Shown here in pieces: positions 1-64,000 of a stretch of 64,000 nucleotides of DNA. This DNA comes from an uncultured Methanosarcinales archaeon. GTDB taxonomy: Archaea > Nanobdellota > Nanobdellia > Woesearchaeales > GW2011-AR9. Numbering within the stretch: the first letter of the stretch is position 1; each line of letters opens with the position of its first letter. The DNA lies in NCBI GenBank assembly GCA_964552945.1, contig CAZKIP010000005.1, positions 2,643-66,642 on the forward strand. Reading direction: 5' to 3'. Under the pieces are notes generated by a model. That model was given only the letters and a program-made list of their open reading frames with translations. It ran no database searches and was not told the origin of the DNA. The position numbers and the translations under genes are program-made.

Positions 1-25
1 AGCAGCCTACATAGAACTTAAAAGG

Positions 26-1909
26 ATGGAAAGGCATGAAAATTTAAAATTAAAAAATCTTATTGACCAGAGACATGCCGATAGTCAACAAAAATTTCTT
101 CACTTACTACATGATATAATTCATAAAACAGGACAACTTGCTTTAATTCAGCAACTTCTCCCTCACGCAAAAGAATTAGATTATGAAATTGGTAAAAGAG
201 AAATTTATGGAACCATTCTGCAACCAACCACAAGACCAGATTTCATGTATACAAAACTTGTTACAGAATTCCCTGAAGGCAATTTAGAAGAAAGTTATAA
301 TTATAACGTTCATGGGGATACCAGCGAGGTAAATATATTCAGTTTTGATGATGATATCAAAACTCTTTATCACATAACTCCTCCTGAATTTCAATATAAT
401 GAAGAGATATATCAACTTCTTGATGATGCAAAAAGAATTCTTTCTGAGCACAAACCAACTAGAGAAGAATTTGTTAACCCAGAAAGAATGAGGGAAGTTT
501 TCTTCAATATTGGGAAAGATTTGCTAACAGATTTAATTCAACATAAAAAAATAGAGATGTCAGAAGAAAAAGTTGAACAATTGGCCAGAGCTCTTCTTCG
601 TTACACGGTAGGTTTTGGATTAATTGAACTCCTTCTTGCAGACCCTAAAGTACAAGATGTAAACATCAATTCTCCCAATGGTTCTCTACCAATTTTCATT
701 GTTCATCAGGATTACGGAGATTGCTACACCAACGTTTTTCCTACACATGCAGAAGTTGAATCATGGGCAACTAAACTGAGATTAATTTCAGGAAGACCTT
801 TAGATGAAGCAAACCCTATCTTAGATACGGAACTTAACGTAAGCAATTTTACATCGAGAGTTTCTGCAATAACAAATCCTCTCAGTCCCAATGGTTTAGC
901 ATTTTCTTTCAGACGTCACAGAGACCATCCTTGGACTTTCAACCTTTACACGCAACCAAAAATAAGATATATGAATTTTCTTGGAGCAGGATTGTTAAGT
1001 TTTCTTATTGGTAACAATGCCACTATTTTAGTTGCAGGAACAAGATCCAGTGGAAAATCGTCTTTACTAGGAAGTTTTTTGGTAGAAATTCCAAGAAGAG
1101 CTAGAATTCTTACCATCGAAGATACTTTTGAATTGCCTCAAGGATCTTTAAGAAAATTAGGATACAATCTAGAATCATTGAAAGTTGCTTCTGCTTTATC
1201 TAAAGGAGGTTCTGAAGTAGACCCTTCTATTGGTATAAGATCAACTCTACGTCTTGGAGATTCAGCAATTTTCGTTGGTGAAGTTAGATCCCATGAAGCG
1301 GTTGCTCTCTTTGAAGCAATGCGTGTAGGTGCTGCAGCTAATGTGGTAGCAGGAACAATTCACGCAGATTCTCCTTATGGAGTTTATGATAGAGTTGTTA
1401 ACGATATTGGAGTTCCAAAAACTTCTTTCAAAGCTATTGATATTATTGTAATTACAAACCCAGTTATTTCTGGTTTAAAAAAATATAAGAGAGTTTTAAG
1501 AGTTACAGAAGTAAGGAAAGAATGGGAAGACGATCCTTTAAAAGAACATGCTTTTGTTGATTTAATGGTCTATAATTCTAAAACTGACCAACTCGAAATC
1601 ACTGATGAATTGAGGAACGGAAATTCCATGATTTTGAAAAGAATGGCTGGAAGAATTAAAGAATTTGCAGGAAATTGGGATGCTGTTTGGCAAAATATTG
1701 AATTACGTGCCAACTTAAAGAAAGCGGTGGTTGATATTTCCATTGAATTAGATAGACCAGAATTATTGGAAGCAGAATTTTCAATTAAAGCAAATGATAT
1801 GTTTCATCTTATTTCTGATAAAGTGAAAATTAAAGAAGGAAAACTTGATCCAGAAAGAATTCTTTTCGAGTTTAAAGATTGGTTGAAGAAAGAAGTAAGA
1901 AAAAATTAA
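26..1909 (+). CDS. Type II/IV secretion-system ATPase, archaeal FlaI/ArlI/PilB-like
   Basis: Walker A GTRSSGKSS followed by the TIEDTFEL Asp box, and a VGEVRSHEA His-box-like segment; ~630 aa, typical of archaeal secretion NTPases. Confidence 0.75.
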   Translation: MERHENLKLKNLIDQRHADSQQKFLHLLHDIIHKTGQLALIQQLLPHAKELDYEIGKREIYGTILQPTTRPDFMYTKLVTEFPEGNLEESYNYNVHGDTSEVNIFSFDDDIKTLYHITPPEFQYNEEIYQLLDDAKRILSEHKPTREEFVNPERMREVFFNIGKDLLTDLIQHKKIEMSEEKVEQLARALLRYTVGFGLIELLLADPKVQDVNINSPNGSLPIFIVHQDYGDCYTNVFPTHAEVESWATKLRLISGRPLDEANPILDTELNVSNFTSRVSAITNPLSPNGLAFSFRRHRDHPWTFNLYTQPKIRYMNFLGAGLLSFLIGNNATILVAGTRSSGKSSLLGSFLVEIPRRARILTIEDTFELPQGSLRKLGYNLESLKVASALSKGGSEVDPSIGIRSTLRLGDSAIFVGEVRSHEAVALFEAMRVGAAANVVAGTIHADSPYGVYDRVVNDIGVPKTSFKAIDIIVITNPVISGLKKYKRVLRVTEVRKEWEDDPLKEHAFVDLMVYNSKTDQLEITDELRNGNSMILKRMAGRIKEFAGNWDAVWQNIELRANLKKAVVDISIELDRPELLEAEFSIKANDMFHLISDKVKIKEGKLDPERILFEFKDWLKKEVRKN

Positions 1910-1949
1910 TTACAAAAAGATTATAAAACAACCAATTATTTCTCTTTAA

Positions 1950-2363
1950 ATGATAATCGTAAGTGAATGTCTCGCAGGGATAAAATGTAGATATGATGCT
2001 AATTCAAAACCTTGTCAAAAAGTTATTGATTTAGTTAAAGATGGAAAAGCTGTTCTTGTTTGTCCAGAACAACTAGGCGGATTACCAACACCAAGGCCTG
2101 CAGCAGAGCAAGTTGGAGATTATATTCTTACCAAGGAAGGTAAAGATGTTACAATGGAATTCAACAAAGGTGCGGAAGAAGCTCTTAAAATTGCAGAACT
2201 TTCTGGAGCTAAAGAAGCCATTTTGAAATCGAATTCTCCCTCCTGTGGGTTTGGAAAAGTTTACGATGGAACTTTCTCAGGAACTTTGAAAGAAGGGGAT
2301 GGTGTCTTTGCAAAGCTTCTAAAAGAAAAAGGTTTTAAAATACGAACAGAAAAAGAACTTTAA
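1950..2363 (+). CDS. DUF523 family protein (TudS-like putative Fe-S desulfurase family)
   Basis: 137 aa; N-terminal VSECLAGIKCRYD...CPEQLGGLPTPR pattern typical of DUF523/YbbK. Confidence 0.45.
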   Translation: MIIVSECLAGIKCRYDANSKPCQKVIDLVKDGKAVLVCPEQLGGLPTPRPAAEQVGDYILTKEGKDVTMEFNKGAEEALKIAELSGAKEAILKSNSPSCGFGKVYDGTFSGTLKEGDGVFAKLLKEKGFKIRTEKEL

Positions 2364-3499
2364 TGATTAAAGAAAACAAATGTCACTCGTACAATCTTAA
2401 AAGACTTCCCAACGGCTGTTTATCATGCATCCTTGGCCAAAAGTTAGTTATCTTTATCACTGGCATCTGCCCTAGAAAATGTTACTTCTGCCCCGTCTCA
2501 GATGATAAATTTGGTAAGGACACAGCTTACGCCAATGAAAGAAAAATAAACACCAAAGAAGATCTTTTCATAGAAGCTGAATTAATGAGAGCAAAAGGAG
2601 CTGGAATAACCGGAGGAGATCCTTTAAGCAGATTAGAAAGGAGTGTAGATTACATCAAATCTCTCAAAGAGAAGTATGGCAAAGAGTTCCACATCCATCT
2701 TTACACTTCACTTAATTTAGTTACTAAGGAAACCCTAAAAAAACTTTATGATGCTGATTTGGATGAAATTCGATTCCATTTAGATTTAGATTCAGATAAA
2801 TTATGGGAGAACATCTTACTTGCTAAAGAATTTTCTTGGGATGTTGGAGTAGAGTTACCTTTAGTCCCTACAAAAGAAAAAGAGATTAAAAAAATAATCG
2901 ATTTCATTCAAGATAAAGTTTCTTTCCTCAACCTTAACGAGCTAGAGATTGCAGACAACTCTTTATCCAAATTGGGTGAGATGGATTTCAAAGTTAAAGA
3001 CAATTTAAGTTATGCTATCAAAGATTCTTTAGAAACAGGAATTAAGTTATTAGAATACATTGAAGAGAAGAATTATCCTTTACAAGCTCATTTATGTACA
3101 GCAAAATTAAAAGATGCCGTTCAATTGACAAATAGAATTAAAAGAGAATCTGAGAATGCAAAGAAAGAATTTGATTTGGTTGATGAAGAAGGAATGTTAA
3201 TTAGAGGAGCTTTGTATTTGCAAACTTTAGCTCCTGGATTTAAATATCGAGAAAAGTTAAAAGCAGATAATTCTAAATTAATTAAAGTATTGGAACCTCT
3301 TTGTGCTAGGATAAAAAAGAAATTCAAATTGGAAGATGTTGATATTTATTTAGATAAAGAGAAACCACGAATTCTCATTTCTAAAAAGTTAGTGAAAAAG
3401 AAGAAAGCCTATTTCATCATGTTGGGATTAAAACCAGCCATTGTTACCGAGTATCCTACCGCAGACCAGTTAGAGATTGAAGTTGAATTCTTAGAGTAG
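2363..3499 (+). CDS. Radical SAM domain protein
   Basis: CPRKCYFCP CxxxCxxC motif near the N-terminus and a GGDP SAM-binding-like motif; start overlaps upstream stop (ATGA). Confidence 0.6.
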   Translation: MIKENKCHSYNLKRLPNGCLSCILGQKLVIFITGICPRKCYFCPVSDDKFGKDTAYANERKINTKEDLFIEAELMRAKGAGITGGDPLSRLERSVDYIKSLKEKYGKEFHIHLYTSLNLVTKETLKKLYDADLDEIRFHLDLDSDKLWENILLAKEFSWDVGVELPLVPTKEKEIKKIIDFIQDKVSFLNLNELEIADNSLSKLGEMDFKVKDNLSYAIKDSLETGIKLLEYIEEKNYPLQAHLCTAKLKDAVQLTNRIKRESENAKKEFDLVDEEGMLIRGALYLQTLAPGFKYREKLKADNSKLIKVLEPLCARIKKKFKLEDVDIYLDKEKPRILISKKLVKKKKAYFIMLGLKPAIVTEYPTADQLEIEVEFLE

Positions 3500-3500
3500 A

Positions 3501-4136
3501 TTATTTAGCAGAGATATACAATTTATCATATTCCTCACAAGTAGAAATATTCACTCCACCACATTCAAAGTCTGTTGGAATACCAATGCATTCACTAGCA
3601 AAAGTAGTGTAAGGTCCGCCTCCAGCCACAGCATAATCCTTCTCAAATCCTAAACAGCTACATTGTTTATTGTAAGGGAAGGCACCTCCTTCTATCCAAC
3701 CATCAGTACTATATTCTCCTTTGTAGCTATCACATTCAGGAAAAGGAATCGTTGCTAGAGAAAAAACTAAAGCAAATAAACCAACTAAAAGAATTACTTT
3801 AACAGAGGAATATGATTTCACAGTAAAATAAAGAAGAACTAAATAAACTAAAACAATAATTGTATATAGTGAAGATGAAGTCTCCAGTCCCAAAAAATCA
3901 AATAAAATTCCTCCCAAGATATAAAATAAAAAGTAGATCAATAGCAATTTTAAACTGATTTTTATGATTTTTTTAAAAAGAAGAAAAAGTATAAGGAAAA
4001 CGTATAAAACAATAATTCCTATGGTGATTAAAAACCCTGCAAAGCCATTTATGGGAGACCAAAAAATAAAATAGGCAATAAAAGGCGCACTCATTAATAT
4101 TATTAATAAAAAACGAGAGATTGTTTTCCAAATCAT
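3501..4136 (-). CDS. Membrane protein with Cys-rich extracytoplasmic C-terminal domain
   Basis: ~5 hydrophobic helices followed by a Cys-rich tail (CDSYKG...CSC...ECIG...ECGG). Confidence 0.4.
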   Translation of the reverse strand: MIWKTISRFLLIILMSAPFIAYFIFWSPINGFAGFLITIGIIVLYVFLILFLLFKKIIKISLKLLLIYFLFYILGGILFDFLGLETSSSLYTIIVLVYLVLLYFTVKSYSSVKVILLVGLFALVFSLATIPFPECDSYKGEYSTDGWIEGGAFPYNKQCSCLGFEKDYAVAGGGPYTTFASECIGIPTDFECGGVNISTCEEYDKLYISAK

Positions 4137-4225
4137 TCTAGAAACAAATTAATTGAGTTATAAATAACTTACGATAACTTCAACAATTACTAAACTTTTT
4201 TAAACCACCCCAAATAACCAGTAGT

Positions 4226-5206
4226 ATGACTTACAGAATTATAACACATGGAAATTGTACAGATGGATTTTGCAGTGCTTTCGTTTTCAAGAAATATTAC
4301 AAATACTTAAGCAATCTAAAAAAGGATGATGTTGAAAATGCAGAAATCATCCCTCTATATCCTCGAGAAGTGCAACTTAATGAATTTGAATTTACTGACA
4401 AAGACATCTTATTAGACTTACCAAAACCAAAACATCCTGTATTTTTTTGGGCAGATCATCATTCTTCAAATAAACAAGATTCCTTGCCAGAAAACCATTT
4501 TTGGAAAATTGCTCCAAGTAATACTGGTTTTCTTCTTGAATTGGCCGAGAAGAATGGTCTTAAGATGACAAAAGAGTTGCAAGATTTTAAAAAAGCTATT
4601 GATAAAATTGATTCTGCTGATTATAAAAAAGAGGATATACTATCTTGCTATTATCCACAAAAAGAATACACTTCAGCTTTACAAAAACTACATCAAATTG
4701 GTTCAATGTTCCACACAAGAGATAATGTCCTTGACTTTGTAATTTTTACAACTTTACTAAAAGAGGATTTAGGTGAAACTCCACTTTCAACCACTTGGAC
4801 ATTGTCGCCTGAAATATTCCATAGGGCACAACTGATTAATTACCAAGATTGGAGAGACCATGTAGACGAGTATCTCGAATTAATTAGAAAAGTAGTTGTA
4901 CAAGATGATCGAAAAATAACTTTCTCTAGAGGGGTCCCAGATAGATTTTATTCTTACATTAAATATCCTGATGCTGCCTATAATCTTGTCATAAAACAAA
5001 TTGATGAAGATCATTTGAGATTTGGGATTGGTTCCAACATTTTCCACAAAGATAGATGCAAGGTTGACATTGGAAAACTTTGTAAAGAAGTTGGGAAAAA
5101 GTTTGGAGAAGGTTCTGGCGGCGGCCATTATTATGTTGGTGGTGGCACTATTCTCTTAAAGAATGGTGATAAAGCTAAAGAATTTATTTTGGGAGAATTG
5201 AAGTAA
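4226..5206 (+). CDS. DHH-family phosphoesterase (NrnA/RecJ-like, DHH-DHHA1)
   Basis: WADHHSS (DHH) motif and C-terminal GGGH (DHHA1) motif. Confidence 0.65.
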   Translation: MTYRIITHGNCTDGFCSAFVFKKYYKYLSNLKKDDVENAEIIPLYPREVQLNEFEFTDKDILLDLPKPKHPVFFWADHHSSNKQDSLPENHFWKIAPSNTGFLLELAEKNGLKMTKELQDFKKAIDKIDSADYKKEDILSCYYPQKEYTSALQKLHQIGSMFHTRDNVLDFVIFTTLLKEDLGETPLSTTWTLSPEIFHRAQLINYQDWRDHVDEYLELIRKVVVQDDRKITFSRGVPDRFYSYIKYPDAAYNLVIKQIDEDHLRFGIGSNIFHKDRCKVDIGKLCKEVGKKFGEGSGGGHYYVGGGTILLKNGDKAKEFILGELK

Positions 5207-5248
5207 TCCATAACAATTTTTATAAAAACCATTGACTAAAATAAATTA

Positions 5249-5803
5249 ATGCTTCATGTACCTAATCAATTAATTGTAAATACCGGAGAACACCATTTAG
5301 TTCAACCAACAATCGACGCTTTCATTGAGAAAGCAATTGATAGAATTAGGGCTAATAATTCCAGTGCAAAATTAGAAATAGATTTTCCCGATTTCAAATA
5401 TGATAGTGATCATTATTACAATGACAATATAGTTTATGTTTTAGCGAATAAGCAAGTTATATGTGGTTGTTTTGTTACAAGAACACCATTTAATTTTGTT
5501 CAATATACTTTTTTTAAAAATGGAAAAAACCTTAAAGAAACAGAACCACTTCCACAACCATCGATAGATGATTATTTTTCTGAAATTGAAGATGAAATTA
5601 GAAAGAATTATCCTGAACGTCCACACCCTTTTATTAGAAGAAACCCTCGCATTATTTCATATGGGCAAGATAAAGGTGACAGAGTTGATTACTTAATGAG
5701 GGATCAAATTCTTATTGCAGCCGTAATTCAAATAGGCCCAGAACCAGGAAGAAATACTTATATTAAAGATTTAGCCTTATATGAAAAAACACTTCAACCA
5801 TAA
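5249..5803 (+). CDS. Hypothetical protein
   Basis: 184-aa ORF with protein-like composition; no recognised motif. Confidence 0.3.
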   Translation: MLHVPNQLIVNTGEHHLVQPTIDAFIEKAIDRIRANNSSAKLEIDFPDFKYDSDHYYNDNIVYVLANKQVICGCFVTRTPFNFVQYTFFKNGKNLKETEPLPQPSIDDYFSEIEDEIRKNYPERPHPFIRRNPRIISYGQDKGDRVDYLMRDQILIAAVIQIGPEPGRNTYIKDLALYEKTLQP

Positions 5804-6231
5804 CAAACATCACAATCATCCAAATCTTTCTCCAACAGAAGATGAATCTTACACAAAGCCTTACTTTTTTTGATAAATGTATTAACATCCTGAATCACTC
5901 TGTAAGCACTTTTTGCATCTTTTATTTCAGTAACTTTTTTCTTTACAAAATCTTTAACTTCAGAAGGCAATTCTATCCCCTTTCCCCTCTTATCTTTTCC
6001 ATACTGAGAAATCGCAGCAGGAGTAACCCCTAGCAAAGAAGCGATGGCTTTTCCACTCTTACCTTTTTCCTTTAACAACTTAACCAATTCTTTTCTAATT
6101 GCAGGAAGAATGTACCAAACTTCTATCTCTTGAGGATGTTTTAGTGGGGCAGTCATTTTTTTAGTAATCTCTTTGTCCTTAAATATCTTTAGAAACCTAA
6201 CATTTCTTTCAATTCTTCTGAAGGTTGCCAA
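5794..6231 (-). CDS. Putative HTH transcriptional regulator (C-terminal CxxC); probable true start at internal Met ~6156
   Basis: GKAIASLLGVTPAAISQY helix-turn-helix; sits at the distal end of the suf operon; annotated N-terminus overlaps the DUF59 gene. Confidence 0.4.
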   Translation of the reverse strand: MATFRRIERNVRFLKIFKDKEITKKMTAPLKHPQEIEVWYILPAIRKELVKLLKEKGKSGKAIASLLGVTPAAISQYGKDKRGKGIELPSEVKDFVKKKVTEIKDAKSAYRVIQDVNTFIKKSKALCKIHLLLEKDLDDCDVCYG

Positions 6232-6473
6232 GGAGGATTAAAAGTAACTTCAATTTTTACTTCTTTAAAACCTTCTTTCTTAATTAATTCCTCTAAATCG
6301 GCAACCATCTGCGGACCAAAAGGACAGAAAGGAGAGGTGAAAGTAATTAACAAATCTACCTTCTCGCCATCAATTTTGATATCGTAAATAAGTCCTAAAG
6401 TCCAAACGTCTATATGAATCTCTGGATCTTCATACTTTTTGAAAACATTTTCAATAAGCTGTTCTTTATTCAT
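6189..6473 (-). CDS. DUF59/MIP18-family Fe-S cluster assembly protein (SufT-like)
   Basis: 94 aa, TSPFCPFGP motif characteristic of DUF59; embedded in suf operon. Confidence 0.7.
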   Translation of the reverse strand: MNKEQLIENVFKKYEDPEIHIDVWTLGLIYDIKIDGEKVDLLITFTSPFCPFGPQMVADLEELIKKEGFKEVKIEVTFNPPWQPSEELKEMLGF

Positions 6474-7231
6474 TTTAAATCACCAAACCCTTCTTGCTCA
6501 ATTTTGGCAGCAAGTTCCTTGCCTCCCTTGGCCACAATTTTTCCGTCAAACATAACTTCGACAGTATCTGGAGAAAGGAATTCCAAAAAACGATTGTAGT
6601 GAGTTATAACAATAATCCCTATCTCTGAACCTTCTTTAATTTTATTTATCGCTTTAGAAACTGCTTTAATTGCATCAACATCAAGTCCCGAATCTGTTTC
6701 ATCTAGCAAGGCATATTTTGGTTCCAACAATAAAAGTTGTAACATTTCCATAGTTTTCTTTTCACCACCAGAAAAACCAAGATTAAGATATCTTCCAGCA
6801 AAAACTTTATCCATCCCTAAAAGGTCCATTTTCTCATCTAGCAATTTCTTGAAATCCATTACAGACAATTTATCTTTCCTATTACCATTAACAATCGCTC
6901 TCAAAAATTTACGAATAGTAATACCCTCATATTCTTGTGGATGTTGAAATGATAAAAATAATCCCAATTTAGCCCTCTCCGAAACTGGCAAGGAAGTGAT
7001 ATCTTTTCCATCTAAAATAATTTGTCCTTTGGTAACTTTGTATTTTGGATGTCCCATTATTATATTTGCCAAGGTACTTTTTCCAGAACCATTGGGACCC
7101 ATTAAAGCATTAACATTACCTTTTTCAAATTGTAGATTAATCCCTCGTAAAATCTCCTTGCCTTCTACTTCCACGTGTAAATTTATAATCTCTAACATTT
7201 TTTTAATACCTGCAATGCTAACAAAGCACAT
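6470..7231 (-). CDS. sufC: Fe-S cluster assembly ATPase SufC
   Basis: ABC ATPase: GPNGSGKST Walker A, LSGGEKK signature, DETDSGLD Walker B; likely start at internal Met ~7198. Confidence 0.85.
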   Translation of the reverse strand: MCFVSIAGIKKMLEIINLHVEVEGKEILRGINLQFEKGNVNALMGPNGSGKSTLANIIMGHPKYKVTKGQIILDGKDITSLPVSERAKLGLFLSFQHPQEYEGITIRKFLRAIVNGNRKDKLSVMDFKKLLDEKMDLLGMDKVFAGRYLNLGFSGGEKKTMEMLQLLLLEPKYALLDETDSGLDVDAIKAVSKAINKIKEGSEIGIIVITHYNRFLEFLSPDTVEVMFDGKIVAKGGKELAAKIEQEGFGDLK

Positions 7232-7548
7232 TTTTCTCTAGTGTAACTGATAGGAATTCCTAACAAAGAAAAAACTTCGTCCTTCCCCATTTCCTTGATT
7301 TCTGAATAACTCATTCCCTTTACCTTTTCAGTAAGTAAAGAAGCAGCAGCTTGACTAATCGCACAACCATCTCCATCAAAAGAAATTTCTTTAACAACAT
7401 CATTCTCAACCACTAAAAAAATAGTAATCTCGTCACCACATAGAGGGTTCAAATCTCTAGCTGTGTTAGTAAAGTTTTTCATCTTCTTTTTATTTTGAGG
7501 ATGTTTGTAATGTTCCAAAATGTTTTCTTGATATAATTCTAAATCCAT
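7192..7548 (-). CDS. sufU: SufU/IscU-like Fe-S scaffold and sulfur-transfer protein
   Basis: NPLCGDEI ... GDGCAISQAAAS conserved Cys/Asp pattern of SufU/NifU N-domain. Confidence 0.7.
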   Translation of the reverse strand: MDLELYQENILEHYKHPQNKKKMKNFTNTARDLNPLCGDEITIFLVVENDVVKEISFDGDGCAISQAAASLLTEKVKGMSYSEIKEMGKDEVFSLLGIPISYTREKCALLALQVLKKC

Positions 7549-8729
7549 TATTGAAACACCTCCATTACTTTTTCCAATCCTAAAAAGAATTTATCCAAAT
7601 CTTCTTTAGTAGTGTAAATTCCAAAAGAAACTCTAGTCGTACCATTTATTCCCAATTCTTTCATTAAAGGCATTGCACAATGATGTCCTCCTCTTACAGC
7701 TATACCTTTTGAATTTAATATTTCACTAACATCGTGAGGATGAATTCCTTCCATAACAAAAGAGAAAACTCCTCCTCTCTCTTCTAAAGGACCAATTAAT
7801 TTAATTGCAGATACTTCATTCATTTTTTTCAAAAAGTAAGAAACTAGCTCTTCTTCTTTTTTCCATACATTTTCCATTCCAATTTGTTGCAAATACTCTA
7901 CAGCTTTACCTAAACCAACTGCTCCAGCCATGTTTGGAGTACCTGCTTCAAATTTCCAAGGTAATTCATTCCAGCTACTCCTTTCAAGAGAAACTTCTTT
8001 AATCATATCTCCACCACATTGGTATGGTTCTAATCCTGCTAAAAGCTCTTTTCTACCATAAAGAATTCCTATTCCGGTTGGAGCATACATTTTATGTCCT
8101 GAAAACACAAAAAAGTCACAATCTAATTCTTTAACATCTACGGGAAACTTTGCAATAGACTGGGCGGCATCAACAATAATTAAACCACCATTCTTATGTA
8201 CCATATCTGCCAAAGCTTTAACATCGTTAATAGTTCCAAGAACGTTAGACATCTGAAGAACGGAAACAATTCTTGTTCTCTCTGTAATTAGTTCTTCTGC
8301 TTTCTTTAAATCTAATTTGTAGTCAGAAGTTAAAGGAATGAATTTTAAGATTATATTTTTTTCTTTAGCTAATTGTTGCCAAGGAACAAGGTTACTATGG
8401 TGTTCCATTACTGAAAGAACTATTTCATCCCCTTCCTGTAAAGTTTTTCCAAGAGTATTAGCTAATAAATTAAGACTTTCAGTAGTTCCTTTAGTAAAAA
8501 CCACTTCTTCAAAAGAAGCGCCAATAAACTCAGCTATAATTTCATGCGCTTTTTCATATTCAACAGTTGCTTTCTGAGCCAAGGAATAAATTCCTCTATG
8601 TACGTTGGCATTTTCTGAAGTGTAATACTCATTTACTCTATCAATAACAACTTTAGGCTTCTGAGTGGTTGCAGAACTATCTAAGTAAACTAAACCATCC
8701 GCTAAAATAGGGAAATCTTTTTTCATCAT
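7548..8729 (-). CDS. sufS: Cysteine desulfurase SufS (class V aminotransferase, group II)
   Basis: SGHKMYAPTGIGILYG PLP-lysine region and RGGHHCAMPL motif typical of SufS. Confidence 0.85.
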   Translation of the reverse strand: MMKKDFPILADGLVYLDSSATTQKPKVVIDRVNEYYTSENANVHRGIYSLAQKATVEYEKAHEIIAEFIGASFEEVVFTKGTTESLNLLANTLGKTLQEGDEIVLSVMEHHSNLVPWQQLAKEKNIILKFIPLTSDYKLDLKKAEELITERTRIVSVLQMSNVLGTINDVKALADMVHKNGGLIIVDAAQSIAKFPVDVKELDCDFFVFSGHKMYAPTGIGILYGRKELLAGLEPYQCGGDMIKEVSLERSSWNELPWKFEAGTPNMAGAVGLGKAVEYLQQIGMENVWKKEEELVSYFLKKMNEVSAIKLIGPLEERGGVFSFVMEGIHPHDVSEILNSKGIAVRGGHHCAMPLMKELGINGTTRVSFGIYTTKEDLDKFFLGLEKVMEVFQ

Positions 8730-10129
8730 GCGTTCCCCTCAATTTCTAATTCTATTAACCTATTAAGTTCAAGAGCATATTCTAAAGGAAGTTGTCTAAT
8801 TATTGGTTCGACAAATCCTGAAACGATCATTTGCATAGCTTGTTCTTCATCTAATCCTCTACTTTGAAGATAAAATAAAGCATCTTCACTAATCTTCCCA
8901 ACTTTAGCTTCGTGGGCAGCATCAACGTCATTATTTTCTACTTTCAATTCGGGGATGGTGTTTGAAACTGAATTTTTATCTAAAATTAAACCATCGCAAA
9001 TCACACTTGTGGTAGAACCTCTAGCAATTGGCGCTATCCTTACTAAACCTCTATAATCTGCGATACCTCCATCTTTACTAATACTTTTTGACTTTATGGT
9101 AGAAGAAGTTCTTGGAGCTACGTGAATTGCTTTAGCCCCTATATCTTGATGTTGTCCTTTTCCAGCAAAAGCAATACTTAGATTGTCAGTTTTCGCTCCT
9201 TCTCCTCTTAAAATTGAGCAAGGGTATAACATTGTAACCGCACTTCCCATATTTCCAGAAACCCATTCCATTACTGCATTCTTATCTACTAAAGCTCTTT
9301 TGGTATTTAGGTTGAAAACATTTTTACTCCAATTTTCAATAGAAGAGTAACGCATTTTTGCATTTTCCTTAACAAATATTTCTACACAACCTGCATGTAA
9401 ACTTTGTTTGGCATATCTAGGAGAGCTACAACCTTCAATGTAATGTAATTCTGCACCTTCATCAACGATTATTAAAGTATGTTCAAATTGCCCTCCTTGA
9501 ACTTGGTTCATTCTAAAGTAAGCTTGTAGAGGCAATTCTACTTTAACATTTTTTGGAATGTAAATGAAAGTACCTCCACTCCAAACTGCTGCATGTAACA
9601 TGATAAATTTATGATCATTAACTGGGATGCATGACCTCATAAAATGCTCTTTAACCAATTCAGGGTATTTCTGAACTGCAACATCCATGTTTTCAAAAAT
9701 AACTCCTTTCTCTTCTAGACTTTTCTTAAGATTATGATAAACCATCCCTGAATCGTATTGGGCACCTGCTCCTGCCAACGCTTTTTTCTCCGCTTCCGGA
9801 ATTCCTAATCTGTCGAAAGTTTTCTTAATTTCATCTGGAAGATCTTCCCAGTTGGTAGTTTCGTCAGCATCAGGGTCACTGAAAAAAATAATGTTTTCAA
9901 AATCCAATGATTTTAAAGAAGGACCCCAGTTTGGTAGAGGGGTTTTTTGAAATGATTGTAAGCCTTGCAACCTTTTATTAAGCATCCATTCTGGTTCATT
10001 CTTGCTTTTTGAGATGTGCCTAATTAATTCTTCACTTAAACCTGGTTCAGCGATAAATCTAGCCTTATGATCATCTATTTGGTCGTAAAGTTCTCTGCTA
10101 ATATCCATATTTAGGGTTGTATTTTCCAT
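8726..10129 (-). CDS. sufB: Fe-S cluster assembly protein SufB (SufB/SufD family)
   Basis: 467 aa with conserved SufB/D C-terminal beta-helix region; first gene of the operon, coupled (ATGA overlap) to sufS. Confidence 0.75.
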   Translation of the reverse strand: MENTTLNMDISRELYDQIDDHKARFIAEPGLSEELIRHISKSKNEPEWMLNKRLQGLQSFQKTPLPNWGPSLKSLDFENIIFFSDPDADETTNWEDLPDEIKKTFDRLGIPEAEKKALAGAGAQYDSGMVYHNLKKSLEEKGVIFENMDVAVQKYPELVKEHFMRSCIPVNDHKFIMLHAAVWSGGTFIYIPKNVKVELPLQAYFRMNQVQGGQFEHTLIIVDEGAELHYIEGCSSPRYAKQSLHAGCVEIFVKENAKMRYSSIENWSKNVFNLNTKRALVDKNAVMEWVSGNMGSAVTMLYPCSILRGEGAKTDNLSIAFAGKGQHQDIGAKAIHVAPRTSSTIKSKSISKDGGIADYRGLVRIAPIARGSTTSVICDGLILDKNSVSNTIPELKVENNDVDAAHEAKVGKISEDALFYLQSRGLDEEQAMQMIVSGFVEPIIRQLPLEYALELNRLIELEIEGNA

Positions 10130-10131
10130 AA

Positions 10132-10147
10132 ATTAACAATTGTTAAT
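10132..10147. promoter_or_regulatory. Perfect 16-bp palindrome ATTAACAATTGTTAAT over the start of sufB (putative operator)
   Basis: Read directly from the sequence; lies 3 nt upstream of the sufB ATG and downstream of a TTTATAAA TATA box at 10153-10160. Confidence 0.5.
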
Positions 10148-10152
10148 CTTCC

Positions 10153-10160
10153 TTTATAAA
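10153..10160 (-). promoter_or_regulatory. TATA box of the suf operon promoter
   Basis: TTTATAAA ~25 nt upstream of the sufB ATG, consistent with a leaderless archaeal promoter. Confidence 0.45.
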
Positions 10161-10217
10161 GTTTATGGTGAAATAGAGAGAAAATGAAAAAAATGAAAAA
10201 AACTATAGAAAAAACAA

Positions 10218-10760
10218 TCACTTCTTCTTCATCAATCTTCTATCAATATGTCCCAAATTTCTTGCAGCTTGCACAATATACTCGGTAACACTTAGATTAT
10301 TACGACCATGCCTATCTGAACCATGAACTTTTAACAAAATCTCATCTTCAGGATAATAAACGCCATCTACAAAATCTATATCTGAATCAGAAATTCCTGC
10401 AGTCATAAATTTAAATCCAGGGATAAGGTTTACGAATTTTTTCCGAGGAATTTTTCCCTCTTCAGCAAGTTTCCTATAATTTCTAGCCTCTCGTTGATTA
10501 AATTCCACTTGACTTCTTAAATAATCATGAATCCTTTGTGCTGACAAAAAACAACTTTCATAACCACCTTTAATAAGAGAAGCACCCGGAACATCTTTCA
10601 GATCAACAATAATATAAGGCGGTCTTTCCACCTCTTTAATGTAAGCTAAACCTTCTCCATGTTCAAAATCTCTTACATCTAAACCCTGACTATGGGCAAT
10701 TGCATTAAAAAGAAACCTTGTTGCCGGATCATCATCAATAATTAGTAATTCCACTCCCAT
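10218..10760 (-). CDS. Receiver-domain-like (CheY-like) protein, function unknown
   Basis: N-terminal LLIIDDD ... IIVDLKD acidic-pocket pattern; C-terminal half unassigned. Confidence 0.3.
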   Translation of the reverse strand: MGVELLIIDDDPATRFLFNAIAHSQGLDVRDFEHGEGLAYIKEVERPPYIIVDLKDVPGASLIKGGYESCFLSAQRIHDYLRSQVEFNQREARNYRKLAEEGKIPRKKFVNLIPGFKFMTAGISDSDIDFVDGVYYPEDEILLKVHGSDRHGRNNLSVTEYIVQAARNLGHIDRRLMKKK

Positions 10761-10869
10761 GAGGAACTACTATGAAGTAATACTTATAAATCTTGTCTTA
10801 AAAAAATTCTTCTTCCATTTTAGTTATATTTTTAAACATTCACTACTTCTTATCGATAGAGGAAGATAG

Positions 10870-13089
10870 ATGGAAAAAGAAGAGTATCAGGATTTACTAG
10901 AAAAGTATAAAGATAGGATTAAAAAAGAGTTTGGTGAAGCAGCTACAAAACCAAGAAAAATCTCTTCAAGAGAATATGGAGAATTCAAAAAAGAGTTATA
11001 TCCATTACATTATTCATTCTATGAAAAAAGTTGTAATTTCTCTGAAGGCATCTTAAAAATAAAAGAAGATCCAAAAAAAGCCCTCAAGGTTCAACAAGAC
11101 TTAGAAGTCTCCCATTTAAACGTAACTCCCTCGGGAGTTCTTTCATTTTCTTTATTGGCAGGAATAATGACCATTATTTTGGGAGTTCTCTCAGCTTACG
11201 CAATTCCTCTTATCCTAAATATTGAACCCGTTCCTGCTTTAATTGTTGTAGCTTTAGTAGCAGGATTAGTTCTTTTGTTTGTTTTAAGAAAGATTCCTTC
11301 ATTTATGGCTAACACATGGCGGATGAAAGCTTCTAACCAAATGATTGAAAGTATTTTTTTAATGGTTACATATATGAGGCACACTTCAAATTTAGAAAGA
11401 GCAATCGAATTTGCCTCTGACCATTTAGAGCCCCCCCTTTCTTTAGATTTTAGAAAAATCATTTGGGATGTTGAAACTCAAAAATTCAGTAGTATCAAAG
11501 ATTCCGCCAATTCTTACATGGAAAAATGGAAAGAATGGGATAAAGATTTCATTGAAGCATTCCATTTAGTTGAATCATCACTTTTTGAAGGAGCGGAAGA
11601 AAGAAGATTAAGTTTGCTTGACAAAGCTCTGGAAGTAATTCTTAAAGGAACTTACGAAAACATGCTTCATTACGCTCACAATTTAAAATCACCAATGACC
11701 ATGCTCCATATGCTTGGAGTTATCCTACCGATTCTTGGTTTAGTTATTTTACCTTTAGTGGTAAGTTTCATGGTGGGAGACGCCAGCCCTATAATAATTA
11801 TAATTTACATCGCTCTACTCTATAATTTTATTCTCCCCGTATCAGTTTTCTTTTTGGGAAAAAGTATTCTTTCTAAAAGACCGGCAGGTTATGGTGCTGC
11901 TGATATCAGTAAAAAAGAAGGGCTCAAAAAGTTTCGTAATGTTTTAATTCCCCTTTCAAAAAAAGTATCCATTGGCATTAATCCTCTGTTTTTTGCCATC
12001 ACCTTATTGATAGTATGTTTAGCAATAGGATTTAGTCCTCTTATTTTACATCAAATTGATGCAGATTTTGAAATGGAAAGCAAGGATGGTTCCATAAAAC
12101 TTCAAGAATATATTTGTCCACCTTGTCAGCCAGGTTCTTTAGCAGGAAGTTGTGGTCCTTCTTGTACTGAAGAATTTAAAGTTGGCCCTTATGGTTTGGG
12201 AGCAGCACTACTTTCACTTCTTGTTACGGCAGGATTAGGGGCTTCCTTAGGGATGTATTTTGCTCTGAGATCTAAGAATGTAATTAAAATTAGAACCAAA
12301 ACAAAAGCTCTTGAAGATGAATTTTCTTCAGCCTTATTCCAATTAGGAAACAGATTGGGAGATGGTCTCCCCGCGGAGATTGCTTTCTCAAGGGTGGCGG
12401 GAACTATGAAAAATACCACTTCAGGAGAATTTTTTAACCTTACCTCAAGAAACATTACTAAATTGGGAATGGGTTTAAAAGAAGCAATTTTTAATCCGAA
12501 AGTGGGTTCCTTAGTTACTTTTCCTTCCAATGTTATTGAATCTTCAATGAAAGTATTGGTAGAAAGTGCGAAAAAAGGGCCTAGAATTGCCGCACAAGCT
12601 CTTCTTTCAATGTCTAGATACATCAAAGAGATACATCGAGTAGAAGAAAGGTTAAAAGATTTAATGGCTGATGTGATTGCCTCTATGAATTCTCAAGTTA
12701 AATTTCTTACTCCTGCAATTGCGGGAATTGTTATTGGGATTACTTCCATGATTTCTTCTATTCTTACAAGGTTAAGTACCCAATTAGGCCAATTTGGATC
12801 TTCAGCCGCAGATACTAGCGGTTTAGGAAATGTTCTATCGTCATTTGGAGTTGGAGTGCCTACTTTCTCTTTTCAAATAATTGTAGGGATTTATATTGTA
12901 CAAATTGCTTATATCTTAACAACCCTTAGCAATGGTATCCAAAATGGGGCTGATAAACTAGGAGAAAGATATGCTCTCGGAAAAAATCTAACAAGAAGTG
13001 CTCTATTATATTGCTTTATTGCGGGAGTAGTAATGATTCTATTCAACGTTTTTGCCAGCTCAGTATTAGGAGCAACCCTAATCAGATAA
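10870..13089 (+). CDS. Polytopic membrane protein, FlaJ/TadC-like type IV filament platform protein (tentative)
   Basis: ~9 TM helices arranged 2 TM / cytoplasmic domain / 4 TM / cytoplasmic domain / 3 TM, as in FlaJ; one Cys-rich external loop. Confidence 0.4.
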   Translation: MEKEEYQDLLEKYKDRIKKEFGEAATKPRKISSREYGEFKKELYPLHYSFYEKSCNFSEGILKIKEDPKKALKVQQDLEVSHLNVTPSGVLSFSLLAGIMTIILGVLSAYAIPLILNIEPVPALIVVALVAGLVLLFVLRKIPSFMANTWRMKASNQMIESIFLMVTYMRHTSNLERAIEFASDHLEPPLSLDFRKIIWDVETQKFSSIKDSANSYMEKWKEWDKDFIEAFHLVESSLFEGAEERRLSLLDKALEVILKGTYENMLHYAHNLKSPMTMLHMLGVILPILGLVILPLVVSFMVGDASPIIIIIYIALLYNFILPVSVFFLGKSILSKRPAGYGAADISKKEGLKKFRNVLIPLSKKVSIGINPLFFAITLLIVCLAIGFSPLILHQIDADFEMESKDGSIKLQEYICPPCQPGSLAGSCGPSCTEEFKVGPYGLGAALLSLLVTAGLGASLGMYFALRSKNVIKIRTKTKALEDEFSSALFQLGNRLGDGLPAEIAFSRVAGTMKNTTSGEFFNLTSRNITKLGMGLKEAIFNPKVGSLVTFPSNVIESSMKVLVESAKKGPRIAAQALLSMSRYIKEIHRVEERLKDLMADVIASMNSQVKFLTPAIAGIVIGITSMISSILTRLSTQLGQFGSSAADTSGLGNVLSSFGVGVPTFSFQIIVGIYIVQIAYILTTLSNGIQNGADKLGERYALGKNLTRSALLYCFIAGVVMILFNVFASSVLGATLIR

Positions 13090-13107
13090 TCCCTAATAAC
13101 TGAAAAA

Positions 13108-13115
13108 TTTATAAA
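13108..13115 (+). promoter_or_regulatory. TATA box for tRNA-Phe
   Basis: TTTATAAA 26 nt upstream of the tRNA 5' end. Confidence 0.45.
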
Positions 13116-13140
13116 GAAGCTACTTATTAGGTTCTCTGTC

Positions 13141-13280
13141 GGGACTGTAGCTCAGACTGGGACGCAAGAATTGTAAAAAGCCAATTCTAGTGCAGTAAAG
13201 AGCGCCAGACTGAAGCAAAGTGATTTCGATTACTTTTTGCAGATATCTGGATGTCCAGGGTTCAAATCCCTGCAGTCCCA
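13141..13280 (+). tRNA. tRNA-Phe (GAA) with two introns (D-loop ~13163-13199, canonical 37/38 ~13216-13244)
   Basis: Acceptor GGGACTG/CAGTCCC, D-stem GCTC/GAGC, anticodon stem CCAGA/TCTGG with loop CTGAAG|A, T-arm CAGGG-TTCAAAT-CCCTG; mature length 74 nt after removing 37-nt and 29-nt inserts. Confidence 0.75.
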
Positions 13281-13353
13281 TATTTTCTTAAAAATTCAAC
13301 CTCACCATTAGAAGTTAACTTTATATACTTTAAATAATTCTTTAGAAGGGCAT

Positions 13354-14097
13354 ATGGCAAAAAAAAAGAGGAAAGTACAAAAAAGAAGAGTGGTTAAAAA
13401 GCAAGTTAAAAAGCGATCCACTATACAAAATAAATCTTTCTGGTTAGTTATGGGAGTTGTTTTTGCTATGTCCATTGCTGCTGTTTTTATCGCTTCTAAT
13501 GGATTTCCATTAACTGGTAACGCAATTCAACCATTATCTTTTGTCAAAGGTGGAACTTCCATGATGATGGAGTTTAAAGGAATTCAAAGTATGAAGAATG
13601 CTGAAGTTTTTTTTGGAGAAACAATAAAAGGAAGTAATATAGCTTTCAATGAAGATCAAACAATTTCTTTTGATGGTGTTGCTTATGCAAAAATTAAAGG
13701 AGAATCTCCAGATGCAGATAAGATTTCTTCAATAAATTTCAATTTAAAAATTGAAAAAAATAAACTTCTTGGCTTGGGAATTTCCAAAGAAGAATTACAT
13801 TTATACAACAATGGAAAAGAACTTCAAACAACGCTTAGTCATGAAGCTGGTGAATTTCTTTATTACACTGCCACAAGCAATGGATTAGGAGACTTTGTAG
13901 TTGGGAAAATGGAAGGGAAGGTAATGATGCCAGAAGTGGAAGAGGAAAAAGTAATGGCTAAAGAAGAAATTAAAGAAATTGAAGAGCCAGTTACTCAAAA
14001 ACCTGCTGAAGTAAAGAAAGAAGTGGTTGTTAAAGAAGAGGAAGAAGAAGGAGCATTTTCTAAGTTTGTATCTTTTTTCAAAAATATTTTTAATTGA
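13354..14097 (+). CDS. Single-pass membrane protein with Lys-rich N-terminus and acidic C-terminal tail
   Basis: MAKKKRKVQKRR basic N-terminus, one TM helix, extracellular domain, EEEEEG tail. Confidence 0.4.
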   Translation: MAKKKRKVQKRRVVKKQVKKRSTIQNKSFWLVMGVVFAMSIAAVFIASNGFPLTGNAIQPLSFVKGGTSMMMEFKGIQSMKNAEVFFGETIKGSNIAFNEDQTISFDGVAYAKIKGESPDADKISSINFNLKIEKNKLLGLGISKEELHLYNNGKELQTTLSHEAGEFLYYTATSNGLGDFVVGKMEGKVMMPEVEEEKVMAKEEIKEIEEPVTQKPAEVKKEVVVKEEEEEGAFSKFVSFFKNIFN

Positions 14098-14175
14098 TTT
14101 TTAAACTTTTTATTTTAACTAATTTTTTGAAAACTTGTTTTTGAACTTGAAAAAATAAAAAAAAATAAAAAAGAA

Positions 14176-14376
14176 TTAGTAACCCCTACAACCCGTGCAA
14201 TAATATCTGTTAGCATTCTCAACTACAATTCGATTACCACAGCCTTTGCAACAACGTTGAATTTTAAACTTCTTCACCTCTTGAAAAACGTGTTGTTTCA
14301 GTTTTATCACCTTCTCTTTTTTTAAGATGGTCTGGAAAATTTGTTTTCCTTTACCTTCTTTTTTTGAAAGTTTCAA
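14176..14376 (-). CDS. Putative ribosomal protein S27ae (eS31) zinc-ribbon protein
   Basis: C-terminal CKGCGNRI...RYYCTGCRGY matches the S27ae CxxC...YCGKCGYT zinc ribbon; N-terminal extent uncertain. Confidence 0.45.
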   Translation of the reverse strand: MKLSKKEGKGKQIFQTILKKEKVIKLKQHVFQEVKKFKIQRCCKGCGNRIVVENANRYYCTGCRGY

Positions 14377-14554
14377 GAATTAATTTCCATCCACCTTCCT
14401 TTTTTTTAGTCCTAGAAAAACACCTTAATTTAAACCGAAGTAAAACTAGTATATATACTTTTTGCTGTTTATGAGATAAAACTCCTTCTTTTTACAAAAA
14501 AATTAAAAATCATAATTAAGAAAAAATTAAAAAAACAAAAAAAAATTAAACACT

Positions 14555-15175
14555 TTAAAGAAAAAATATAAAGTATCCGCCGAAGGCAACCATCGCCGTC
14601 CAGACGTAAGGGTTCCATTGAAATATTTTTATTCCATCAAAATTTCCAAAAGGAATCATGTTAAATAACCCTAACCAAAAATTAATTGTGAAACCAATTG
14701 AAAAAGCCATTGTGTAAGCGGGAAATAAATAACCTAAAAAAAGAAAAACAATTCCTAAAACGAAATTAACAAGTGGTCCTGCTGCACTAATAATCCCATT
14801 TTCTCTTCTGGTAATTCTTCCTGAAATCATAACTGCTCCTGGTGCAGCAAAAATAAAACCAACAATTGCAGCTAACCCTAACGCAAGCATTAACATTTGA
14901 TCAAACGCTCTAAATTCGGCTACACAACCATATTTTTGTGCAACAAACTTGTGACCTAACTCATGAAAAAGAAAACCAATTCCTGCGGTAAATAAAGAAA
15001 TTAAAAAAATAAATAAAAATCTATAAGAAAAAATTTGTGTGAAATTTGGAGATAACAATTTTACTCCAGAAAGAACAAATGCAAAAGCTAAAGATAATAC
15101 TAACCATGCTTTAACAATATCTTTCAACTCAAAAGTAGAAGTATTAATCTTCCAAAATTTAATTATCTTGTTCAT
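14555..15175 (-). CDS. M50-family (site-2 protease-like) membrane zinc metalloprotease
   Basis: FHELGHKF HExxH motif in a TM helix plus a downstream NFDGIKIF (LDG-like) motif; multi-TM. Confidence 0.65.
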   Translation of the reverse strand: MNKIIKFWKINTSTFELKDIVKAWLVLSLAFAFVLSGVKLLSPNFTQIFSYRFLFIFLISLFTAGIGFLFHELGHKFVAQKYGCVAEFRAFDQMLMLALGLAAIVGFIFAAPGAVMISGRITRRENGIISAAGPLVNFVLGIVFLFLGYLFPAYTMAFSIGFTINFWLGLFNMIPFGNFDGIKIFQWNPYVWTAMVAFGGYFIFFL

Positions 15176-15491
15176 TATTTTCCTCAGAATCTATTTCAAC
15201 ATCTTCATTCTGTTCTTTATTTTTGTCACTTTCTTCATTATTACCCTCACTTTCATTATTCTCTTTGTTTTCTTTATCTTCACCACTTTCTTTATTTTCT
15301 TCTATCTCAATCTCTTGTGGTGCAAGCTGTTTTCCAACAAATTCTTTTAATTGTTGTGCTTCTTCTTCAACATTTACCAATAAAGCAAGGTCTCCAAACT
15401 CTTCTAAAGCACAATCTTCGCAATAATATTCAGAAGTGTTTTTAATTTTAAATTTAGCTTCTTCACTACACTCAATACATTTTTTAGCCAT
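15159..15491 (-). CDS. Zinc-ribbon protein with hyper-acidic C-terminal tail
   Basis: CIECSEE...YYCEDCALEE zinc ribbon followed by ~50 aa Glu/Asp/Asn-rich tail. Confidence 0.4.
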   Translation of the reverse strand: MAKKCIECSEEAKFKIKNTSEYYCEDCALEEFGDLALLVNVEEEAQQLKEFVGKQLAPQEIEIEENKESGEDKENKENNESEGNNEESDKNKEQNEDVEIDSEENNEQDN

Positions 15492-15538
15492 GAACTTGAT
15501 TACAGGAGGTGGTTATTTAAAAATTTTGTTGAAATTTA

Positions 15539-16234
15539 TTATTTGGAGAGTAAAACTTCTTTCAATTCCTCTACTTCATGGTCGGTCATTGCACAACCAT
15601 TATATTTTGCAGTCCAAAGTAATGAATCAACTAAAACTCTTCTTCCGTTAGTTTTTGGTGGGATGTATGAATTAAATAAACCCAGTTTATAAGCCACGCC
15701 AAGAAGTTCTACAGAACGAATTATTGAAATGCCTTTTAATTCTTTACTAAATTTATCTAAATTTGCTTTGTCAACTTCAATTTTACGATGAAATCTTCTT
15801 TTTAGAAGAGATTTTACTTCTCTATTATCTTCAATAAGTAACCTTAAAGTTCTCTCATCCATAACAATCGCAGAATCTTTTTCTTTCAAAACAGAAGTCA
15901 CCGATTCAATTTCACCAGCTTGAATAACGTCCATTGATTTGTTTCCTACACGAAAAGAACGATTAGCTAACTTTTTTAAATCTGTAGATTTGTCTTTAGG
16001 AACATCATTGTAAACCTCAATTGTTCCCTCTTTGATAAGTTTCATAACTTGTAAAGCTTCAAACTTAAATCTCTTTATGTTAAGTGGCCTGTCAACCAAT
16101 TCAAATTTTACAGAAGGAGTAATATAAAAATTTCCCCCAAATTTCTTTTTTAATTCTGGAAGAATCCAAGTTAACCCTGAAAGAACTAAAGTAATAATTG
16201 GTCCAGCATCAAAAAATAATTTTCTTTGTTCCAT
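15539..16234 (-). CDS. Hypothetical protein (possible PIN-like fold)
   Basis: N-terminal FFDAGPII acidic motif reminiscent of PIN domains; otherwise unassigned. Confidence 0.25.
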   Translation of the reverse strand: MEQRKLFFDAGPIITLVLSGLTWILPELKKKFGGNFYITPSVKFELVDRPLNIKRFKFEALQVMKLIKEGTIEVYNDVPKDKSTDLKKLANRSFRVGNKSMDVIQAGEIESVTSVLKEKDSAIVMDERTLRLLIEDNREVKSLLKRRFHRKIEVDKANLDKFSKELKGISIIRSVELLGVAYKLGLFNSYIPPKTNGRRVLVDSLLWTAKYNGCAMTDHEVEELKEVLLSK

Positions 16235-16299
16235 TTTAGTTGTTTACCTCTAAAATGGTGCTAAAAATCTCTGATTTGTTATGTTCCATTTTAGTTGTT

Positions 16300-16857
16300 T
16301 TAATTAATTCCAAATATTTTCAAGGCATTTGATAGTCGAGTTTTAGCTGAAACTTTTTCATGATGTCCAGCTAAATAGGGTGTTTTACTAGCATATTCCT
16401 GTAAATCCCAATTTGATAATCCCATTAAACCTGCAGCTTGACCAATTGAAAGGCCTCTTTGAAGAAGAACTGTTCCTTTTTTGATTCTTGCTGCTTGCAT
16501 TACATCTTGAAGATGTTCATTTATTTTTGCATTACATCCTTTGACAATTGAAAAAATGTTTCTTACATTTTGATTATAATTTCTAAATTTACTATTTGCA
16601 AGAGCATTTCTAGCTCCTTTTAATTTTTTCAAAATTTCTTGATAAGAATCTGGTTGTAAACAAGAAACTACTTTATAGATAGAATAAATCATAACAGTAA
16701 TAGAGATTAATTCTAAATCTTTGTATAACGCAACATCTTCAATGGCACGGTTACTTATTTTTTTCAATTCTTCTATGTCTTCTGATTCCCTTTTTTCTAG
16801 AGTCTTAATTACCAAATCAAAACTTTGAAGAATCTTCTTTCTAATAACCTCTTTCAT
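16300..16857 (-). CDS. Hypothetical protein with HTH-like segment
   Basis: 185-aa ORF; LSIGQAAGLMGLSNWDL helix-turn-helix-like stretch. Confidence 0.25.
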   Translation of the reverse strand: MKEVIRKKILQSFDLVIKTLEKRESEDIEELKKISNRAIEDVALYKDLELISITVMIYSIYKVVSCLQPDSYQEILKKLKGARNALANSKFRNYNQNVRNIFSIVKGCNAKINEHLQDVMQAARIKKGTVLLQRGLSIGQAAGLMGLSNWDLQEYASKTPYLAGHHEKVSAKTRLSNALKIFGIN

Positions 16858-16955
16858 TTTATTAAGTAAGAGGTTAGGTTTTATTAAAGTTTTGGATGTA
16901 CAAATTTGTTAAATAGTTAAATATTTAAATCAGTTCTCTTAAAGTAAAGTCAAAT

Positions 16956-17059
16956 GGGCCTGTGGTGTAATCCGGTAGCGCGTCCGGCTGGCAGCCGGGA
17001 TGTTTCGGGATATTATGAGGTAAACTCTAAATACGAAAATTCAAATCCCGACAGGTCCA
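16956..17059 (+). tRNA. tRNA-Ala (GGC) with ~30-nt intron in the T-arm
   Basis: Acceptor GGGCCTG/CAGGTCC with G3:U70, D-arm GTGT/GCGC, anticodon stem TCCGG/CCGGG with loop CTGGCAG, TCGGG + insert + TTCAAAT CCCGA; TATA (TTAAATATTTAAAT) ~30 nt upstream. Confidence 0.7.
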
Positions 17060-17094
17060 TACCATTTTATATAGTTTAAAATATTCTTAACGAC

Positions 17095-17586
17095 ATGGGT
17101 CTAGCTGTTACACATGTCATTATTACAATTGTTATTCTAGATTTATTTCGTCATTATGTTTTTGGTAAACAAAAGTTCCCACGTTACCTCCTAGTTATTG
17201 GAGGAATTGCTGGTTTATTTCCAGATATAGATATTCCAATTGGTTGGATGATGACTTTATTTACTGGAACCCAAATAACACTCCACAGAATTTTTACCCA
17301 TAGTTTCATTTTCCCTTTATTATTTTTAATCATAGCCATTGTTCTTCATTATAACAAAAATCATAAATGGGGAAGAATTGGTTATGTTATTGCAGCAGGA
17401 TGGACTTTACACATTATTTTTGATTGCATTTATGGGGGATATCTTCCTCTGGTATGGCCTTTTGATTTGATTACTTCATGTCCTTCTTGGGGTTTAATGA
17501 AATTCAGTGAGGGAATAGATGCAATTATTCTAGTTCTTTGGTTAGCTCATGAAGAAATTCATAACAAAATTAGAGATTATATTTAG
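17095..17586 (+). CDS. Membrane-bound metal-dependent hydrolase-like protein (DUF457-like)
   Basis: Small polytopic protein with conserved His residues (HVIITI, HRIFTHS). Confidence 0.4.
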   Translation: MGLAVTHVIITIVILDLFRHYVFGKQKFPRYLLVIGGIAGLFPDIDIPIGWMMTLFTGTQITLHRIFTHSFIFPLLFLIIAIVLHYNKNHKWGRIGYVIAAGWTLHIIFDCIYGGYLPLVWPFDLITSCPSWGLMKFSEGIDAIILVLWLAHEEIHNKIRDYI

Positions 17587-17599
17587 AATTTTTTAAAAA

Positions 17600-17713
17600 C
17601 GGGGCCGCCGCGATTTGAACACGGGTTCCACGACCCCCAGCCGTGGGTGATATCTCTCACGAGAAACTCTGAATAAAAAAGTTTCCTCGCTCCAAGCTAC
17701 ACTACGGCCCCAT
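17600..17713 (-). tRNA. tRNA-Pro (GGG) with ~38-nt intron in the D-arm region
   Basis: Minus-strand read: acceptor GGGGCCG/CGGCCCC, anticodon stem CACGG/TCGTG with loop CTGGGGG, T-arm CCGTG-TTCAAAT-CGCGG, oligo-T after the 3' end; a large insert with a GGAAAC/GTTTCT hairpin interrupts the D-arm. Confidence 0.6.
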
Positions 17714-17765
17714 CGAAGAAACTTTTTTAATCTGCTATAAATAATTTACTACTCAAAATTATTTG

Positions 17766-17830
17766 TAGAAACCCTCTTTTTCTTTTGTATTAGGGCCCCA
17801 CGAGCAATAAGAGGTGCCGGAGGGTTTCTA
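17766..17830. repeat. 11-bp perfect inverted repeat (TAGAAACCCTC ... GAGGGTTTCTA) enclosing a 43-nt GC-containing loop
   Basis: Read directly; lies between tRNA-Pro and the 3' end of the downstream membrane-protein gene. Confidence 0.5.
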
Positions 17831-17836
17831 AAAAGC

Positions 17837-18424
17837 CTACTCAAAATATTTCAACAATCTTTCTGGATGGTATTTAGTGAGAAGGAAATCTGCAAAAATT
17901 GATAACAATAACCAATAAAAAATGTGAAGAAGGTCTGTATGTCCTAAAATGTTAAGATAATTGTTTGAATAATCCCATAAAGTTAAATTAAAAACGGAAA
18001 CAGAAAGAAACCCTCCTAAAAACTCTAATGAACCTAAACAAAAAGTATAAAATGCTAATTTCTTCCACATGCTTGAAACGTTTAGATGAATTAAATAAAT
18101 AATTACCATTCCAAAACCATAGATGGGAAGAAAAGGAATAAAAATATTAAAGATTTCACTTAAAAAACTCACATAAATCAATCCTTGACCTGTAAAAGAT
18201 CTGTAAGCACTATCAATTATAAAACCAAACAGGCCGCCAACAAAAAACAATAAAACACCAGTCTCTAAAATCTTTTTCATAAGACTAGAATTTTTCATTG
18301 GTTTATTAATTCTTCCACTTGATACTACAACCCATACTTGGATTTTCCGATAAAGAAATAGAACCAGAAGATAAAAATCCCTCAATAGCAGAGTACAACT
18401 CATGTTTCCCTTTCTTCTCTCCAT
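17837..18424 (-). CDS. Membrane protein (likely true start at internal Met ~18298)
   Basis: 4-5 hydrophobic helices; N-terminal 42 aa of the ORF overlap the upstream redoxin gene. Confidence 0.4.
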   Translation of the reverse strand: MERRKGNMSCTLLLRDFYLLVLFLYRKIQVWVVVSSGRINKPMKNSSLMKKILETGVLLFFVGGLFGFIIDSAYRSFTGQGLIYVSFLSEIFNIFIPFLPIYGFGMVIIYLIHLNVSSMWKKLAFYTFCLGSLEFLGGFLSVSVFNLTLWDYSNNYLNILGHTDLLHIFYWLLLSIFADFLLTKYHPERLLKYFE

Positions 18425-18857
18425 GAGTGTCGTCTATCCTAGAATGGAAGATTAATTTAAGTTCAGAATCAAACAAAAAAGGGTCAGGAGTGCAAACAGC
18501 ACCATATTCCTCAGCAATTTCTTGAGACTCATCGTGAAGATAGTAAAAATCAATTTCCCATTCATCAAAATATTCTTGCATTTTCTCATAAGAATCTTCG
18601 GGGTAATTTTCTGATTCGTTTGAATTTATCCCAATCACAGAGAGACCTTTTTGTTTGAAATCATCTACAATCCTTTTTATTTCCTCCATTTTAGGGATTA
18701 CATAAGGACAATGATTACACATGAATATGATTAATGTAGCTTTTTCTCCTTTGATATCTTGTAGAGAATGAAATGCTCCGTCCGTACCTATTAGAGAGAA
18801 ATCTGGTGCTTCATCACCATGTTTCATCTTTTTATAATCTGATCCTAATAATACCAT
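18306..18857 (-). CDS. Thioredoxin-fold thiol-disulfide oxidoreductase (redoxin/TlpA-like); ORF-track start 18989 trimmed
   Basis: FMCNHCPYV CxxC active site in thioredoxin-fold context (DFSLIGTDG...LIIFM); long ORF N-terminus overlaps the NUDIX gene, so start placed at Met ~18857. Confidence 0.6.
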   Translation of the reverse strand: MVLLGSDYKKMKHGDEAPDFSLIGTDGAFHSLQDIKGEKATLIIFMCNHCPYVIPKMEEIKRIVDDFKQKGLSVIGINSNESENYPEDSYEKMQEYFDEWEIDFYYLHDESQEIAEEYGAVCTPDPFLFDSELKLIFHSRIDDTHGEKKGKHELYSAIEGFLSSGSISLSENPSMGCSIKWKN

Positions 18858-18858
18858 T

Positions 18859-19473
18859 TTACAACCTCTTAAACCTTGGAACTTTTTCTCCATTAAGTTC
18901 AACATTTTCAAAAAATGTTTCTTTCGGTTTAACCCAAAGAGGATTTTTTCCAAACTCTTCAGAATCATACAACCCTCTGTAAACAACATATTCTTCTAAA
19001 GTATCACTATGAACTCCTGAATAAATTAACTCATATTTATTTCCCTTATAATGTTGAAATTTGTTTGAAAAAGGACTATATCCTTGTTTTAATAAATTAA
19101 CAATAGGTTCAAATAAAGGAGAAGGTGCATCTTCCCATGCAAACCAAGAGAACTCTTTAGTTTTATCAGGTTCCATTATTTTTACTTCTCCTGAAGCAAT
19201 TTCTCCAATCATAAAAATAGTTATGTAATGCTTATCCTCTTTTAGAAAAAAGTCGTTGGTAAGAGTTGCAAACCGGACATTTTTAAGTTCTACATCAAAT
19301 TCTTCTTTAGTTTCTCGTTTTGCACATTCTTCAAAGGTTTCATTAAATTCTAAATGTCCTCCTGGAAATGACCAAGTTCCTTCACCATGAGCTCCAATTC
19401 GTTTCTGAAAAAGAACTTTATTATCTTTAACAATAATTACTCCCACTCCTACTTTTGGCAAATTCATAACCAT
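18859..19473 (-). CDS. NUDIX hydrolase fused to a C-terminal DUF1653 domain
   Basis: Nudix box GGHLEFNETFEECAKRETKEE; C-terminal YKGNKYELIY...HSDTLEEYVVYRGLY...LWVKP...PRF matches the DUF1653 pattern. Confidence 0.7.
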   Translation of the reverse strand: MVMNLPKVGVGVIIVKDNKVLFQKRIGAHGEGTWSFPGGHLEFNETFEECAKRETKEEFDVELKNVRFATLTNDFFLKEDKHYITIFMIGEIASGEVKIMEPDKTKEFSWFAWEDAPSPLFEPIVNLLKQGYSPFSNKFQHYKGNKYELIYSGVHSDTLEEYVVYRGLYDSEEFGKNPLWVKPKETFFENVELNGEKVPRFKRL

Positions 19474-19523
19474 AATAAAAACATTTACTATAAATTAATT
19501 TCTAAACATAAGAACATAAAAAG

Positions 19524-19937
19524 TTATTCTGCCAGTTGATAATCTTCAAGACATAAATCAAGCACAGCTTTAATTTCCTGTATGCGACGTTCAAACATAG
19601 CTTTAGGATTCCTCAAATCATCTCTTTTTAATTCTCCTGAGGAAGGAATCGCTGCAACAAAAAAATTGATTTCATTATCCAAGGCTAGTAAGGATGCAGA
19701 TAAAGAAATTAGTCTATCATTTTTTCCAACCTCTTTAATTTTCTTTAGGACTTCCGCTTTAAGAATCCCAACATCACTTCGCATTGCACTAATCCTTTCC
19801 ATAGCCGTTTGTTGTGATCCTGGTTTAAAACCATTAAATAATTCAATTAAAGAAATAAAAACATTTTTGAAGTTATCACTTATAATTTTTAATCGTGCGC
19901 GTGATCCAACAAACACCATACTATTAAGAAAAAACAT
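19524..19937 (-). CDS. Hypothetical protein (gene bounded by 29-bp perfect direct repeats)
   Basis: 137-aa helical, charged ORF; the antisense ORF 19582-20001 is S/L-rich and judged spurious. Confidence 0.35.
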   Translation of the reverse strand: MFFLNSMVFVGSRARLKIISDNFKNVFISLIELFNGFKPGSQQTAMERISAMRSDVGILKAEVLKKIKEVGKNDRLISLSASLLALDNEINFFVAAIPSSGELKRDDLRNPKAMFERRIQEIKAVLDLCLEDYQLAE

Positions 19938-19958
19938 TTACTATAAATTAATTTCTAA

Positions 19959-20881
19959 TTATAATCCTTTTTTCAAAAGTTCTCCTGCCAATTCAACTTG
20001 AACCCTACAACCAGCATAAAAAGGCATTCGGTCATGTAAACCTTTTGGAACAACATCTAAAATATCCTCTACGCCATTTGTAGCCGAACCACCAGCCCTT
20101 TCAATCAAAAAAGACATAGCATGCAACTCAAACATTGGACGTAGAGTTGCCCTCTCACTACCATCTTTCATTCTACACGTAGGATATGCAAAAATGTGAT
20201 CTCCTCTTAGTAAAGCTTGGTTAATATCTGAAACTAAACAACGTGAAAATTGATCTTTATACCCTCTCCCCCTTAAATAAGAGATAAACTTTCTATGAGG
20301 TTCTGACCAGGTAGGTTCCGCCCCGCCTGAACTTAAACGTGAAGCCACTTCTCTCATTTTTACATCTTCTTTCAAAAGAGACCAATGCCAATTAGCATCT
20401 AACAAATAGCCATTTACTTTTTCACCAATATTACAAACTAAACTTGTTGCACAGCCATAAAGAATATACATAGCTGCAACCATACTCTCTCGAGGAGTAC
20501 GGCTGTCCAATAACGGCCCTTGATGTATTGAAAATATGGAACCTATAGGTCCATTATATGGAGCGTTACTACTTCCATCTAAAGGGTCATAACAGAATAT
20601 TTTCCGGAAGAACTTACATCAACTATTGAAGGACGTTCTTCAGAAGCAAATTGTATCACACCACCACATTCTCTTAAAGAATCACTTATTCTCTCATCTG
20701 CAAATATATCTAAAGAATTTTGGTGATCTCCCGAAGTGTTTGAAGTTTCCAAAGATTCTGTTCGTCTTCCATATCTTACTTCATCAGAAATTTCATCACA
20801 AGCACCAGCAATACCCATTATTAATTCAACCAAATCTGGTTCAGTTTTATTTTGAACAAGATCCGATTTAAGGGATGGCAT
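19959..20881 (-). pseudogene. fbp: Class I fructose-1,6-bisphosphatase (Fbp), disrupted by a -1 frameshift (ORFs 20579-20881 and 19959-20510)
   Basis: N-terminal piece ends ...SGKYSV; in the -1 frame it continues CYDPLDGSSN...GYxLYGxAT...FAYP...LRPMFELHAMSFLIERAGGSATNG, all class I FBPase hallmarks; shift is at a GGAAAAT homopolymer; region visibly GC-richer than flanks. Confidence 0.7.
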
Positions 20882-20921
20882 AACAACAGAGGAAAATTTG
20901 TATCTTAAAAAACTTCTGAAA

Positions 20922-22445
20922 CTACTTTACTTCCTCTCCCACAATACTTCTTAACATATGTCCCCCAACTTTGACTTTAATTTTCTTCTTTAAGGGGATC
21001 CTTCCTTTAACTCCAATGATTAAAGGATAAGTCCCATATTGTCTACAAAAAGTTGTTTTTCCATCATACATTTCAGTGTAAACATCTTTTAAGATAGTGC
21101 CTTCAGGTAAAATTAATTTCAACATTGGAAAATCTATTTTTTGCCTTATTTCATTCCGCCATTTCCAATAGTATTTTTTATTTTTTCTAAGGAATTTGTT
21201 TCCACCATGTTTCTCTAAGAACGTATCTGGTAACACAGCTACCTGACGAACGTTAATTCTTCTCAACAATAAACCCTCATCCATAATATTTTGTAACATT
21301 TTCATATTTATCTTATGAGTTTCTTTACTCTCATTTAATAATCCAAAAATAATGTTTATCCCTGGCAAGAATTTATGCATCCCATTCTTTCCTCTAACTG
21401 CACCATACTTATTAATAATTTGAATTGCTTTATAGCCAATCAATGGAGAAGTATTTAGTAAATTTGCTTTGACAACCTCTTTATCAAAAGATTCCACCCC
21501 AAAAGCAGCAATATTTCCTGAAGTACAATATTTCACGATAGCTTTTGTGATCTCTTCCCCTCCTGCAGCTACAACAGAATTAGGATTTACATTATCAATA
21601 TGAAGTACTTCAATCTTGGGACATTTCTTGTTAATTTGTTGCAACAATTTTATTGGCTTATCAGATGCATAAAAGTCAGCTTGTTTTCCAAGACGGAAGA
21701 ACCTTGCGCCTTTCTTGTAAAATTCTTCAACTTCTCTAAGAACGTCCTCCATCTTTCGGTTAACAAATTTATTTTTCAGAGGTTCAGTACAAAAACTACA
21801 CTTTCCGACTTTACACCCTCTTCCAGTTTCAACCTCTATAACTCTCTTATCAGGAATTTGTTTAATTATTTCAGTACTTTCTTTAATGTAATCTTCAATT
21901 TCTGCAAAAGGAGCATCATAATTTTTTACTTCATCAAAAAAGCTAAGGTCTGCTTTCTCAAAGAATTTTCCACCTTCTAATTGTGTTCCAAACACAGCCG
22001 GACCGCTCAATATTTTTGGTTTCTTGATATCTTTAAGTAAAGAAGTGATCTCTTGCAAAGTTCCAGGATGTGCTGTTAAATATTTGCCTGGAACGTGAAC
22101 TCCAAGAATAACAATGATTTTTTTTGTTTTAGAGATTATTTCTTCCGCTTTGTTATTAGTTAAATTATAAACATAAATATTTGTTTTCTCTTTCTCCGTC
22201 GGTTCCTTCACTACACCTCCCTTTTGCTTCCACAACCTTACATCATCTATTGTAAGATAAGAAATATCATTCCCTTCCTTACTCAATTTTCCAAATAAAT
22301 ATCTTGGATATGTTCCCAAATAGGGGGGTACACCTAGTCCAGAAGCTTCATCTGTGTAACAATCAATAATGGTAATGTGCATGATAGAATATAATGATTC
22401 TACTTTAAGAATGTTTGGTATAATATAGAAGAAACATAACAACAA
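20922..22445 (-). CDS. B12-binding-like/radical SAM protein (COG1032-type Fe-S oxidoreductase)
   Basis: GRGCKVGKCSFC CxxxCxxC motif preceded by a Rossmann-like IIDCYTDE N-terminal domain; start probably at internal Met (MHITIIDCY). Confidence 0.55.
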   Translation of the reverse strand: MLLCFFYIIPNILKVESLYSIMHITIIDCYTDEASGLGVPPYLGTYPRYLFGKLSKEGNDISYLTIDDVRLWKQKGGVVKEPTEKEKTNIYVYNLTNNKAEEIISKTKKIIVILGVHVPGKYLTAHPGTLQEITSLLKDIKKPKILSGPAVFGTQLEGGKFFEKADLSFFDEVKNYDAPFAEIEDYIKESTEIIKQIPDKRVIEVETGRGCKVGKCSFCTEPLKNKFVNRKMEDVLREVEEFYKKGARFFRLGKQADFYASDKPIKLLQQINKKCPKIEVLHIDNVNPNSVVAAGGEEITKAIVKYCTSGNIAAFGVESFDKEVVKANLLNTSPLIGYKAIQIINKYGAVRGKNGMHKFLPGINIIFGLLNESKETHKINMKMLQNIMDEGLLLRRINVRQVAVLPDTFLEKHGGNKFLRKNKKYYWKWRNEIRQKIDFPMLKLILPEGTILKDVYTEMYDGKTTFCRQYGTYPLIIGVKGRIPLKKKIKVKVGGHMLRSIVGEEVK

Positions 22446-22481
22446 TCTTTTTTAAGGCCATGAAATTGGTTAGGTAAATAG

Positions 22482-23105
22482 ATGGTTTATAAGATTGGCT
22501 TGGTGGGAACTCATGGCACTGGTAAAACTGCCTTAGCTGGTTTAATCAATTCTGAATTAAGAAGGAGGGGCATTGAATCAACGCAAATAATTGAATGTGC
22601 AACAAAAGCTAGAGAAAGAGGAATTGTTATTAACGAAGATACAACTCTGGCAGATCAACTTTACATTCTTTATACTCAATTTTCTGAAGAGATTCTATTT
22701 TCTAGACCCAGGGAAGGACATCCCAAATATGAAGTCATTGTTTGCGATCGTGGCCCTGACAATTATTGCTATTTAGAAAGAAGTGTAGGTCCTAGTGAAG
22801 GTGCTTTATTGTTAACTTTGAGGCACTTAAAATTTTTCAATTATGACAGATTATATCTTCTGCCAATTGTAAGTAGTGGGCCCCCTACTAGAAACGGAGT
22901 TCGTGCAGCTGATCCTGAATTTCAGAAAGAAATGGATCAAAGAGTTAGGGCTTTTCTTGCAAAATATGAGATTCCTCATACCATTCTTCCTACTCCTGAA
23001 GAGAGTGATCCTTATCGGAATGAATGGATTAGAATTGTTGTTAACGACACTCTAAAAAGTTTAGGAATGCCTGAGAGATGTTATATTAAAAGAACAAAAA
23101 TTTAG
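22482..23105 (+). CDS. P-loop NTPase (AAA_28/NadR-kinase-like)
   Basis: GLVGTHGTGKTALAG Walker A near the N-terminus; 207 aa. Confidence 0.4.
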   Translation: MVYKIGLVGTHGTGKTALAGLINSELRRRGIESTQIIECATKARERGIVINEDTTLADQLYILYTQFSEEILFSRPREGHPKYEVIVCDRGPDNYCYLERSVGPSEGALLLTLRHLKFFNYDRLYLLPIVSSGPPTRNGVRAADPEFQKEMDQRVRAFLAKYEIPHTILPTPEESDPYRNEWIRIVVNDTLKSLGMPERCYIKRTKI

Positions 23106-23110
23106 TTAAG

Positions 23111-23413
23111 TTAATTAATTCCATATTCTCTTTTAGATTTCTCAAAATCAGAACGCAAAAAAGGATAATAAAAACGATCAATGAAGCAATCATCAATTGA
23201 ATCCTTATGTGCAGGGATTTCAAGTTGATGAGAGGACGAATTTCCTTCATGACTTCTTAAATGAGAATTATTTTGATAATGTAAAAAATTAGGGGCAATG
23301 CTAGGACCATTTCCAAGCATAAGATTACCAACAAATCTTAAAAGTGATAAAACTTCCGAGGATTGTTCTACTTTTCTTGCAACATATTTCACTAAAACGT
23401 TTTTTACTGACAT
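23111..23413 (-). CDS. Hypothetical small protein
   Basis: 100-aa ORF in the gap between flanking genes. Confidence 0.2.
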   Translation of the reverse strand: MSVKNVLVKYVARKVEQSSEVLSLLRFVGNLMLGNGPSIAPNFLHYQNNSHLRSHEGNSSSHQLEIPAHKDSIDDCFIDRFYYPFLRSDFEKSKREYGIN

Positions 23414-23429
23414 TTTTATTTAAAAAGAG

Positions 23430-23609
23430 TGGCCCCGCCGAGACTTTCAAAACCTGAAAGGCTTGTTTTGCTCAAGCTTTTCTTAAAAGGTTATTTGAAC
23501 TCGGGACCTCACGATTTCAGTCATAACGATGTTATGATATCAGTCGTGCGCTCTTTCCTGCTTCCAAGTCTTAATAAGCCTCGAAAGTACCAGGCTAAGC
23601 CACGGGGCC
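23430..23609 (-). tRNA. tRNA-Ile (GAU) with three introns (D-loop ~34 nt, canonical 37/38 ~22 nt, T-loop/T-stem ~50 nt)
   Basis: Minus-strand read: acceptor GGCCCCG/CGGGGCC + A, D-stem GCTT/GAGC around loop AGCCTGGTA, anticodon stem CACGA/TCGTG with loop CTGATA|A and a 7-bp intron hairpin TCATAAC/GTTATGA, variable AGGTC, T-arm CCGAG-TTCAAAT-[insert]-CTCGG; 180 nt = 74 + 106. Confidence 0.65.
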
Positions 23610-23640
23610 ATAAACTCAAAGATAAAGCAGTTCTATAAAA

Positions 23641-23830
23641 AGATAACGGAAATTTTCACAATTTCCGGAATCTTTCAAAAAATCTTGTTTTTTGCTAGAT
23701 AACGGAAATCTTCTTGATTTAACGGTCTTCCAAAATCTTGTTTTTTGCTAGATAACGGAAAATATTGTATTTTCCGGGATCTTTCAAAAATGAACCATTT
23801 TTTCTAGATAGCAGAAATTTTCACAATAGC
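23641..23830. repeat. ~55-bp tandem repeat, 3.5 copies, each starting AGATAACGGAAA and containing a CGGAAA...TTTCCG-type palindrome
   Basis: Copies begin at ~23641, 23698, 23751 and 23807; lies in the divergent region between tRNA-Ile and the first surface lipoprotein gene. Confidence 0.6.
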
Positions 23831-23975
23831 CCCTCTTATTTCCCCCCATATACCCACTCAACAATATATTCTCATCCCTATAAATCTTTAAATAAAAGTT
23901 GCTATTCTAAAATCGTAAAAATCAAGATTGGTTTTTAAAATTAAATTCAAGTTTTAACACAGGGGGTGTGTTTTT

Positions 23976-25025
23976 ATGAAAAAAGTAATGATATATGGAT
24001 TGATAATAGTTTCTTTGATAGTTCTAGCTGGATGTGCTCAATACAAAGCCATCGACACTCAAAACGATGAAGATCTTAGCTTAATTGATGAAATTGCAAA
24101 AATTGAAGAAGAATTAGCTCAAGAAGAGATTAAGGAAGATACAACACCAGAAGAAACCACTGATACTGCAGAAGAAGCAGTGGATGAAACAGTAAATGAA
24201 GAAGAAGTTGTAATTCCTGATTTAGATGAAGCAGCAGTAATGAATACAGAAGCAGTAACCATCTCAGTAAAAGAAAATGAGTTAGTTAAAGTTAATGCTA
24301 AAGTTTCAGACCCTGATGAAGATCCAGTTACTTATACTTTCAGCAAACCTCTAAACAATAATGGAGAATGGAAAACCAATTATGGAGATGCAGGAGAATA
24401 CATGGTTACTTTAAAAGCTACAGATGGAAAATTAACCACCGAGAAAGTAATCAAGCTTGTAGTTGAGAGAGTGAACGTTCCTCCAGTTATCGATGGTGTT
24501 AAAGATATAACTATCCTAGAAGGAGAAACGGTTACTTTTGAACCTAAAGTAACAGACCCAAACAACGATGCCGTTACAGTTACAATCTCTGAACCATTGA
24601 AAAGTGGAACTTTTGTAACTGACCATACCAGTTTTGGTGAATACAATATTGTTGTAAGTGCTTCAGATGGAGAATTGGATACTGAAAAAACTTTCAAACT
24701 TACAGTAAACAATGTAAATGAAAAACCAGTTATCTCTGGTCTTGAAGACTTGAAGATTAAGGAAGGAGACGTTGTTAAACTTAAACCAACCGTAACTGAC
24801 TTGGATGAAGACCCAATCACTTTAACTATAAGTGAACCGGTTGGCGACGATGGAATCTGGGCAACATCTTACACAGATAATGGGGAATATGTTATCACTG
24901 TTACTGCAGATGATGGACAAGACAAAATTGTTCAAAAAGTAACTATAACAATTGAGGATATTAACAAAGCTCCAGAAATTGTAGATATTTCCTTAGGACC
25001 AAATAGTCCTGCTGTGAGTAGTTAA
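23976..25025 (+). CDS. Cell-surface lipoprotein with three cadherin/Ig-like repeat domains
   Basis: Lipobox signal MKKVMIYGLIIVSLIVLAGC; Glu-rich linker; ~95-aa repeats sharing DPDEDPVTYTF...W.T.YGDAGEY.V...A.DG; strong GGGGGTG SD. Confidence 0.6.
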   Translation: MKKVMIYGLIIVSLIVLAGCAQYKAIDTQNDEDLSLIDEIAKIEEELAQEEIKEDTTPEETTDTAEEAVDETVNEEEVVIPDLDEAAVMNTEAVTISVKENELVKVNAKVSDPDEDPVTYTFSKPLNNNGEWKTNYGDAGEYMVTLKATDGKLTTEKVIKLVVERVNVPPVIDGVKDITILEGETVTFEPKVTDPNNDAVTVTISEPLKSGTFVTDHTSFGEYNIVVSASDGELDTEKTFKLTVNNVNEKPVISGLEDLKIKEGDVVKLKPTVTDLDEDPITLTISEPVGDDGIWATSYTDNGEYVITVTADDGQDKIVQKVTITIEDINKAPEIVDISLGPNSPAVSS

Positions 25026-25081
25026 TTTTTTTCTTATTTTTTATTTTAAATTTTTTAAAATCAAAAAAAGTGGCGTGAAAA

Positions 25082-27439
25082 ATGAAACATAAAATTGTTA
25101 AACTAGTTTTAGGTGTGGTAATCCTAATTTTAATTCTACAAACCGTTTTTGCCGCCACAAGAGTTTTTCAAGTACAAGAAACAGATTTTGTGAAAATAAA
25201 TGCTAAAGCGATAGACCCAGATTTGGATAAAGTAACTTACCAATTTGGAGAACCACTGGATCAAGATGGCGAATGGCAAACAACCTATGGAGATGCGGGA
25301 GAGTATGAAATTGATGTTAAGGCATCTGATGGAAAAAATGAAACTATCAAAAAAATAAAATTGGTAGTTACTAAAAGAAATCAAGCACCCTATGTTAAAG
25401 AAAAAAAGTTAGTGGCAAAAGAATCTAAAACAGTTAATTTAAAAGAAGCTATCGTTGACCCAGATGGAGATGTTTTAACTTACACATTTAAAGCTCCTTT
25501 TAACGAAAAAGGCGTTTGGCAAACTAATTTTAACGATGCGGGAGAACACACCGCTTCATTTACAGTAACTGATGGAGAATTCTTAATAGAAGCAAAGGTA
25601 AACGTCGTAATTGAGGATAAAAATCAACCCCCTTTCATTGACAACATTTTCTCTGAAGAGGATAAATTAGAGTTTAATGAAGGTGAAGAGTTAAATTTTT
25701 CTGTAAAAGTAAGAGACATAGATAGTGAAAATATTGATTATATTTGGAAATTGGATGGGGCAAAAATTAGTGAAGATAATGAAGGAGAACATGAATTTGA
25801 TTACGATTCTTCCGGTGAACACCAATTGGAACTTCAGGTTAGTGATGGAGAAAACAATATAGAAAGAAGTTGGAAAATTGAAATTGAAAACACCAATAGA
25901 AAACCTGCATTAAGTCTAGAACCAATAACCGTTAATGAAGGAGAATTAGTAAAGTTAATTCTTCCCGGTAAAGATCAAGATGGAGATTCCCTTACCTATG
26001 AACTAGAAAAACCTTTAGATAGTAATGGAAAATGGAAAACTGATTTTGAAGACGCGGGAAAATATTTTGCCGAAGTTGTTGCAGATGATGGGGAATATAA
26101 ATCTCAAACAGAAGTTGAAATAAATGTAGTTGATGTTGACAGAATCCCTACTTTAAACGTACCAACCAGGCTAGAAGTGAAAGAAGGAGAGAAACTTTCT
26201 TGGACAATTGATACTACAGACCCAGATAATGATGTCCTCGACATTAAAGTAATCAATGCACCAGAAGGTTCAATTCTTAATAAGAAAGTCTTTTCATGGG
26301 AACCTGATTTCTCAGCGATAAAAAGAAAGGGTGGATTTGTGAGTAATGTTTTAAATTCGTTAAATTTAGAAAGGTTTTTTCTAAAAATGAAAGTTATCCC
26401 TCTAAAAATTAAAGTATGTGGAAAAAGTTTATGTAATAATAAAGAGTTAGAGTTGGTTGTCTACAATGTAAATCGTCCTCCAGTTATGCAAGGACAAAAA
26501 AACTATACAATTCAAGAAACTGAAGAATTGACAATTGTGCCTTCTGCAATAGACCCAGACGGAGATATTGTTAAGTATGCTTTCTCATCACCAGTTCAAA
26601 AAAGAAGTGGTAAATGGAAAACTAGTTTTGATGACGAAGGGATTTATGATATCTATGTATCTGCCACTGATGGGAGATTTACTGACACATTACCTTTTGT
26701 TGTGAATGTAAAGAAAAAGAATCGTGGGCCTTCATTAAATGTTGATAAAGATGAATTTGTTATTTTAGAAGGTAAAAAGCTATCGTTCAAAGTTACCGCT
26801 TCAGATCCTGATGAAGACAATTTGAATATTGAATTAGAAAATCTTCCTCCTGGAGCTTCGTTTAAAGATGAAACATTTATTTGGACTCCTTCAAAAGAAT
26901 TTGTTAAGAATAAAAGTTCTGGAACCATAAACAAAATATTACAAAAATCTTCATATCTTATCAAAAAATTTAGTGATGACGAAAAAACGCATTGGTTAAA
27001 ATTTTCTGCAGACGATGGAGAAACAAAAACAATTCATCCAGTAAAAGTTATTGTTAAAAACAAAAATCAGGCACCTAAGATCATTGATTATCTTCCTATG
27101 AATAAAACACTTTTTACAGAAGTTAACAAACCTTTAATTTTCCACGTTACAGCAACCGATTCTGATAACGATAAGTTAAGTTACGAATGGAGTTTTGATT
27201 TTGGACAGCAAAAAGTTAGAGGGACTGATACTATTGAAAGAACTTTCCTTACTCCTGGAGAAAAAAAGGTCAAAGTCAAAGTAACTGACGGACTAGAAAC
27301 AGTTGAAAAAGAATGGATGGTTTCTGTACAAGAAGTTCTCTATCCTACTCCAGTTATAATTTCAAATCCTACTCAAAATGTACCTCAAGCACTATCTCCT
27401 CCTGAAACTGAAACTTTTAGGGTAATTGTTATTGAATAG
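25082..27439 (+). CDS. Cell-surface protein with ~8 cadherin/Ig-like repeat domains (paralog of upstream gene)
   Basis: Signal peptide; repeated DPD.D.LTY.F..P....G.W.T.F.DAG.Y motif units along 785 aa. Confidence 0.6.
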   Translation: MKHKIVKLVLGVVILILILQTVFAATRVFQVQETDFVKINAKAIDPDLDKVTYQFGEPLDQDGEWQTTYGDAGEYEIDVKASDGKNETIKKIKLVVTKRNQAPYVKEKKLVAKESKTVNLKEAIVDPDGDVLTYTFKAPFNEKGVWQTNFNDAGEHTASFTVTDGEFLIEAKVNVVIEDKNQPPFIDNIFSEEDKLEFNEGEELNFSVKVRDIDSENIDYIWKLDGAKISEDNEGEHEFDYDSSGEHQLELQVSDGENNIERSWKIEIENTNRKPALSLEPITVNEGELVKLILPGKDQDGDSLTYELEKPLDSNGKWKTDFEDAGKYFAEVVADDGEYKSQTEVEINVVDVDRIPTLNVPTRLEVKEGEKLSWTIDTTDPDNDVLDIKVINAPEGSILNKKVFSWEPDFSAIKRKGGFVSNVLNSLNLERFFLKMKVIPLKIKVCGKSLCNNKELELVVYNVNRPPVMQGQKNYTIQETEELTIVPSAIDPDGDIVKYAFSSPVQKRSGKWKTSFDDEGIYDIYVSATDGRFTDTLPFVVNVKKKNRGPSLNVDKDEFVILEGKKLSFKVTASDPDEDNLNIELENLPPGASFKDETFIWTPSKEFVKNKSSGTINKILQKSSYLIKKFSDDEKTHWLKFSADDGETKTIHPVKVIVKNKNQAPKIIDYLPMNKTLFTEVNKPLIFHVTATDSDNDKLSYEWSFDFGQQKVRGTDTIERTFLTPGEKKVKVKVTDGLETVEKEWMVSVQEVLYPTPVIISNPTQNVPQALSPPETETFRVIVIE

Positions 27440-27515
27440 AAAAAATTGTTTGGGATAGCCAATAGAAGCAATTCTTGTAGATAAAATATATAAAAGAGAC
27501 TTCTCCTGAATAAAT

Positions 27516-29060
27516 ATGGATCAAACTATCAAATTAGCTTTAGATACCATTAAAATAAATAAACAAGCTATTATTTTTAACCCTAGCAGAGCTAGTGCAG
27601 AGAAAACTGCGGAAGACATTTCTAAACTAACAGATTTATTTCATCCAGAACTTGAGAAAGGAGTTCTGCATTCTATATCAAGCCCTACTAAACAATGTAG
27701 GAGGTTATCTAATTGTGTAAAAAAAGGAATCGCTTTCCATCATTCTGGGTTAACAAGTAAACAAAAAGAAATTGTTGAAGAATCTTTCAAAGAAGGTAAA
27801 ATAAAAATTATATCTGCTACACCTACTTTAGCAGCAGGACTTAGCATGCCTGCTTTCAGAGTAATTATCAAATCTCTTAAAAGATACTCTGGCAGCTGGG
27901 GAATGAATTGGATTCCTGTTTTAGAATATTTACAAATGGCAGGGAGAGCAGGAAGGCCGGAGTATGAAGCTTTTGGAGAATCCATTGTTATAGCAAAAAC
28001 TGAACCTGAGAGAGATGAGATTGTTGAAAGATACATCAAAGGTGTGCCAGAAGACATTTATTCCAAGTTAGCAGCAGAACCGATCTTAAGAACCTACCTT
28101 CTTTCATTAATTTCTTCTGGATTAATCCGTGATGAAGAAAGCATGAACAATTTTTTCAGTAAAACCTTTTGGGCTCACCAGTTTAAAGACATGAATAAGT
28201 TGCAACAGATTATGGAAAAGATGATTCTTTTACTTGAAGAATGGGGATTTATTTCAATCCAAGGAAAAGAGGGAGTTAATTCAGACTTTGTAAGCGCTCA
28301 AGATCTTGACAATAAAAGTAAAAGTAACAAAACAATGAGGCCAACCCTTATTGGTAAAAGAATCTCTGAACTTTATCTTGACCCATTAACTGCAAATCAT
28401 CTTATCAATTGTTTGAAAAATTATGATGACAAAAAAGAACATTTTTCTCTATTACAAATGATTTCCCACACTTTAGAGATGAGACCTCTACTAAGAATCA
28501 AGAAAAAAGAAGAAGAAATTATTAATGAAGAGTTGACAAAAAATTATCATTTGCTTCTTGAAAAAGAACCTTCATCTTTTGATATTGAATATGATGAATT
28601 TTTCAATTCCATAAAAACCTCGCTCTTTTTTGGAGATTGGGTTGATGAAAAAAATGAAGATTACCTTTTAGAGAAATATAATGTTCGTCCAGGAGAAATT
28701 AGAAGCAAGATTGAATCTGCCAACTGGCTAATTTATGCAGCTAAAGAGTTAGCAAAAATAAATGGAGACAATTTGGTAGCACATGAATTAAGAAAACTTC
28801 GAGAGATGGTAAAAAATGGAGTTCGTGAAGAACTTCTTCCACTTCTAAAATTGAAAGGGATTGGGAGAGTTAGGGCTAGAAAACTTTTCTCTCATGGCAT
28901 GAAAGATTTAGGTCATTTGAGAAGAACAGATTTAACGTCTCTTACTCAAATTGTTGGTAAGGCCACTGCTGAAAGTGTTAAGATTCAATTGGGTGAAGAA
29001 ATAAAAGTAATTCCAAAAGGGACTAGGAAAGGTCAATTGAGCATGGAGAAATTTAAATAA
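27516..29060 (+). CDS. Hel308/Ski2-like helicase, C-terminal portion only (RecA2, winged-helix, ratchet and HhH domains; RecA1 missing)
   Basis: Begins directly with the helicase C domain (IAFHHSGL...ISATPTLAAGLSMPAFRVII...QMAGRAGRP) and ends with the GIGRVRARKL HhH domain; no Walker A/DEAH domain; own TATA (AAATATATAAAAG) ~25 nt upstream. Confidence 0.65.
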   Translation: MDQTIKLALDTIKINKQAIIFNPSRASAEKTAEDISKLTDLFHPELEKGVLHSISSPTKQCRRLSNCVKKGIAFHHSGLTSKQKEIVEESFKEGKIKIISATPTLAAGLSMPAFRVIIKSLKRYSGSWGMNWIPVLEYLQMAGRAGRPEYEAFGESIVIAKTEPERDEIVERYIKGVPEDIYSKLAAEPILRTYLLSLISSGLIRDEESMNNFFSKTFWAHQFKDMNKLQQIMEKMILLLEEWGFISIQGKEGVNSDFVSAQDLDNKSKSNKTMRPTLIGKRISELYLDPLTANHLINCLKNYDDKKEHFSLLQMISHTLEMRPLLRIKKKEEEIINEELTKNYHLLLEKEPSSFDIEYDEFFNSIKTSLFFGDWVDEKNEDYLLEKYNVRPGEIRSKIESANWLIYAAKELAKINGDNLVAHELRKLREMVKNGVREELLPLLKLKGIGRVRARKLFSHGMKDLGHLRRTDLTSLTQIVGKATAESVKIQLGEEIKVIPKGTRKGQLSMEKFK

Positions 29061-29062
29061 AG

Positions 29063-29338
29063 ATGGTTCTTAAAAGAAATCTCGAATCGGAAAATTTAAT
29101 TGATAGAATAGCATCATGCGTTATAGGATTAGGTTTTGGTGTAGGAGCTAGACTACTTTCTCAAGATTACAATTCTGCATCTTATTTAGCAGGATTTTCT
29201 TTGGCAGGGGCAGGAGGAGTTTTGATACCAACTTTCAAAAATAAAAGTCAAGATGAAAAATATCGTGAACTCGCTTGTTCTTTAGGAAGCTATGCAGTAG
29301 GATATATTGCTACTGATTATTTATTAAGAACCTTGTAA
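29063..29338 (+). CDS. Small membrane protein
   Basis: 91 aa with 2 Gly-rich hydrophobic helices; starts 3 nt after the helicase stop. Confidence 0.3.
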   Translation: MVLKRNLESENLIDRIASCVIGLGFGVGARLLSQDYNSASYLAGFSLAGAGGVLIPTFKNKSQDEKYRELACSLGSYAVGYIATDYLLRTL

Positions 29339-29384
29339 TAATGTTTTTACTTAGTTTTATATATTATAAAAAAATACTAACGGC

Positions 29385-29762
29385 ATGAAAAAAAAAGAGG
29401 TTCCTAAATCATTGAGGATTTGGTTTAAAATTCATTTTTTGGCAGACATGATTTTTGCTATACCACTTTTTATTGCTCCAGTTTGGTTTCTAAACATTCT
29501 AGGTTTTACAATTGTTGAACCGGTAACGGCCAGATTAGTTGCCGCAGCTCTTTTAGGTATTGGAGGAACTTCTTACTTCACCAAAGAAAAATATTCTTTT
29601 GACATCCTTCTAACATTAAAATTAATATGGAGTTCTACAGCGGTAATTGGTTTAATTTGGTCGATTATTGATGGCGCACCATTAATTACTTGGTTAATTG
29701 TTATAATCTTTGCTGCTTTCTTTGGAGTGTGGCTTTACTATAAACGAACTATTTCTAGTTAA
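29385..29762 (+). CDS. Small polytopic membrane protein
   Basis: 125 aa, 4 predicted TM helices. Confidence 0.3.
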   Translation: MKKKEVPKSLRIWFKIHFLADMIFAIPLFIAPVWFLNILGFTIVEPVTARLVAAALLGIGGTSYFTKEKYSFDILLTLKLIWSSTAVIGLIWSIIDGAPLITWLIVIIFAAFFGVWLYYKRTISS

Positions 29763-29795
29763 AACTTATAAATAAGAAGTTTTTTTGGTGTATTA

Positions 29796-30497
29796 ATGGC
29801 TAAAACCAGAAAAAAAGTAAGAGAACACAAAACAAGAAAGAAGCCTCACTCAGAGATACTTACAGTTATGTTTATTGATATCGTTAGTTATACAAAAACT
29901 ACTGCAAATTTGAGTAGAGAAAGGTTTGATGAGTTACATGAAACATTTGATGAACTTTCCCTTCCTGTATTTGAGAAGCATGAAGGAACCGTAATTAAGA
30001 AAATTGGAGATGCTTTCATGATAACTTTCAAAACTGCGACAGACGCGGTTCTTTGTGGGATGGATCTTCAGAATACTTTTAGAAGTTACAATAGAGAGTA
30101 CAAACTTAAAATGCCTCTTCAAATAAGGGTGGCTTTACACGCAGGAGAAGTTTTAGTTAGAAAAGGTGATGTTTATGGGGATACCGTTAACACTGCTGCT
30201 AGAATAGAAGGAATTGCTTCTGCTAACGACATTTATTTCAGTGAATCGGTTTATAATGCCATGAATAAAAAAGAAATTCCTTACTTATTTATTGGCCAAA
30301 GGAAGTTGAAAGGATTAAAAGTTCCGCTTAGAATTTTCAGGGTTAAGAATTCTTTGGATAGGAAGAAAGAGAGACAAAGAAAGTTAAAAAGAATGAAGAA
30401 AAGGTTTTACAGGTTTTTATGGAAGATCTTTGCTTTGGCTGCTTTACTTGGTCTGCTAATTTTCATTTATGTTTATTTGATTAGAAATTTCTATTGA
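29796..30497 (+). CDS. Class III adenylate/guanylate cyclase catalytic domain with C-terminal membrane anchor
   Basis: FIDIVSYT...KKIGDAFMITF...TVNTAARIEG core motifs; basic stretch then a TM helix at the C-terminus. Confidence 0.65.
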   Translation: MAKTRKKVREHKTRKKPHSEILTVMFIDIVSYTKTTANLSRERFDELHETFDELSLPVFEKHEGTVIKKIGDAFMITFKTATDAVLCGMDLQNTFRSYNREYKLKMPLQIRVALHAGEVLVRKGDVYGDTVNTAARIEGIASANDIYFSESVYNAMNKKEIPYLFIGQRKLKGLKVPLRIFRVKNSLDRKKERQRKLKRMKKRFYRFLWKIFALAALLGLLIFIYVYLIRNFY

Positions 30498-30578
30498 GGT
30501 TGTTAATGTTTGTTTCAATTGGAGAAACCTATGATTCTGCTCACAATATTTATATAGATTCTAATAAACATATTTTTT

Positions 30579-31232
30579 ATGTGGGTAGCAAAAATAAAAT
30601 ATCAACACGATGACTGTGTCACAACACCAAAAGCAGTAAAACATGGTATTACTATATTTGCTACTCCAGGGAGTTCTTATAATGATGATAAATACCTATA
30701 TAACACAGGATTCTTAATGTTACGAGGTTCTGAGAAAGGAAAGAAAGGATTTATTAGAGATCTCAAAAAAGATAAGAGAGTAATTAAAGTTGAGGTAAAT
30801 AAAGATTTAGCTATTTTTGTTGAAAGGATACCAAATGAAAAAAAAGAATATTCGGCTTTTAGATCAAAAGAAATTATGGTTGTTAAACCAGTACATGTAA
30901 ATCCAAATGATGGTTATGAATACTGGGAGATATGTTCATGGGATAAGAAACACATTAACAAATTTTTTACAGATATTAAAAAAATTGGTACAGCTAAATT
31001 ATTAAGTATTAAAAAAATGAAACTGAATGATGTGTATCATTTTCACGTAAGTCCAAACCTTACATCTAAACAAAAAGAAGCTTTAGATTTAGCAATGGAA
31101 TATGGCTACTTTAACGTCCCACGAAAAGTTGATTTGGATGTATTGGCAAAAAGAATGAAGATTTCTAGACAAGCGTTTTCTGAACATTTACGAAAAGCAG
31201 AAGCAAAACTTCTACCAGTTTTAACTGAGTGA
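30579..31232 (+). CDS. Transcriptional regulator with C-terminal HTH_10 (bacterio-opsin-activator-type) domain
   Basis: C-terminal TSKQKEALDLAMEYGYF..PRKVDLDVLAKRMKISRQAFSEHLRKAEAKLL matches HTH_10; N-terminal ~150 aa unassigned. Confidence 0.55.
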   Translation: MWVAKIKYQHDDCVTTPKAVKHGITIFATPGSSYNDDKYLYNTGFLMLRGSEKGKKGFIRDLKKDKRVIKVEVNKDLAIFVERIPNEKKEYSAFRSKEIMVVKPVHVNPNDGYEYWEICSWDKKHINKFFTDIKKIGTAKLLSIKKMKLNDVYHFHVSPNLTSKQKEALDLAMEYGYFNVPRKVDLDVLAKRMKISRQAFSEHLRKAEAKLLPVLTE

Positions 31233-31292
31233 GTTGAGAAAGCATTCATATGAAAGCACAAATTAGTTATTTTGGATGGTTTCTACTTCTAA

Positions 31293-31670
31293 GTGATTAA
31301 AATGAAATTAAAAGAATTGGAGGAATTAAAAATGAATGAAAATAATATTTTAGTTAATCTCGGAATTGGTTTAAGTACTCTTGTCTTAGGTGTATATTTA
31401 GGAAGTGGTTATGGTAATAGTAACTTAATTGAATCTTCGTCTATTTATAGACAATTAAGTATAAATAGAAAAATTGAACAAACTTTACCCAGTCAAATAA
31501 AAAAAGAATATTTTTCTTGGAAGGAAGAAAATGGAGATGCACCTATTGGATATTGTAATTCTATTTTAGAAGGTCAAAATAATGATGAAATTCTTTATTT
31601 AGGTAAAACTTGTCTTGAATTAGTTTGTGATGGAATGGGATATAATTCAAATAGGTGTGAGGTAAAATAA
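31293..31670 (+). CDS. Small membrane-anchored/secreted Cys-containing protein
   Basis: N-terminal hydrophobic helix; 4 Cys in the C-terminal 40 aa. Confidence 0.25.
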   Translation: MIKMKLKELEELKMNENNILVNLGIGLSTLVLGVYLGSGYGNSNLIESSSIYRQLSINRKIEQTLPSQIKKEYFSWKEENGDAPIGYCNSILEGQNNDEILYLGKTCLELVCDGMGYNSNRCEVK

Positions 31671-31725
31671 TTTCCCATCTACAAAACAAAAAAATAATAG
31701 TAAATAAAATTTAGGAGGAAACAAA

Positions 31726-32037
31726 ATGTTAGAAAATTTGATACCACAGTACGCACATTATACAAGAAAACATGTAACAACTGCTTTTATTTTAGGAAGC
31801 GTATTGTCCTTTGGTTTAGGCATGTATTTTGCTGTTGAAAAACATATGAACCAACCACAAAGGGTTGAAGTAGTAGATATAAACCATGATGGTAAATCAG
31901 ATCTTGTTGTACACGGAAAATGGAACTATAAAAAATTTATTTTCTTGGCACAAGAAGATGGTTCATACAAAAGTACAAATCAACTTAAGGAAGAATCGAT
32001 GGAGTTGTTAGAAAAGAAGTATGATTCTATGGAGTAA
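31726..32037 (+). CDS. Small membrane protein
   Basis: 103 aa with one N-terminal TM helix; AGGAGG SD upstream. Confidence 0.3.
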   Translation: MLENLIPQYAHYTRKHVTTAFILGSVLSFGLGMYFAVEKHMNQPQRVEVVDINHDGKSDLVVHGKWNYKKFIFLAQEDGSYKSTNQLKEESMELLEKKYDSME

Positions 32038-32059
32038 GAATGTATGAGGAATCTTTCCT

Positions 32060-33307
32060 CTACAACACAAAATACAATATCACCGGCAATATCAAACAGC
32101 CCATCAAATGGTTCTTGCCAATGTTCCAAGAAGTAGCCAACAACCCCAATGCAGTTGCAGTCATCAATATAACCACTCCCATAAAGGCATCGAAATATAA
32201 AGTTAGTAAAAGTATAAATCCCAAGATAGAATAAACAATGTAAGTATAATTAACCTTAACAATTAAAGAAGCAAACAATTTAGATAATCTCAAAGCAAGA
32301 ATCGTAGCAACCCCTCCCACTAACAAAGCAACTCCTAAAAAAAGGAGCATCATTTCAAAATTAACCAACCCCAACAACTCTTTAACAACAACAATGGCCC
32401 CATTCCTCGCCTTCTCTAAAAGATAAACGGTTCCAATACTTATCAACATATTAGCAGTGTTAATCCCTCCTACTAAAGAAAGAAATCCCTCATCACCAAT
32501 ATCTCCCACAATGTTAGTTGCAACTATTGCTGCTTGTGAAGATCCAAACCCTGGCAAGAACGCCGCTATAAAACCAACCCCTGATGCAGCCGAAATAGAT
32601 TTAGACAAATTTTTCTTCGATAAAGTCAAAGGTTTAGACAAATCTTGTTCAGGGATGGAAGAATTTTGTGCTAAGCTGGTAATTAAAATAGAAAAACCAA
32701 ACAATCCAGATAGAAGTGGAAACAAAGGTTGTTCCAAAGGAATGTTAAATACAAGTAAACCCAAACATCCAGATAATAAGAAAGCAGTTAACGATTTCAA
32801 CCTTTTCCCCTTATCCTTCATAATCATGTATGCCATGATTACAATTAGCAAATAACCAACGATTCCTTTCATGTGAGGAGCAATTAAACCCATTGAACCC
32901 AAGAAAAACGGAAATAAGAGTAAACAAAGTAATAAACTTCCTAAAGAACCAATTAAAGTGTAGGTTATCGCATTATGCCCTTCTCCCTTATGTAACAATC
33001 TGTGGCCAGGAAGAACATTAAGCTCCTGTCCCGCATCTGGAGCACCCAAATAGATAGAAGGAATGGAATCAAGGAAAGAATGCGTAATTGCCAAGGAGAT
33101 GATATATACCGCTAAAACAATTGGAGAGGTTATGCTTAATAATAAAGGTGAAAATGAAAGAACCAAGACAGAAATAAGGTTTACATGGATCCCAGGAACT
33201 AGTCCTGTGATGATTCCAGATAGAACTCCCAGAATTAAAGCAGCTATAATCTCAGTGAACATTCTATCAATAATAATAACCTTTATAAAATCCTTTTCGC
33301 TTCTCAA
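32060..33307 (-). CDS. Polytopic membrane protein, TctA/DUF112-like transporter (tentative)
   Basis: ~10-12 TM helices, Gly-rich motifs (GLVPGIH); 415 aa. Confidence 0.4.
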   Translation of the reverse strand: MRSEKDFIKVIIIDRMFTEIIAALILGVLSGIITGLVPGIHVNLISVLVLSFSPLLLSITSPIVLAVYIISLAITHSFLDSIPSIYLGAPDAGQELNVLPGHRLLHKGEGHNAITYTLIGSLGSLLLCLLLFPFFLGSMGLIAPHMKGIVGYLLIVIMAYMIMKDKGKRLKSLTAFLLSGCLGLLVFNIPLEQPLFPLLSGLFGFSILITSLAQNSSIPEQDLSKPLTLSKKNLSKSISAASGVGFIAAFLPGFGSSQAAIVATNIVGDIGDEGFLSLVGGINTANMLISIGTVYLLEKARNGAIVVVKELLGLVNFEMMLLFLGVALLVGGVATILALRLSKLFASLIVKVNYTYIVYSILGFILLLTLYFDAFMGVVILMTATALGLLATSWNIGKNHLMGCLILPVILYFVL

Positions 33308-33374
33308 GGATAATGGTAGGTGTTAAAAAGAACAAAACATCTTTTTGCACCCAAAAAAACAGAGGTGACTGTTT

Positions 33375-35147
33375 TTGGTAGGTGTTTCAGCTGATGTTTT
33401 CATAGAGTTAGGTTTCGTGATAATTGTTGCTGGCTTTGCTGCTTTAATCTTAAAATTCTTTAAACAACCACAAATTTTAGCCTATGTTCTGGTGGGAGTT
33501 CTCTTGAAACCCCTTTTAAGTGGAGTTTCTATCCTTCTTGACAAAATATCCGTAGTAGGATTTATTCCAGTTGAGTTACCCACAATCATTTCTGACATAA
33601 ATGCGGTTGAACCAATGGCAGTAATTGGAATTGCCTTCCTATTATTCATTGTAGGTTTAGAAATGGACATAAAAAATCTTAGAAATGTAGCCTTAGTTTC
33701 CACTCTTGGTGGAGGAATTCAAATTCTGATAATCTTTATGGTAGGATATCTTGTTTCTTTGATGTTAGGTTTCTTAAGTTTGGAAGCCGCCTACATTGGT
33801 TTAATCATTGCTTTCTCATCAACAATGGTAGTAATGAAACTTCTTTCTGATAAAAGAGAATTAAATACTCTCCATGGAAGGTTAGCTGTAGGTATTTTAC
33901 TTATGCAAGACATAGTTGCCATTTTTGCAATCTCAATCCTAACTTCAATTGAAAGTTTTACTATGTCACTATTTGTAATTGCCCTAATGAAATTTGTTGC
34001 ACTTTTCTTGATAGCATACTTAGCAAGCAAATATCTTTTCCCTAGAATTTTTAAGTTTGCAGCTCGTCATCAAGAACTTTTGTTAATCCTTTCATTAGCA
34101 GTTTGTTTCATCTTTGCAATAACTTTCCACTATATTGGATTCCCCATAGCTATTGGAGCTTTTCTAGCTGGAATTACACTTGGAAACTTAGATTATAACA
34201 TTGAAATTATTGGAAAAATAAAAAGTTTAAAAGATTTCTTCTCCCTTCTATTTTTTGTTACCTTAGGCCTTGGCATATCTTTAAGTGTCGTTAAAGAGAT
34301 GTGGATACACCTACTGGTTTTTTTAGGAGTAGTTATGTTTGTTAAACCATTCGTTATAATGACCATTTGCTCTCTTTTCAAGTATACAAAAAAACCATCA
34401 TTTTTAACAGCAAATGCCCTCTCACAAGTTGGAGAATTCTCTTTAATACTTGTAGCCCAGGGACTTGCCTTAGGACATATCACACAAGAATTATTTTCTC
34501 TAACAGTTATAATAACTCTTATCTCAATTACCTTAACTTCCTACTATATTGAATACAACCAATTTTTCTTCAAACTTTTAGAGAAACCATTGAGAATTTT
34601 TGATAGTTTCACCACAGAAGGATTAGAGTATCTACCAACGAAAGCTAAACCATCAACGGTTTTATGTGGTCACAATAGGATAGGATACAGTATCTTAAAT
34701 CAATTTCAAAAAACTAAGAAAAAAATTCTAATTATAGATTACAATCCAGAAGTTATTTCTCATTTGGTAAAAGAAGGGTACCATTGTATATACGGAGAAG
34801 CAACAGATGAAGAAGTAATGTCTAGAATGAATCTTTCAAAAATAAAATTATTAATTTCAACTATTCCTGAAAAGAAAGATAACTTGTTAATAATTAGAAA
34901 GGTAAGAGATACGAACAGAAAAGCGAAGATAATTGTAACTGCATCAAATATTGAAGAAGCACTTAGCTTATACGAACATGGAGCTGATTACGTCATTCTA
35001 CCACATTTCCTTGGAGGAGAACACGTTTCAAACCTAATTGGAAAAATGCGAAAGAAAAAAATTAAGATTAGAGAAGAAAAAGATAAACATATCAAACATT
35101 TAAAAGAAAGAAAAGACATTGGTCATGAACATCCTAAACATCATTAA
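33375..35147 (+). CDS. Cation:proton antiporter (CPA2/Kef-type) with C-terminal RCK/TrkA-N domain
   Basis: ~12 TM exchanger domain followed by a VLCGHNRIGYSIL Rossmann/RCK domain. Confidence 0.7.
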   Translation: MVGVSADVFIELGFVIIVAGFAALILKFFKQPQILAYVLVGVLLKPLLSGVSILLDKISVVGFIPVELPTIISDINAVEPMAVIGIAFLLFIVGLEMDIKNLRNVALVSTLGGGIQILIIFMVGYLVSLMLGFLSLEAAYIGLIIAFSSTMVVMKLLSDKRELNTLHGRLAVGILLMQDIVAIFAISILTSIESFTMSLFVIALMKFVALFLIAYLASKYLFPRIFKFAARHQELLLILSLAVCFIFAITFHYIGFPIAIGAFLAGITLGNLDYNIEIIGKIKSLKDFFSLLFFVTLGLGISLSVVKEMWIHLLVFLGVVMFVKPFVIMTICSLFKYTKKPSFLTANALSQVGEFSLILVAQGLALGHITQELFSLTVIITLISITLTSYYIEYNQFFFKLLEKPLRIFDSFTTEGLEYLPTKAKPSTVLCGHNRIGYSILNQFQKTKKKILIIDYNPEVISHLVKEGYHCIYGEATDEEVMSRMNLSKIKLLISTIPEKKDNLLIIRKVRDTNRKAKIIVTASNIEEALSLYEHGADYVILPHFLGGEHVSNLIGKMRKKKIKIREEKDKHIKHLKERKDIGHEHPKHH

Positions 35148-35197
35148 CCAGATATAACAAGGAAAGATTAATAAAAAATCCAAAAAATTCTTCTTAT

Positions 35198-36139
35198 ATG
35201 AATTTTCAAAAAATACCACCAGTAGAAACAAGTAAATTTTATCTAGATTTAGCTTTCAGGAAAGCGAGAGAAAAATCAGTAGAATTTAAGAAAAAAACAA
35301 GAGATGTACTAGTAAAATCAAAAATAAAAGAAACTCAAAAAATTGATGTTATTAAAGATGTATTAACATCAAAATTAAAAAAAATTCTTCATTCATTCCC
35401 AGAGACCATAAAACTACCTCCTTTTTACCAAGAACTAATCAAATTGACACTAGATTTTCCAATATTCAAAAAATCATTTGGAGCAATGGTTTGGGCAGAT
35501 GGGAAAATAAAAGGCTTCAGTAAAGATTATGTTAGAAGAATTTCTAGATGTAACGATCCAGCAAAAATTAAGCAATATAGTAGAGAATATTATGGAAGGA
35601 TTTCCTCAGTGATGAAACAAATAAGTAAAAATTTACATTATTTGGAAGAATCTAGAAAAGTTATGAAAACATACCCAGACATAAAAGATATGTTCACAAT
35701 ATGTTTGTATGGTTTTCCAAATGTTGGAAAAACAACACTTCTTAACAAATTGACAGGAACTAAAGCAAAAATTGCAGCTTATTCATTCACCACAGTTAGT
35801 ATAAATGCTGGTTACTTTAAAATCAGAGAGGAGAATGTCCAAGTATTAGATGTTCCAGGGATCTTAAATAGAGATGAAAGAATGAACAACATCGAATTGC
35901 AAGCAGAGTTAGTCTTAGATGAATTAGCTGACATAATAGTATATGTGTTTGACCTTACAGAGAATTGTGGATACAACATGAAGAAACAAATGGAATTGTA
36001 TAAAAAAGTTAAAGGTAAAAAAACGTTAGTTTTTCTTTCTAAAAAAGACCTTCTTGACGATGAAATGGAAGGGTTCAAGCACAAACATTACTCTTTAGAA
36101 GAAATTAAAGAAGAGATTGGCAAGATGCTTAATAGTTAA
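35198..36139 (+). CDS. Nog1-type GTPase (archaeal NOG1 homolog)
   Basis: G1 GFPNVGKTTLLN, G3 DVPG, helical N-terminal Nog1 domain; 313 aa. Confidence 0.6.
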   Translation: MNFQKIPPVETSKFYLDLAFRKAREKSVEFKKKTRDVLVKSKIKETQKIDVIKDVLTSKLKKILHSFPETIKLPPFYQELIKLTLDFPIFKKSFGAMVWADGKIKGFSKDYVRRISRCNDPAKIKQYSREYYGRISSVMKQISKNLHYLEESRKVMKTYPDIKDMFTICLYGFPNVGKTTLLNKLTGTKAKIAAYSFTTVSINAGYFKIREENVQVLDVPGILNRDERMNNIELQAELVLDELADIIVYVFDLTENCGYNMKKQMELYKKVKGKKTLVFLSKKDLLDDEMEGFKHKHYSLEEIKEEIGKMLNS

Positions 36140-36234
36140 ATTCTTTTTTTGAAAGCATAGTTTCATAGTTACGAAAGTCAGAAGTTTAACAACTTAGAAA
36201 ACTATATAAAGGAGAACTATGTTCTAGAATAAGG

Positions 36235-36507
36235 ATGGAGCAAAAAGAGGAGAAACTATCACGAGCGATTAGTGCCTATTCTAGAAGACAAATTCTTAGA
36301 CTTCTTGCAGATAAAGAATTAACCGTAAAAGAAATTGCTGCTAAGACCAATCTTTCTGTTTCCCTTGCCTCAAGACATCTAAAATTACTATATGATCTTG
36401 GTTTTCTAACTGTAAGAAAAGAATATCCTTTCAAATATTATTCTCTTAAGATAAAAGAAATGAAAAGCTTGCTTGAAATGTACGATAAGGTAATTAAAAA
36501 AATATGA
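36235..36507 (+). CDS. ArsR-family winged-helix transcriptional regulator
   Basis: RRQILRLLADKELTVKEIAAKTNLSVSLASRHLKLL HTH typical of ArsR/SmtB; stop overlaps the next start (ATGA). Confidence 0.6.
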   Translation: MEQKEEKLSRAISAYSRRQILRLLADKELTVKEIAAKTNLSVSLASRHLKLLYDLGFLTVRKEYPFKYYSLKIKEMKSLLEMYDKVIKKI

Positions 36508-39500
36508 AAAGAAAAATAAGAAGTAAAAAAGCGGAGAAATGCCTGCACAAGGAAAGAGTTATCCTAGTAATGTTACTCTCAGCAGTACTGCTATTCTTCT
36601 TAGCAAGTAGTCCAAACTTTGGAACTAAAACTATTGTCGATTCGGTAGATTATTTTAATCAAGTTAGCTTATTTGATGGGAGTTCTATAACAGGAGCAGC
36701 CGTTATTGGCATATCTAGTACCGACAATGACGATGATTTAGGAACTTTTGTTGATGATTTTGCTGATGGGATAAGTAATACTTCAAGATGGTTCAATCAT
36801 ACAACTAGAATGACCATACATCATGAAAATGAATTGATGAGATTTAATGCCTCATTAGCTTCAACTGAAGGAAACGCATCAATTATAACTATAGAGAATT
36901 TGTCTATGCATTCATTTAATATAACTGCAAATGTAACCTTACAAAATACATCAGATAGTCTTTCTACTGATGCATTGGCAACAATAGAATTAAGTTTATT
37001 TAACCAAACTAACCTTTCTCAAACCACAACATGTTCAGTAAATTTAGAAGAATCCTCAGGTGGAGCATATTATTTATATTTCGGAAACTCCACCACAAGT
37101 AATCCACCTCCAACAATTATTAATGCAGAAATGGCAAATATTGGAGATAATTTGACAGGACTCCTGAGAATGGAGTATATTAATGACACTGAAACAATCA
37201 ATTGTACTTTTACCACTGGATTTGATTCTTACTCTGTCAAAGGTGTTACTAAAGACATAGGACAAGATTTTGGAGCAGGCATTTTATCACAATTAACTAC
37301 TCAAGGAGGTGCCGCTTCAGGTGATGTGAATGCCACAATTGCGTCATTTAATTATAGTTTGGCTCCAGTTGCAAGTGCAAATAACGAACCTACCTCTACC
37401 ATCCTTCTAAACACAACAGATTTAACAGCAAACGATACCAATCAAAACTTAACAGCTTATTCAGAGACAAGTGATTTAGACAATGATGATGTATTTGTTG
37501 TTTACAATTGGTTATTAAATGGTTCATCTGTGATGGTCCTAAACATGCCTTTCTTGCCAAATGACAATAATGAAAGTGCTTCTACCCACAACTATGCTCT
37601 TGGTGATAATGGAAATAATACAGGAGGGGCATCATGGAACTCCACAGGAGGTTTTGATTTCAATGGCAGCTATGAATTTGATAGTATCGATGATTATCTT
37701 TCTTTAGAAAATTCCGGCCAATATGAACCTACCATGAATTTTAGCATAGAAGCATGGGTTTATGTAAAAGGCAGTGGAAACAACGGAGGACAAAATGGAA
37801 TCGTTAATAAAGACGGAGGGTTCAACGATGGTTTTAATTTTGCGATTGGTGATTCTTCTGCCCCAACAGTAAATTTTGGAACTGGAGATTCTGGAGCCAG
37901 TGACATTGAAACAATCACAGAATTAAATCTCAACGAATGGACCCATGTTGTTGCTTCATATAATGGAAGTAATACTTCAATTTACATCAATGGCGCGTTA
38001 GACTTTGTTGGTACAAGAACTGGTGCTTTAGCCTATAGTACAGGCGATTTAGAAATAGGAAGAAATAGGGATACACCACCCGGACAGGAAGGATATTTCA
38101 ATGGTTCCATTGACAACGTTAGAATTTGGAATATAACTTTAACCCCTGAACAAATTTCTGCTCTTTACAAAAATAGAACAGACCTAATCGTTTCACAAGA
38201 ATTAAGTGTAGGAGATAATTGGACAGTAGATGTAACTCCAAACGATGGAGTTCTTGATGGAGCAATTAATAGATCTAACGATTTGTTGGTGTTAGATGTT
38301 ACTGCACCAGCAGCCAACAATGACCCTACCTCTACCATCCTTCTAAACACAACAGATTTAACTAAAAATGATACCAATCAAAACTTAACAGCTTATGTAG
38401 ACACAAGTGATTTAGATGCTGATACAGTAAACGTTGTTTACAACTGGTTATTAAATGGTTCATCTGTGATGGTCCTAAATATGCCTTTCCTACCAAATGA
38501 TGGAAATGAAACTGCTTCTACCCACAACTATGCTCTTGGAGATAATGGAAATGTTACTGGTGCTACATGGAATTCTACAGGTGGTTTTGATTTCAATGGC
38601 AGTTATGAATTTGATAGTGTTGATGATTACATTTCTATAAGAGATAGAAGTGAGTTTGAATTAACCTCAAATATAACAATAGAAGCGTGGTTCTATTTGA
38701 AAGGCAATGGGAGCACAGGGATTAGTGGTCTTTTAAATAAAGATGGTGGGTTTGGCAATGGATTTGATATTGAATTAGGAACTGATGATCTTTTGAATGT
38801 AGCTTTCAACACCGGAGATTTTGGATCAACAACTTTAGAAACTGCTGCAAACGCAATTTCTCTTAACAGATGGACCCATTTGGTAATAATGTATAATGGA
38901 AGCAATACTTCTATTTATATTGATGGCGCTTTAAATGTAGTTGGTACGAAAACTGGCGCATTAACTTACAGCACTGGAGATTTAGAGATAGGTAGGGCAA
39001 TTAACTCCAGTGGACAAGAGGGTTATTTCAATGGTTCCATAGATAACGTTAGAATTTGGAATAGAACTTTAACCCCTGAACAAATTTCTGCACTCTACAA
39101 AAACAGGACAGATTTAATAGTTTCTCAAGAATTGAATGTAGGAGATAATTGGACAGTAGATGTAACTCCAAACGATGGAGTTCTTGATGGAGCAATTAAT
39201 AGATCTAACGATTTGTTGGTGTTAGACATAGTTGCAGCTGCTCCTAGTTGTGGAACTCTTACTTCTAATACTACTTTAACAGAGGACATTAATTCTACTG
39301 AAACATGTTTCACTATTGGTGCTCATGGAATTACTTTAGATTGTGATAATTATTTAATCAACTATTCCACAGAAGGTAGCGGAAATGGAATAGATAATAC
39401 AGGATATCACAACGTAACAATTAAAGATTGTAGGATTGAACAATACGGAAATACAGGAGAAGCAATTCTATGGGATGACGCTAGAAGTGGTAAATTAATT

Positions 39501-42425
39501 AACAACACCATTATAACTTACACTGCAACATCGCCAGCAATTTTTATACCTCCAAATTCCAATAATACTTATATCACAAAAAACAACCTAACTACAAAAG
39601 ATAACTCTTATGCCCTAGATGTTGTTGGAAGAGACAACAACATTACAAATAATACCTTTTTATCAACTAATTCAGCTGGGATAAGAGTTGTTTATGCTCA
39701 AGGGGTGAAGAATTTATTCAAAAACAATTTCATCCAAGGATATCCTTTTGGTTCCATTGGAATTGATGTAAACAACCTCAATAATACTTTTTTAAACAAT
39801 ACAATAATCATGAATAGTTCTTCATCATGGGGAGTTCGTATTACAGATGGTAACTACACTCATCTTGAAAACAATACAATAAATGTAACAGGAGCAACAA
39901 GCTATGGGATATATCTTTCTGATAGTTCTGAAAGAAACTCTTTAATTAACAATCTTCTAGAAACTAATTCCTCAGATTCATTTTCAATTTTCGATGAAAC
40001 TGATGACAATAAAATAAATTATATGAGTTACATTAACGCATCAAGCAAAATTGAATGGGTGGATAATGGATCAAGAAGTTTCTTAAGAAATTTAACTTTT
40101 AATGGGACCATTGGTCCAAATACAAACATTTATTTAGGAAATGGAACCGTAGCTGTCGATACATCGGCATTTGACAATGGAAAAATTAATTCTACTGTCA
40201 ACATTACTTTTTATGGATTAGATTTAGAATTTGCAGATGCAGTTATCAAAATCCATAGTTTTAGCACAGATGGTGTAACCATAGATAGTTCAGGTTCAGA
40301 TTGTGTAGGAGATTCTTGTGAGATTATTAGTTACACTGGAGGGACTTTAAGATTCAATAGTACATCATTGGGAAGTTTATTTGCAAACAACTCAGAGGAT
40401 TTAACTCCACCAAATGTAACCATCCTAACTCCAATAAACACAAGTAATTTTTCAAAAACATCTAGTAATCAAACATTTAACGTAAGTATTAATGAGGCTA
40501 ATATTTATGGGGTATTATTCATTTTTGATAATGGTTCTGGAGTAGATTTCAACATTACAGCAAATAACAATTCGGGATATTGGGCTGCACCATACAACGT
40601 TTCCACTTTGGCAGAAGGAACACAAACAGTTAGAGTGTCTGCAAATGATACGGCAGGAAACATAAATAGTACACAACAGGTTACAATTACAACAGATTAT
40701 ACAGCCCCAAATGTAACTATCATCTCACCAACTAACAGAAGCAATTACTCCTTTACTTCAAGCAATCAAACGTTCAACACATCAGTATTTGATGCAAACA
40801 TCAAAACAGTCTGGTTCTCATTTGATAATGGAACGGGAACAGATTTTAACATTACAGCAAATAATAACTCTGGGTATTGGGCTGCACCATACAATGTATC
40901 AACACTAGCAGAAGGAACACAAACAATAACGATTATAGCAAACGATTCAGCAGGAAATGTAAACACAACACAAAGCATTACAATAACAACTGATTACACT
41001 GTACCTGTAGTTAACATCACATTCCCAACTAACGGAACCAATTTCAGCATTGGATCTTATAATCAAACTTTCAATGTAAGTATCCAAGAAAGAGACATAG
41101 GAACTGTCTTATTTAATTTTGATAATTCATCCGGAACAGGATTCAACCTTACTCCAACAAATCAATCAGGATATTGGGTAGCTAGTTACAATGTTTCAAA
41201 GCTAGCAAATGGAACACACCTATTAACAATTTTAGTTAACGACACTGTAAACAATAAAAATAATACGCAAACAATAAATTTCACTTTTGATAATAGAACA
41301 ATGCCTGTCGCTCCTGCCCCTGCAGGTGCAGGAAATACAGGAAGTAGTGGAGGAGGAGGTTCAAGTTCCTCCTCTGATTCAGGAGGGGGAGGGTCCCTTC
41401 CAATAAAAGAACCCGCTCCTAAATCGGTTGCCCCTGAAGATTTTGAAAAATCAGAAAAAGATGTTGTAGAAGAAAAAGTAGAAAAAGAAGATTCAAGTGA
41501 ACAAGTAGATTCAAAAGGAGTAGCCGCAACTACTATAAAAGCCCTTAAATCTGCCAAGTCTACTTTTAGCGCAACTGGGAAAGCATTTTTCTCTGGAGAA
41601 TTTTTATTAGATATGTCTGGGGTTTGGATTCTATTAATCTCCCTAATGTTACTTTCTGTATTGTTATTATTTGTTACCTTTAGACACAAGAAGCGCTTTA
41701 TCCCTTATTATGTTTCAGATTATCCCTCTCCAGAATTACAAGTTGAAAGAACCAGCCATTTACGCCAATTAAGATCACAAGTAAGAAATGCGGGTGCTGG
41801 AGTTAAGAGAGAAATTAGTTCTTTATTAGCTAAAGGAAGAATTCATCAAACTTCTTTGAAATGGCTACAGAATTGGGTCGAAACGATGCAAGGCAAAGGA
41901 GATTCGGAAGCTAAAATAAAGAGCTTATTACAACATAATCCTAATGTGACCCCTCAGATGATTAAAGTGGTTTTAGATAGAATAAAAGCTAAAAAGTTAT
42001 TGCAGAAGAAATATTCTCTATCCTTAAAAGAATTAGAGAAAATTGAAAAAGTGGTACTTAAGTTAGTTAAAAAAGGAAAAACCATCTCTGAGATAAAATC
42101 TATCTTCTCTGAAAATGGGTGGGATTCTTCAATCCTAGGTCCTTTTATTGAAGCATATTCCAAACTAGTACGTAAAAGAAAATTTGTTGCTTATGGTGCA
42201 CTTCAAATTTCACAAAAATTAGCAAGAAAAATGGTCAAAAAAACTCACAATTTATCTTCCATCGAGATAAAACAATTAGAATCTTTCATTGACGATTGTT
42301 ATAATAGAAACATTCCTATGGGGGAAGTAGTTGATGGTTTGGTTGAAAGTGGATGGACTTACAAGGAGATTGATTCATTGGTTAGAATACGTTATCGGAT
42401 GGGCCTTTATAATGTTGTCCTATGA
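36504..42425 (+). CDS. Giant (1973 aa) cell-surface protein: signal/TM, two LamG-like domains, right-handed beta-helix region, three Ig-like repeats, G/S/P linker, TM anchor and ~270-aa cytoplasmic tail; extremely rich in N-x-S/T sequons
   Basis: LamG signatures (W.HV...YNG.N.SIYING...GYFNGSIDNVRIWN) twice; NNTI/NNLT beta-helix repeats; three ~95-aa repeats (P.NVTI..P.N.SN.S....NQTFN ... SGYWAAPYNVSTLAEGTQT); C-terminal TM VWILLISLMLLSVLLLFVTF. Confidence 0.7.
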   Translation: MKRKIRSKKAEKCLHKERVILVMLLSAVLLFFLASSPNFGTKTIVDSVDYFNQVSLFDGSSITGAAVIGISSTDNDDDLGTFVDDFADGISNTSRWFNHTTRMTIHHENELMRFNASLASTEGNASIITIENLSMHSFNITANVTLQNTSDSLSTDALATIELSLFNQTNLSQTTTCSVNLEESSGGAYYLYFGNSTTSNPPPTIINAEMANIGDNLTGLLRMEYINDTETINCTFTTGFDSYSVKGVTKDIGQDFGAGILSQLTTQGGAASGDVNATIASFNYSLAPVASANNEPTSTILLNTTDLTANDTNQNLTAYSETSDLDNDDVFVVYNWLLNGSSVMVLNMPFLPNDNNESASTHNYALGDNGNNTGGASWNSTGGFDFNGSYEFDSIDDYLSLENSGQYEPTMNFSIEAWVYVKGSGNNGGQNGIVNKDGGFNDGFNFAIGDSSAPTVNFGTGDSGASDIETITELNLNEWTHVVASYNGSNTSIYINGALDFVGTRTGALAYSTGDLEIGRNRDTPPGQEGYFNGSIDNVRIWNITLTPEQISALYKNRTDLIVSQELSVGDNWTVDVTPNDGVLDGAINRSNDLLVLDVTAPAANNDPTSTILLNTTDLTKNDTNQNLTAYVDTSDLDADTVNVVYNWLLNGSSVMVLNMPFLPNDGNETASTHNYALGDNGNVTGATWNSTGGFDFNGSYEFDSVDDYISIRDRSEFELTSNITIEAWFYLKGNGSTGISGLLNKDGGFGNGFDIELGTDDLLNVAFNTGDFGSTTLETAANAISLNRWTHLVIMYNGSNTSIYIDGALNVVGTKTGALTYSTGDLEIGRAINSSGQEGYFNGSIDNVRIWNRTLTPEQISALYKNRTDLIVSQELNVGDNWTVDVTPNDGVLDGAINRSNDLLVLDIVAAAPSCGTLTSNTTLTEDINSTETCFTIGAHGITLDCDNYLINYSTEGSGNGIDNTGYHNVTIKDCRIEQYGNTGEAILWDDARSGKLINNTIITYTATSPAIFIPPNSNNTYITKNNLTTKDNSYALDVVGRDNNITNNTFLSTNSAGIRVVYAQGVKNLFKNNFIQGYPFGSIGIDVNNLNNTFLNNTIIMNSSSSWGVRITDGNYTHLENNTINVTGATSYGIYLSDSSERNSLINNLLETNSSDSFSIFDETDDNKINYMSYINASSKIEWVDNGSRSFLRNLTFNGTIGPNTNIYLGNGTVAVDTSAFDNGKINSTVNITFYGLDLEFADAVIKIHSFSTDGVTIDSSGSDCVGDSCEIISYTGGTLRFNSTSLGSLFANNSEDLTPPNVTILTPINTSNFSKTSSNQTFNVSINEANIYGVLFIFDNGSGVDFNITANNNSGYWAAPYNVSTLAEGTQTVRVSANDTAGNINSTQQVTITTDYTAPNVTIISPTNRSNYSFTSSNQTFNTSVFDANIKTVWFSFDNGTGTDFNITANNNSGYWAAPYNVSTLAEGTQTITIIANDSAGNVNTTQSITITTDYTVPVVNITFPTNGTNFSIGSYNQTFNVSIQERDIGTVLFNFDNSSGTGFNLTPTNQSGYWVASYNVSKLANGTHLLTILVNDTVNNKNNTQTINFTFDNRTMPVAPAPAGAGNTGSSGGGGSSSSSDSGGGGSLPIKEPAPKSVAPEDFEKSEKDVVEEKVEKEDSSEQVDSKGVAATTIKALKSAKSTFSATGKAFFSGEFLLDMSGVWILLISLMLLSVLLLFVTFRHKKRFIPYYVSDYPSPELQVERTSHLRQLRSQVRNAGAGVKREISSLLAKGRIHQTSLKWLQNWVETMQGKGDSEAKIKSLLQHNPNVTPQMIKVVLDRIKAKKLLQKKYSLSLKELEKIEKVVLKLVKKGKTISEIKSIFSENGWDSSILGPFIEAYSKLVRKRKFVAYGALQISQKLARKMVKKTHNLSSIEIKQLESFIDDCYNRNIPMGEVVDGLVESGWTYKEIDSLVRIRYRMGLYNVVL
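37385..39236 (+). repeat. Near-identical ~930-bp tandem duplication inside the giant surface-protein gene (copy 1 ~37385-38315, copy 2 ~38323-39236)
   Basis: Long stretches identical between copies (e.g. 38190-38300 vs 39128-39236); also shown by identical antisense ORF peptides at 38165-38377 and 39125-39313. Confidence 0.75.
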
Positions 42426-42570
42426 AGAATTCTCTAAACCACGATCACATGATTGGTCTCCGAAAACATCTCTCAAGAACCGCAACCTTTATAAAGCCCT
42501 GCTCTCTATTTTTTATACTACTTTATCGTCGATAAAATAACTTATAAAAATCTTAAATTATGTATTAAAA

Positions 42571-45033
42571 ATGACCCATTCAGAAATACAAAAAAGCTCA
42601 GATCATGACAAAATTGTTCCTCGTGTTATTGAGGAGGAAATGAAGACAGCTTACATTAATTATGCCATGTCAGTTATTGTAGGTAGGGCCCTTCCAGATG
42701 TCAGAGACGGCTTAAAACCAGTGCATAGGAGGATCCTATATGCTATGTTTGAAATTGGTTTAACTCACAATAAGTCTTTTAAAAAATGTGCTAGAATTGT
42801 AGGTCAAGTTTTAGGTGCATATCATCCTCATGGTGATGCTTCAGTTTACGATGCTTTGGTGAGAATGGCACAAGATTTCTCGCTCCGTTATCCATTAATT
42901 AGGGGACAGGGTAATTTTGGTTCCATTGATGGTGATTCTGCAGCTGCATATCGTTATACAGAAGCTAAGTTAAACAAGTTTGCTGAGGAACTTCTCAAAG
43001 ATATTGATAAAAAAACAGTTATTTTTAAAGACAATTTTGACGGTTCTCTACAAGAACCTTCGGTTCTTCCATCTAAGATTCCTAACCTTTTGGTAAATGG
43101 TTCTTCTGGTATCGCCGTAGGAATGGCTACCAACATCCCCCCTCACAATTTAACTGAAGTTTGTGAAGGAGTTATTTCATTAATTGATAATCCTGAAATT
43201 ACTGTTGAAGAATTAATTAAAATTATTCCTGGTCCCGATTTTCCTACTGGGGGGACTATTAATTGTGGGAGTGCTCTTTATCATGCTTATGCTCACGGGA
43301 AAGGTAAAGTAACAATAAAAGCGGTATCCGATGTTACGGATAGTAAAATAATTATTAGCGAGATTCCTTATCAAGTTAACAAGGAAGAGATGATTAAACA
43401 AATTGCTAATTTAGTTAGAGACAAAGTTATTACAGGAATTCGTAATATTAACGATGAATCTGATAAAGATGGGATTAGGGTTGTAATTGATCTTAAACAA
43501 GGTACAGATGGTCAAGTCATTTTAAATCAACTTTACAAACATAGTCGTTTAAAAATTTCTTTTGGGATGAATATGCTGGCTTTAGTAGATTCTCGGCCTC
43601 GAGTTCTTGGATTGAAAGATATTTTGCATTATCACATTCTCCATAGAAAAGAAGTAATTACCAATAAAACAAAATATGAGTTGGAACAAGCTCAGAAGAG
43701 GGTCCACATTTTAGATGGATTACTTGTTGCGCTTAACAATATTGATGAAATTATTCCAGGTATAAAGAGAAGTAGGACAGTAGATGAAGCAGAACTATTT
43801 CTAATGGAAGGATACTCTCTTTCTAAGATTCAAGCCAAAGCCGTTTTAGAGATGCGATTACAGAAATTGGCTTCTTTGGAGCAAGATAAAATTAGGGATG
43901 AACACAAAAGTTTATTGGAAAAAATTGAAGAATTTTTAGCAATTTTATCTTCTGAAGAAAAAGTTCTAAACATTATCAAGCAAGAAATGGAAGAAATGAA
44001 AAACAATTATGGAGATGAAAGGCGTTCACAAATTGTTATTGGGGATGATGACGGCGGATTTGACATTGAAGAATTGATTGAAGAAGGAACCGCTGTTGTA
44101 ACTCTTACCAATGCAGGATATGCAAAAAGACTGTCTATTGATACCTATAAAGTTCAACATAGAGGGGGAAGGGGGGTAAAAGCTGCTGGAACAAAAGATG
44201 AAGATTTTGTAGAAAGATTATATGTTACTTCAACTCACGATTATCTTCTTTGTTTTACCGATAAAGGACAAGTTTACTGGCTTAAAGTTTATTTAATACC
44301 TGAAGGAAGTCGTCAATCTAAAGGGAAACATATCGCAAATTTACTTGAACTTAAAGAAGGAGAAAAAATAAATGCCATAATCCCCGTCCGTGATTTTAAA
44401 GAAGGCTATCTATTCATGGCAACTAAGAAAGGAACGGTTAAGAAAACTGAACTAACTTGTTTCTCAAAACCTCGAAAAGGAGGAATTAGGGCCATTGCTC
44501 TAGATGATGACGACTCTTTAATTGGTGTTAAACATACTTCTGGAGAGAAAGAGATTATATTAGCTACCAAAGAAGGTCAAGCAAATCGTTTTAATGAACA
44601 AAATGTCCGTCCAATGGGTAGAACAGCAAGAGGAGTTCGAGGAATTCGTCTTAAGGGAGAAGAAGATTATGTTATTGGTATGATTATTGCAGAAGAAGGT
44701 AAAAATATTCTTACTTTGACAGAGAAAGGTTATGGTAAAAGAACTCCAATTAGTGATTATCGGTTATGTAATAGAGGAGGGAAAGGAGTTACAAACATTA
44801 AGGTTACAGAAAAGAATGGTCCAGTTCAATCTATCAAAGTAACAAGTGGCGATGAAGAATTAATGCTTGTATCTAAGCAAGGTATTGGAATAAGGATAAG
44901 ATGTGATTCTATCTCAACTATTGGAAGGGCTACTCAAGGAGTTAGAGTGATGAGATTGGGCGAAGGAGATCAACTTGCTGCCGCAGCAAAAATTGTTATT
45001 GAAGATGAAAATGTGGAAGAAACTGAAGAATGA
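42571..45033 (+). CDS. gyrA: DNA gyrase subunit A
   Basis: N-terminal [28 protein letters not shown], active-site Tyr region, GyrA-box [12 protein letters not shown] and C-terminal beta-pinwheel repeats; 820 aa. Confidence 0.85.
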
Positions 45034-46127
45034 AATTTTATGCTTTATCAATTCCCGGATTGGAAAAACTTTCTCAAAATGAAATCAAAGATTTGTTATT
45101 CGTTTCTGCAGAGATAGATTCTTTGGCTCTGAGATTTTCTTTGGAGGGTAAAAAAGAAATAAGTGACTTCATTTCTCATTCTCAATCTATTAGAAGAATT
45201 GTTTTAGAAATATCTGAATGTTCTAATTTGGATAGCTTATCCTTTGATAAGATAGAATTTCCTTGGAAGGAATTCTTTTCAGATTCATTAAGTTTTAAAG
45301 TTGGCGTAGAAGGTGTTAAGGGACAGGACAATCGTCTTGTAATTGCTAAGAAAGTTGTTGGAGAATTAATTTCTGTTTTAGAAAAGAATGATATAAAACC
45401 CGAAATTGAGTTGAAAAAACCAGATTTTTTAGTTAATGTTTTCTTCACTAACAATACTTATTTGATTGGTATTGATTTAGCTGGAGATGAACTTAATTCT
45501 CGCGAATACCGCGTGTTCCCTCACTCAGCTTCTTTTAAAGGAGATCTTGCTTATTATTTTGTTCGAAGGTCAGGTTTTGTTTCTGGAAATAAACTTTTGA
45601 GTGGATTTTGTAAAGATGGAGTTCTATCTATTGAGGCAGCTTTTTTTTCAGAAAAAAAAGAATGGAATTCTCTCTCTAAATTATCTCTGTCTAAATTTTC
45701 TTTTTTTAAAGATACGCTCAATAATTCTTTTGATAATGATAAGGACAATCAAGATTCAACTCAAGAACCAAAAATAATGGCCTTTGATGAAAGTTCCCAA
45801 AACATAATTGCTGCCAGAAAGAACGCAAAATTGGGAAAAGTGAGTAATAAAATTAATTTTCACAAATATTCCCTGGAAGAATTAGATTTAAAATTTGAAA
45901 AGGAAATGTTTGATAACCTTATTTTTCAAATAACTACCAAAGATGAGAGTAAGATTAATGAGATTTATTATCAAGCCAGTTACATTCTAAAAAAAGGTGG
46001 AAAAATGTTAATTATAGGAAGAAAAAACTGGGAATTATCAATTTCAGATAAATTTAATTTAATCTCTAAAGAGGATTTCATCCATGGTCAGAGTACAATT
46101 ACCTCTTGGTTGTTGGAAAAGAAGTAA
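45030..46127 (+). CDS. THUMP-domain RNA methyltransferase (Trm14/RlmL-like, putative tRNA m2G methyltransferase)
   Basis: N-terminal THUMP-like region, R.Y..H.A.L..DLAYYF motif and degenerate SAM-binding region; start overlaps gyrA stop (ATGA). Confidence 0.45.
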
Positions 46128-46185
46128 GCTCAAAAACAAATGTCAAAAACAAATTATTTAAATACTTTTAAAAGTTGTTTATGGT

Positions 46186-46941
46186 ATGACTAGCTTTATT
46201 GAGTTGGGAGAACGTGTAAAAAAATTTCTTAGATTTAGTAAGCAAGAGATGATTACCATTTTAATTGCTGTCTTTGTTACTGCTTTTATTTTTTCTTTTC
46301 GTGATTGGGGAGAAGATACTTTCAACTTAACCCTAGGGCTTACAAACCTATTTTTGGTTTTTCTTGTTGCAGGATTTTCTTTCTTTTTCAGGCAATCTTG
46401 CCAGAAAATCTATGCTTTAAGTACAGGATATAAAGCCGAATTCAAAATTTGGTGGGGAGGAATTGCAATTGCCCTAGTTTTTGCTTTCCTCAGTGCTGGA
46501 AGAATTCCTTTAATTATAGCAGGAACAATGGTTTCAGCATTTATGATAAAACAACGGTTGGGAGAGTTTAGGTATGGTTTTTCTTATGGAGAAGCATCTA
46601 TGACTGGAATGTGGGGCCTTCTTGGTAACTTAATTGCTGCCATTTTCTTTTCTATTGGCGCTTATTTTTTACCTGGCAATTATTTCTTTGATATGGGAGT
46701 ATTTCTTAACATAATCATGGCTTTTTGCTCTTTAATACCTTTACCACAACTCGATGGCCTTCATATTTTCTTTGGAAGTAGGGCTGTCTATGTTCTTGGC
46801 ATAATTTTTTCACTTTTAGCTACACTCTTACTTTTAGGTCACAAAGTAAATTTATTACCTCATAAAGTAGGTTTGGTTGCTGCTATAGTTATTGGTGTAG
46901 TTGGGGGAATAATTTATATTTTAGTGATGTCTGAAAAATAA
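46186..46941 (+). CDS. Polytopic membrane protein
   Basis: 251 aa, ~7 TM helices. Confidence 0.35.
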   Translation: MTSFIELGERVKKFLRFSKQEMITILIAVFVTAFIFSFRDWGEDTFNLTLGLTNLFLVFLVAGFSFFFRQSCQKIYALSTGYKAEFKIWWGGIAIALVFAFLSAGRIPLIIAGTMVSAFMIKQRLGEFRYGFSYGEASMTGMWGLLGNLIAAIFFSIGAYFLPGNYFFDMGVFLNIIMAFCSLIPLPQLDGLHIFFGSRAVYVLGIIFSLLATLLLLGHKVNLLPHKVGLVAAIVIGVVGGIIYILVMSEK

Positions 46942-46970
46942 GAATTTAAACAAAGTTAAAAAACATTAAA

Positions 46971-47312
46971 ATGGTAAAATATGAAGAACAATGGGCAGAA
47001 GTCTTTGCGGTAGTCTTTTTGGCCGTTGGATTTATTGTCTCAGTACTTATAAAAAGTGCTTATTATAGTTATTTGTCTGTCTTTCTGGGAGGATTTATTT
47101 CAGCCAGACTTTACTATTTAAAAAGGTTTAAAGAGCCAATTCTTCCCTTTATTTTAATCATTATAGGTTTTCTAGTTGGATATCTTGTAGGTAGCATTTG
47201 GGTAAGCAGATTTGTGGTATTTCTCTCATTTTGTATAGGTTTTGCTCTATCTTATTATTTACATAAGAAGAAAATTTTAGTAATGTTTAAAAGTGAGCTC
47301 TTCTTTAAGTAA
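46971..47312 (+). CDS. Small membrane protein
   Basis: 113 aa, 3 TM helices. Confidence 0.3.
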   Translation: MVKYEEQWAEVFAVVFLAVGFIVSVLIKSAYYSYLSVFLGGFISARLYYLKRFKEPILPFILIIIGFLVGYLVGSIWVSRFVVFLSFCIGFALSYYLHKKKILVMFKSELFFK

Positions 47313-47315
47313 AAT

Positions 47316-47615
47316 ATGGAGAAAAAATTTAATGCTAAGAGCGTAACCTTAAGTAGAAAACCAGGTAAAGATAAAGAAGGTTTATGGTCAGCCTTTATTG
47401 GAATATTTGATGAAAACAATCCTCATCTTAAAGGTCGCGCTCCTTTTAAAGTACTTGAGATTTCTCATGTAGAAAAAGTTCGTATTCGTGAACTTAGGAA
47501 TGTTTCTTATTATCTCCTTGGCAATGATATTATTATCAACAACCTTAAAGAAGTGATAATTAGTAAGGATAACAATATTGTTACTATTACTGGAAAACAG
47601 GATTTACCTAAATAA
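47316..47615 (+). CDS. Hypothetical protein
   Basis: 99-aa ORF directly upstream of hef. Confidence 0.25.
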   Translation: MEKKFNAKSVTLSRKPGKDKEGLWSAFIGIFDENNPHLKGRAPFKVLEISHVEKVRIRELRNVSYYLLGNDIIINNLKEVIISKDNNIVTITGKQDLPK

Positions 47616-47619
47616 ATAA

Positions 47620-49926
47620 GTGATTATTATTACTTTTGAATTCTCTTTTAATACCACAACCCACTGGTCAACCACAGATAAACTATTTAAAGCACCTTCT
47701 CTCCTAATATTTGTGATTAAAGATTTTCAACCAAGACTATATCAACAGACTATTTTAGGCACTGCCGCACATAAGAATACTTTGGTAGTTTTACCTACGG
47801 GATTAGGGAAAACAGCAGTAGCACTTATGCTTACTGCACAAAGATTGAATCAATATCCTAATTCTAAAATAATGATGTTGGCCCCAACCAAACCCTTATG
47901 TGAACAACATCTGGAGACTTTCAAAAAACATTTAGATATCGATGAAGATAAAATTGTTCTTTTTACAGGTAGCGTTTCACCAAAAAAGAGAGGGGAACTA
48001 TGGAAAAAAGCAAAATTGATTATTTCTACTCCTCAAGGCATGGAAAATGATGCAATTAACGAGAGAGTTAAACTAAAAGAAGTTAGCCTACTTATTTTTG
48101 ATGAAGCCCACCATGCCACAGGAGATTATGCTTATGTTTGGTTAGCACAACAATTCGAAAAACTTTCTACCAAAGCCAGAATTTTGGCTCTGACCGCTTC
48201 TCCAGGAAGTGACATGGAAAAAATAAAAGAAGTCTGTACAAACTTGAATATTGAAAAAGTAGAAGTTAGAACAGAAAAAGATCCTGATGTTAAACCCTAT
48301 ATTCAAAAAACAAAAGTTAATTGGCTAGGGGTTGATTTTCCCAAGGAATTAAAAAAAATTCAAACTTCCTTAAAAAATTGTCGTAAGAGTAAATTATTGG
48401 AAGCTAAAAAATATGGGTATTGTAAATCATTTGATATGACAAAAACTGAATTGTTGAGACTTCAAGGAGAATTTCAGAGAGACATTTCGAAAGGACATAG
48501 GGATTTTGAATTGTTACGTTCGGTATCCTTAATTGCGGAAGCACTTAAAGTGGATCATGCCTTGGAATTACTTGAATCACAAGGAGTAAAACAGCTACAT
48601 AAATATTTGACAAAAATAAGCTCTGAAGCGCTAACTTCAAAAGTAAAAGCTGTCAAAAATTTATCCATAGACCTAAATTTTAAAACAGCTTCCTATTTAA
48701 CTGAAGAAATTTTAAAAGGAGAATTTGTCCATCCCAAATTTCTGAAGCTGAAAGAACTTGTCAATGAAATTATGCAAAAAGATGGTTCTTCTAAAATGAT
48801 AATTTTTACACAATATCGCGATTCTGCTCAGGAGATTATTCGTACTATAAACGAAATGAAAATAAAAAATCATATTTTTGTTGGACAGGCAAAAAAGAGC
48901 GGGCTAGGTTTCTCTCAGAAAAAACAAAAAGAAATATTAGATAAATTTAGAGTTGGAGAATTTAACATTTTGGTAGCTACTTCTGTGGCAGAAGAAGGAT
49001 TAGATATTCCAAAGGTAGACAAAGTTATCTTTTTTGAACCTGTACCTTCTGCAATTAGGTCAATTCAAAGAAAGGGAAGAACAGGGAGATTAGAAGAAGG
49101 AGAGGTTATTGTTTTACTAACAACTGGAACAAGGGATGAAGCATATCGTTGGTCTTCTCATCATAAAGTTAAGAGAATGTATCGTAATCTTGAGAAATTA
49201 AAAAATGAATTCTCATTTTTACATGAAAAAAAGGAAAACACAACTTTAAATAGGTTTATTCCAGAAGAAAAAGTAGTTACAGTTCTTGCGGATCATAGAG
49301 AGAAGGATAATCGAATAGTTAAAGAATTAATTAATTTGGGAGTTTCTGTAAAAACTGCTCAATTGGATTCAGCAGATTATGTTCTTTCTGGAAAGGTTGG
49401 TGTTGAATTAAAAAAAGTTTCAGATTTTGTTTCTTCAATAATTGATGGGCGCCTTCTAGATCAAGTCCGTCACTTGAAAAACAATTTTGAGAAATCTGTT
49501 TTGGTCATTGAAGGAGATGAAGACATTTATTCAGTTAGGAAAGTTCATGGGAACGCTATTAGGGGAATGTTATCTTCAATCGTACTAGATTTTCAAGTAC
49601 CCATCCTTTACACAAAAAATCCTCCAGACACGGCTTCCCTTTTAGCAGTGATGGCCAGAAGAGAGCAGGATAAAACTTCCGATTTTTCTTATCATCCTTT
49701 GAAACCCAAATCATTTGCTGAGCAACAAGAGTATATCGTTTCCTCTTTTCCTTCATTAGGTGTTTCCAATGCGAGAAAACTTTTAATCCATTTTGGTTCA
49801 ATCAAAAATATTGTTAATGCTAGCAAGGAAGAATTGAAGTCAATAGAAGGTATTGGAGAAAAAATTGCTGAAGGAATCATGTCTATAGTAAATAAACAAT
49901 ATGAAAAAAATAAAAAAACAAAATAA
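47620..49926 (+). CDS. hef: Hef (archaeal XPF/FANCM-like) helicase-nuclease; likely real start at in-frame GTG ~47713
   Basis: SF2 helicase motifs LPTGLGKT, DEAHH, TASP, QRKGRTGR; C-terminal ERCC4 nuclease (VLADHREKD...ADYVLS...VERKK-like) and (HhH)2 domains; ORF N-terminus has no Met before the helicase motif I region. Confidence 0.8.
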   Translation: MIIITFEFSFNTTTHWSTTDKLFKAPSLLIFVIKDFQPRLYQQTILGTAAHKNTLVVLPTGLGKTAVALMLTAQRLNQYPNSKIMMLAPTKPLCEQHLETFKKHLDIDEDKIVLFTGSVSPKKRGELWKKAKLIISTPQGMENDAINERVKLKEVSLLIFDEAHHATGDYAYVWLAQQFEKLSTKARILALTASPGSDMEKIKEVCTNLNIEKVEVRTEKDPDVKPYIQKTKVNWLGVDFPKELKKIQTSLKNCRKSKLLEAKKYGYCKSFDMTKTELLRLQGEFQRDISKGHRDFELLRSVSLIAEALKVDHALELLESQGVKQLHKYLTKISSEALTSKVKAVKNLSIDLNFKTASYLTEEILKGEFVHPKFLKLKELVNEIMQKDGSSKMIIFTQYRDSAQEIIRTINEMKIKNHIFVGQAKKSGLGFSQKKQKEILDKFRVGEFNILVATSVAEEGLDIPKVDKVIFFEPVPSAIRSIQRKGRTGRLEEGEVIVLLTTGTRDEAYRWSSHHKVKRMYRNLEKLKNEFSFLHEKKENTTLNRFIPEEKVVTVLADHREKDNRIVKELINLGVSVKTAQLDSADYVLSGKVGVELKKVSDFVSSIIDGRLLDQVRHLKNNFEKSVLVIEGDEDIYSVRKVHGNAIRGMLSSIVLDFQVPILYTKNPPDTASLLAVMARREQDKTSDFSYHPLKPKSFAEQQEYIVSSFPSLGVSNARKLLIHFGSIKNIVNASKEELKSIEGIGEKIAEGIMSIVNKQYEKNKKTK

Positions 49927-49945
49927 AAAAAAGAAAAAAATTAGA

Positions 49946-50350
49946 TTAAAAAGTTTCTTTTTTTAACCAAGATTTTTCTAAACTCCACTTTCTGCTACCA
50001 TACACCATTAATACTAAAAATGCTGCAAAGTAAAGTACTGCTAATTCTCCTCCATTTGCTAAAGGGTTAAATCCTGTTGGCAGGTGAACTTTGAAATAAG
50101 CAACTATCATTGTAATTGCTCCACCTAATGCACCTAATCTTGTCCAAAAACCTACTAAGATACCTAAACCAGCCAATAATTCTACAACTCCTGCCACACC
50201 CATTAAACTCGCAACAGGCCCTGCTTTTGCTCCGAATAATTTTCCATATCCATGTAGGAAGAACATTACTCCAACTAAAATTCTAAACAAAAAATAGTGG
50301 TAATCACCATATTTTTCTACCCAACTATTACATTTTCCCATATTCAACAC
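49946..50350 (-). CDS. DoxX-family membrane protein
   Basis: 134 aa, 4 TM helices, FFLHGYGKLFG DoxX-like motif. Confidence 0.5.
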   Translation of the reverse strand: MLNMGKCNSWVEKYGDYHYFLFRILVGVMFFLHGYGKLFGAKAGPVASLMGVAGVVELLAGLGILVGFWTRLGALGGAITMIVAYFKVHLPTGFNPLANGGELAVLYFAAFLVLMVYGSRKWSLEKSWLKKETF

Positions 50351-50423
50351 CTCGTATTTTTTTCTAATTTGTTCTATTTTACTTATTATTTATCATTAAG
50401 AACCTTCTTATTAATAAAAGTTA

Positions 50424-51215
50424 TTAATTAGACTTTTTATTCTTTATGAATTTATTGAGCTTAATTTTTCCAGTTTGCCATTCTTTTAGTAGAAAAATGG
50501 CAGCAGAATCAAGGTTTGGTTTTCCACCTTTTGCTATTTTTTTATATTTTAAAGCAATTTTAGAAAGAAAATCTTCTCCATCTTCTCCCTCCTCAATTTT
50601 TAATTTAAAATGGGCTTCAAGTACTTCTTTGTTTTCTTCAATTAGTTTTAGTGCCACCAGTTCCGGATTTTTTATCTTAGAAAAATCAATTGCTCCAATC
50701 ATCCCATGTTTTGAATCATCTTTTTCCATTTGAGGAAAAACTCCGGGGGTATCCAACAAAACAATTCTTTTATCTACTCTTATTTTTTGTAAACCTTTTG
50801 TAAATCCACTTTCTGAAGAAGTTCTTGCTTTGGCTTTCCCACATAGGGCGTTTATCAATGAAGATTTTCCAACATTTGGATATCCTAAGATGCCAACAAC
50901 AACTTCCTTTCCTCTTGATAGGCGTAGAATTTTCTTCTTTAGAATGGTTGTTCCCAAACGATCTTTGCTTGAAATAAAAACACTTGGGTTTAATTCTTTA
51001 GTTTTTCTTTTAATTTCGTTATAATTTACTAAGTCACATTTGTTTATAACATAAATAATTTGTTTTTTGCTATTTTTGATTTTTCTTTCTATTTCGTGAT
51101 TTCTTGTTTCCTCAATCATTCTGGCATCTAGTACTTCAATGATAAGGTCCGCTTCCTTTATTACTTTGTTAACTTGTTTCCAATATGATGCCATAGTCTT
51201 TACTCTAAGATACAA
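50424..51215 (-). CDS. Circularly permuted GTPase (YlqF/RbgA/Nug1-like ribosome-biogenesis GTPase)
   Basis: Motif order G4 (VINKCDL) then G1 (GYPNVGKSS) then G3 (DTPG). Confidence 0.65.
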   Translation of the reverse strand: MYLRVKTMASYWKQVNKVIKEADLIIEVLDARMIEETRNHEIERKIKNSKKQIIYVINKCDLVNYNEIKRKTKELNPSVFISSKDRLGTTILKKKILRLSRGKEVVVGILGYPNVGKSSLINALCGKAKARTSSESGFTKGLQKIRVDKRIVLLDTPGVFPQMEKDDSKHGMIGAIDFSKIKNPELVALKLIEENKEVLEAHFKLKIEEGEDGEDFLSKIALKYKKIAKGGKPNLDSAAIFLLKEWQTGKIKLNKFIKNKKSN

Positions 51216-51247
51216 ATTTATAAAAATATCCTTTATTTCTACTCTTT

Positions 51248-51541
51248 ATGGCATTTTCAAAAACATTTCCTAGAACGGTTCAAGGAACCAATTACCCGAT
51301 ATGGGAAGAAGTAACTCTTTCTGAAGAAGAAGAAAAGAAAGTTGAGGAAGATTGTCAAAAAGAGAATTCTCAAATAATGGATGATTGTTTGAACGAAGCT
51401 AAGGCTCTTACGATAAAAAATTCTTTGAATACTGAGGAAAATATAACGAGTTTGGCAATTGCTTTGTTTGAAAAAAGGGCTTCTCATGTAGTTTTTTGGA
51501 AAGAAAACAAAGCTAAAGAAAAATTTAATCAACAAGGTTAA
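51248..51541 (+). CDS. Hypothetical small acidic protein
   Basis: 97-aa ORF; the overlapping antisense ORF 51257-51580 looks compositionally spurious. Confidence 0.25.
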   Translation: MAFSKTFPRTVQGTNYPIWEEVTLSEEEEKKVEEDCQKENSQIMDDCLNEAKALTIKNSLNTEENITSLAIALFEKRASHVVFWKENKAKEKFNQQG

Positions 51542-51557
51542 AAGAATAAAATTTATT

Positions 51558-52010
51558 TTAATATTTGAGTAATTTCTCAAACTTTTCCAATTCCTTTTTA
51601 GTATTAAAGAATAAAAGGTGTTTACCTTTTTTGGTTAAAATATATCCTCCATGAAATAATTTGTCAATTTTATGGAAAACTATGCTTTTCAAAAGTAATT
51701 TTTCTTCTATCTTCGACCATCTAGTTTTTCTTATAATTTTAATATGTGTTGGGTTGATGTGATATTTCTCTTCCACTTGCCTGATAAAGTGAACAAATCT
51801 TGAAATTAAACTATATGCAAGCAGGAAAAATACTGTGAAGTAAATTCCGTAAAGTAACCCTTCTTCAAGATTATAAAATGCAATTAGAAAAACAAATACC
51901 GCTAATAAAATAATTGTAAACAATTCTCCCCTGAATGAAAAAAACTTGTTTGCGGGAAAAATCCAGCTAAATTCCTTTCCTTTTTTTCTAACAATTTTTT
52001 TCTTTGCCAT
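51558..52010 (-). CDS. Membrane protein (two TM helices), hypothetical
   Basis: 150 aa; Lys-rich N-terminus and hydrophobic helices. Confidence 0.3.
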   Translation of the reverse strand: MAKKKIVRKKGKEFSWIFPANKFFSFRGELFTIILLAVFVFLIAFYNLEEGLLYGIYFTVFFLLAYSLISRFVHFIRQVEEKYHINPTHIKIIRKTRWSKIEEKLLLKSIVFHKIDKLFHGGYILTKKGKHLLFFNTKKELEKFEKLLKY

Positions 52011-52039
52011 TTTTAATTTAGATTAATTGGAAATATTAA

Positions 52040-52276
52040 TCAATATTTAACTATGGGTGCCTTAGTCATGCTTACAAGAGATGCAACAAACATTGCTGTA
52101 AAGATTAGCATCAAAGCTATTGCAAAATTTTGACTATAATCGTATACCACGTAAACGCTAATTAAGAATCCAAGAATTGCTGTAATCATAAAACTTCCTT
52201 TAAGTGGGGCCCACTTTTTTCTTTTTTCTTCAATTTTTTTAGGTCCCTTCCTTTTTCTCTTTTTATGTCTAGCCAT
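52040..52276 (-). CDS. Small membrane protein
   Basis: 78 aa; basic N-terminus plus two TM helices. Confidence 0.3.
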   Translation of the reverse strand: MARHKKRKRKGPKKIEEKRKKWAPLKGSFMITAILGFLISVYVVYDYSQNFAIALMLIFTAMFVASLVSMTKAPIVKY

Positions 52277-52347
52277 TAATCTATCGCCTCTTTACTCTTA
52301 GAATATTTTACTTGTTTTTAAATGTTATCCTCTGGCCTTATCTGAGG

Positions 52348-53463
52348 TCATCGATTACTTAGAAATTTATCTACTTCCTTTTTAGCCTTAACCAACTTCT
52401 TTCGATGTTCTTTCAAAAATTTGTTTGTTTTTTCAATCAAAATTTGTTTAAGTTCTCCCGATAATAATTTTCCTGAGCTATAATCATCATAAATCTTTTT
52501 TAGCTTCTTATCATCTGGTTCCATTCCATACAATAACATTTGATAAGCCACGTCTATCTCAGGAACTCCACCTTTTTTACGATGTTCTTCTAATGTTGCT
52601 CTTCCACCGGAGAAGGCATATTTTTTTATTTTTCTGGCAGCTTCTTCTGGAGAATCGTTAAGCGCAATGAAAGACATTGGGTCTGAAGAAGACATTTTTC
52701 CTCCTTTCAATCCGGGCATAAATTTATGATATGTAGAACTCAACGTTTTGAATTTATTTAATTTAATTCTTTTTGAAAGGTCTCTGGCCAACCTTAAATG
52801 GGGGTCTTGGTCTGCTCCAACTGGGACTATGACCGGGAGTGGTTTACCTTCAAATTCTGGGAGTTGTGGATGTAACATATCGGCTGCTTGTAGTAAGGCG
52901 GAGGACATTTTTCCTGGTGAAATGTTTCCATAAATTGCTTTAAATTCATTGTAGGTTACATGTCTAGCTAACATTTGTGAAAGAGAATAGTAAGCATTTG
53001 CTTTATTTCCATCCTTAGCTCTAGCTGATTGAAAATAGAAATCACATTTTTTCAAATCTAATCCTAAAGCAACATAATTTGTTAAATATTCTTCTATGGC
53101 GGTTTTATGAAGTTCTTTCAAATTGGTATTTCTAGAATTGTATGCTTCAATGTCTGCTACAGTTAAATATATTTTTGCTCCTAATTTTTGATAGAATATA
53201 ATTTGATCGGCAACCATTTTGTGACCAAAATGAAACCTTCCTGAAGGCATTAGGCCAGTCATCATTACAAAAGGTTTCTTATTTTGGACTGCTTCCACAA
53301 TTTGTTTGAAATCTCTATGGGCAAAAATCATCTCTCTTCTAAACAGAACTTGCTCTTGAAATACGGCAGGAAGATTTCTTAAAGGATTAAGACCAAAATC
53401 TTTCATTAACTTATCATAATCGATTTTACCAGAAACTTCCCAAGGAGTAACTTTAGCTTTCAT
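52348..53463 (-). CDS. trpS: Tryptophanyl-tRNA synthetase (archaeal/eukaryotic type)
   Basis: N-terminal VTPWEVSGKIDYDKLMKDFG, HIGH-type motif PSGRFHFGH, KMSSS motif; 371 aa. Confidence 0.8.
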   Translation of the reverse strand: MKAKVTPWEVSGKIDYDKLMKDFGLNPLRNLPAVFQEQVLFRREMIFAHRDFKQIVEAVQNKKPFVMMTGLMPSGRFHFGHKMVADQIIFYQKLGAKIYLTVADIEAYNSRNTNLKELHKTAIEEYLTNYVALGLDLKKCDFYFQSARAKDGNKANAYYSLSQMLARHVTYNEFKAIYGNISPGKMSSALLQAADMLHPQLPEFEGKPLPVIVPVGADQDPHLRLARDLSKRIKLNKFKTLSSTYHKFMPGLKGGKMSSSDPMSFIALNDSPEEAARKIKKYAFSGGRATLEEHRKKGGVPEIDVAYQMLLYGMEPDDKKLKKIYDDYSSGKLLSGELKQILIEKTNKFLKEHRKKLVKAKKEVDKFLSNR

Positions 53464-53485
53464 ACTTTAGTAAGAATTAGGAGGT

Positions 53486-54208
53486 TTATATATTTTTCAT
53501 TTTTTTGTAAACAAAATCAATTACTCCCTTTAAATTTTCTATGTCTTCTCTATTGTATTCAAGAAGAAGATCAAGATACTCCTTGTCCCCAGAAGCATGA
53601 AATGATTTCCATAAATCTACTGGATTTCCTTTAAGGTTTGCTGGCCTTCTTAGATTAAGCCTTTTTTCTACTTCTTTAAGTCCACCAGTTAAGCCTATAT
53701 TTATACATAGGGGTTTTAAGTCGATATGGGGGTGAGAAATATTTAATTTCAACTCTTTTCTTAATTTAGGCAAATCAAAAGCCCCTCCATTAAAAGTTAT
53801 TATTATCTTATATTTTTGCAATTCTTTTTCTATCGTATTTTTTTCTAGATTAACTCCCTTAACGAAGAAATGGGTATTATAATAATCAGATACTCCCAAT
53901 AGAACAATTTTTCCATAAGAATCAACTTCAATATCTAAGAAACAACAATCTTCTTTAAAATATTCATAAATTCTCCACATTTCTATTTGTGGCAATTTGT
54001 TAACAAAATAGGAGGGGTTTTCATCCAGCAAGGCTTTTTGCGCTTCTTTTATTTTCCTATTATAATAGAGTTTTCTTTTTTTTGATATCCCTTTAATCTT
54101 CTCTTTTTTTAAGAAATCTTGCCAGTTTTTTATACCTTGTTCCCAAAGATTATTTTCTTTCTTTTTACCAACTTTTTCTAGAAAAATAAACGAATCTCGA
54201 ATCATCAA
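53486..54208 (-). CDS. RNase H-like 3'-5' exonuclease-fold protein (YprB/PolB-exo-like)
   Basis: CFLDIEVD and ITFNGGAFDLP acidic motifs spaced as in DnaQ-like/RNase_H_2 domains. Confidence 0.45.
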   Translation of the reverse strand: MMIRDSFIFLEKVGKKKENNLWEQGIKNWQDFLKKEKIKGISKKRKLYYNRKIKEAQKALLDENPSYFVNKLPQIEMWRIYEYFKEDCCFLDIEVDSYGKIVLLGVSDYYNTHFFVKGVNLEKNTIEKELQKYKIIITFNGGAFDLPKLRKELKLNISHPHIDLKPLCINIGLTGGLKEVEKRLNLRRPANLKGNPVDLWKSFHASGDKEYLDLLLEYNREDIENLKGVIDFVYKKMKNI

Positions 54209-54246
54209 ATCTTATAATTTAACTGTTTTATATAGATTCTGGTAGT

Positions 54247-55332
54247 TTATATATCTATAACAACTTTCTTTTCTTTTAAGTTAACACTCTTAATTTTCTT
54301 TTCCTTTTTGAGAGCTTTTCCAACATCGACCCACTCCTCAGTTTTACGAAGTTCTTTAACAATATCTAGCAATTTTTGTAAGGGTTGATACTTCTCATAA
54401 ATCAAATCAGCTTTTTTTGTATTTGATTCAATTAGACCTTCTTGTTTTTTTATAGAATCTTTTTGCTCCTTGATCGTTTTCTCAAGACCTTTTATTTTCT
54501 TATCATAAGGAGAAATGGTCTGAAAGGGGTTTATTGTGTTAATTGCTTTGTTGTAAGTATCAACCTCTTTTATGATTTTTTTATCAAGTAAAGTTAAAGG
54601 AGTGATTTCTTCCTCATAAATAAACCCCGAAGGTTTCTTAATAATTTTTTTAATTTTCTCAATTTCTTTAACGATTAACTCACTCTCTTTATCATCAATT
54701 TCTTTTGGTAAACTATTTTTATCGATATTTATTCTTAAACAAATCTCCTCAGCATACAATCCTCCTAAACCAATTTCTGTAGCTAGAGATGTAGCTAGAT
54801 TTTTTTTCTCACTTTTTTTAAGAATTTTTTTAAGTTCACTTTCAGAGATTTCTTTCCAATTAATTCCTGCTTCAGGAAAGAGATATTTCTCTTTTGGTTT
54901 GATAACTCTATCTTTCCACCTTTGCCATTCCAATGTAGCAATAATTTCCATGTTTTCTTTAGTAAAAACAATGTTGCCTTTTGAGAAAAGTTCAATTATC
55001 AGAAAATATTTCTCTTTTTTTTCTAATTCTAAGATGAGTACTCTATCTGAAAATCTTTGAGTGATACTTTTTATGAATGCATTGTTAAGGTATTTTCTCA
55101 ATTGCATACAGAAACCAGTTGGTCTTATTGGAGGATTTTTTTCTTCGGTTAAACAAACAAATTTTCCTGGAATAATTTTTAGCAAAACTTTCCCTTTTCC
55201 TACAGCATGTAGCTGTAAGAGTAATTCTTTTTTTTCTTGATGATAAATTTGAGAAATCTTTCCTTTGGTTAGGAATTGTAGTTCATTAACTATTGCAGCC
55301 AGTTCTAAAGAGGAGATTGATTTCTTTTTCAT
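54247..55332 (-). CDS. NFACT-N domain protein (RqcH/Tae2/NEMF-like), short form; start moved to internal Met to clear tRNA-Cys
   Basis: N-terminal SSLELAAIVNELQFLTKGKISQIYHQ resembles the NFACT-N start; coiled-coil central part; ORF-track start 55398 would overlap tRNA-Cys. Confidence 0.45.
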   Translation of the reverse strand: MKKKSISSLELAAIVNELQFLTKGKISQIYHQEKKELLLQLHAVGKGKVLLKIIPGKFVCLTEEKNPPIRPTGFCMQLRKYLNNAFIKSITQRFSDRVLILELEKKEKYFLIIELFSKGNIVFTKENMEIIATLEWQRWKDRVIKPKEKYLFPEAGINWKEISESELKKILKKSEKKNLATSLATEIGLGGLYAEEICLRINIDKNSLPKEIDDKESELIVKEIEKIKKIIKKPSGFIYEEEITPLTLLDKKIIKEVDTYNKAINTINPFQTISPYDKKIKGLEKTIKEQKDSIKKQEGLIESNTKKADLIYEKYQPLQKLLDIVKELRKTEEWVDVGKALKKEKKIKSVNLKEKKVVIDI

Positions 55333-55377
55333 ATTGTTAGAATAGTTGCTTGTTTTAAATAGTTTTTTAGAAAAATG

Positions 55378-55488
55378 AGGGCCTGGAGGGAATTTCACTA
55401 GACGTTCGTTCCATCACTTGCGTCATAGACTTGAACCCCCGATCTGTCCCTCTGCAGGGGACCGCTTTAGCCGCTTAGCCACAGACCC
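55378..55488 (-). tRNA. tRNA-Cys (GCA) with ~38-nt intron between T-loop and T-stem 3' strand
   Basis: Acceptor GGGTCTG/CAGGCCC + U73, anticodon stem GTCCC/GGGAC with loop CTGCAGA, T-stem GGGGG...CCCTC with TTCAAGT loop then insert; TATA (ACTATATAAAT) upstream and oligo-T downstream. Confidence 0.7.
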
Positions 55489-55536
55489 ATAAGAATCTCT
55501 TAATGTTGATTATTTATATAGTTATTGGAAGAAATA

Positions 55537-55671
55537 TGGGCCTGATGGGAAAGTCGAAGCATCGCTCCTTTCTGCGAAACTTATTCGAACCCACGGTATC
55601 CAGCTCTCATCAATTGGTTTTTACAACCAACATAGAAGGCTGGCGCCCTATCCAGACTAGGCTACAGGCCC
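55537..55671 (-). tRNA. tRNA-Arg (UCU) with two introns (canonical 37/38 ~27 nt with TTGGTT/AACCAA hairpin; T-loop/T-stem ~33 nt)
   Basis: Acceptor GGGCCTG/CAGGCCC, D-arm GCCT/GGGC, anticodon stem CCAGC/GCTGG with loop CTTCTA|A, T-arm GTGGG-TTCGAAT-[insert]-CCCAT. Confidence 0.65.
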
Positions 55672-55717
55672 ATAAGAAGCTAAATCAACAAGCATCTTTT
55701 AAATATTTCGTTAAATT

Positions 55718-56299
55718 CTATCCTTCAATCGTAATTTTCTGGACAACTACATCTTCAAGAGGCTTGTCTTGGTGGTCTTTTTGAACCTTACCAATCTTAT
55801 CAACGATATTCATTCCTTCAATAACTTTCCCAAAAACAGGGTGTTTGTCATCTAAAAAATTGTTATTCACTGTATTGATAAAAAACTGACTACCTCCTGT
55901 GTTAGGTCCGGCATTAGCCATAGAAATAGTTCCTCTATTGTTTCTATTAGAATCAGTAAACTCATCTTTAATTTTATATCCTGGATCTCCTGTTCCCCAC
56001 ATTGCTTTCTTAGAAACTTCCTTTGAAAGAGGGTCTCCTCCCTGAATCATAAATCCGTCAATTACTCTATGAAATCTTGTTCCATCGTAAAATCCTTTAT
56101 TAGCTAAATCAATGAAATTTTTTGTAGTAATTGGCATTGTATCTGTATGTAGTTGAAGTGTAAAATAGCCCATATTTGTTTCTATTTTTGCAGTTGTCAT
56201 AGTTCCCTCCTTACTAATTGCATTACCTGTACATGAAACTAAAGTAAAAACTATAGTTACAGACAATATCAAAAAGAATAATTTTGTAACATATTTCAT
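55718..56299 (-). CDS. Cyclophilin-type peptidyl-prolyl cis-trans isomerase, lipoprotein
   Basis: FHRVIDGFMIQGGDP and downstream motifs of cyclophilins; N-terminal signal with LVSC lipobox. Confidence 0.8.
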   Translation of the reverse strand: MKYVTKLFFLILSVTIVFTLVSCTGNAISKEGTMTTAKIETNMGYFTLQLHTDTMPITTKNFIDLANKGFYDGTRFHRVIDGFMIQGGDPLSKEVSKKAMWGTGDPGYKIKDEFTDSNRNNRGTISMANAGPNTGGSQFFINTVNNNFLDDKHPVFGKVIEGMNIVDKIGKVQKDHQDKPLEDVVVQKITIEG

Positions 56300-56421
56300 T
56301 TTATTTCACAAAAAAACCCTAGTTTTAAACTTTACGTATTTTAAGACACCACTTTTAAGTAACAAATCTAGGAAACCTTTATAAATGCGCTTATTTTTTA
56401 GCATATTAGGAGGAATTTAAT

Positions 56422-56799
56422 ATGGCTAATACAAAACAAATCGAAAACAATGTTATAGAATCATTTCAATTGGCTAAAAAGGACATTTCAATCCTATTTG
56501 ACCAAGTTGCTAAACTAAGGAAAGAACTTTCTCAGTTAAACGCAGCTCGTTATGAACTTTCACTAGAAGTAAAAAAACTTTCTTCAAAAAGAAAAGTTTC
56601 TAGAAAAAAAGTTTCAACTAAAACTAAATCTAAACCTTCAGTGAGCAAAAAATATGTTGCTTCAAAGAAAGGTAAAAAAGTACACAATCCAAACTGTTTC
56701 TTTGCATCAAATATTGATAAAGAAAATAGGGTTGTTTTTAACACCAAAACAAAAGCACTTAATGAAGGATTTAGATTGTGTAGCTGTCTAGCTTACTAA
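56422..56799 (+). CDS. Coiled-coil protein with Lys-rich linker and C-terminal Ada-type zinc-binding domain
   Basis: C-terminal HNPNCFFAS...ENRVVFNTKTKALNEGFRLCSC resembles the Ada metal-binding domain (...PSC...V.F.....A...GFRPCKRC); AGGAGG SD 8 nt upstream. Confidence 0.4.
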   Translation: MANTKQIENNVIESFQLAKKDISILFDQVAKLRKELSQLNAARYELSLEVKKLSSKRKVSRKKVSTKTKSKPSVSKKYVASKKGKKVHNPNCFFASNIDKENRVVFNTKTKALNEGFRLCSCLAY

Positions 56800-57890
56800 G
56801 GCAACCAAGTTTTTTTATTCTTAATTTTTTCTGGAAGATAGGTATCAACAACATAATTCAATCCCCATTTAGCCAATGCTTGCTGTTCTGCCCTTACTTT
56901 CATCTTAGCCATTTGTTGTAAAGCTTTTTGCCACGGCTTATGGTGTTTAATAAAGGGATCGTTCTTAATCAAATCTTTAATTTTCTTAATATCTACATCT
57001 TTTAAAGGGTGAGAGGGTAATTTGTAGTTTACAATATCTTGTGGAGTAATTCCTATGAATTGTGCTTGAGGAACACAGAAATATTTGTTAATGTGGGCAG
57101 CATTACCCGAACCAACTTTCAAAGTTCTGTAAATGGAACCAAATCCGTAAGGGTCTCCGTCTGTAAAAACGTATACCGGCAACTTTTTTTCATCTGCCAA
57201 CTTTCTAATAAACCTTCGACATGCTCTTGTAGGAACTCCTCCCATAGCGATTAGGATACAATTTGCTTTTCTCCAATATTTATGTTTGTTTAGACGTTCA
57301 AACATACCGCTTGTTTCAATAGCTAGAACAAATTTAGCTTTTGTTTTGAATTTTAAATGTTCTACCGAACTTGGAACTGAATAAGCACCAGAACCGAACT
57401 TTGTACAATCAATCTCTAAACTCTTTCCAGTTTCTTGATCTTTATCAACAACTACCAATTCTCCAGCAACCGCCCCTCCCTTTTCTTCAGGGATGAAACC
57501 TATCTGTTCTCTGTTAACGGCCATCATTGCTTCGATATCATCCATCACGGAATCTGATTCTGGTTGTTCCTTAAAGCGCGCATCTCCCCAGTTTTTACTT
57601 ACATAATAAGCTTCTCTTTTGGTTGCAATATCTTCAGTTTCAATAAGCTCTTTAGAAAGACCCATCATTCTCAATGTTTGAGCAAACGTTTTAATTGTGG
57701 ATGCTGTCAGAGTCCTTGTTTTAACTTTATGTAATAATTTGAAATATCCTTCTTTGTCATCATAAGAAACATTACTTAGGGATCTAATTGGCATTTCTAA
57801 CTGTGGAGATTTAATTAGTTTGATTTTACCATAGACTTCTTTTGCTACTTCCTTAATCTTTTCTACAACTTGGTTATCTTTTTTAGCCAT
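56796..57890 (-). CDS. top6A: DNA topoisomerase VI subunit A (Spo11-like)
   Basis: Toprim region LIAMGGVPTRACRRFIRKL...VYVFTDGDPYGF and winged-helix catalytic region; 364 aa. Confidence 0.85.
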   Translation of the reverse strand: MAKKDNQVVEKIKEVAKEVYGKIKLIKSPQLEMPIRSLSNVSYDDKEGYFKLLHKVKTRTLTASTIKTFAQTLRMMGLSKELIETEDIATKREAYYVSKNWGDARFKEQPESDSVMDDIEAMMAVNREQIGFIPEEKGGAVAGELVVVDKDQETGKSLEIDCTKFGSGAYSVPSSVEHLKFKTKAKFVLAIETSGMFERLNKHKYWRKANCILIAMGGVPTRACRRFIRKLADEKKLPVYVFTDGDPYGFGSIYRTLKVGSGNAAHINKYFCVPQAQFIGITPQDIVNYKLPSHPLKDVDIKKIKDLIKNDPFIKHHKPWQKALQQMAKMKVRAEQQALAKWGLNYVVDTYLPEKIKNKKTWLP

Positions 57891-57898
57891 TTTAATTA

Positions 57899-59698
57899 TT
57901 AATCAAATAATGTTTTTTGCCTTTCTCCTTTACTTTCTTCTTCATTCTCTTCTTCAGCATTTTTAGTTTCTTCTTTTTCTACTTCCTTCTCTACTTTTTC
58001 ATCATTTTTGACTTCTTTGTTTTCATTTTCCTTAGGTTCTTCTTTTCCAATTTTTGCTAATTCCGGATCATAATCTGGATTATTTACACCAATTTCTTCC
58101 AGCTCTCCTCTTGTGTGTTCTAAAATTTCACCCAGATTGTCTTCAATTATTTTTTTATTAATTTCATCAAATCCAATTATTTCTTTCAATGCATCTGCAA
58201 CATGGGGGATGTATTTTTCAATGTAACTTCTTTTCTTAGCTTCATCTTTTATCCTTTTCTTTTTATTAACAAAACTTGCAAGTTTACGCCCACACTCTTG
58301 CAATGATAATTTTATTTCTTTAATTATTCCATTGTAATGGGCCAAAGCTTCTTTAGATTCTGAAGTAAAAGGGACCCACACAGAAGTCATATGGATGACG
58401 ATGGTACAAGGACCTACAGGAATAGAACTTCTACTTTGTTGTAAACCATAATTTCTCCAGGAGGTATTTTGAACAGAATTGGTTATTGCACAAGCCCCTT
58501 GTTGGTATAGTAGAGGAACTCTATTTGCAAAACGCATAATTCTAACAGTGGAATCTGCAGATTGTTCTCCACCATAAGCCATTGCAGTTTCAATAACAAA
58601 AGGATTCCCTCTGTAAACACTAGCCGGTCTTGTGGCTGAACAATAGAACTCTGCATTTATTTCTTTCCTTAAACCTTTTTCTAACAATTCTGCGCCAATG
58701 GGGGAAATACAATCTGTAGGCGGAGAAATTATTTTTGTTTTTTGAATGCCTTTATACAAATTCTCTGCCATATCTCTCCCAATTTTTTTAGGTTTTGTTT
58801 TTGGCAATAAAGAAGAATTAGCACAAATTTCTTTAGCTGTACCTGCCCCTACTCTTACAAACTCGCTAGTTAGAAATTGTTGAAGAGTTTTTGCTGGAGT
58901 TGTTTCCAACATTTTGATAAGCCTTCCCAGTTCTATTCCATAAGGGTGGGGTTTAATCTCTTTAGGTTCTGGAGGTAAATCTTCGCTTGCTCTTGGAAAA
59001 ATAAATTGTTTTGCTTCAGGATTCGTATAAATTACTGTACAATGAGGATTTACAATAGCTGTTTGTTTAAGATATTCATCAACGGATTGTCTTCCTTTGT
59101 TGTAACTTCCTTCCATGTCAATCTCAATTTTGGTTCCGTGATCTTTTTCTTCCCATTCAATTTCTTCTTCTCCTAACAATTGAGGGTTGTTAGTTTGAGT
59201 GTTAATTTTTATCTTAACTAAGTTGGCCATTTCAGATTTACCAGTTTTAGAAACAATTGTGGCTGGTTTACCTGTAGTGAGTTGTCCATATAAAACGGCT
59301 GCCGAGATACCTATCCCTTGTTGTCCTCTGGTTGCAGATAGTTTATGGAATTTACTCCCATAAAGAAGCTTAGCAAAAATTTTTGGAATTTGTTTTTTAA
59401 TTATCCCTGGCCCGTTATCTTCTATGATTACCCTAAACCTACTATCACTTAGTTGAATAAGCTCCACATTTATCTCTGGCAAAATTCGTGCTTCTTCACA
59501 TGCATCTAGTGCATTGTCAACTGCTTCTTTCACAGCTGTCATCAAAGCTCTTCTTGGATTGTCAAAGCCTAATAAATGTCTGTTCTTTTCAAAGAATTCG
59601 GCAATTGATATCTCTCGATGTTTCTTTGCTAGTTCCTGAGCTGTCTTTTTAACCATTTGAAAAATGTAAAATTTAGTCTTTTTATAAGGTTTACTCAA
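57899..59698 (-). CDS. top6B: DNA topoisomerase VI subunit B (GHKL ATPase)
   Basis: Bergerat-fold motifs ELVDNALDA-like ([12 protein letters not shown]), [19 protein letters not shown]; transducer domain; Glu/Lys-rich tail. Confidence 0.85.
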
Positions 59699-59804
59699 TT
59701 ATTAAGGAATATTCCAATTAAACAATAAAATTAATCTATATAAACCTACTCCTGACAATACAAACCTTTATATAACTATTTTTTAATAGAATCAGAGAGA
59801 AAAA

Positions 59805-61337
59805 ATGGGTCAACAAGTTGAGGGAAACCTCTTAACAATGCAGGAATTACAATTGAACAAATTACTTATTCTAACAAAATACAAAAAATATTTGGCAACA
59901 CAACTTTCAAAGTTGGCAGATTATACTAATAAGTTTGAATACCCCCATATATTTGATATTGGTTTTGAATGTGAAGGCTGGTTTTTAGATAAAAATCTTA
60001 ATCCTGCTCCAGTTTATGACTTTATCAATGAAAAAGTGGGAGGTACTATTGGTAGAGAACTTCTTTCCTGTCAGTGGGAGGTTAGGAATGAGAAAGATAA
60101 CTTGCTTAAATTATCACGCCCCTTGTCAGAAATAAATTCCAGAATAAAGGGTGTCTTTTCAGAATTAATCAAAGTTGCTAAAAAAGAGGGATTACATCTT
60201 CTTTTAATTGGTGGTTTTCCTTGGTTTACTGCGGAAGGAGCAAATAAGATGATTACCGATTCGGTACGCCATCGAAAAGTAATTCAATATGTTGATTCCT
60301 ATGAAACAAACAATTTTTCCATCCCTTTTGAAGATGGAAATCAAGAAAGAAGTGGGATGATCTTTGAAGGGTTTACAACTTCTGTACAAATCACCATTCG
60401 TGTTTCTCCCATCTTTGCTTCTTTATATCATGATTCTTACTATCTTATTGCGCCTATTCTTTTAGCAATAACTGCTTATTCTCCATTCATCGAAGGAAAA
60501 CCAACTTTATCAGATAGTACCAGGGCTCTAATAATTGGTGATGCTGTTTATGGTTTTTCTGAAGAAGATAAAGAGATTGGACATCCTAGTAGATGGGGTC
60601 CTCTCCCTCCGCTTTCATTTCCTGATGCTAAACCAAGTAAATGGGCTAACGAAGATCTTTACAATCTTCTAAGAAATAGTAAAGTCCCTAACGGGGTTTC
60701 ACTTCATTTTGCTGAAGCTACAGGAAAAGGAGAAGGTCATCTTCTAGTAACCGATTCAGATTTGGAAAAAGATCCAGAGAAAGAATTTCCTTCTCCCATC
60801 ATGTGGCCATATGTTAAGTTTCAACCATTTAGAATGAACGAAGATGGGATTTTGGTTGAGTTACGTTACATTGAAAATTTACGTTCTCCGGAAGAAGTTT
60901 CTCTCTTTGTACCCTTTATGGCAACAATGTTGGAGGTAGTTACCCATGAAATGCATTTACAAAAAATTTTCCCTTTATCTCTTTCTAGTTTTTGTGAAAA
61001 TGAAAAGATTTGTCTTTCTAGGGATGCTCTGTTAAAAAATAAAGCAATTAATTGGCCTCATGAAGGAGAAGTAATCAAACGACCTATGAAAGATATTGTT
61101 AGAGAGTTGGTTGAAAGAATGATTCCTCTTTTCCACAAAAATGGACATACTTTTGAAGATATTGAAAAAATGTGTAATCCTTTTATTTCACGCGTGGGGA
61201 TAAAAGTTGTTGGTGATAAAATAGAACCTTGTACTCCTTCAGAAACTGCTGCACAAGAACTTCGTAGGAAAGGTCAAGAAAGTAAAAATAAGGGTATTGA
61301 ATTACGAAGAGATATGATTGGTGAATATCTTTTTTGA
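59805..61337 (+). CDS. Putative carboxylate-amine ligase (glutamate-cysteine ligase family 2-like), tentative
   Basis: 510 aa; IGFECEGWFLD resembles the GCS2 xGxExEfxlxD motif; otherwise unassigned. Confidence 0.3.
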   Translation: MGQQVEGNLLTMQELQLNKLLILTKYKKYLATQLSKLADYTNKFEYPHIFDIGFECEGWFLDKNLNPAPVYDFINEKVGGTIGRELLSCQWEVRNEKDNLLKLSRPLSEINSRIKGVFSELIKVAKKEGLHLLLIGGFPWFTAEGANKMITDSVRHRKVIQYVDSYETNNFSIPFEDGNQERSGMIFEGFTTSVQITIRVSPIFASLYHDSYYLIAPILLAITAYSPFIEGKPTLSDSTRALIIGDAVYGFSEEDKEIGHPSRWGPLPPLSFPDAKPSKWANEDLYNLLRNSKVPNGVSLHFAEATGKGEGHLLVTDSDLEKDPEKEFPSPIMWPYVKFQPFRMNEDGILVELRYIENLRSPEEVSLFVPFMATMLEVVTHEMHLQKIFPLSLSSFCENEKICLSRDALLKNKAINWPHEGEVIKRPMKDIVRELVERMIPLFHKNGHTFEDIEKMCNPFISRVGIKVVGDKIEPCTPSETAAQELRRKGQESKNKGIELRRDMIGEYLF

Positions 61338-61341
61338 AATT

Positions 61342-61875
61342 TTATCCAAACATCATTAACTTTTTCTGTTTTTCTAAGAATTGATAAACTGTTTTGTGCA
61401 TTGAACCTTGTAAAAGCATTGCTACGGCCCTTCTAGCTGTTGCTACTTGATTGATTTCTCCAATAATTCCAATTGTTTTTCCATAAATAGAAATGTTACA
61501 TTCTGTTAGACGTTCAATTTCTTCCCTAGATTTTCCACCTTTTCCAATAACTCTCCCTTTAAGCCGTTGTAGAGTGTTTTTACTTTTTCCTGCAATATCT
61601 TTCATATCTATCATTTCTAATGCATAATCTGGTTTTAGTAGGAGAAGAGCAATTTTTGGGTTGAATCCTCTAGCAATTGCTTTAACAATCTCTTTAGTTG
61701 TATAAAGAAGTATTCCATCTTCTCCTTTAATAATAACATCTCCTTCTTTTGATATATCTAGCTCACTTTTTGTAGCTTCTTCAATTTCTTTTTTAGTTTC
61801 TCCTCCTTTGCCAATTAGTACAGCGACCCTCTCTTGGGGTATTTTCAGTTCGTAAGAAAATTCTTGTTCTTCCAT
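61342..61875 (-). CDS. Tandem-KH-domain RNA-binding protein (archaeal Dim2/Pno1/KRR1-like)
   Basis: Two KH GxxG loops (IGKGGETKK, IGKGGKSRE); adjacent to the Rio kinase as in archaeal ribosome-biogenesis loci. Confidence 0.65.
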   Translation of the reverse strand: MEEQEFSYELKIPQERVAVLIGKGGETKKEIEEATKSELDISKEGDVIIKGEDGILLYTTKEIVKAIARGFNPKIALLLLKPDYALEMIDMKDIAGKSKNTLQRLKGRVIGKGGKSREEIERLTECNISIYGKTIGIIGEINQVATARRAVAMLLQGSMHKTVYQFLEKQKKLMMFG

Positions 61876-61876
61876 A

Positions 61877-62599
61877 TTATTTTTTTTCTTTACCTGCTTT
61901 TTTAATCTTTTGGAGGATTTTTTCAGAATCAGCTATAATCCCTCTTTTTTTGAAGTATTGAAGCAAATTTTTTATATCTCTTATTAGGAGTTCTTCCGAG
62001 TTTGGAGTTCTTACTAAAGTGGCTTGTGAAAAATCAATAAGAACGGGTTTATCATTGTAATTAAGGATATTGAAGGCGGAAAGATCCCCATGAATAAGTC
62101 CTCCCTTATACAATTTGGCGACTTGTTTAATGGTTTCGTTGAAAAATTCTTTTGGATCATTAGGGGCCAGATCTTTAAGAGGTGGCGCAGGTTCTTCATC
62201 TCCTATGAACTCTTCAATTAGGATATGGTTTCTCCAAGCTAAAGGTTTTGGAACTCTAACTTTAACTTTTTCTGCCCTCAATAAATTTTTGTATTCTCTC
62301 TGGGTCCAAGCAAGGATAATTTGCCTTCGATGTTTTTTTAGGAATTCATATCTTGGGTCTTTTCTAATGTAACTAAACATTGTGTTAAAATCACAATTTT
62401 GCATTCTATAAATTTTGATAATGACTTTTTTCTCTTTACTTAAGCCAATAAAAACATTACTCTCTTTACCAATTGATAAAGGTCCTACCAAAGAATCAAA
62501 TTTTCCTCTACTTTGGAGGTCAAAAAGGGTCCGATTTGTGAATTCATCAAAAACTCCTTTTTCAGTTTTGAATCGTTCTTGGTAAGTTAAAGTAACCAT
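61877..62599 (-). CDS. rio1: RIO-type serine/threonine protein kinase (Rio1-like)
   Basis: GKESNVF ATP loop, catalytic LIHGDLSAFNIL, DFSQA metal-binding motif; 240 aa. Confidence 0.8.
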   Translation of the reverse strand: MVTLTYQERFKTEKGVFDEFTNRTLFDLQSRGKFDSLVGPLSIGKESNVFIGLSKEKKVIIKIYRMQNCDFNTMFSYIRKDPRYEFLKKHRRQIILAWTQREYKNLLRAEKVKVRVPKPLAWRNHILIEEFIGDEEPAPPLKDLAPNDPKEFFNETIKQVAKLYKGGLIHGDLSAFNILNYNDKPVLIDFSQATLVRTPNSEELLIRDIKNLLQYFKKRGIIADSEKILQKIKKAGKEKK

Positions 62600-63233
62600 A
62601 AATAGTCAGTTTTTTCGAATGTTTAAATAGTTTTGCAGAGTTTTATTGTGTTGTCCTTAAAAAGTAACAACAATAGCGAAACATTTATATATTAGTACCT
62701 CCAAGAAGTAACAACACACCTCAAAACCACCTCTTTTCCTCAGTGGATTTGGAAACTCAATCGCTTCGGCGAAAGTAGTGCCTAAATTCGCTGGGGTTTT
62801 TCTTTTTTAAATAAGTCAATATTTCCCCTTATTGCCCTTTTGGGGCCATTATTTCTCTTTTTAATCAAAAAACCAATTAATTTACCGAAGGTTTTATATA
62901 ATAGAAGAACTAATTTTTAATTAGCCCGGCACGAGAGTACCTTTGGGAGTTGACGGCAATCGCCAAGCAATGAATAAAGGGGTTAGTGGAACGGGCTTCA
63001 TAATTACTCAGAAAATTTGAATATTATCCTTATCATTCACTATACTGTATCACCAAGTTTGCTTAGGATTAGTTCTGTTTTCTGAATCATAAAATAATAA
63101 CAAAGAAAGGGTTTCCTTTATCACATTCATACTCACTACATCATTGTGCTGGATAGCTCTTTCTAGAGGAAAAAAATGGTAAAAATAAAGAATATCATTT
63201 TTAGTATTTAAAAATCATGGAGGATTTTTTAAA

Positions 63234-64000
63234 ATGGCAAAAATAAGCCCAGTAGCGGCAAAATATATTGTTCAATCATCTATAATTATTGAAGGAATCG
63301 TTGATCGGCCTGATGTAATAGGCGCGATTTTTGGACAAACTGAAGGTTTACTTGGTAACGAGCTTGAATTAAGGGAGTTACAAAGAAGCGGAAGAATTGG
63401 TAGAATTGAAGTTAATTTATCTACAAATAGGGGTAAGACTTCTGGTGAGATAATCATTCCTAGTTCTTTAGATAAAACAGAGACAGTTATTGTAGCTGCT
63501 TCTCTAGAAATTATTCAAAGAATTGGTCCTTGTAACGCTAAAATTAAGGTTGACAAAATTGAAGACGTTCGTACAAGTAAAAGACAATTTGTTGTTCAAA
63601 GAGCTAAGGAATTACTTAAATTTCTTACTGAAACAACCCTTCCTGATTCACAAGAATTGGCTGATGAAGTTTCTCAGTCAGTTAGAATGATGGAAGTTGT
63701 TGAGTTTGGCAGAGAAAGACTTGCTGCAGGTCCTGCAATTGAAGATAGTGATGAAATAATCATTGTTGAAGGAAGAGCAGATGTACTAAATCTTTTGAAG
63801 CATGGATTTAAGAACGTAATTGCTTTAAATGGTACTTCTTGTCCGGAATCAATCAAAGAGTTGACTAAGAGAAAGACTTCAGTTTTATTTGTTGATGGAG
63901 ATAGGGGAGGAAACCTAATTATTCGTGAACTTTTAAGTGTGGCTGAGATTGATTTTGTTAGTAAAGCTCCTGATGGAAAGGAAGTTGAAGAAATTACTAA
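63234..64000 (+). CDS. dnaG: DnaG-type primase (archaeal, Toprim), 3'-truncated by the window end
   Basis: N-terminal PDVIGAIFGQTEGLLG and Toprim IIVEGRADVLNLLKHGFKNVIALNG...VLFVDGDRGG; open to the window end. Confidence 0.75.
   Translation, partial: MAKISPVAAKYIVQSSIIIEGIVDRPDVIGAIFGQTEGLLGNELELRELQRSGRIGRIEVNLSTNRGKTSGEIIIPSSLDKTETVIVAASLEIIQRIGPCNAKIKVDKIEDVRTSKRQFVVQRAKELLKFLTETTLPDSQELADEVSQSVRMMEVVEFGRERLAAGPAIEDSDEIIIVEGRADVLNLLKHGFKNVIALNGTSCPESIKELTKRKTSVLFVDGDRGGNLIIRELLSVAEIDFVSKAPDGKEVEEIT

Follow-up and report, generated by a model that had tools for sequence, protein, structure and literature searches.

A tRNA-Ile(GAU) gene with three predicted BHB-class introns in a marine Woesearchaeota-type archaeon

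We analysed a 64-kb stretch of archaeal DNA (hereafter, the window) and found on its minus strand an interrupted gene of 180 nt (23430-23609; start GGCCCCG, end CGGGGCCA), which very probably encodes a functional tRNA-Ile(GAU) that is expressed in a marine DPANN archaeon of the Woesearchaeota type; its three BHB-class introns at tRNA positions 20/21, 37/38, and 59/60 would be removed by protein-dependent splicing. This assignment is based on the exon/intron boundaries, the motifs at the splice junctions, orthology, purifying selection on the exons, covariation, and conservation of the promoter. When the three inserts of 34, 22, and 50 nt were removed in silico, a 74-nt product was obtained that ARAGORN identified as tRNA-Ile(GAT) with a canonical cloverleaf, confirming an earlier sequence-only reading in which a 180-nt minus-strand gene yields tRNA-Ile after the removal of three inserts. 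All exons and introns are given on the minus strand. Exon 1 (23589-23609, 21 nt, GGCCCCGTGGCTTAGCCTGGT) supplies the 5' strands of the acceptor stem and the D-stem and the D-loop up to position 20, and is followed by intron 1 (23555-23588, 34 nt), which interrupts the D-loop at 20/21 with an HBh' motif. Exon 2 (23538-23554, 17 nt, AGAGCGCACGACTGATA) comprises A21, the 3' strand of the D-stem, G26, the 5' strand of the anticodon stem, and loop positions 32-37 with the anticodon GAU. Intron 2 (23516-23537, 22 nt), at the canonical position 37/38 and with a relaxed motif, separates it from exon 3 (23494-23515, 22 nt, ATCGTGAGGTCCCGAGTTCAAA), which contains A38, the 3' strand of the anticodon stem, the variable loop, the 5' strand of the T-stem, and T-loop positions 54-59. 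Intron 3 (23444-23493, 50 nt) lies in the T-loop at 59/60 with an hBH motif and precedes exon 4 (23430-23443, 14 nt, TCTCGGCGGGGCCA), which carries U60, the 3' strands of the T-stem and the acceptor stem, and the discriminator base A73; CCA is not encoded. The third insert had been placed at 60/61 in the earlier reading, which is equivalent in sequence because U117 and U167 are identical, but the BHB geometry puts intron 3 at 59/60.

The gene is flanked by a BRE/TATA-like promoter (23634-23649, minus strand, CCGTTATCTTTTTATA), the last base of which lies 25 nt upstream of the tRNA 5' end, and by an oligo-T terminator-like run (23422-23429, minus strand, CTCTTTTT) directly after the discriminator base. 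All four exons follow one another in order within 180 nt, preceded by one TATA box and followed by one T-run, and a split or permuted tRNA gene was rejected on these grounds. The G+C content was 62% in the exons and 32-41% in the introns, the window as a whole having 33%. No ORF of at least 70 aa was found between 23414 and 23975, that is, none overlaps the tRNA-Ile gene, and the introns are short (22-50 nt), non-coding, and devoid of a ribozyme core, as BHB introns are. The minimum free energy (MFE) fold of the unspliced 180-mer was a cloverleaf with the D, anticodon, and T arms each extended by a hairpin (-63.9 kcal/mol, z = -4.2; none of 200 shuffles was as good), and it contained the perfect 7-bp hairpin UCAUAAC/GUUAUGA of the anticodon intron (intron 2) that had been pointed out before. 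The unspliced gene was matched neither by ARAGORN nor by Rfam (at the gathering threshold and at E <= 10), which reflects a limit of these tools and is no evidence against the gene. If the introns were released as circles, the predicted junctions would join GGAAGCAGGAA to ACTTTCGAGG in intron 1, TTATGACTGAA to TCATAACATC in intron 2, and GGTTTTGAAAG to TAACCTTTTAAG in intron 3. Directly upstream of the gene, a 56-nt tandem repeat in 3.4 copies (71% matches) occupies 23641-23827, the final unit stopping at the BRE-like CCGTTATCT in the promoter.

Splice-site motifs were scored with a central helix H of 4 bp, two bulges of 3 nt, and a cut after the second bulge nucleotide (↓), in every register giving the same mature sequence; for an intron at 37/38, H includes nucleotides 32-35 by convention (PMC4090602). 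In intron 1, H (CCUG/CAGG) was fully paired (4/4), the 5' bulge was GU↓A, and the inner helix had 8 bp, while the 3' site AA↓A sits in a 2x3 internal loop adjoining the D-stem. In intron 2, the anticodon stem (5 bp) is the outer helix and the bulges are UA↓U and AA↓A; its central helix CUGA/ACUG is weak, with 2/4 pairs and U.U and A.A mismatches, and its inner hairpin has 6 bp, or 7 bp if U73-A89 closes. In intron 3, the T-stem (5 bp) is the outer helix, H (UUCA/UGAA) was again paired at 4/4 positions, and the 3' bulge AG↓U was present in the MFE fold; at its 5' site, AA↓U, the inner helix has just 2 bp in strict geometry. Forcing strict 3-nt bulges at all six sites cost 7.0 kcal/mol above the MFE, so that two of the six splice sites are relaxed rather than textbook. 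The boundaries of all three introns thus lie in BHB-class motifs, of the HBh' type in intron 1, of the hBH type in intron 3, and relaxed in intron 2, and the inspection of the junctions that had been proposed along with the earlier reading found a BHB-class motif at each of them, in the register required by the cloverleaf. An unconditional scan for relaxed BHB motifs was unspecific (19 hits in the real 180-mer versus about 12 per shuffled 180-mer), and a conditional test at the tRNA-dictated junctions was therefore used. A motif arose by chance at these junctions in 0.085%, 2.1%, and 2.7% of shuffles for introns 1, 2, and 3, respectively (P = 0.00085, 0.021, and 0.027), and the joint chance of the three, taken as the product with exons fixed and introns shuffled, was 4.8e-7; among off-register junction pairs, 4 of 864 passed the motif test. 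An alternative register of the anticodon loop, giving GAA (Phe) or UGA, was rejected, as it breaks the anticodon stem and leaves no motif. The Phe register is further opposed by orthologues without a 37/38 intron, which read CUGAUAA, and by a separate tRNA-Phe(GAA) at 13141-13280.

Using exon 1 as a search pattern, we identified 18 loci in species-representative genomes, mostly MAGs of Candidatus Woesearchaeota or Nanoarchaeota (nine are labelled 'uncultured Methanosarcinales', which we took as a mislabel), and 26 further loci in a metagenome scan. Together with the window, these loci gave 30 distinct tRNA-Ile(GAU) genes and one tRNA-Ile(UAU). A spliced-alignment dynamic programme resolved every one of the 30 into a 74-nt mature sequence; the 74-mers comprised 14 distinct sequences with a mean column identity of 96%. 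One gene had no intron, nine had one, ten had two, and ten had three. The introns were located at 20/21 (7 genes), 30/31 (9 genes), 37/38 (27 genes), 43/44 (3 genes, one possibly 46/47), and 59/60 (13 genes). The layout with D-loop, 37/38, and T-loop introns was shared by six genes, namely those of the window and of loci L005, L010, L012, L017, and L020, a count in which the register of the programme was off by a few nt in L017 (19/20) and L010 (56/57). The gene without introns, L016, differs from the predicted product of the window gene solely by a compensatory pair in the T-stem (CGGAG/CUCCG versus CCGAG/CUCGG). Its Rfam tRNA score was 70.4 bits, while genes with one 37/38 intron scored 55-61 bits, those with two introns about 49 bits, and L011, with a single T-loop intron, 29.4 bits as a partial match; no three-intron orthologue was detected by the Rfam tRNA model. 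One or more of the genes that flank the tRNA in the window (radical SAM, AAA_28, or PKD) was found beside it in 34 of 42 loci, indicating that the tRNA genes are positional orthologues. Identities to the window were 52-77% (mostly 65-77%) for the radical SAM protein, 43-59% for AAA_28, and 25-67% (mostly 39-67%) for the two PKD-repeat proteins that flank the tRNA. Flanking genes of the window matched Woesearchaeota MAGs at 45-77% identity, and on the basis of these matches the window was placed in the Woesearchaeota clade (NCBI: Archaea; Nanobdellati; Candidatus Woesearchaeota). The order radical SAM, AAA_28, tRNA-Ile, PKD-repeat surface proteins (20922-27439 in the window; loci L004-L047) is kept in many Woesearchaeota genomes, which makes the locus a handy anchor for comparing intron gain and loss.

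Two further RNAs were noticed among these loci. The tRNA-Ile(UAU), for the AUA codon, lies in a Woesearchaeota MAG (L014, 4006-4113, plus strand), has the same acceptor stem and 5' strand of the D-stem as tRNA-Ile(GAU), and is interrupted by a single 33-nt intron at the canonical position, the hBHBh' motif of which is complete. Among archaea, tRNA-Ile(UAU) is rare; in Nanoarchaeum it is reported to take the place of the agmatidine system. An Rfam RT-16 RNA (64.7 bits; gathering threshold 50) was found in a Woesearchaeota MAG from groundwater (L010, 7226-7392, minus strand), a few kb from the tRNA-Ile gene.

Comparison of the orthologues separated the exons clearly from the introns. The exons were about 96% conserved, those of the window being identical to the exons of several orthologues, whereas the introns had diverged almost completely. 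Exon 1 was identical in 30/30 genes by construction, being the search pattern, and the invariance of the acceptor stem, which is partly forced in this way, was not counted as evidence. In the spliced alignment, 99.3% of the cloverleaf cells were paired, against 38-52% in slid registers. Compensatory double changes were found in 4/5 pairs of the T-stem (17 cells) with 100% pairing, and the covariation score was reached by none of 500 shuffles. Since the two strands of the T-stem lie on opposite sides of intron 3, pairing across this intron is under selection. Intron interiors were near-random, the best local alignments with introns at the same position reaching z values of 4-5; intron 2 showed a weak similarity (z = 4.2) to the 37/38 intron of L005, which is 40 nt long and has the same GACUGAA at its end, and reached z = 2.6 with that of L021. 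At their 3' ends, the introns at 20/21 terminate in GC(A/G)GGAA, which pairs with the invariant D-loop, and most introns at 59/60 terminate in a purine-rich hexamer (such as UGAAAG, GGAAAG, or UGAGAG), which pairs with the invariant T-loop. In unconstrained folds, the H helix and an unpaired 5' splice site were recovered in five of seven D-arm introns (four with a 3-nt bulge and L008 with a longer loop), and the motif was reproduced in six of 13 T-arm introns. The inner helices covary (CUUUCGAG/CUUGGAAG, CUUUG/CAAAG, CUUUGU/ACAGAG, and CUU.GCGUG/CACGC.AAG). The BRE/TATA-like element CTTTAAAAA or a close variant was found about 25-35 nt upstream of every orthologue for which upstream sequence was available, and a T-rich tract lies just downstream of most. 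As judged from these alignments, conserved exons joined to near-unalignable introns are the signature of purifying selection on the exons alone.

These data bear directly on whether the gene could be a decaying tRNA pseudogene, its inserts being inactivating junk while another, intact tRNA-Ile(GAU) serves the cell. We regard this as very unlikely. The invisibility of the unspliced gene to ARAGORN and Rfam and the imperfect central helix of intron 2 are compatible with decay, and a second intact copy is conceivable elsewhere, the inspected DNA being 64 kb of the genome, but decay is contradicted by exons with 96% mean column identity across 30 orthologues beside almost unalignable introns, by compensatory T-stem changes across intron 3 and 99.3% paired cells, by the conserved promoter and terminator, and by a splice motif in the exact register in each insert. 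Moreover, six species-level genomes have retained this arrangement of three introns at the syntenic locus. We consider it highly improbable that one or more of the inserts is not removed by EndA, being self-splicing (group I/II-like) or retained as an expansion segment. Group I introns are found in archaea, including in Woesearchaeota rRNA genes (PMC6125680), and the BHB motif of intron 2 is relaxed, yet inserts of 22-50 nt are far below the size of a group I or II ribozyme, no Rfam family was found in the region even at E <= 10, and all three inserts show BHB-type geometry. Retention in the D- and T-loops would also destroy the tertiary interaction between G18-G19 and the T-loop, and the intronless L016 shows that the mature form is the standard 74-mer. 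An assembly or chimera artefact, conceivable in principle for a contig from a metagenome-type assembly, has a negligible chance and was excluded because two further assemblies, made independently from other samples (JGI 3300007504 and Logan SRR9166051), contain the identical 180-nt gene with the same neighbours, and homologous three-intron genes occur in many MAGs. The same contigs are also present in JGI 3300009008.

In the established archaeal pathway, EndA cleaves BHB-type motifs and an RtcB-type ligase joins the exons. For a functional three-intron tRNA-Ile(GAU), the 180-nt transcript would fold into a cloverleaf in which each of the D, anticodon, and T arms presents its own splice motif. 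Each motif belongs to a different arm and a single fold accommodates all three, so that no splicing order would be required. EndA would cut in the 3-nt bulges of each BHB-type motif, and the exon fragments would be held together by the D-stem (exons 1 and 2), the anticodon stem (exons 2 and 3), the T-stem (exons 3 and 4), and the acceptor stem (exons 4 and 1). An RtcB-type ligase would then join the four exons, the three introns being released, probably as circles, and the 74-nt tRNA would receive its CCA post-transcriptionally. Neither EndA nor RtcB was found in the 64-kb window, of which about 50 ORFs were scanned with Pfam, or in about 340 kb of related loci, which were searched by phmmer with an approximate M. 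jannaschii EndA query; we therefore infer EndA and its specificity from the literature and regard splicing in vivo as predicted. Two of the three introns do not have a full hBHBh' motif, and the enzyme would therefore have to tolerate relaxed substrates. This agrees with the sequence-only reading, which had argued for an enzyme with relaxed hBH/HBh' recognition, and the relaxed motifs lend it support. It is not necessarily of the alpha2beta2 or epsilon2 type that the same reading had suggested looking for, as tRNA disruption in DPANN has been linked to alpha4-type EndAs with an L3 loop (PMC5829648).

The tRNA-Ile gene is not the only interrupted tRNA gene in the window. All six tRNA genes found there contain introns, 10 in total and 7 of them non-canonical, which gives 1.67 introns per gene in this small sample, and the positions 20/21 and 59/60 are used repeatedly. 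Each spliced tRNA was verified with ARAGORN. In addition to tRNA-Ile, they are tRNA-Phe(GAA) (13141-13280, plus strand; introns 13162-13198 at 20/21 and 13216-13244 at 37/38), tRNA-Ala(GGC) (16956-17059, plus strand; intron 17010-17039 at 53/54), tRNA-Pro(GGG) (17600-17711, minus strand; intron 17654-17690 at 20/21), tRNA-Cys(GCA) (55378-55488, minus strand; intron 55392-55429 at 59/60), and tRNA-Arg(UCU) (55537-55671, minus strand; introns 55606-55632 at 37/38 and 55551-55583 at 59/60). The boundary of the 37/38 intron of tRNA-Arg was set at the BHB-optimal cut, which yields Arg(UCU). Before splicing, tRNA-Ala alone exceeded the Rfam threshold, and ARAGORN reported tRNA-Pro as a 69-nt fragment. 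A sweep of the window for acceptor stems and T-arms revealed no further tRNAs, giving just AT-rich chance hits in an ORF at 46295-46460. The 20/21 intron of tRNA-Phe (13162-13198) and the 37/38 intron of tRNA-Arg (55606-55632) have TTGTAAAAA(G)CCAATT in common (15/16 nt), a likeness with z = 6.8 that was the sole outlier among 45 intron pairs and hints at duplication or transposition of an intron between tRNA genes. Intron transposition between tRNA genes has been described for Thermoproteales.

Multi-intron tRNA genes are known from Thermoproteales, where the mean number of introns per tRNA gene is 0.84, as against 0.21 in archaea, with a maximum of three per gene (PMC8450103). Pyrobaculum calidifontis is the record holder with 71 introns in 46 tRNA genes, or 1.54 per gene (PMC8450103), and tRNA-Pro(UGG) of P. 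islandicum has introns at 25/26, 37/38, and 56/57 (Sugahara et al. 2007/2008, as related in PMC4090602 and PMC8450103). Like them, the tRNA-Ile gene combines a canonical intron with one intron in the D-arm and another in the T-arm, all three short and of the BHB class, with relaxed hBH/HBh' sites. It also respects the maximum of three introns per gene, and the intron density of the window is similar (10 in 6 genes versus 71 in 46). However, its host is a mesophilic marine DPANN archaeon with 33% GC, not a GC-rich hyperthermophilic crenarchaeon, its D-arm and T-arm insertion points (20/21 and 59/60) differ from those of P. islandicum tRNA-Pro(UGG), and its lineage is expected to have an EndA other than the crenarchaeal alpha2beta2 form with the CSL/L1 loop. 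Thaumarchaeota, for the non-canonical tRNA introns of which tRNAscan-SE 2.0 has a dedicated BHB model (PMC8450103), are likewise marine and AT-rich and possess numerous non-canonical BHB introns, the detection of which required clade-specific models, but they belong to another phylum and have another enzyme type (alpha2beta2). The window is further set apart from them by its genes for DNA gyrase A, a Hef-type helicase-nuclease, and topoisomerase VI and by the matches of its flanking genes to Woesearchaeota MAGs. Split and permuted tRNAs (Nanoarchaeum equitans, Caldivirga, Thermofilum; PMC3218864, PMC4090602) share with the tRNA-Ile gene the joining through BHB, EndA, and ligase and breakpoints in the same arms, whereas the tRNA-Ile gene is one colinear unit of 180 nt and involves neither trans-splicing nor circular permutation.

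Within DPANN, ARMAN-2/Micrarchaeum has an epsilon2 EndA that is linked to disrupted tRNA genes (PMC3488258). The survey by Kaneta et al. 2018 (PMC5829648), which covered one Woesearchaeota genome (RBG_13_36_6) and one Pacearchaeota genome, links the increased tRNA disruption in DPANN to an alpha4-type EndA with an L3 loop and predicts that such genomes hold disrupted tRNA genes yet to be identified. The tRNA-Ile gene is an example of the disrupted DPANN tRNA genes predicted there, and it comes from the same superphylum and, as judged from the related genomes, from the same phylum as the surveyed Woesearchaeota genome. Beyond that survey, in the figure of which Woesearchaeota are represented by one genome, we here describe one particular gene, for which 30 syntenic orthologues are available, the junctions are mapped, and covariation is seen. 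The searchable literature yielded no specific account of multi-intron Woesearchaeota tRNAs other than this survey (PMC5829648). It had earlier been suggested that the gene would be unusual in an AT-rich small-genome archaeon. This description of the host holds (33% GC, with Woesearchaeota/Nanoarchaeota relatives in DPANN), but within its lineage the gene is not unusual, since 10 of 30 orthologues have three introns and six of six tRNAs in the window are interrupted. The emphasis on rarity was also overstated because increased DPANN tRNA disruption is already noted by Kaneta et al. 2018 (PMC5829648). The tRNA-Ile gene is thus sound and not unprecedented, being one of many interrupted tRNA genes in this lineage that are missed by standard finders.

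A wider proposal, which we put forward as a tentative and rather doubtful one, is that marine Woesearchaeota carry one of the heaviest cellular loads of tRNA introns, with fast turnover at hot spots (20/21, 30/31, 37/38, 43/44, and 59/60) and occasional transposition, all introns being processed by an alpha4-type EndA with an L3 insert. The window has 1.67 introns per tRNA gene, from six genes, compared with 1.54 in P. calidifontis. If the proposal were true, many of the tRNAs 'missing' from DPANN MAGs would be annotation failures and not real losses, and a simple alpha4-type EndA with L3 would suffice where alpha2beta2 or epsilon2 enzymes were thought necessary. Genes of this kind are invisible to ARAGORN and Rfam, and DPANN genomes can therefore seem to be without essential tRNAs; such apparent gaps feed claims on genome completeness and host dependence. 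The same tRNA with 0, 1, 2, or 3 introns at five positions is a substrate set for the specificity of DPANN EndA, the breadth of which was proposed in 2018, although within the searchable literature no particular substrates have been connected with it. The orthologue series also represents a natural experiment on how archaeal tRNA introns are gained and lost, and how they diverge, outside Thermoproteales.

Among the other genes of the window, fructose-1,6-bisphosphatase is divided between two adjacent minus-strand ORFs (19959-20510 and 20579-20881), one matching its N-terminal and the other its C-terminal Pfam domain, and a Hel308-like helicase ORF (27516-29060, plus strand) is without the N-terminal DEAD domain; both cases could reflect frameshifts, split genes, or pseudogenes. 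A GC-rich island of 76 nt (62923-62998, plus strand; from GCCCGGCACGAG to GGAACGGGC) lies about 25 nt downstream of the TATA-like TTTTATATAA, within a 1.4-kb stretch free of ORFs. The island matched nothing in Rfam, its fold did not reach significance (z = -1.4 and -2.1), and it may be an unclassified small RNA.

Follow-up and report, generated by a model that had tools for sequence, protein, structure and literature searches.

The window (the whole stretch of DNA analysed, 64 kb in length, with a G+C content of 32.9%) contains a gene for a PKD/Big surface protein followed by an intact ORF whose 514-aa product is similar to the archaeal Hel308/Hjm helicases (Table 1). The spacer between the end of the surface-protein ORF (27439) and the ATG of the helicase ORF was 76 nt, as given in the preliminary description of this DNA, and included a TATA-like box which, judging by its sequence, is a putative archaeal promoter of a leaderless transcript. 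In archaea, the location of a TATA-like box approximately 20–23 nt before ATG implies independent, essentially leaderless transcripts. The preliminary description had likewise assigned the helicase gene a TATA box of its own, which is consistent with the presence of a box at the same distance in related loci (see below). Scanning for sigma-70 promoters and terminators gave counts at the background level, this bacterial model being uninformative for an archaeon.

Table 1. Features of the Hel308-related locus (positions counted from the first nucleotide of the window; residues are those of the 514-aa ORF).
Feature	Position in window	Strand	Residues	Basis
PKD/Big surface-protein gene, upstream of the Hel308 C-half	25082–27439 (incl. 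stop)			ORF reading
TATA-like box TATATAAAA	27487–27495	+		Sequence; ends 20 nt before ATG
Hel308 C-half gene (probable split Hel308)	27516–29060	+	1–514	ATG-started intact ORF, 514 aa
Motif IV, AIIFNPSR	27567–27590	+	18–25	Read in sequence
Helicase_C (Pfam)			63–148	E = 4 × 10−11
Motif IVa, AFHHSGL	27732–27752	+	73–79	Read in sequence
Motif V, ATPTLAAGLSMPA	27816–27854	+	101–113	Read in sequence
Motif VI, QMAGRAGRP (arginine fingers)	27933–27959	+	140–148	Read in sequence
Winged-helix domain, HTH_61 (Pfam)	27975–28253	+	154–246	E = 8 × 10−7; aligned to Hel308 domain 3
Ratchet domain 4, Helicase_dom4_arc (PF21280)	28446–28820	+	311–435	E = 9 × 10−30
HhH domain 5, HHH_5 (Pfam)	28839–28994	+	442–493	E = 1.4 × 10−7

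The ORF encodes a RecA2 domain lacking its first hairpin, followed by the winged-helix, ratchet, and HhH domains, and the match to the ratchet profile PF21280 spans 124 of its 125 positions. According to the Pfam scan, no DEAD/ResIII domain is present in the 514-aa ORF; the RecA1 motifs I (Walker A), Ia, II (DExH), and III (SAT) are not found on its own polypeptide. The best match among PDB chains was Hel308 of A. fulgidus (2p6r, 702 aa; phmmer, E-value = 1.5 × 10−82), and 2va8 was also among the best archaeal Hel308/Hjm matches. Residue 11 of the ORF corresponded to residue 238 of 2p6r (envelope from 231), and in P. furiosus Hjm (2zj2, 720 aa) residue 228 was the counterpart of residue 6, with both alignments extending to the C-terminus. 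Since the alignment begins only at Hel308 residues ~228–238, approximately 230 N-terminal residues, i.e., RecA1, are missing from the ORF (hereinafter, the C-half; the complementary part is referred to as the N-half). In terms of the archaeal Hel308/Hjm proteins (COG1204; 2p6r, 2zj2, 2va8), the C-half is thus equivalent to domains 2–5, with motifs IV–VI, the ratchet tryptophan, and the HhH domain, the last being aligned to 2p6r up to residue ~678. The ratchet-helix tryptophan W404 is the counterpart of W599 of the A. fulgidus protein, and the counterpart of the ratchet arginine is shifted (R396/K398) from the position aligned to R592. These data agree with the preliminary description, in which the ORF began at motifs IV–VI and continued through the winged-helix, ratchet, and HhH domains (Pfam, motifs, and PDB alignment) and the Walker A/DEAH domain was absent; the break point, for which it had recommended an alignment to full-length Hel308, is placed at residues 231/238 of 2p6r and 228 of 2zj2.

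A tblastn search of the 64-kb window with full-length and N-half queries revealed no Hel308 RecA1 coding sequence, either intact or decayed, and the stand-alone RecA1 ORF that the preliminary description had suggested looking for was therefore not found within the window. The sole, weak match was to the RecA1 domain of a Hef gene (47620–49926), which is the only DExH helicase in the window. This gene was rejected as a partner; its product is a complete Hef comprising DEAD, Helicase_C, ERCC4, and HhH2 domains.

Relatives of the C-half were abundant. In a search of 5.8 billion clustered proteins, all of the best 120 clusters were 502–549 aa in length, and at least 120 C-half clusters covered 96–100% of the query with an identity of 63–70%. 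The named clusters originated from MAGs of "Candidatus Woesearchaeota" or "Nanoarchaeota", some of them on contigs of 275–844 kb. An exhaustive search of representatives at 50% identity defined three architectures among the relatives of the ORF, namely, short forms starting where the ORF starts (40 representatives at 50% clustering, with identities as low as ~40%), ordinary full-length Hel308 of 690–780 aa, to which the query was aligned from residue ~212–275, and intein-interrupted forms of 950–1700 aa. Some relatives carry the intein insertion site in motif V after ATPTL, and a contiguous intein in this motif was found in the split-type C-halves P0124, P0128, P0134, P0140, and P0151. In the alignment of 53 short forms, F21 and R25 of motif IV, A73, F74, H75, H76, G78, and L79 of motif IVa (AFHHxGL), and T102, P103, L105, G108, and P112 of motif V (TPxL..G...P) were invariant, as were all nine residues of motif VI (QMAGRAGRP), W404 of the ratchet helix, and G450, R453, and R455 of the HhH domain.

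The surroundings of the C-half were also similar in related lineages. PKD/Big surface-protein genes were found upstream of it in lineages P0068, P0003, P0021, and P0061, with a spacer of 45 nt in P0021, and a gene with a guanylate-cyclase domain was located downstream in P0068, P0021, and the window. Five related C-half loci carried a comparable A/T box (cTTAATAAA) 21–23 nt before ATG; in total, an A/T-rich TATA-like box ending 20–23 nt before ATG was identified for C-halves of six lineages and for N-halves of about ten. Orthologous loci, whose inspection the preliminary description had proposed, thus display the same truncated form, the same start, the box, and upstream surface-protein genes. 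These findings bear on the suggestion, also made there, that the ORF is a decaying remnant of a full-length hel308 gene that was cut by the insertion of the surface-protein locus. Although the large surface-protein gene does end just 76 nt upstream, the ORF is intact and retains all conserved motifs, there is no RecA1 debris upstream of it, the promoter-like box is conserved, and the same truncated architecture and start recur in at least 120 clusters, with PKD surface-protein genes preceding the C-half in no fewer than four other lineages, one of them with the 45-nt spacer. Since the truncated form and its setting (start, box, and neighbours) are conserved across lineages at 65–70% identity, a recent gene-breaking insertion is excluded, and a pseudogene of any kind is extremely improbable. 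The Hel308 split is conserved over a very large, mostly mesophilic clade comprising thousands of clusters.

The search for the N-half was performed using a profile of the RecA1 domains from the three closest full-length relatives. Nearly all of the top matches were stand-alone proteins of 219–230 aa with only PF00270/PF04851, which were 57–65% identical to the RecA1 bait and originated from Woesearchaeota/Nanoarchaeota; a second search with a single N-half protein as the query gave the same picture of a stand-alone family. A total of 87 N-half loci were analyzed, 80 of which were obtained by scanning JGI metagenome contigs with the N-half alignment and 7 by exact-protein look-up. The stop codon was in view in 86 of the 87 ORFs (the remaining one runs off its contig), the length of these 86 ORFs was 216–233 aa (mode 220), and the stop was located 0–12 residues past the conserved WRPVKLxKGxYxxGEIEF. 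Walker A (TPTxSGKT), DExH, SAT, and W-R-P-V..L..G were invariant in 24 N-halves. Downstream of the in-frame stops of the 86 loci, unrelated and often convergent genes were found. The neighbourhoods of the N-halves represented varied housekeeping contexts: in GCA_018303625.1, the N-half is flanked by a GalT gene on one side and by a convergent, overlapping gene of the FtsY/SRP54 type on the other, and other N-halves adjoin a gene for a tRNA methyltransferase or a tyrosine recombinase.

The same loci bear on the origin of the truncated form as an artefact of assembly or gene calling, with the N-terminal part lying in a misassembled or unassembled adjacent region, which the preliminary description had named as a finding that would speak against a split. 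The source is indeed a metagenome-assembled contig of 95,979 bp; however, the upstream gene, the short spacer, and the ATG-Asp start of the C-half were assembled independently in many samples and lineages, and in 86 loci the N-half genes close at in-frame stops, beyond which unrelated genes are situated, often in convergent orientation. With the same junction repeated across samples and lineages, an artefact has practically no probability.

The boundaries of the two families proved to be complementary. The N-half was aligned to residues 1–218 of 2p6r and residues 15–214 of 2zj2, i.e., it is equivalent to domain 1 and the first hairpin of domain 2 of archaeal Hel308/Hjm. At the family level, the N-half and C-half tile Hel308 without overlap, and only a loop of approximately 10 residues, which in the closest unsplit relative P0143 reads "...VDFFKEKEGLKLKQEIQDPTAN...", is left uncovered. 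In Hjm, domain 1 comprises residues 1–197 and domain 2 residues 198–399 (PMC2636818); therefore, the cut is located 17–30 residues inside RecA2 and not at the domain border. The first β-hairpin of RecA2 (Hjm residues 198 to ~216) is situated on the N-half and is missing from the C-half. The AlphaFold2 model of the N-half (pLDDT = 88.5) ended in a C-terminal hairpin with strands 210–213 and 216–219 and was similar to the first 220 residues of Hjm/Hel308 (TM = 0.90–0.92, rmsd ~1.9 Å). The model of the C-half (pLDDT = 81.4), whose best PDB matches were Hjm/Hel308 (E-value ~1 × 10−28), was confident in the winged-helix, ratchet (pLDDT = 85–96), and HhH domains and weaker in RecA2 (pLDDT = 52–80 over residues 101–190). 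The low pLDDT of the modelled RecA2 fits a missing partner but is also compatible with a weak prediction.

Unsplit genes of the P0143 type were the nearest relatives of both halves, with an identity of 51% to the C-half and 57–65% to the N-halves. On the basis of the complementary boundaries, the shared taxa, the shared nearest relatives, and the conserved ATP-site residues, the 514-aa ORF probably encodes the larger, C-terminal subunit of a two-subunit Hel308, whose gene has been permanently split in a large DPANN clade. A split gene with its N-terminal half encoded elsewhere was one of the possibilities raised in the preliminary description; the part of it concerning a counterpart is supported by the complementary RecA1 family of ~220 aa in the same taxa, the N-half being demonstrated at the family level only, and the genome to which the window belongs presumably carries an N-half gene as well. 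According to the proposed mechanism, an unlinked gene of ~220 aa would encode RecA1 (Walker A, DExH, SAT) together with the first β-hairpin of RecA2, and the C-half gene would supply the remaining part of RecA2 (motifs IV–VI), the winged helix, the ratchet, and the HhH domain, with each half probably transcribed from its own TATA-like promoter. The N-half (~25 kDa) and the C-half (~59 kDa) would associate non-covalently into an obligate heterodimer. As the domain boundaries suggest, the terminal hairpin of the N-half may complete the RecA2 sheet and tether RecA1 beside motifs V and VI, and the ATP site would be rebuilt at the RecA1/RecA2 interface, yielding a 3′–5′ Hel308 motor that would act on replication-fork and repair structures in DNA. 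Since the cut lies inside RecA2 and the parts are encoded by two genes, the ATPase site has to be built across two chains. The split Hel308 most likely works as a 3′–5′ SF2 DNA helicase, like Hel308/Hjm; assembly of the heterodimer and its helicase activity (DNA-stimulated ATPase and 3′–5′ unwinding) are predicted from the sequences.

The halves are not linked. The 87 N-half loci, which amount to 841 kb (up to 10 kb around each), contained no C-half; orthologues of the window genes were absent from the N-half neighbourhoods, and the surroundings of the two halves had no synteny in common. Both halves are intact and conserved and occupy separate loci, with promoter-like boxes at a fixed distance from ATG. 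Pairing of the halves through the NCBI accession neighbourhood or locus tag gave no match among 30 clusters, and exact-protein look-ups gave no pair on the same contig or in the same assembly. The N-half P0415 and the C-half P0010 co-occurred in three assemblies, each containing several Woesearchaeota, so that this co-occurrence applies at the sample level only. A neighbouring DEAD-box gene was considered as a bridge between the P0415 and P0010 loci and was rejected (identity of only ~45%). Scanning of a genome collection with in silico N+C fusions returned only unsplit relatives, the ranking having favoured contiguous genes.

The absence of an N-half within the 64-kb window and of a same-genome pair among the look-ups accords with a different interpretation, namely, that the C-half is a stand-alone accessory protein whose RecA2, winged-helix, ratchet, and HhH domains act without RecA1, e.g., in DNA binding or branch recognition independent of ATP, and that the ~220-aa family is unrelated to it or absent from this organism. 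It is also in line with the finding that domains 2–5 of Hel308 make most of the DNA contacts (PMC2636818). However, there is no variation among 53 homologues in the arginine fingers of motif VI or in motifs IV, IVa, and V; ATP-site residues would not otherwise be expected to stay fixed, and the invariance of motifs V and VI therefore implies a partner with Walker A/B. Moreover, there is an N-half family with an exactly matching boundary, the same taxa, and the same nearest unsplit relatives, and the first hairpin, lacking in RecA2 of the C-half, is present on the N-half. An accessory protein is thus quite unlikely, and the arginine fingers of motif VI and the invariant motif V also disfavour the domain-only protein mentioned in the preliminary description.

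In N. equitans, the halves of DNA polymerase are joined by a split intein. By analogy, the two halves of Hel308 could be joined covalently into a single-chain Hel308, either through a split intein or through trans-splicing of RNA. DNA polymerase is among the split genes of N. equitans (PMC3655853), and inteins do occur in the Hel308 family, as in the C-half P0124 with its contiguous intein in motif V. Nevertheless, no split-intein fragments were detected at the junction, where there is no spare sequence: the tail of the N-half is 0–12 residues and the C-half starts with Met-Asp, leaving no room for fragments of ~100 aa (N-terminal) or ~35 aa (C-terminal). The start of the C-half (MD..KLALDTI) is directly homologous to Hel308 and offers no Cys/Ser/Thr nucleophile at position +1. 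The lack of spare junction sequence and the Met-Asp start make covalent rejoining at the protein level unlikely, and covalent joining by either route is very improbable. Interruption of the RecA domains of aLhr2 by inteins has been described (PMC8301817). In the intein-containing Hel308 and Lhr, an interruption also occurs within the region coding for the helicase core, but the intein is excised and a single chain is formed, whereas no intein parts are present at the junction of the split Hel308.

As regards the origin of the split Hel308, the closest unsplit genes in species-representative genomes belonged to MAGs labelled as Woesearchaeota, Nanoarchaeota, Aenigmatarchaeota, or Pacearchaeota. 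In the neighbour-joining tree of the region shared with the C-half (131 representatives, 100 bootstrap replicates), all 40 split forms were located on one side of a 46-tip bipartition, with five unsplit sequences interspersed among them, and this exact bipartition was recovered in none of the 100 replicates. The simplest reading is a single ancient fission in the split-Hel308 lineage; fission may also have recurred at one and the same loop, or split genes may have fused again, since the five unsplit tips among the split forms and the bootstrap result are compatible with both a single and a multiple origin. Conceivably, though this is unlikely, the split is not just a neutral outcome of genome reduction but yields a helicase in which the ATPase becomes active only upon assembly of the subunits, with activity set by the separate expression of a small RecA1 "key" subunit; it may also have been gained and reversed more than once.

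Characterised Hel308 helicases are single chains of ~690–740 aa, whereas in the present case there are two unlinked genes and a cut inside RecA2. Split protein genes have been reported for N. equitans and Nst1, including those for reverse gyrase, Lhr ("large helicase-related protein"), AlaRS, RNA polymerase B, and others (PMC3655853). The similarities are as follows: the Nanoarchaeota are also DPANN, a single gene has become two distant ORFs whose products assemble after translation, and the SF2 helicase Lhr is split as well. However, the published lists of nanoarchaeal split genes (PMC3655853) do not include Hel308, and those splits are known from one or two genomes of hyperthermophiles, whereas the Hel308 split extends over a very large mesophilic clade. 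Active heterodimers are also known for reverse gyrases that are split in nature (PMC4117796). In N. equitans and M. kandleri, two subunits produce an active enzyme with an SF2-type motor, which resembles the proposed Hel308 pair; in these enzymes, the cut is at the helicase/topoisomerase border (N. equitans) or inside the topoisomerase (M. kandleri), and both RecA domains remain on one chain, whereas the Hel308 split puts RecA1 and most of RecA2 on different chains. No description of a split Hel308 emerged from text searches of PMC and bioRxiv. In the accessible parts of an archaeal fusion/fission screen, such proteins are described as widespread except in DPANN and Ca. Hydrothermoarchaeota (PMC11237513), and the split Hel308 is not mentioned in these parts of its text and supplements. 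The main survey of archaeal Ski2/Hel308 explicitly discarded "partial" sequences (PMC10946056). In public databases, the halves are annotated as "hypothetical protein", "helicase-related protein", or "DEAD/DEAH box helicase". Split genes are a known hallmark of Nanoarchaeota, and Hel308 joins them as a new example.

Hel308 is a conserved repair helicase of archaea and eukaryotes (HELQ and the helicase domain of Pol theta) that relies on ATP-driven movement of RecA1 relative to RecA2. A cut through the motor core of such a well-studied helicase, conserved across a very large clade, is of moderate interest. It calls for a correction of annotations, since surveys that drop "partial" sequences (e.g., PMC10946056) would score such organisms as lacking Hel308. 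The split boundary, being common to deeply diverged lineages, is a potential phylogenetic marker. The split Hel308 would offer a natural system in which the ATP site of an SF2 enzyme and the coupling between its domains are arranged across a broken chain, with a hairpin as the proposed subunit tether, and it extends the split-gene hallmark of the hyperthermophilic Nanoarchaeota to a very large, mostly mesophilic clade of the Woesearchaeota type.

The helicase C-half (the Hel308 part lacking RecA1) lies between surface-protein genes and a cyclase-domain gene (Table). PKD/Big_9/cadherin-like genes were also found directly 5' of the C-half at loci of relatives, namely, L001 (5383–8842), L091 (1099–4643), L180 (1–1455) and L190 (1–224), and the lineages having them are merely 65–70% identical. 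A cell-surface locus is thus linked to a DNA-repair gene in several lineages. The cyclase-domain gene, the product of which has a basic, transmembrane C-terminal tail, is likewise retained just 3' of the C-half in several lineages, including L001 (12613–13275) and L180 (3067–3681).

Table. Coordinates of features identified in the window
Feature	Length	Position	Strand	Remarks
tRNA-Pro(GGG)	69 nt	17601–17669	-	No other tRNA detected in the 64-kb window
Pair of PKD/Big_9/cadherin-like surface-protein genes	349 and 785 aa	23976–27439	+	Directly upstream of C-half
Small adenylate/guanylate-cyclase-domain protein	233 aa	29796–30497	+	Just downstream of C-half
Giant ORF	1973 aa	36504–42425	+	Two Laminin_G_3/concanavalin-like and several bacterial Ig-like domains
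DNA gyrase A subunit	820 aa	42571–45033	+	
Hef-type helicase-nuclease, complete	768 aa	47620–49926	+	DEAD, helical bundle, Helicase_C, ERCC4, HhH2
Topoisomerase VI B subunit		57899–59698	-	13 kb from gyrase A gene

In the P0415 lineage of the N-half (the separate RecA1 protein), the stop codon of a gene encoding a 258-aa tyrosine recombinase of the Phage_integrase family, possibly XerA-like, is located 24 nt 5' of the N-half start codon (L191, 9200–9976), and the same gene is present in L192–L196. A DEAD-box helicase gene of ~480–490 aa (ResIII/DEAD/Helicase_C) adjoins the C-half in L173 (1–974, minus strand), and one is found in L191 (19–1452, plus strand) at 8.5 kb from the N-half; since these two copies are only ~45% identical, they represent different genes or distant orthologues.

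It should be noted that the gene of Hef, likewise an SF2 helicase, is not split, although it lies in the same region of the genome as the Hel308 C-half. The giant ORF probably encodes a surface adhesin, similar to those often seen in episymbiotic DPANN archaea. It lies upstream of the gyrase A gene, which overlaps a downstream THUMP methyltransferase gene by 4 nt; gyrB was not adjacent to it among the flanking genes. This small-genome archaeon therefore carries genes of both gyrase (A subunit) and Topo VI (B subunit). ARAGORN gave no candidates for split tRNAs or for tRNAs with introns in the 64-kb window.

In the AF2 model of the isolated C-half, confidence was 52–66 in several 10-residue blocks of residues 101–190 (nt ~27816–28085), the RecA2 stretch with motifs V and VI, and 80 in one block, while domains 3–5 reached 85–96. 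This drop may reflect the absent partner together with the hairpin, or merely a weaker prediction.

Motif V is also the site of a large intein, including a homing-endonuclease-like insert, in five split-type C-halves of ~950–1040 aa each (P0124, P0128, P0134, P0140 and P0151). The insertion point follows ATPTL, equivalent to window position ~27830, and the junctions in P0124 are PTL|CLSRD...VHN|SAG. Many unsplit relatives of 1000–1700 aa are interrupted at positions corresponding to ~106 or ~140 of the window protein. Splitting and intein invasion thus both occur in this one gene family.

Follow-up and report, generated by a model that had tools for sequence, protein, structure and literature searches.

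Known systems of multiple archaeal tRNA introns

Reports of archaeal tRNA genes with as many as three introns in non-canonical positions go back to 2003–2008. The canonical geometry of the archaeal splicing motif is said to have been set out by Marck and Grosjean in 2003, and the multiple-intron tRNA genes of Thermoproteales were reportedly documented by Sugahara in 2008 and Fujishima in 2010. The motif, bulge-helix-bulge (BHB), consists of an outer helix, a 3-nt bulge, a 4-bp central helix, another 3-nt bulge, and an inner helix, and cleavage occurs on the 3′ side of the second base of the bulge (PMC3239211). The record is held by Pyrobaculum calidifontis, with 71 introns in 46 tRNA genes; the mean number of introns per gene is 0.84 in Thermoproteales and 0.21 in archaea overall (PMC8450103), and disruption of up to 87% of tRNA genes has been reported (PMC3239211). 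The enzyme of ARMAN-2 cleaves the 59/60 intron of pre-tRNA-Cys(GCA) in vitro and has a broad specificity (PMC3239211). In DPANN archaea, including one Woesearchaeota genome, splicing endonucleases (EndAs) with an L3 loop occur together with markedly more disrupted tRNA genes (PMC5829648).

The subject of this study is a tandem of tRNA-Arg(UCU) and tRNA-Cys(GCA) genes within a 64-kb stretch of archaeal DNA, which is called the window hereafter. The tRNA-Arg gene has two introns (37/38 and 59/60) and the tRNA-Cys gene has one (59/60), and the tRNA genes of the window match a class already described, that of multiple and non-canonical archaeal tRNA introns (Thermoproteales; ARMAN-2). The feature is known in kind, has been noted only in passing for this lineage, and reveals no new mechanism. 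The two genes are very probably functional, separately transcribed archaeal tRNA genes with protein-spliced BHB introns.

Thermoproteales resemble the window in having up to three BHB introns per gene at the D-loop, 29/30, 37/38, 53/54, and 59/60; in both, most genes are interrupted, introns turn over fast between relatives, and standard tRNA finders fail (PMC8450103, PMC4033280). They differ in being hyperthermophilic Crenarchaeota, whose EndA is an (αβ)2 enzyme with an L1 (Crenarchaea-specific) loop. The pre-tRNA-Cys of ARMAN-2 shares with the tRNA-Cys of the window the isoacceptor, the T-loop site, and a DPANN host (PMC3239211), and in ARMAN-2 there are also tRNAs with introns at 53/54 and 59/60, as found in the window for Ala and Ile. 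However, its Cys intron is 13 nt long with a relaxed hBH motif, whereas that of the window is 38 nt long with a strict hBHBh′ motif, and its enzyme is of the ε2 type, whereas for other DPANN archaea the literature suggests an α4 enzyme with an L3 loop (PMC5829648). The two Cys introns have no sequence similarity, and the site is intronless in related Woesearchaeota tRNA-Cys genes; the insertions in ARMAN-2 and in the window are therefore probably independent.

Structure of the tandem genes

The tandem is situated between a cyclophilin gene (56299–55718) and an NFACT-family gene (ATG at 55332). Its features are as follows.

55698–55703, minus strand: TATA-like box TTTAAA of tRNA-Arg, −32 to −27 from the mature 5′ end
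55537–55671, minus strand: tRNA-Arg(UCU) gene; pre-tRNA 135 nt, mature tRNA 75 nt, A73, CCA not encoded
55671–55633, 55605–55584, and 55550–55537, minus strand: exons of tRNA-Arg(UCU)
55632–55606, minus strand: Arg intron 1, 27 nt, canonical position 37/38, relaxed BHB
55583–55551, minus strand: Arg intron 2, 33 nt, position 59/60, in the T-loop
55527–55536, minus strand: weak putative terminator, T-rich, 3′ of tRNA-Arg (TATTTCTT; TATTTCTTCC)
55513–55520, minus strand: TATA-like box TATATAAA of tRNA-Cys, −32 to −25, within the 48-nt Arg-Cys spacer
55378–55488, minus strand: tRNA-Cys(GCA) gene; pre-tRNA 111 nt, mature tRNA 73 nt, CCA not encoded
55488–55430 and 55391–55378, minus strand: exons of tRNA-Cys(GCA)
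55429–55392, minus strand: Cys intron, 38 nt, position 59/60, in the T-loop, strict hBHBh′
55369–55377, minus strand: putative terminator, clear T-rich tract, 3′ of tRNA-Cys (CATTTTT; CATTTTTCT)
55503–55784, plus strand: spurious 93-aa ORF, antisense to tRNA-Arg and to the 3′ end of the cyclophilin gene, no Pfam match
55333–55398, minus strand: spurious GTG-start extension of the NFACT ORF, covering the 3′ exon of tRNA-Cys; real ATG at 55332

The minus-strand tandem of tRNA-Cys(GCA) and tRNA-Arg(UCU) had been proposed by an earlier, sequence-only reading of this DNA, and it was confirmed both by reading the sequence and by ARAGORN, which, when the introns are removed in silico, accepts the products, which are 75 and 73 nt long, as tRNA-Arg(tct) and tRNA-Cys(gca), respectively. 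The tRNA-Arg has the acceptor stem GGGCCUG/CAGGCCC followed by A73, the D-arm GCCU-AGUCUGGAUA-GGGC with A20, the anticodon stem CCAGC/GCUGG, and the T-stem GUGGG/CCCAU; its first insert lies directly 3′ of A37. The tRNA-Cys has the anticodon loop CUGCAGA (CTGCAGA in the DNA) and the discriminator U73 at 55378, both as that reading had them. The number and the approximate sizes (38 and 33 nt) of the T-arm inserts also stood, but their position had to be shifted: they lie inside the T-loop, at 59/60, and not after it.

The unspliced genes escape the usual detection. ARAGORN calls neither of them in its default or intron mode, and neither reaches the Rfam gathering threshold: at a permissive threshold the Rfam tRNA model gave only partial matches, of 21 bits for Arg (55586–55671) and 27 bits for Cys (55426–55488), against a cut-off of 29. 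When only the T-loop intron is taken out of the Arg gene, ARAGORN detects the 27-nt anticodon-loop intron unaided. A run of ARAGORN with a lowered threshold and long introns returned 117 calls, mostly spurious, and was dropped.

Splicing motifs at the intron junctions

Each junction was scored by the pairs formed in the central helix (of 4), the outer helix (of 3), and the inner helix (of 3). Scanning with this score alone is unspecific, many off-target positions in the pre-tRNAs reaching at least 8 of 10, and it was used only jointly with the requirement that splicing yields a valid tRNA. The weight of the scores lies in their location: the high ones coincide precisely with the boundaries at which splicing gives valid tRNAs. 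The splice sites given above are those predicted by BHB geometry.

The Cys intron has the most regular motif, with a score of 4/3/3, which is the sole 10/10 match within the tRNA-Cys gene. Its outer helix is provided by the T-stem. Between the bulges AG|U and AU|U lies the central helix UUCA/UGAA, and CUA/UAG together with GACG/CGUC makes up the inner helix. At the boundaries that restore a 7-nt T-loop, all seven pairs not dictated by the tRNA itself (four central, three inner) are formed; the expectation by chance is about 0.375^7, roughly 1e-3. In Arg intron 2 (score 3/3/3), the central helix UUCG/CGAC contains one U·C mismatch, the bulges are AA|U and UU|U, and an inner helix is present. 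For both T-loop introns, the BHB-constrained fold is within 1 kcal/mol of the minimum free energy (MFE): −14.2 versus −15.1 kcal/mol for Cys and −14.3 versus −15.3 kcal/mol for Arg. The MFE register of the latter, with a UCGA/UCGA central helix, was considered as the splice-defining fold and rejected, because the T-loop would then be 9 nt long.

The pairing at 59/60 is supported by compensatory change. Among eleven 59/60 introns, namely those of the Arg, Cys, and Ile genes of the window and eight in relatives, a T-loop UUCG is always opposite CGAA or CGAC, and a T-loop UUCA is always opposite UGAA, so that the pair 57:(−6) alternates between G-C and A-U.

Arg intron 1 is less regular (score 3/3/2). 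Its central pairs are C-G, U·U, U-A, and C-G, the 3′ bulge is AG|A, and the inner hairpin has 7 bp with one extra U; the sequence-only reading had counted a 6-bp hairpin, which is right for the Watson–Crick pairs and omits one G-U pair. The local fold has a z-score of −5.35. Since the strict geometry is 4.4 kcal/mol worse than the MFE, the motif is classed as a relaxed BHB; what had been called a canonical intron is thus canonical in position but relaxed in structure. The canonical 37/38 hBHBh′ introns of Haloferax tRNA-Trp and Methanocaldococcus tRNA-Met share with it the position, the 3-nt 3′ bulge, and a central helix between the anticodon loop and the intron. Unlike them, Arg intron 1 has the U·U mismatch, and an internal loop takes the place of a clean 3-nt bulge around its 5′ splice site. 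An α4 or α′2 enzyme with strict requirements would therefore be expected to cut it poorly. In orthologs, introns at 37/38 have GAAG, GAGG, or GATG as the central strand.

That the inserts are introns, as had been proposed, is supported at three levels: BHB or relaxed BHB motifs are found at every junction, the 57:(−6) pair covaries, and in the orthologs the exons recur while the introns differ or are missing. Removal of these short inserts, with the splice sites placed in bulges, restores cloverleafs with 7-nt loops.

A course of processing can be proposed for the two genes. Each would be transcribed from its own TATA-box promoter, and the exon–intron junctions of the precursor would fold into BHB motifs. 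At 59/60, the T-stem would act as the outer helix, and T-loop positions 54–57 would pair with intron positions −6 to −3 to give the 4-bp central helix. Both splice sites would then lie in the flanking 3-nt bulges, where EndA would cut; an RtcB-type ligase would join the exons, often circularizing the intron, and a normal 7-nt T-loop or anticodon loop would be restored, with CCA added after splicing. Since 59/60, where two of the introns lie, is a non-canonical site, and only one of the three motifs is perfect, the host endonuclease must tolerate relaxed substrates and have a broad specificity, which has been reported for DPANN enzymes.

Flanking signals

TATA-like boxes precede all the tRNA genes of the window: such a box is located at −33 to −25 in 6 of 6 genes, the hexamer beginning between −33 and −30, against 2.4% of random positions, a contrast that is optimistic since the motif and the interval were defined post hoc. 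The claim that each gene of the tandem has its own TATA box was borne out, the TATA-like hexamers beginning at −32 for Arg and at −32/−30 for Cys. T-rich tracts were found downstream of each tRNA gene of the window. For the tandem, where oligo-T tracts had been noted, T-rich tails do follow both genes; the one after Cys is clear and the one after Arg is weak, and both are listed above as putative terminators. A scan for sigma-70 promoters and intrinsic terminators, which does not apply to archaea, found nothing. The overlapping ORFs had been judged spurious, rightly so: the 93-aa ORF has no Pfam match, and the NFACT_N Pfam match of the downstream gene starts near the ATG at 55332.

Other tRNA genes and intron density in the window

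The window contains four further tRNA genes, which were located through GC-rich islands (the sequence has 33% GC) and manual parsing.

13141–13280, plus strand: tRNA-Phe(GAA), introns at 13162–13198 (D-loop, 20/21) and 13216–13244 (37/38)
16956–17059, plus strand: tRNA-Ala(GGC, G3:U70), intron at 17010–17039 (53/54); Rfam tRNA match of 36 bits
17600–17711, minus strand: tRNA-Pro(GGG), one D-loop intron, about 17690–17654
23430–23609, minus strand: tRNA-Ile(GAU), introns at 23588–23555 (D-loop), 23537–23516 (37/38), and 23493–23444 (59/60)

ARAGORN accepts all four after in-silico splicing. Before splicing, tRNA-Phe is miscalled as Asn by ARAGORN -i, and only a truncated version of tRNA-Pro is found. 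None of the six genes of the window is recovered in full by ordinary tRNA finders, which overlook or shorten them, so automated annotations of DPANN genomes of this kind would report "missing" tRNAs, with spurious ORFs placed over them. Such "missing" tRNAs distort completeness estimates and inferences of host dependence.

Overall, the six tRNA genes contain 10 introns (three in Ile, two each in Phe and Arg, and one each in Ala, Pro, and Cys), in accordance with the claim that all six genes carry introns, nine or more altogether. The density of 1.67 introns per gene, calculated from six genes only, compares with the published record of 71/46 = 1.54 (PMC8450103). The window is therefore at the published upper limit, a statement that is fair numerically for a sample of six genes. 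The "extreme density" that had been claimed thus holds as a number, but for so few genes, and the phenomenon had already been described. A Woesearchaeota-like lineage is hereby added to the few clades with multiple non-canonical tRNA introns, at a density matching the known maximum.

A GC-rich island was also seen upstream of tRNA-Pro, at 17790–17826 (within 17745–17850). An 11-bp inverted repeat (TAGAAACCCTC...GAGGGTTTCTA) borders it on both sides, and there are two occurrences of the word TTTTGAGTAG. The island has no Rfam match, and its fold z-scores (−0.3 and −1.25) are unremarkable; it may represent a small RNA or a hairpin with a regulatory role.

Host and introns in related genomes

Archaeal markers in the window include Topo VI A and B, Hef, RIO kinase, and NOG1. 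An exact-protein lookup of Topo VI A gave no match. Its relatives, with 72–88% identity, are found on 80 genome contigs, of which the informatively labelled ones belong to Woesearchaeota or Nanoarchaeota MAGs; the complete genome GW2011_AR15 is among them. From the Topo VI subunits and these relatives, the host is taken to be a Woesearchaeota-like DPANN archaeon. A metagenome scan with NFACT yielded 5 loci only, distant ones with 56–58% identity.

The relatives were compared by spliced alignment of the mature tRNA sequences to the loci of the Topo VI A relatives. For tRNA-Arg(UCU), 30 genes were found to carry 33 introns, 0–3 each, and 26 of them are interrupted; all 30 yield valid tRNAs after in-silico splicing. 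The introns occupy five sites (20/21, 25/26, 29/30, 37/38, and 59/60), with 3–4 of the 4 central-helix pairs formed at four of them and 1–2 at 25/26. The 59/60 intron is present in 7 of these orthologs. For tRNA-Cys(GCA), 11 genes carry 6 introns, and 6 of the 11 are intronless; a twelfth gene, on a metagenome contig directly upstream of NFACT, is also intronless. The mean number of introns per gene in the relatives is accordingly 1.1 for Arg and about 0.5 for Cys. The 59/60 intron was found in none of the 12 related tRNA-Cys genes.

In a rough neighbor-joining tree of Topo VI A, built from this single protein and without support values, the window adjoins the locus designated L001. In L001, the tRNA-Arg gene is interrupted three times, at 20/21, 37/38, and 59/60, and the tRNA-Cys gene has no intron. 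Both Arg sites of the window thus appear to be common to the nearest relative, with intron sequences that seem unrelated. By the same comparison, the Cys 59/60 intron is likely to be private to the window lineage, which would mean either a recent gain or multiple losses elsewhere. For dating the gains, for which a comparison with relatives had been suggested, the metagenome scan with NFACT yielded no relative of the same species that would narrow the age of the Cys intron further.

The patchy intron patterns over the tree suggest frequent turnover. In Thermoproteales, similar introns recur in different tRNAs, which is evidence of transposition; a search for intron-to-intron similarity across the window and the 85 fetched loci was negative, so there is no sign here of transposition of that type. 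These roughly 30 related genomes, with tRNA-Arg interrupted at five alternative sites and a tRNA-Cys intron confined to the window lineage, provide comparative material on the gain and loss of BHB introns and on how it tracks endonuclease specificity.

A wider proposition, which we put forward only tentatively and think rather unlikely, is that essentially every tRNA gene of this genome is interrupted, with more than 1.5 introns per gene, equalling or exceeding the record, in a DPANN archaeon that is mesophilic and has an endonuclease other than the crenarchaeal (αβ)2 enzyme, and with very recent gains such as the Cys 59/60 intron. If this were true, the lineage would lend itself naturally to observing the gain of BHB introns as it happens.

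Several further observations were made on the introns of the relatives. One is that the tRNA-Arg(UCU) genes of the closest relatives, L001 (8396–8524) and L015 (9169–9312), have a 20/21 D-loop intron with a perfect GUCU/AGAC central helix and the bulges GG|A and AA|A. Another is that the three introns in the single tRNA-Arg gene of L001 equal the known maximum per tRNA. The last is that seven tRNA-Arg(UCU) loci (L010, L012, L027, L043, L044, L060, and L078) carry an anticodon-stem intron at about 29/30 with a GGCG/CGCC central helix; these introns are similar in sequence (agaaca...gttccgccag) and never occur together with a 37/38 intron, and their carriers are scattered over the Topo VI A tree.

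Alternative explanations of the inserts

The inserts might mark decaying tRNA pseudogenes that were disrupted by random insertions, with functional intronless copies elsewhere in the genome. The failure of standard predictors on both genes and the imperfection of two of the three BHB motifs would fit this explanation, but the exons are intact and form perfect cloverleafs with the identity elements in place (U73 and GCA in Cys, A20 and UCU in Arg), and the inserts are located exactly where a BHB can form and where 7-nt loops return. Promoter-like boxes and terminator-like signals are kept, the same design occurs in all six tRNAs across 64 kb, and relatives have equivalent intron-containing genes at the syntenic site. 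Moreover, no second copy of tRNA-Arg(UCU) or tRNA-Cys(GCA) exists within the 64-kb window, and DPANN genomes are small, with tRNAs that are normally single-copy. We therefore regard decay as highly improbable.

Group I introns in tRNA genes usually lie in the anticodon loop. That the inserts are self-splicing elements of this kind, remnants of mobile elements, or expansions retained in the mature tRNA is improbable in the extreme. Group I introns are known in archaea, including in the rRNA genes of Woesearchaeota (PMC6125680), and a search by regular expressions and Pfam for the genes of the splicing enzymes EndA and RtcB was negative for the 64-kb window and for all 85 fetched loci. However, the inserts of 27, 33, and 38 nt have no ribozyme core and are far smaller than a catalytic core of more than about 200 nt (P3–P9), and an Rfam search of them gave no intron-family match, Intron_gpI included, even at E ≤ 10. 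Against a mobile origin, there are no repeats or similarities in the window or the 85 loci; against retention, the T-loop and the anticodon loop would be destroyed. The covariation of the pair 57:(−6), like the BHB geometry, indicates recognition by EndA in particular.

There is next to no chance that the region encodes protein, either in the 93-aa ORF of the plus strand or in the long NFACT ORF with a GTG start, and that its tRNA-like pieces are coincidental: ORFs of 93 and 383 aa do overlap it, but the former lacks a Pfam match and is antisense to the cyclophilin gene, the NFACT homology begins at an internal ATG, and the Arg and Cys exons, with about 60% GC in a genome of 33% GC, are conserved as tRNA in relatives.

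Other observations in the window

Other genes of the window also deserve mention. A gene for fructose-1,6-bisphosphatase (19959–20881, minus strand) is split into the ORFs 20881–20579 and 20483–19959 by a 1-nt frameshift at about 20585, just 5′ of the conserved DPLDGSSN motif. A BHB intron in its mRNA was considered and rejected, the break being a 1-nt frameshift; either the gene is a true pseudogene or the frameshift is an error of sequencing or assembly. An ORF for a Hel308-like archaeal helicase (27516–29060, plus strand) starts at Helicase_C without the DEAD/ResIII N-terminal domain; its N-terminal half may be missing, separately encoded, or lost through an upstream frameshift.

A bacterial-type DNA gyrase A subunit was found in addition to Topo VI A and B (42571–45033, plus strand; 56796–59656, minus strand; 63234–64000, plus strand), and in the last of these regions an ORF with a Toprim domain runs off the end of the window. 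Finally, very large putative surface proteins of 349, 785, and 1973 aa are encoded at 23976–27439 and 36504–42425 (plus strand), with PKD, cadherin-like, Big, and laminin-G/concanavalin-like domains. Such domains are typical of DPANN proteins of the cell surface or of host interaction.
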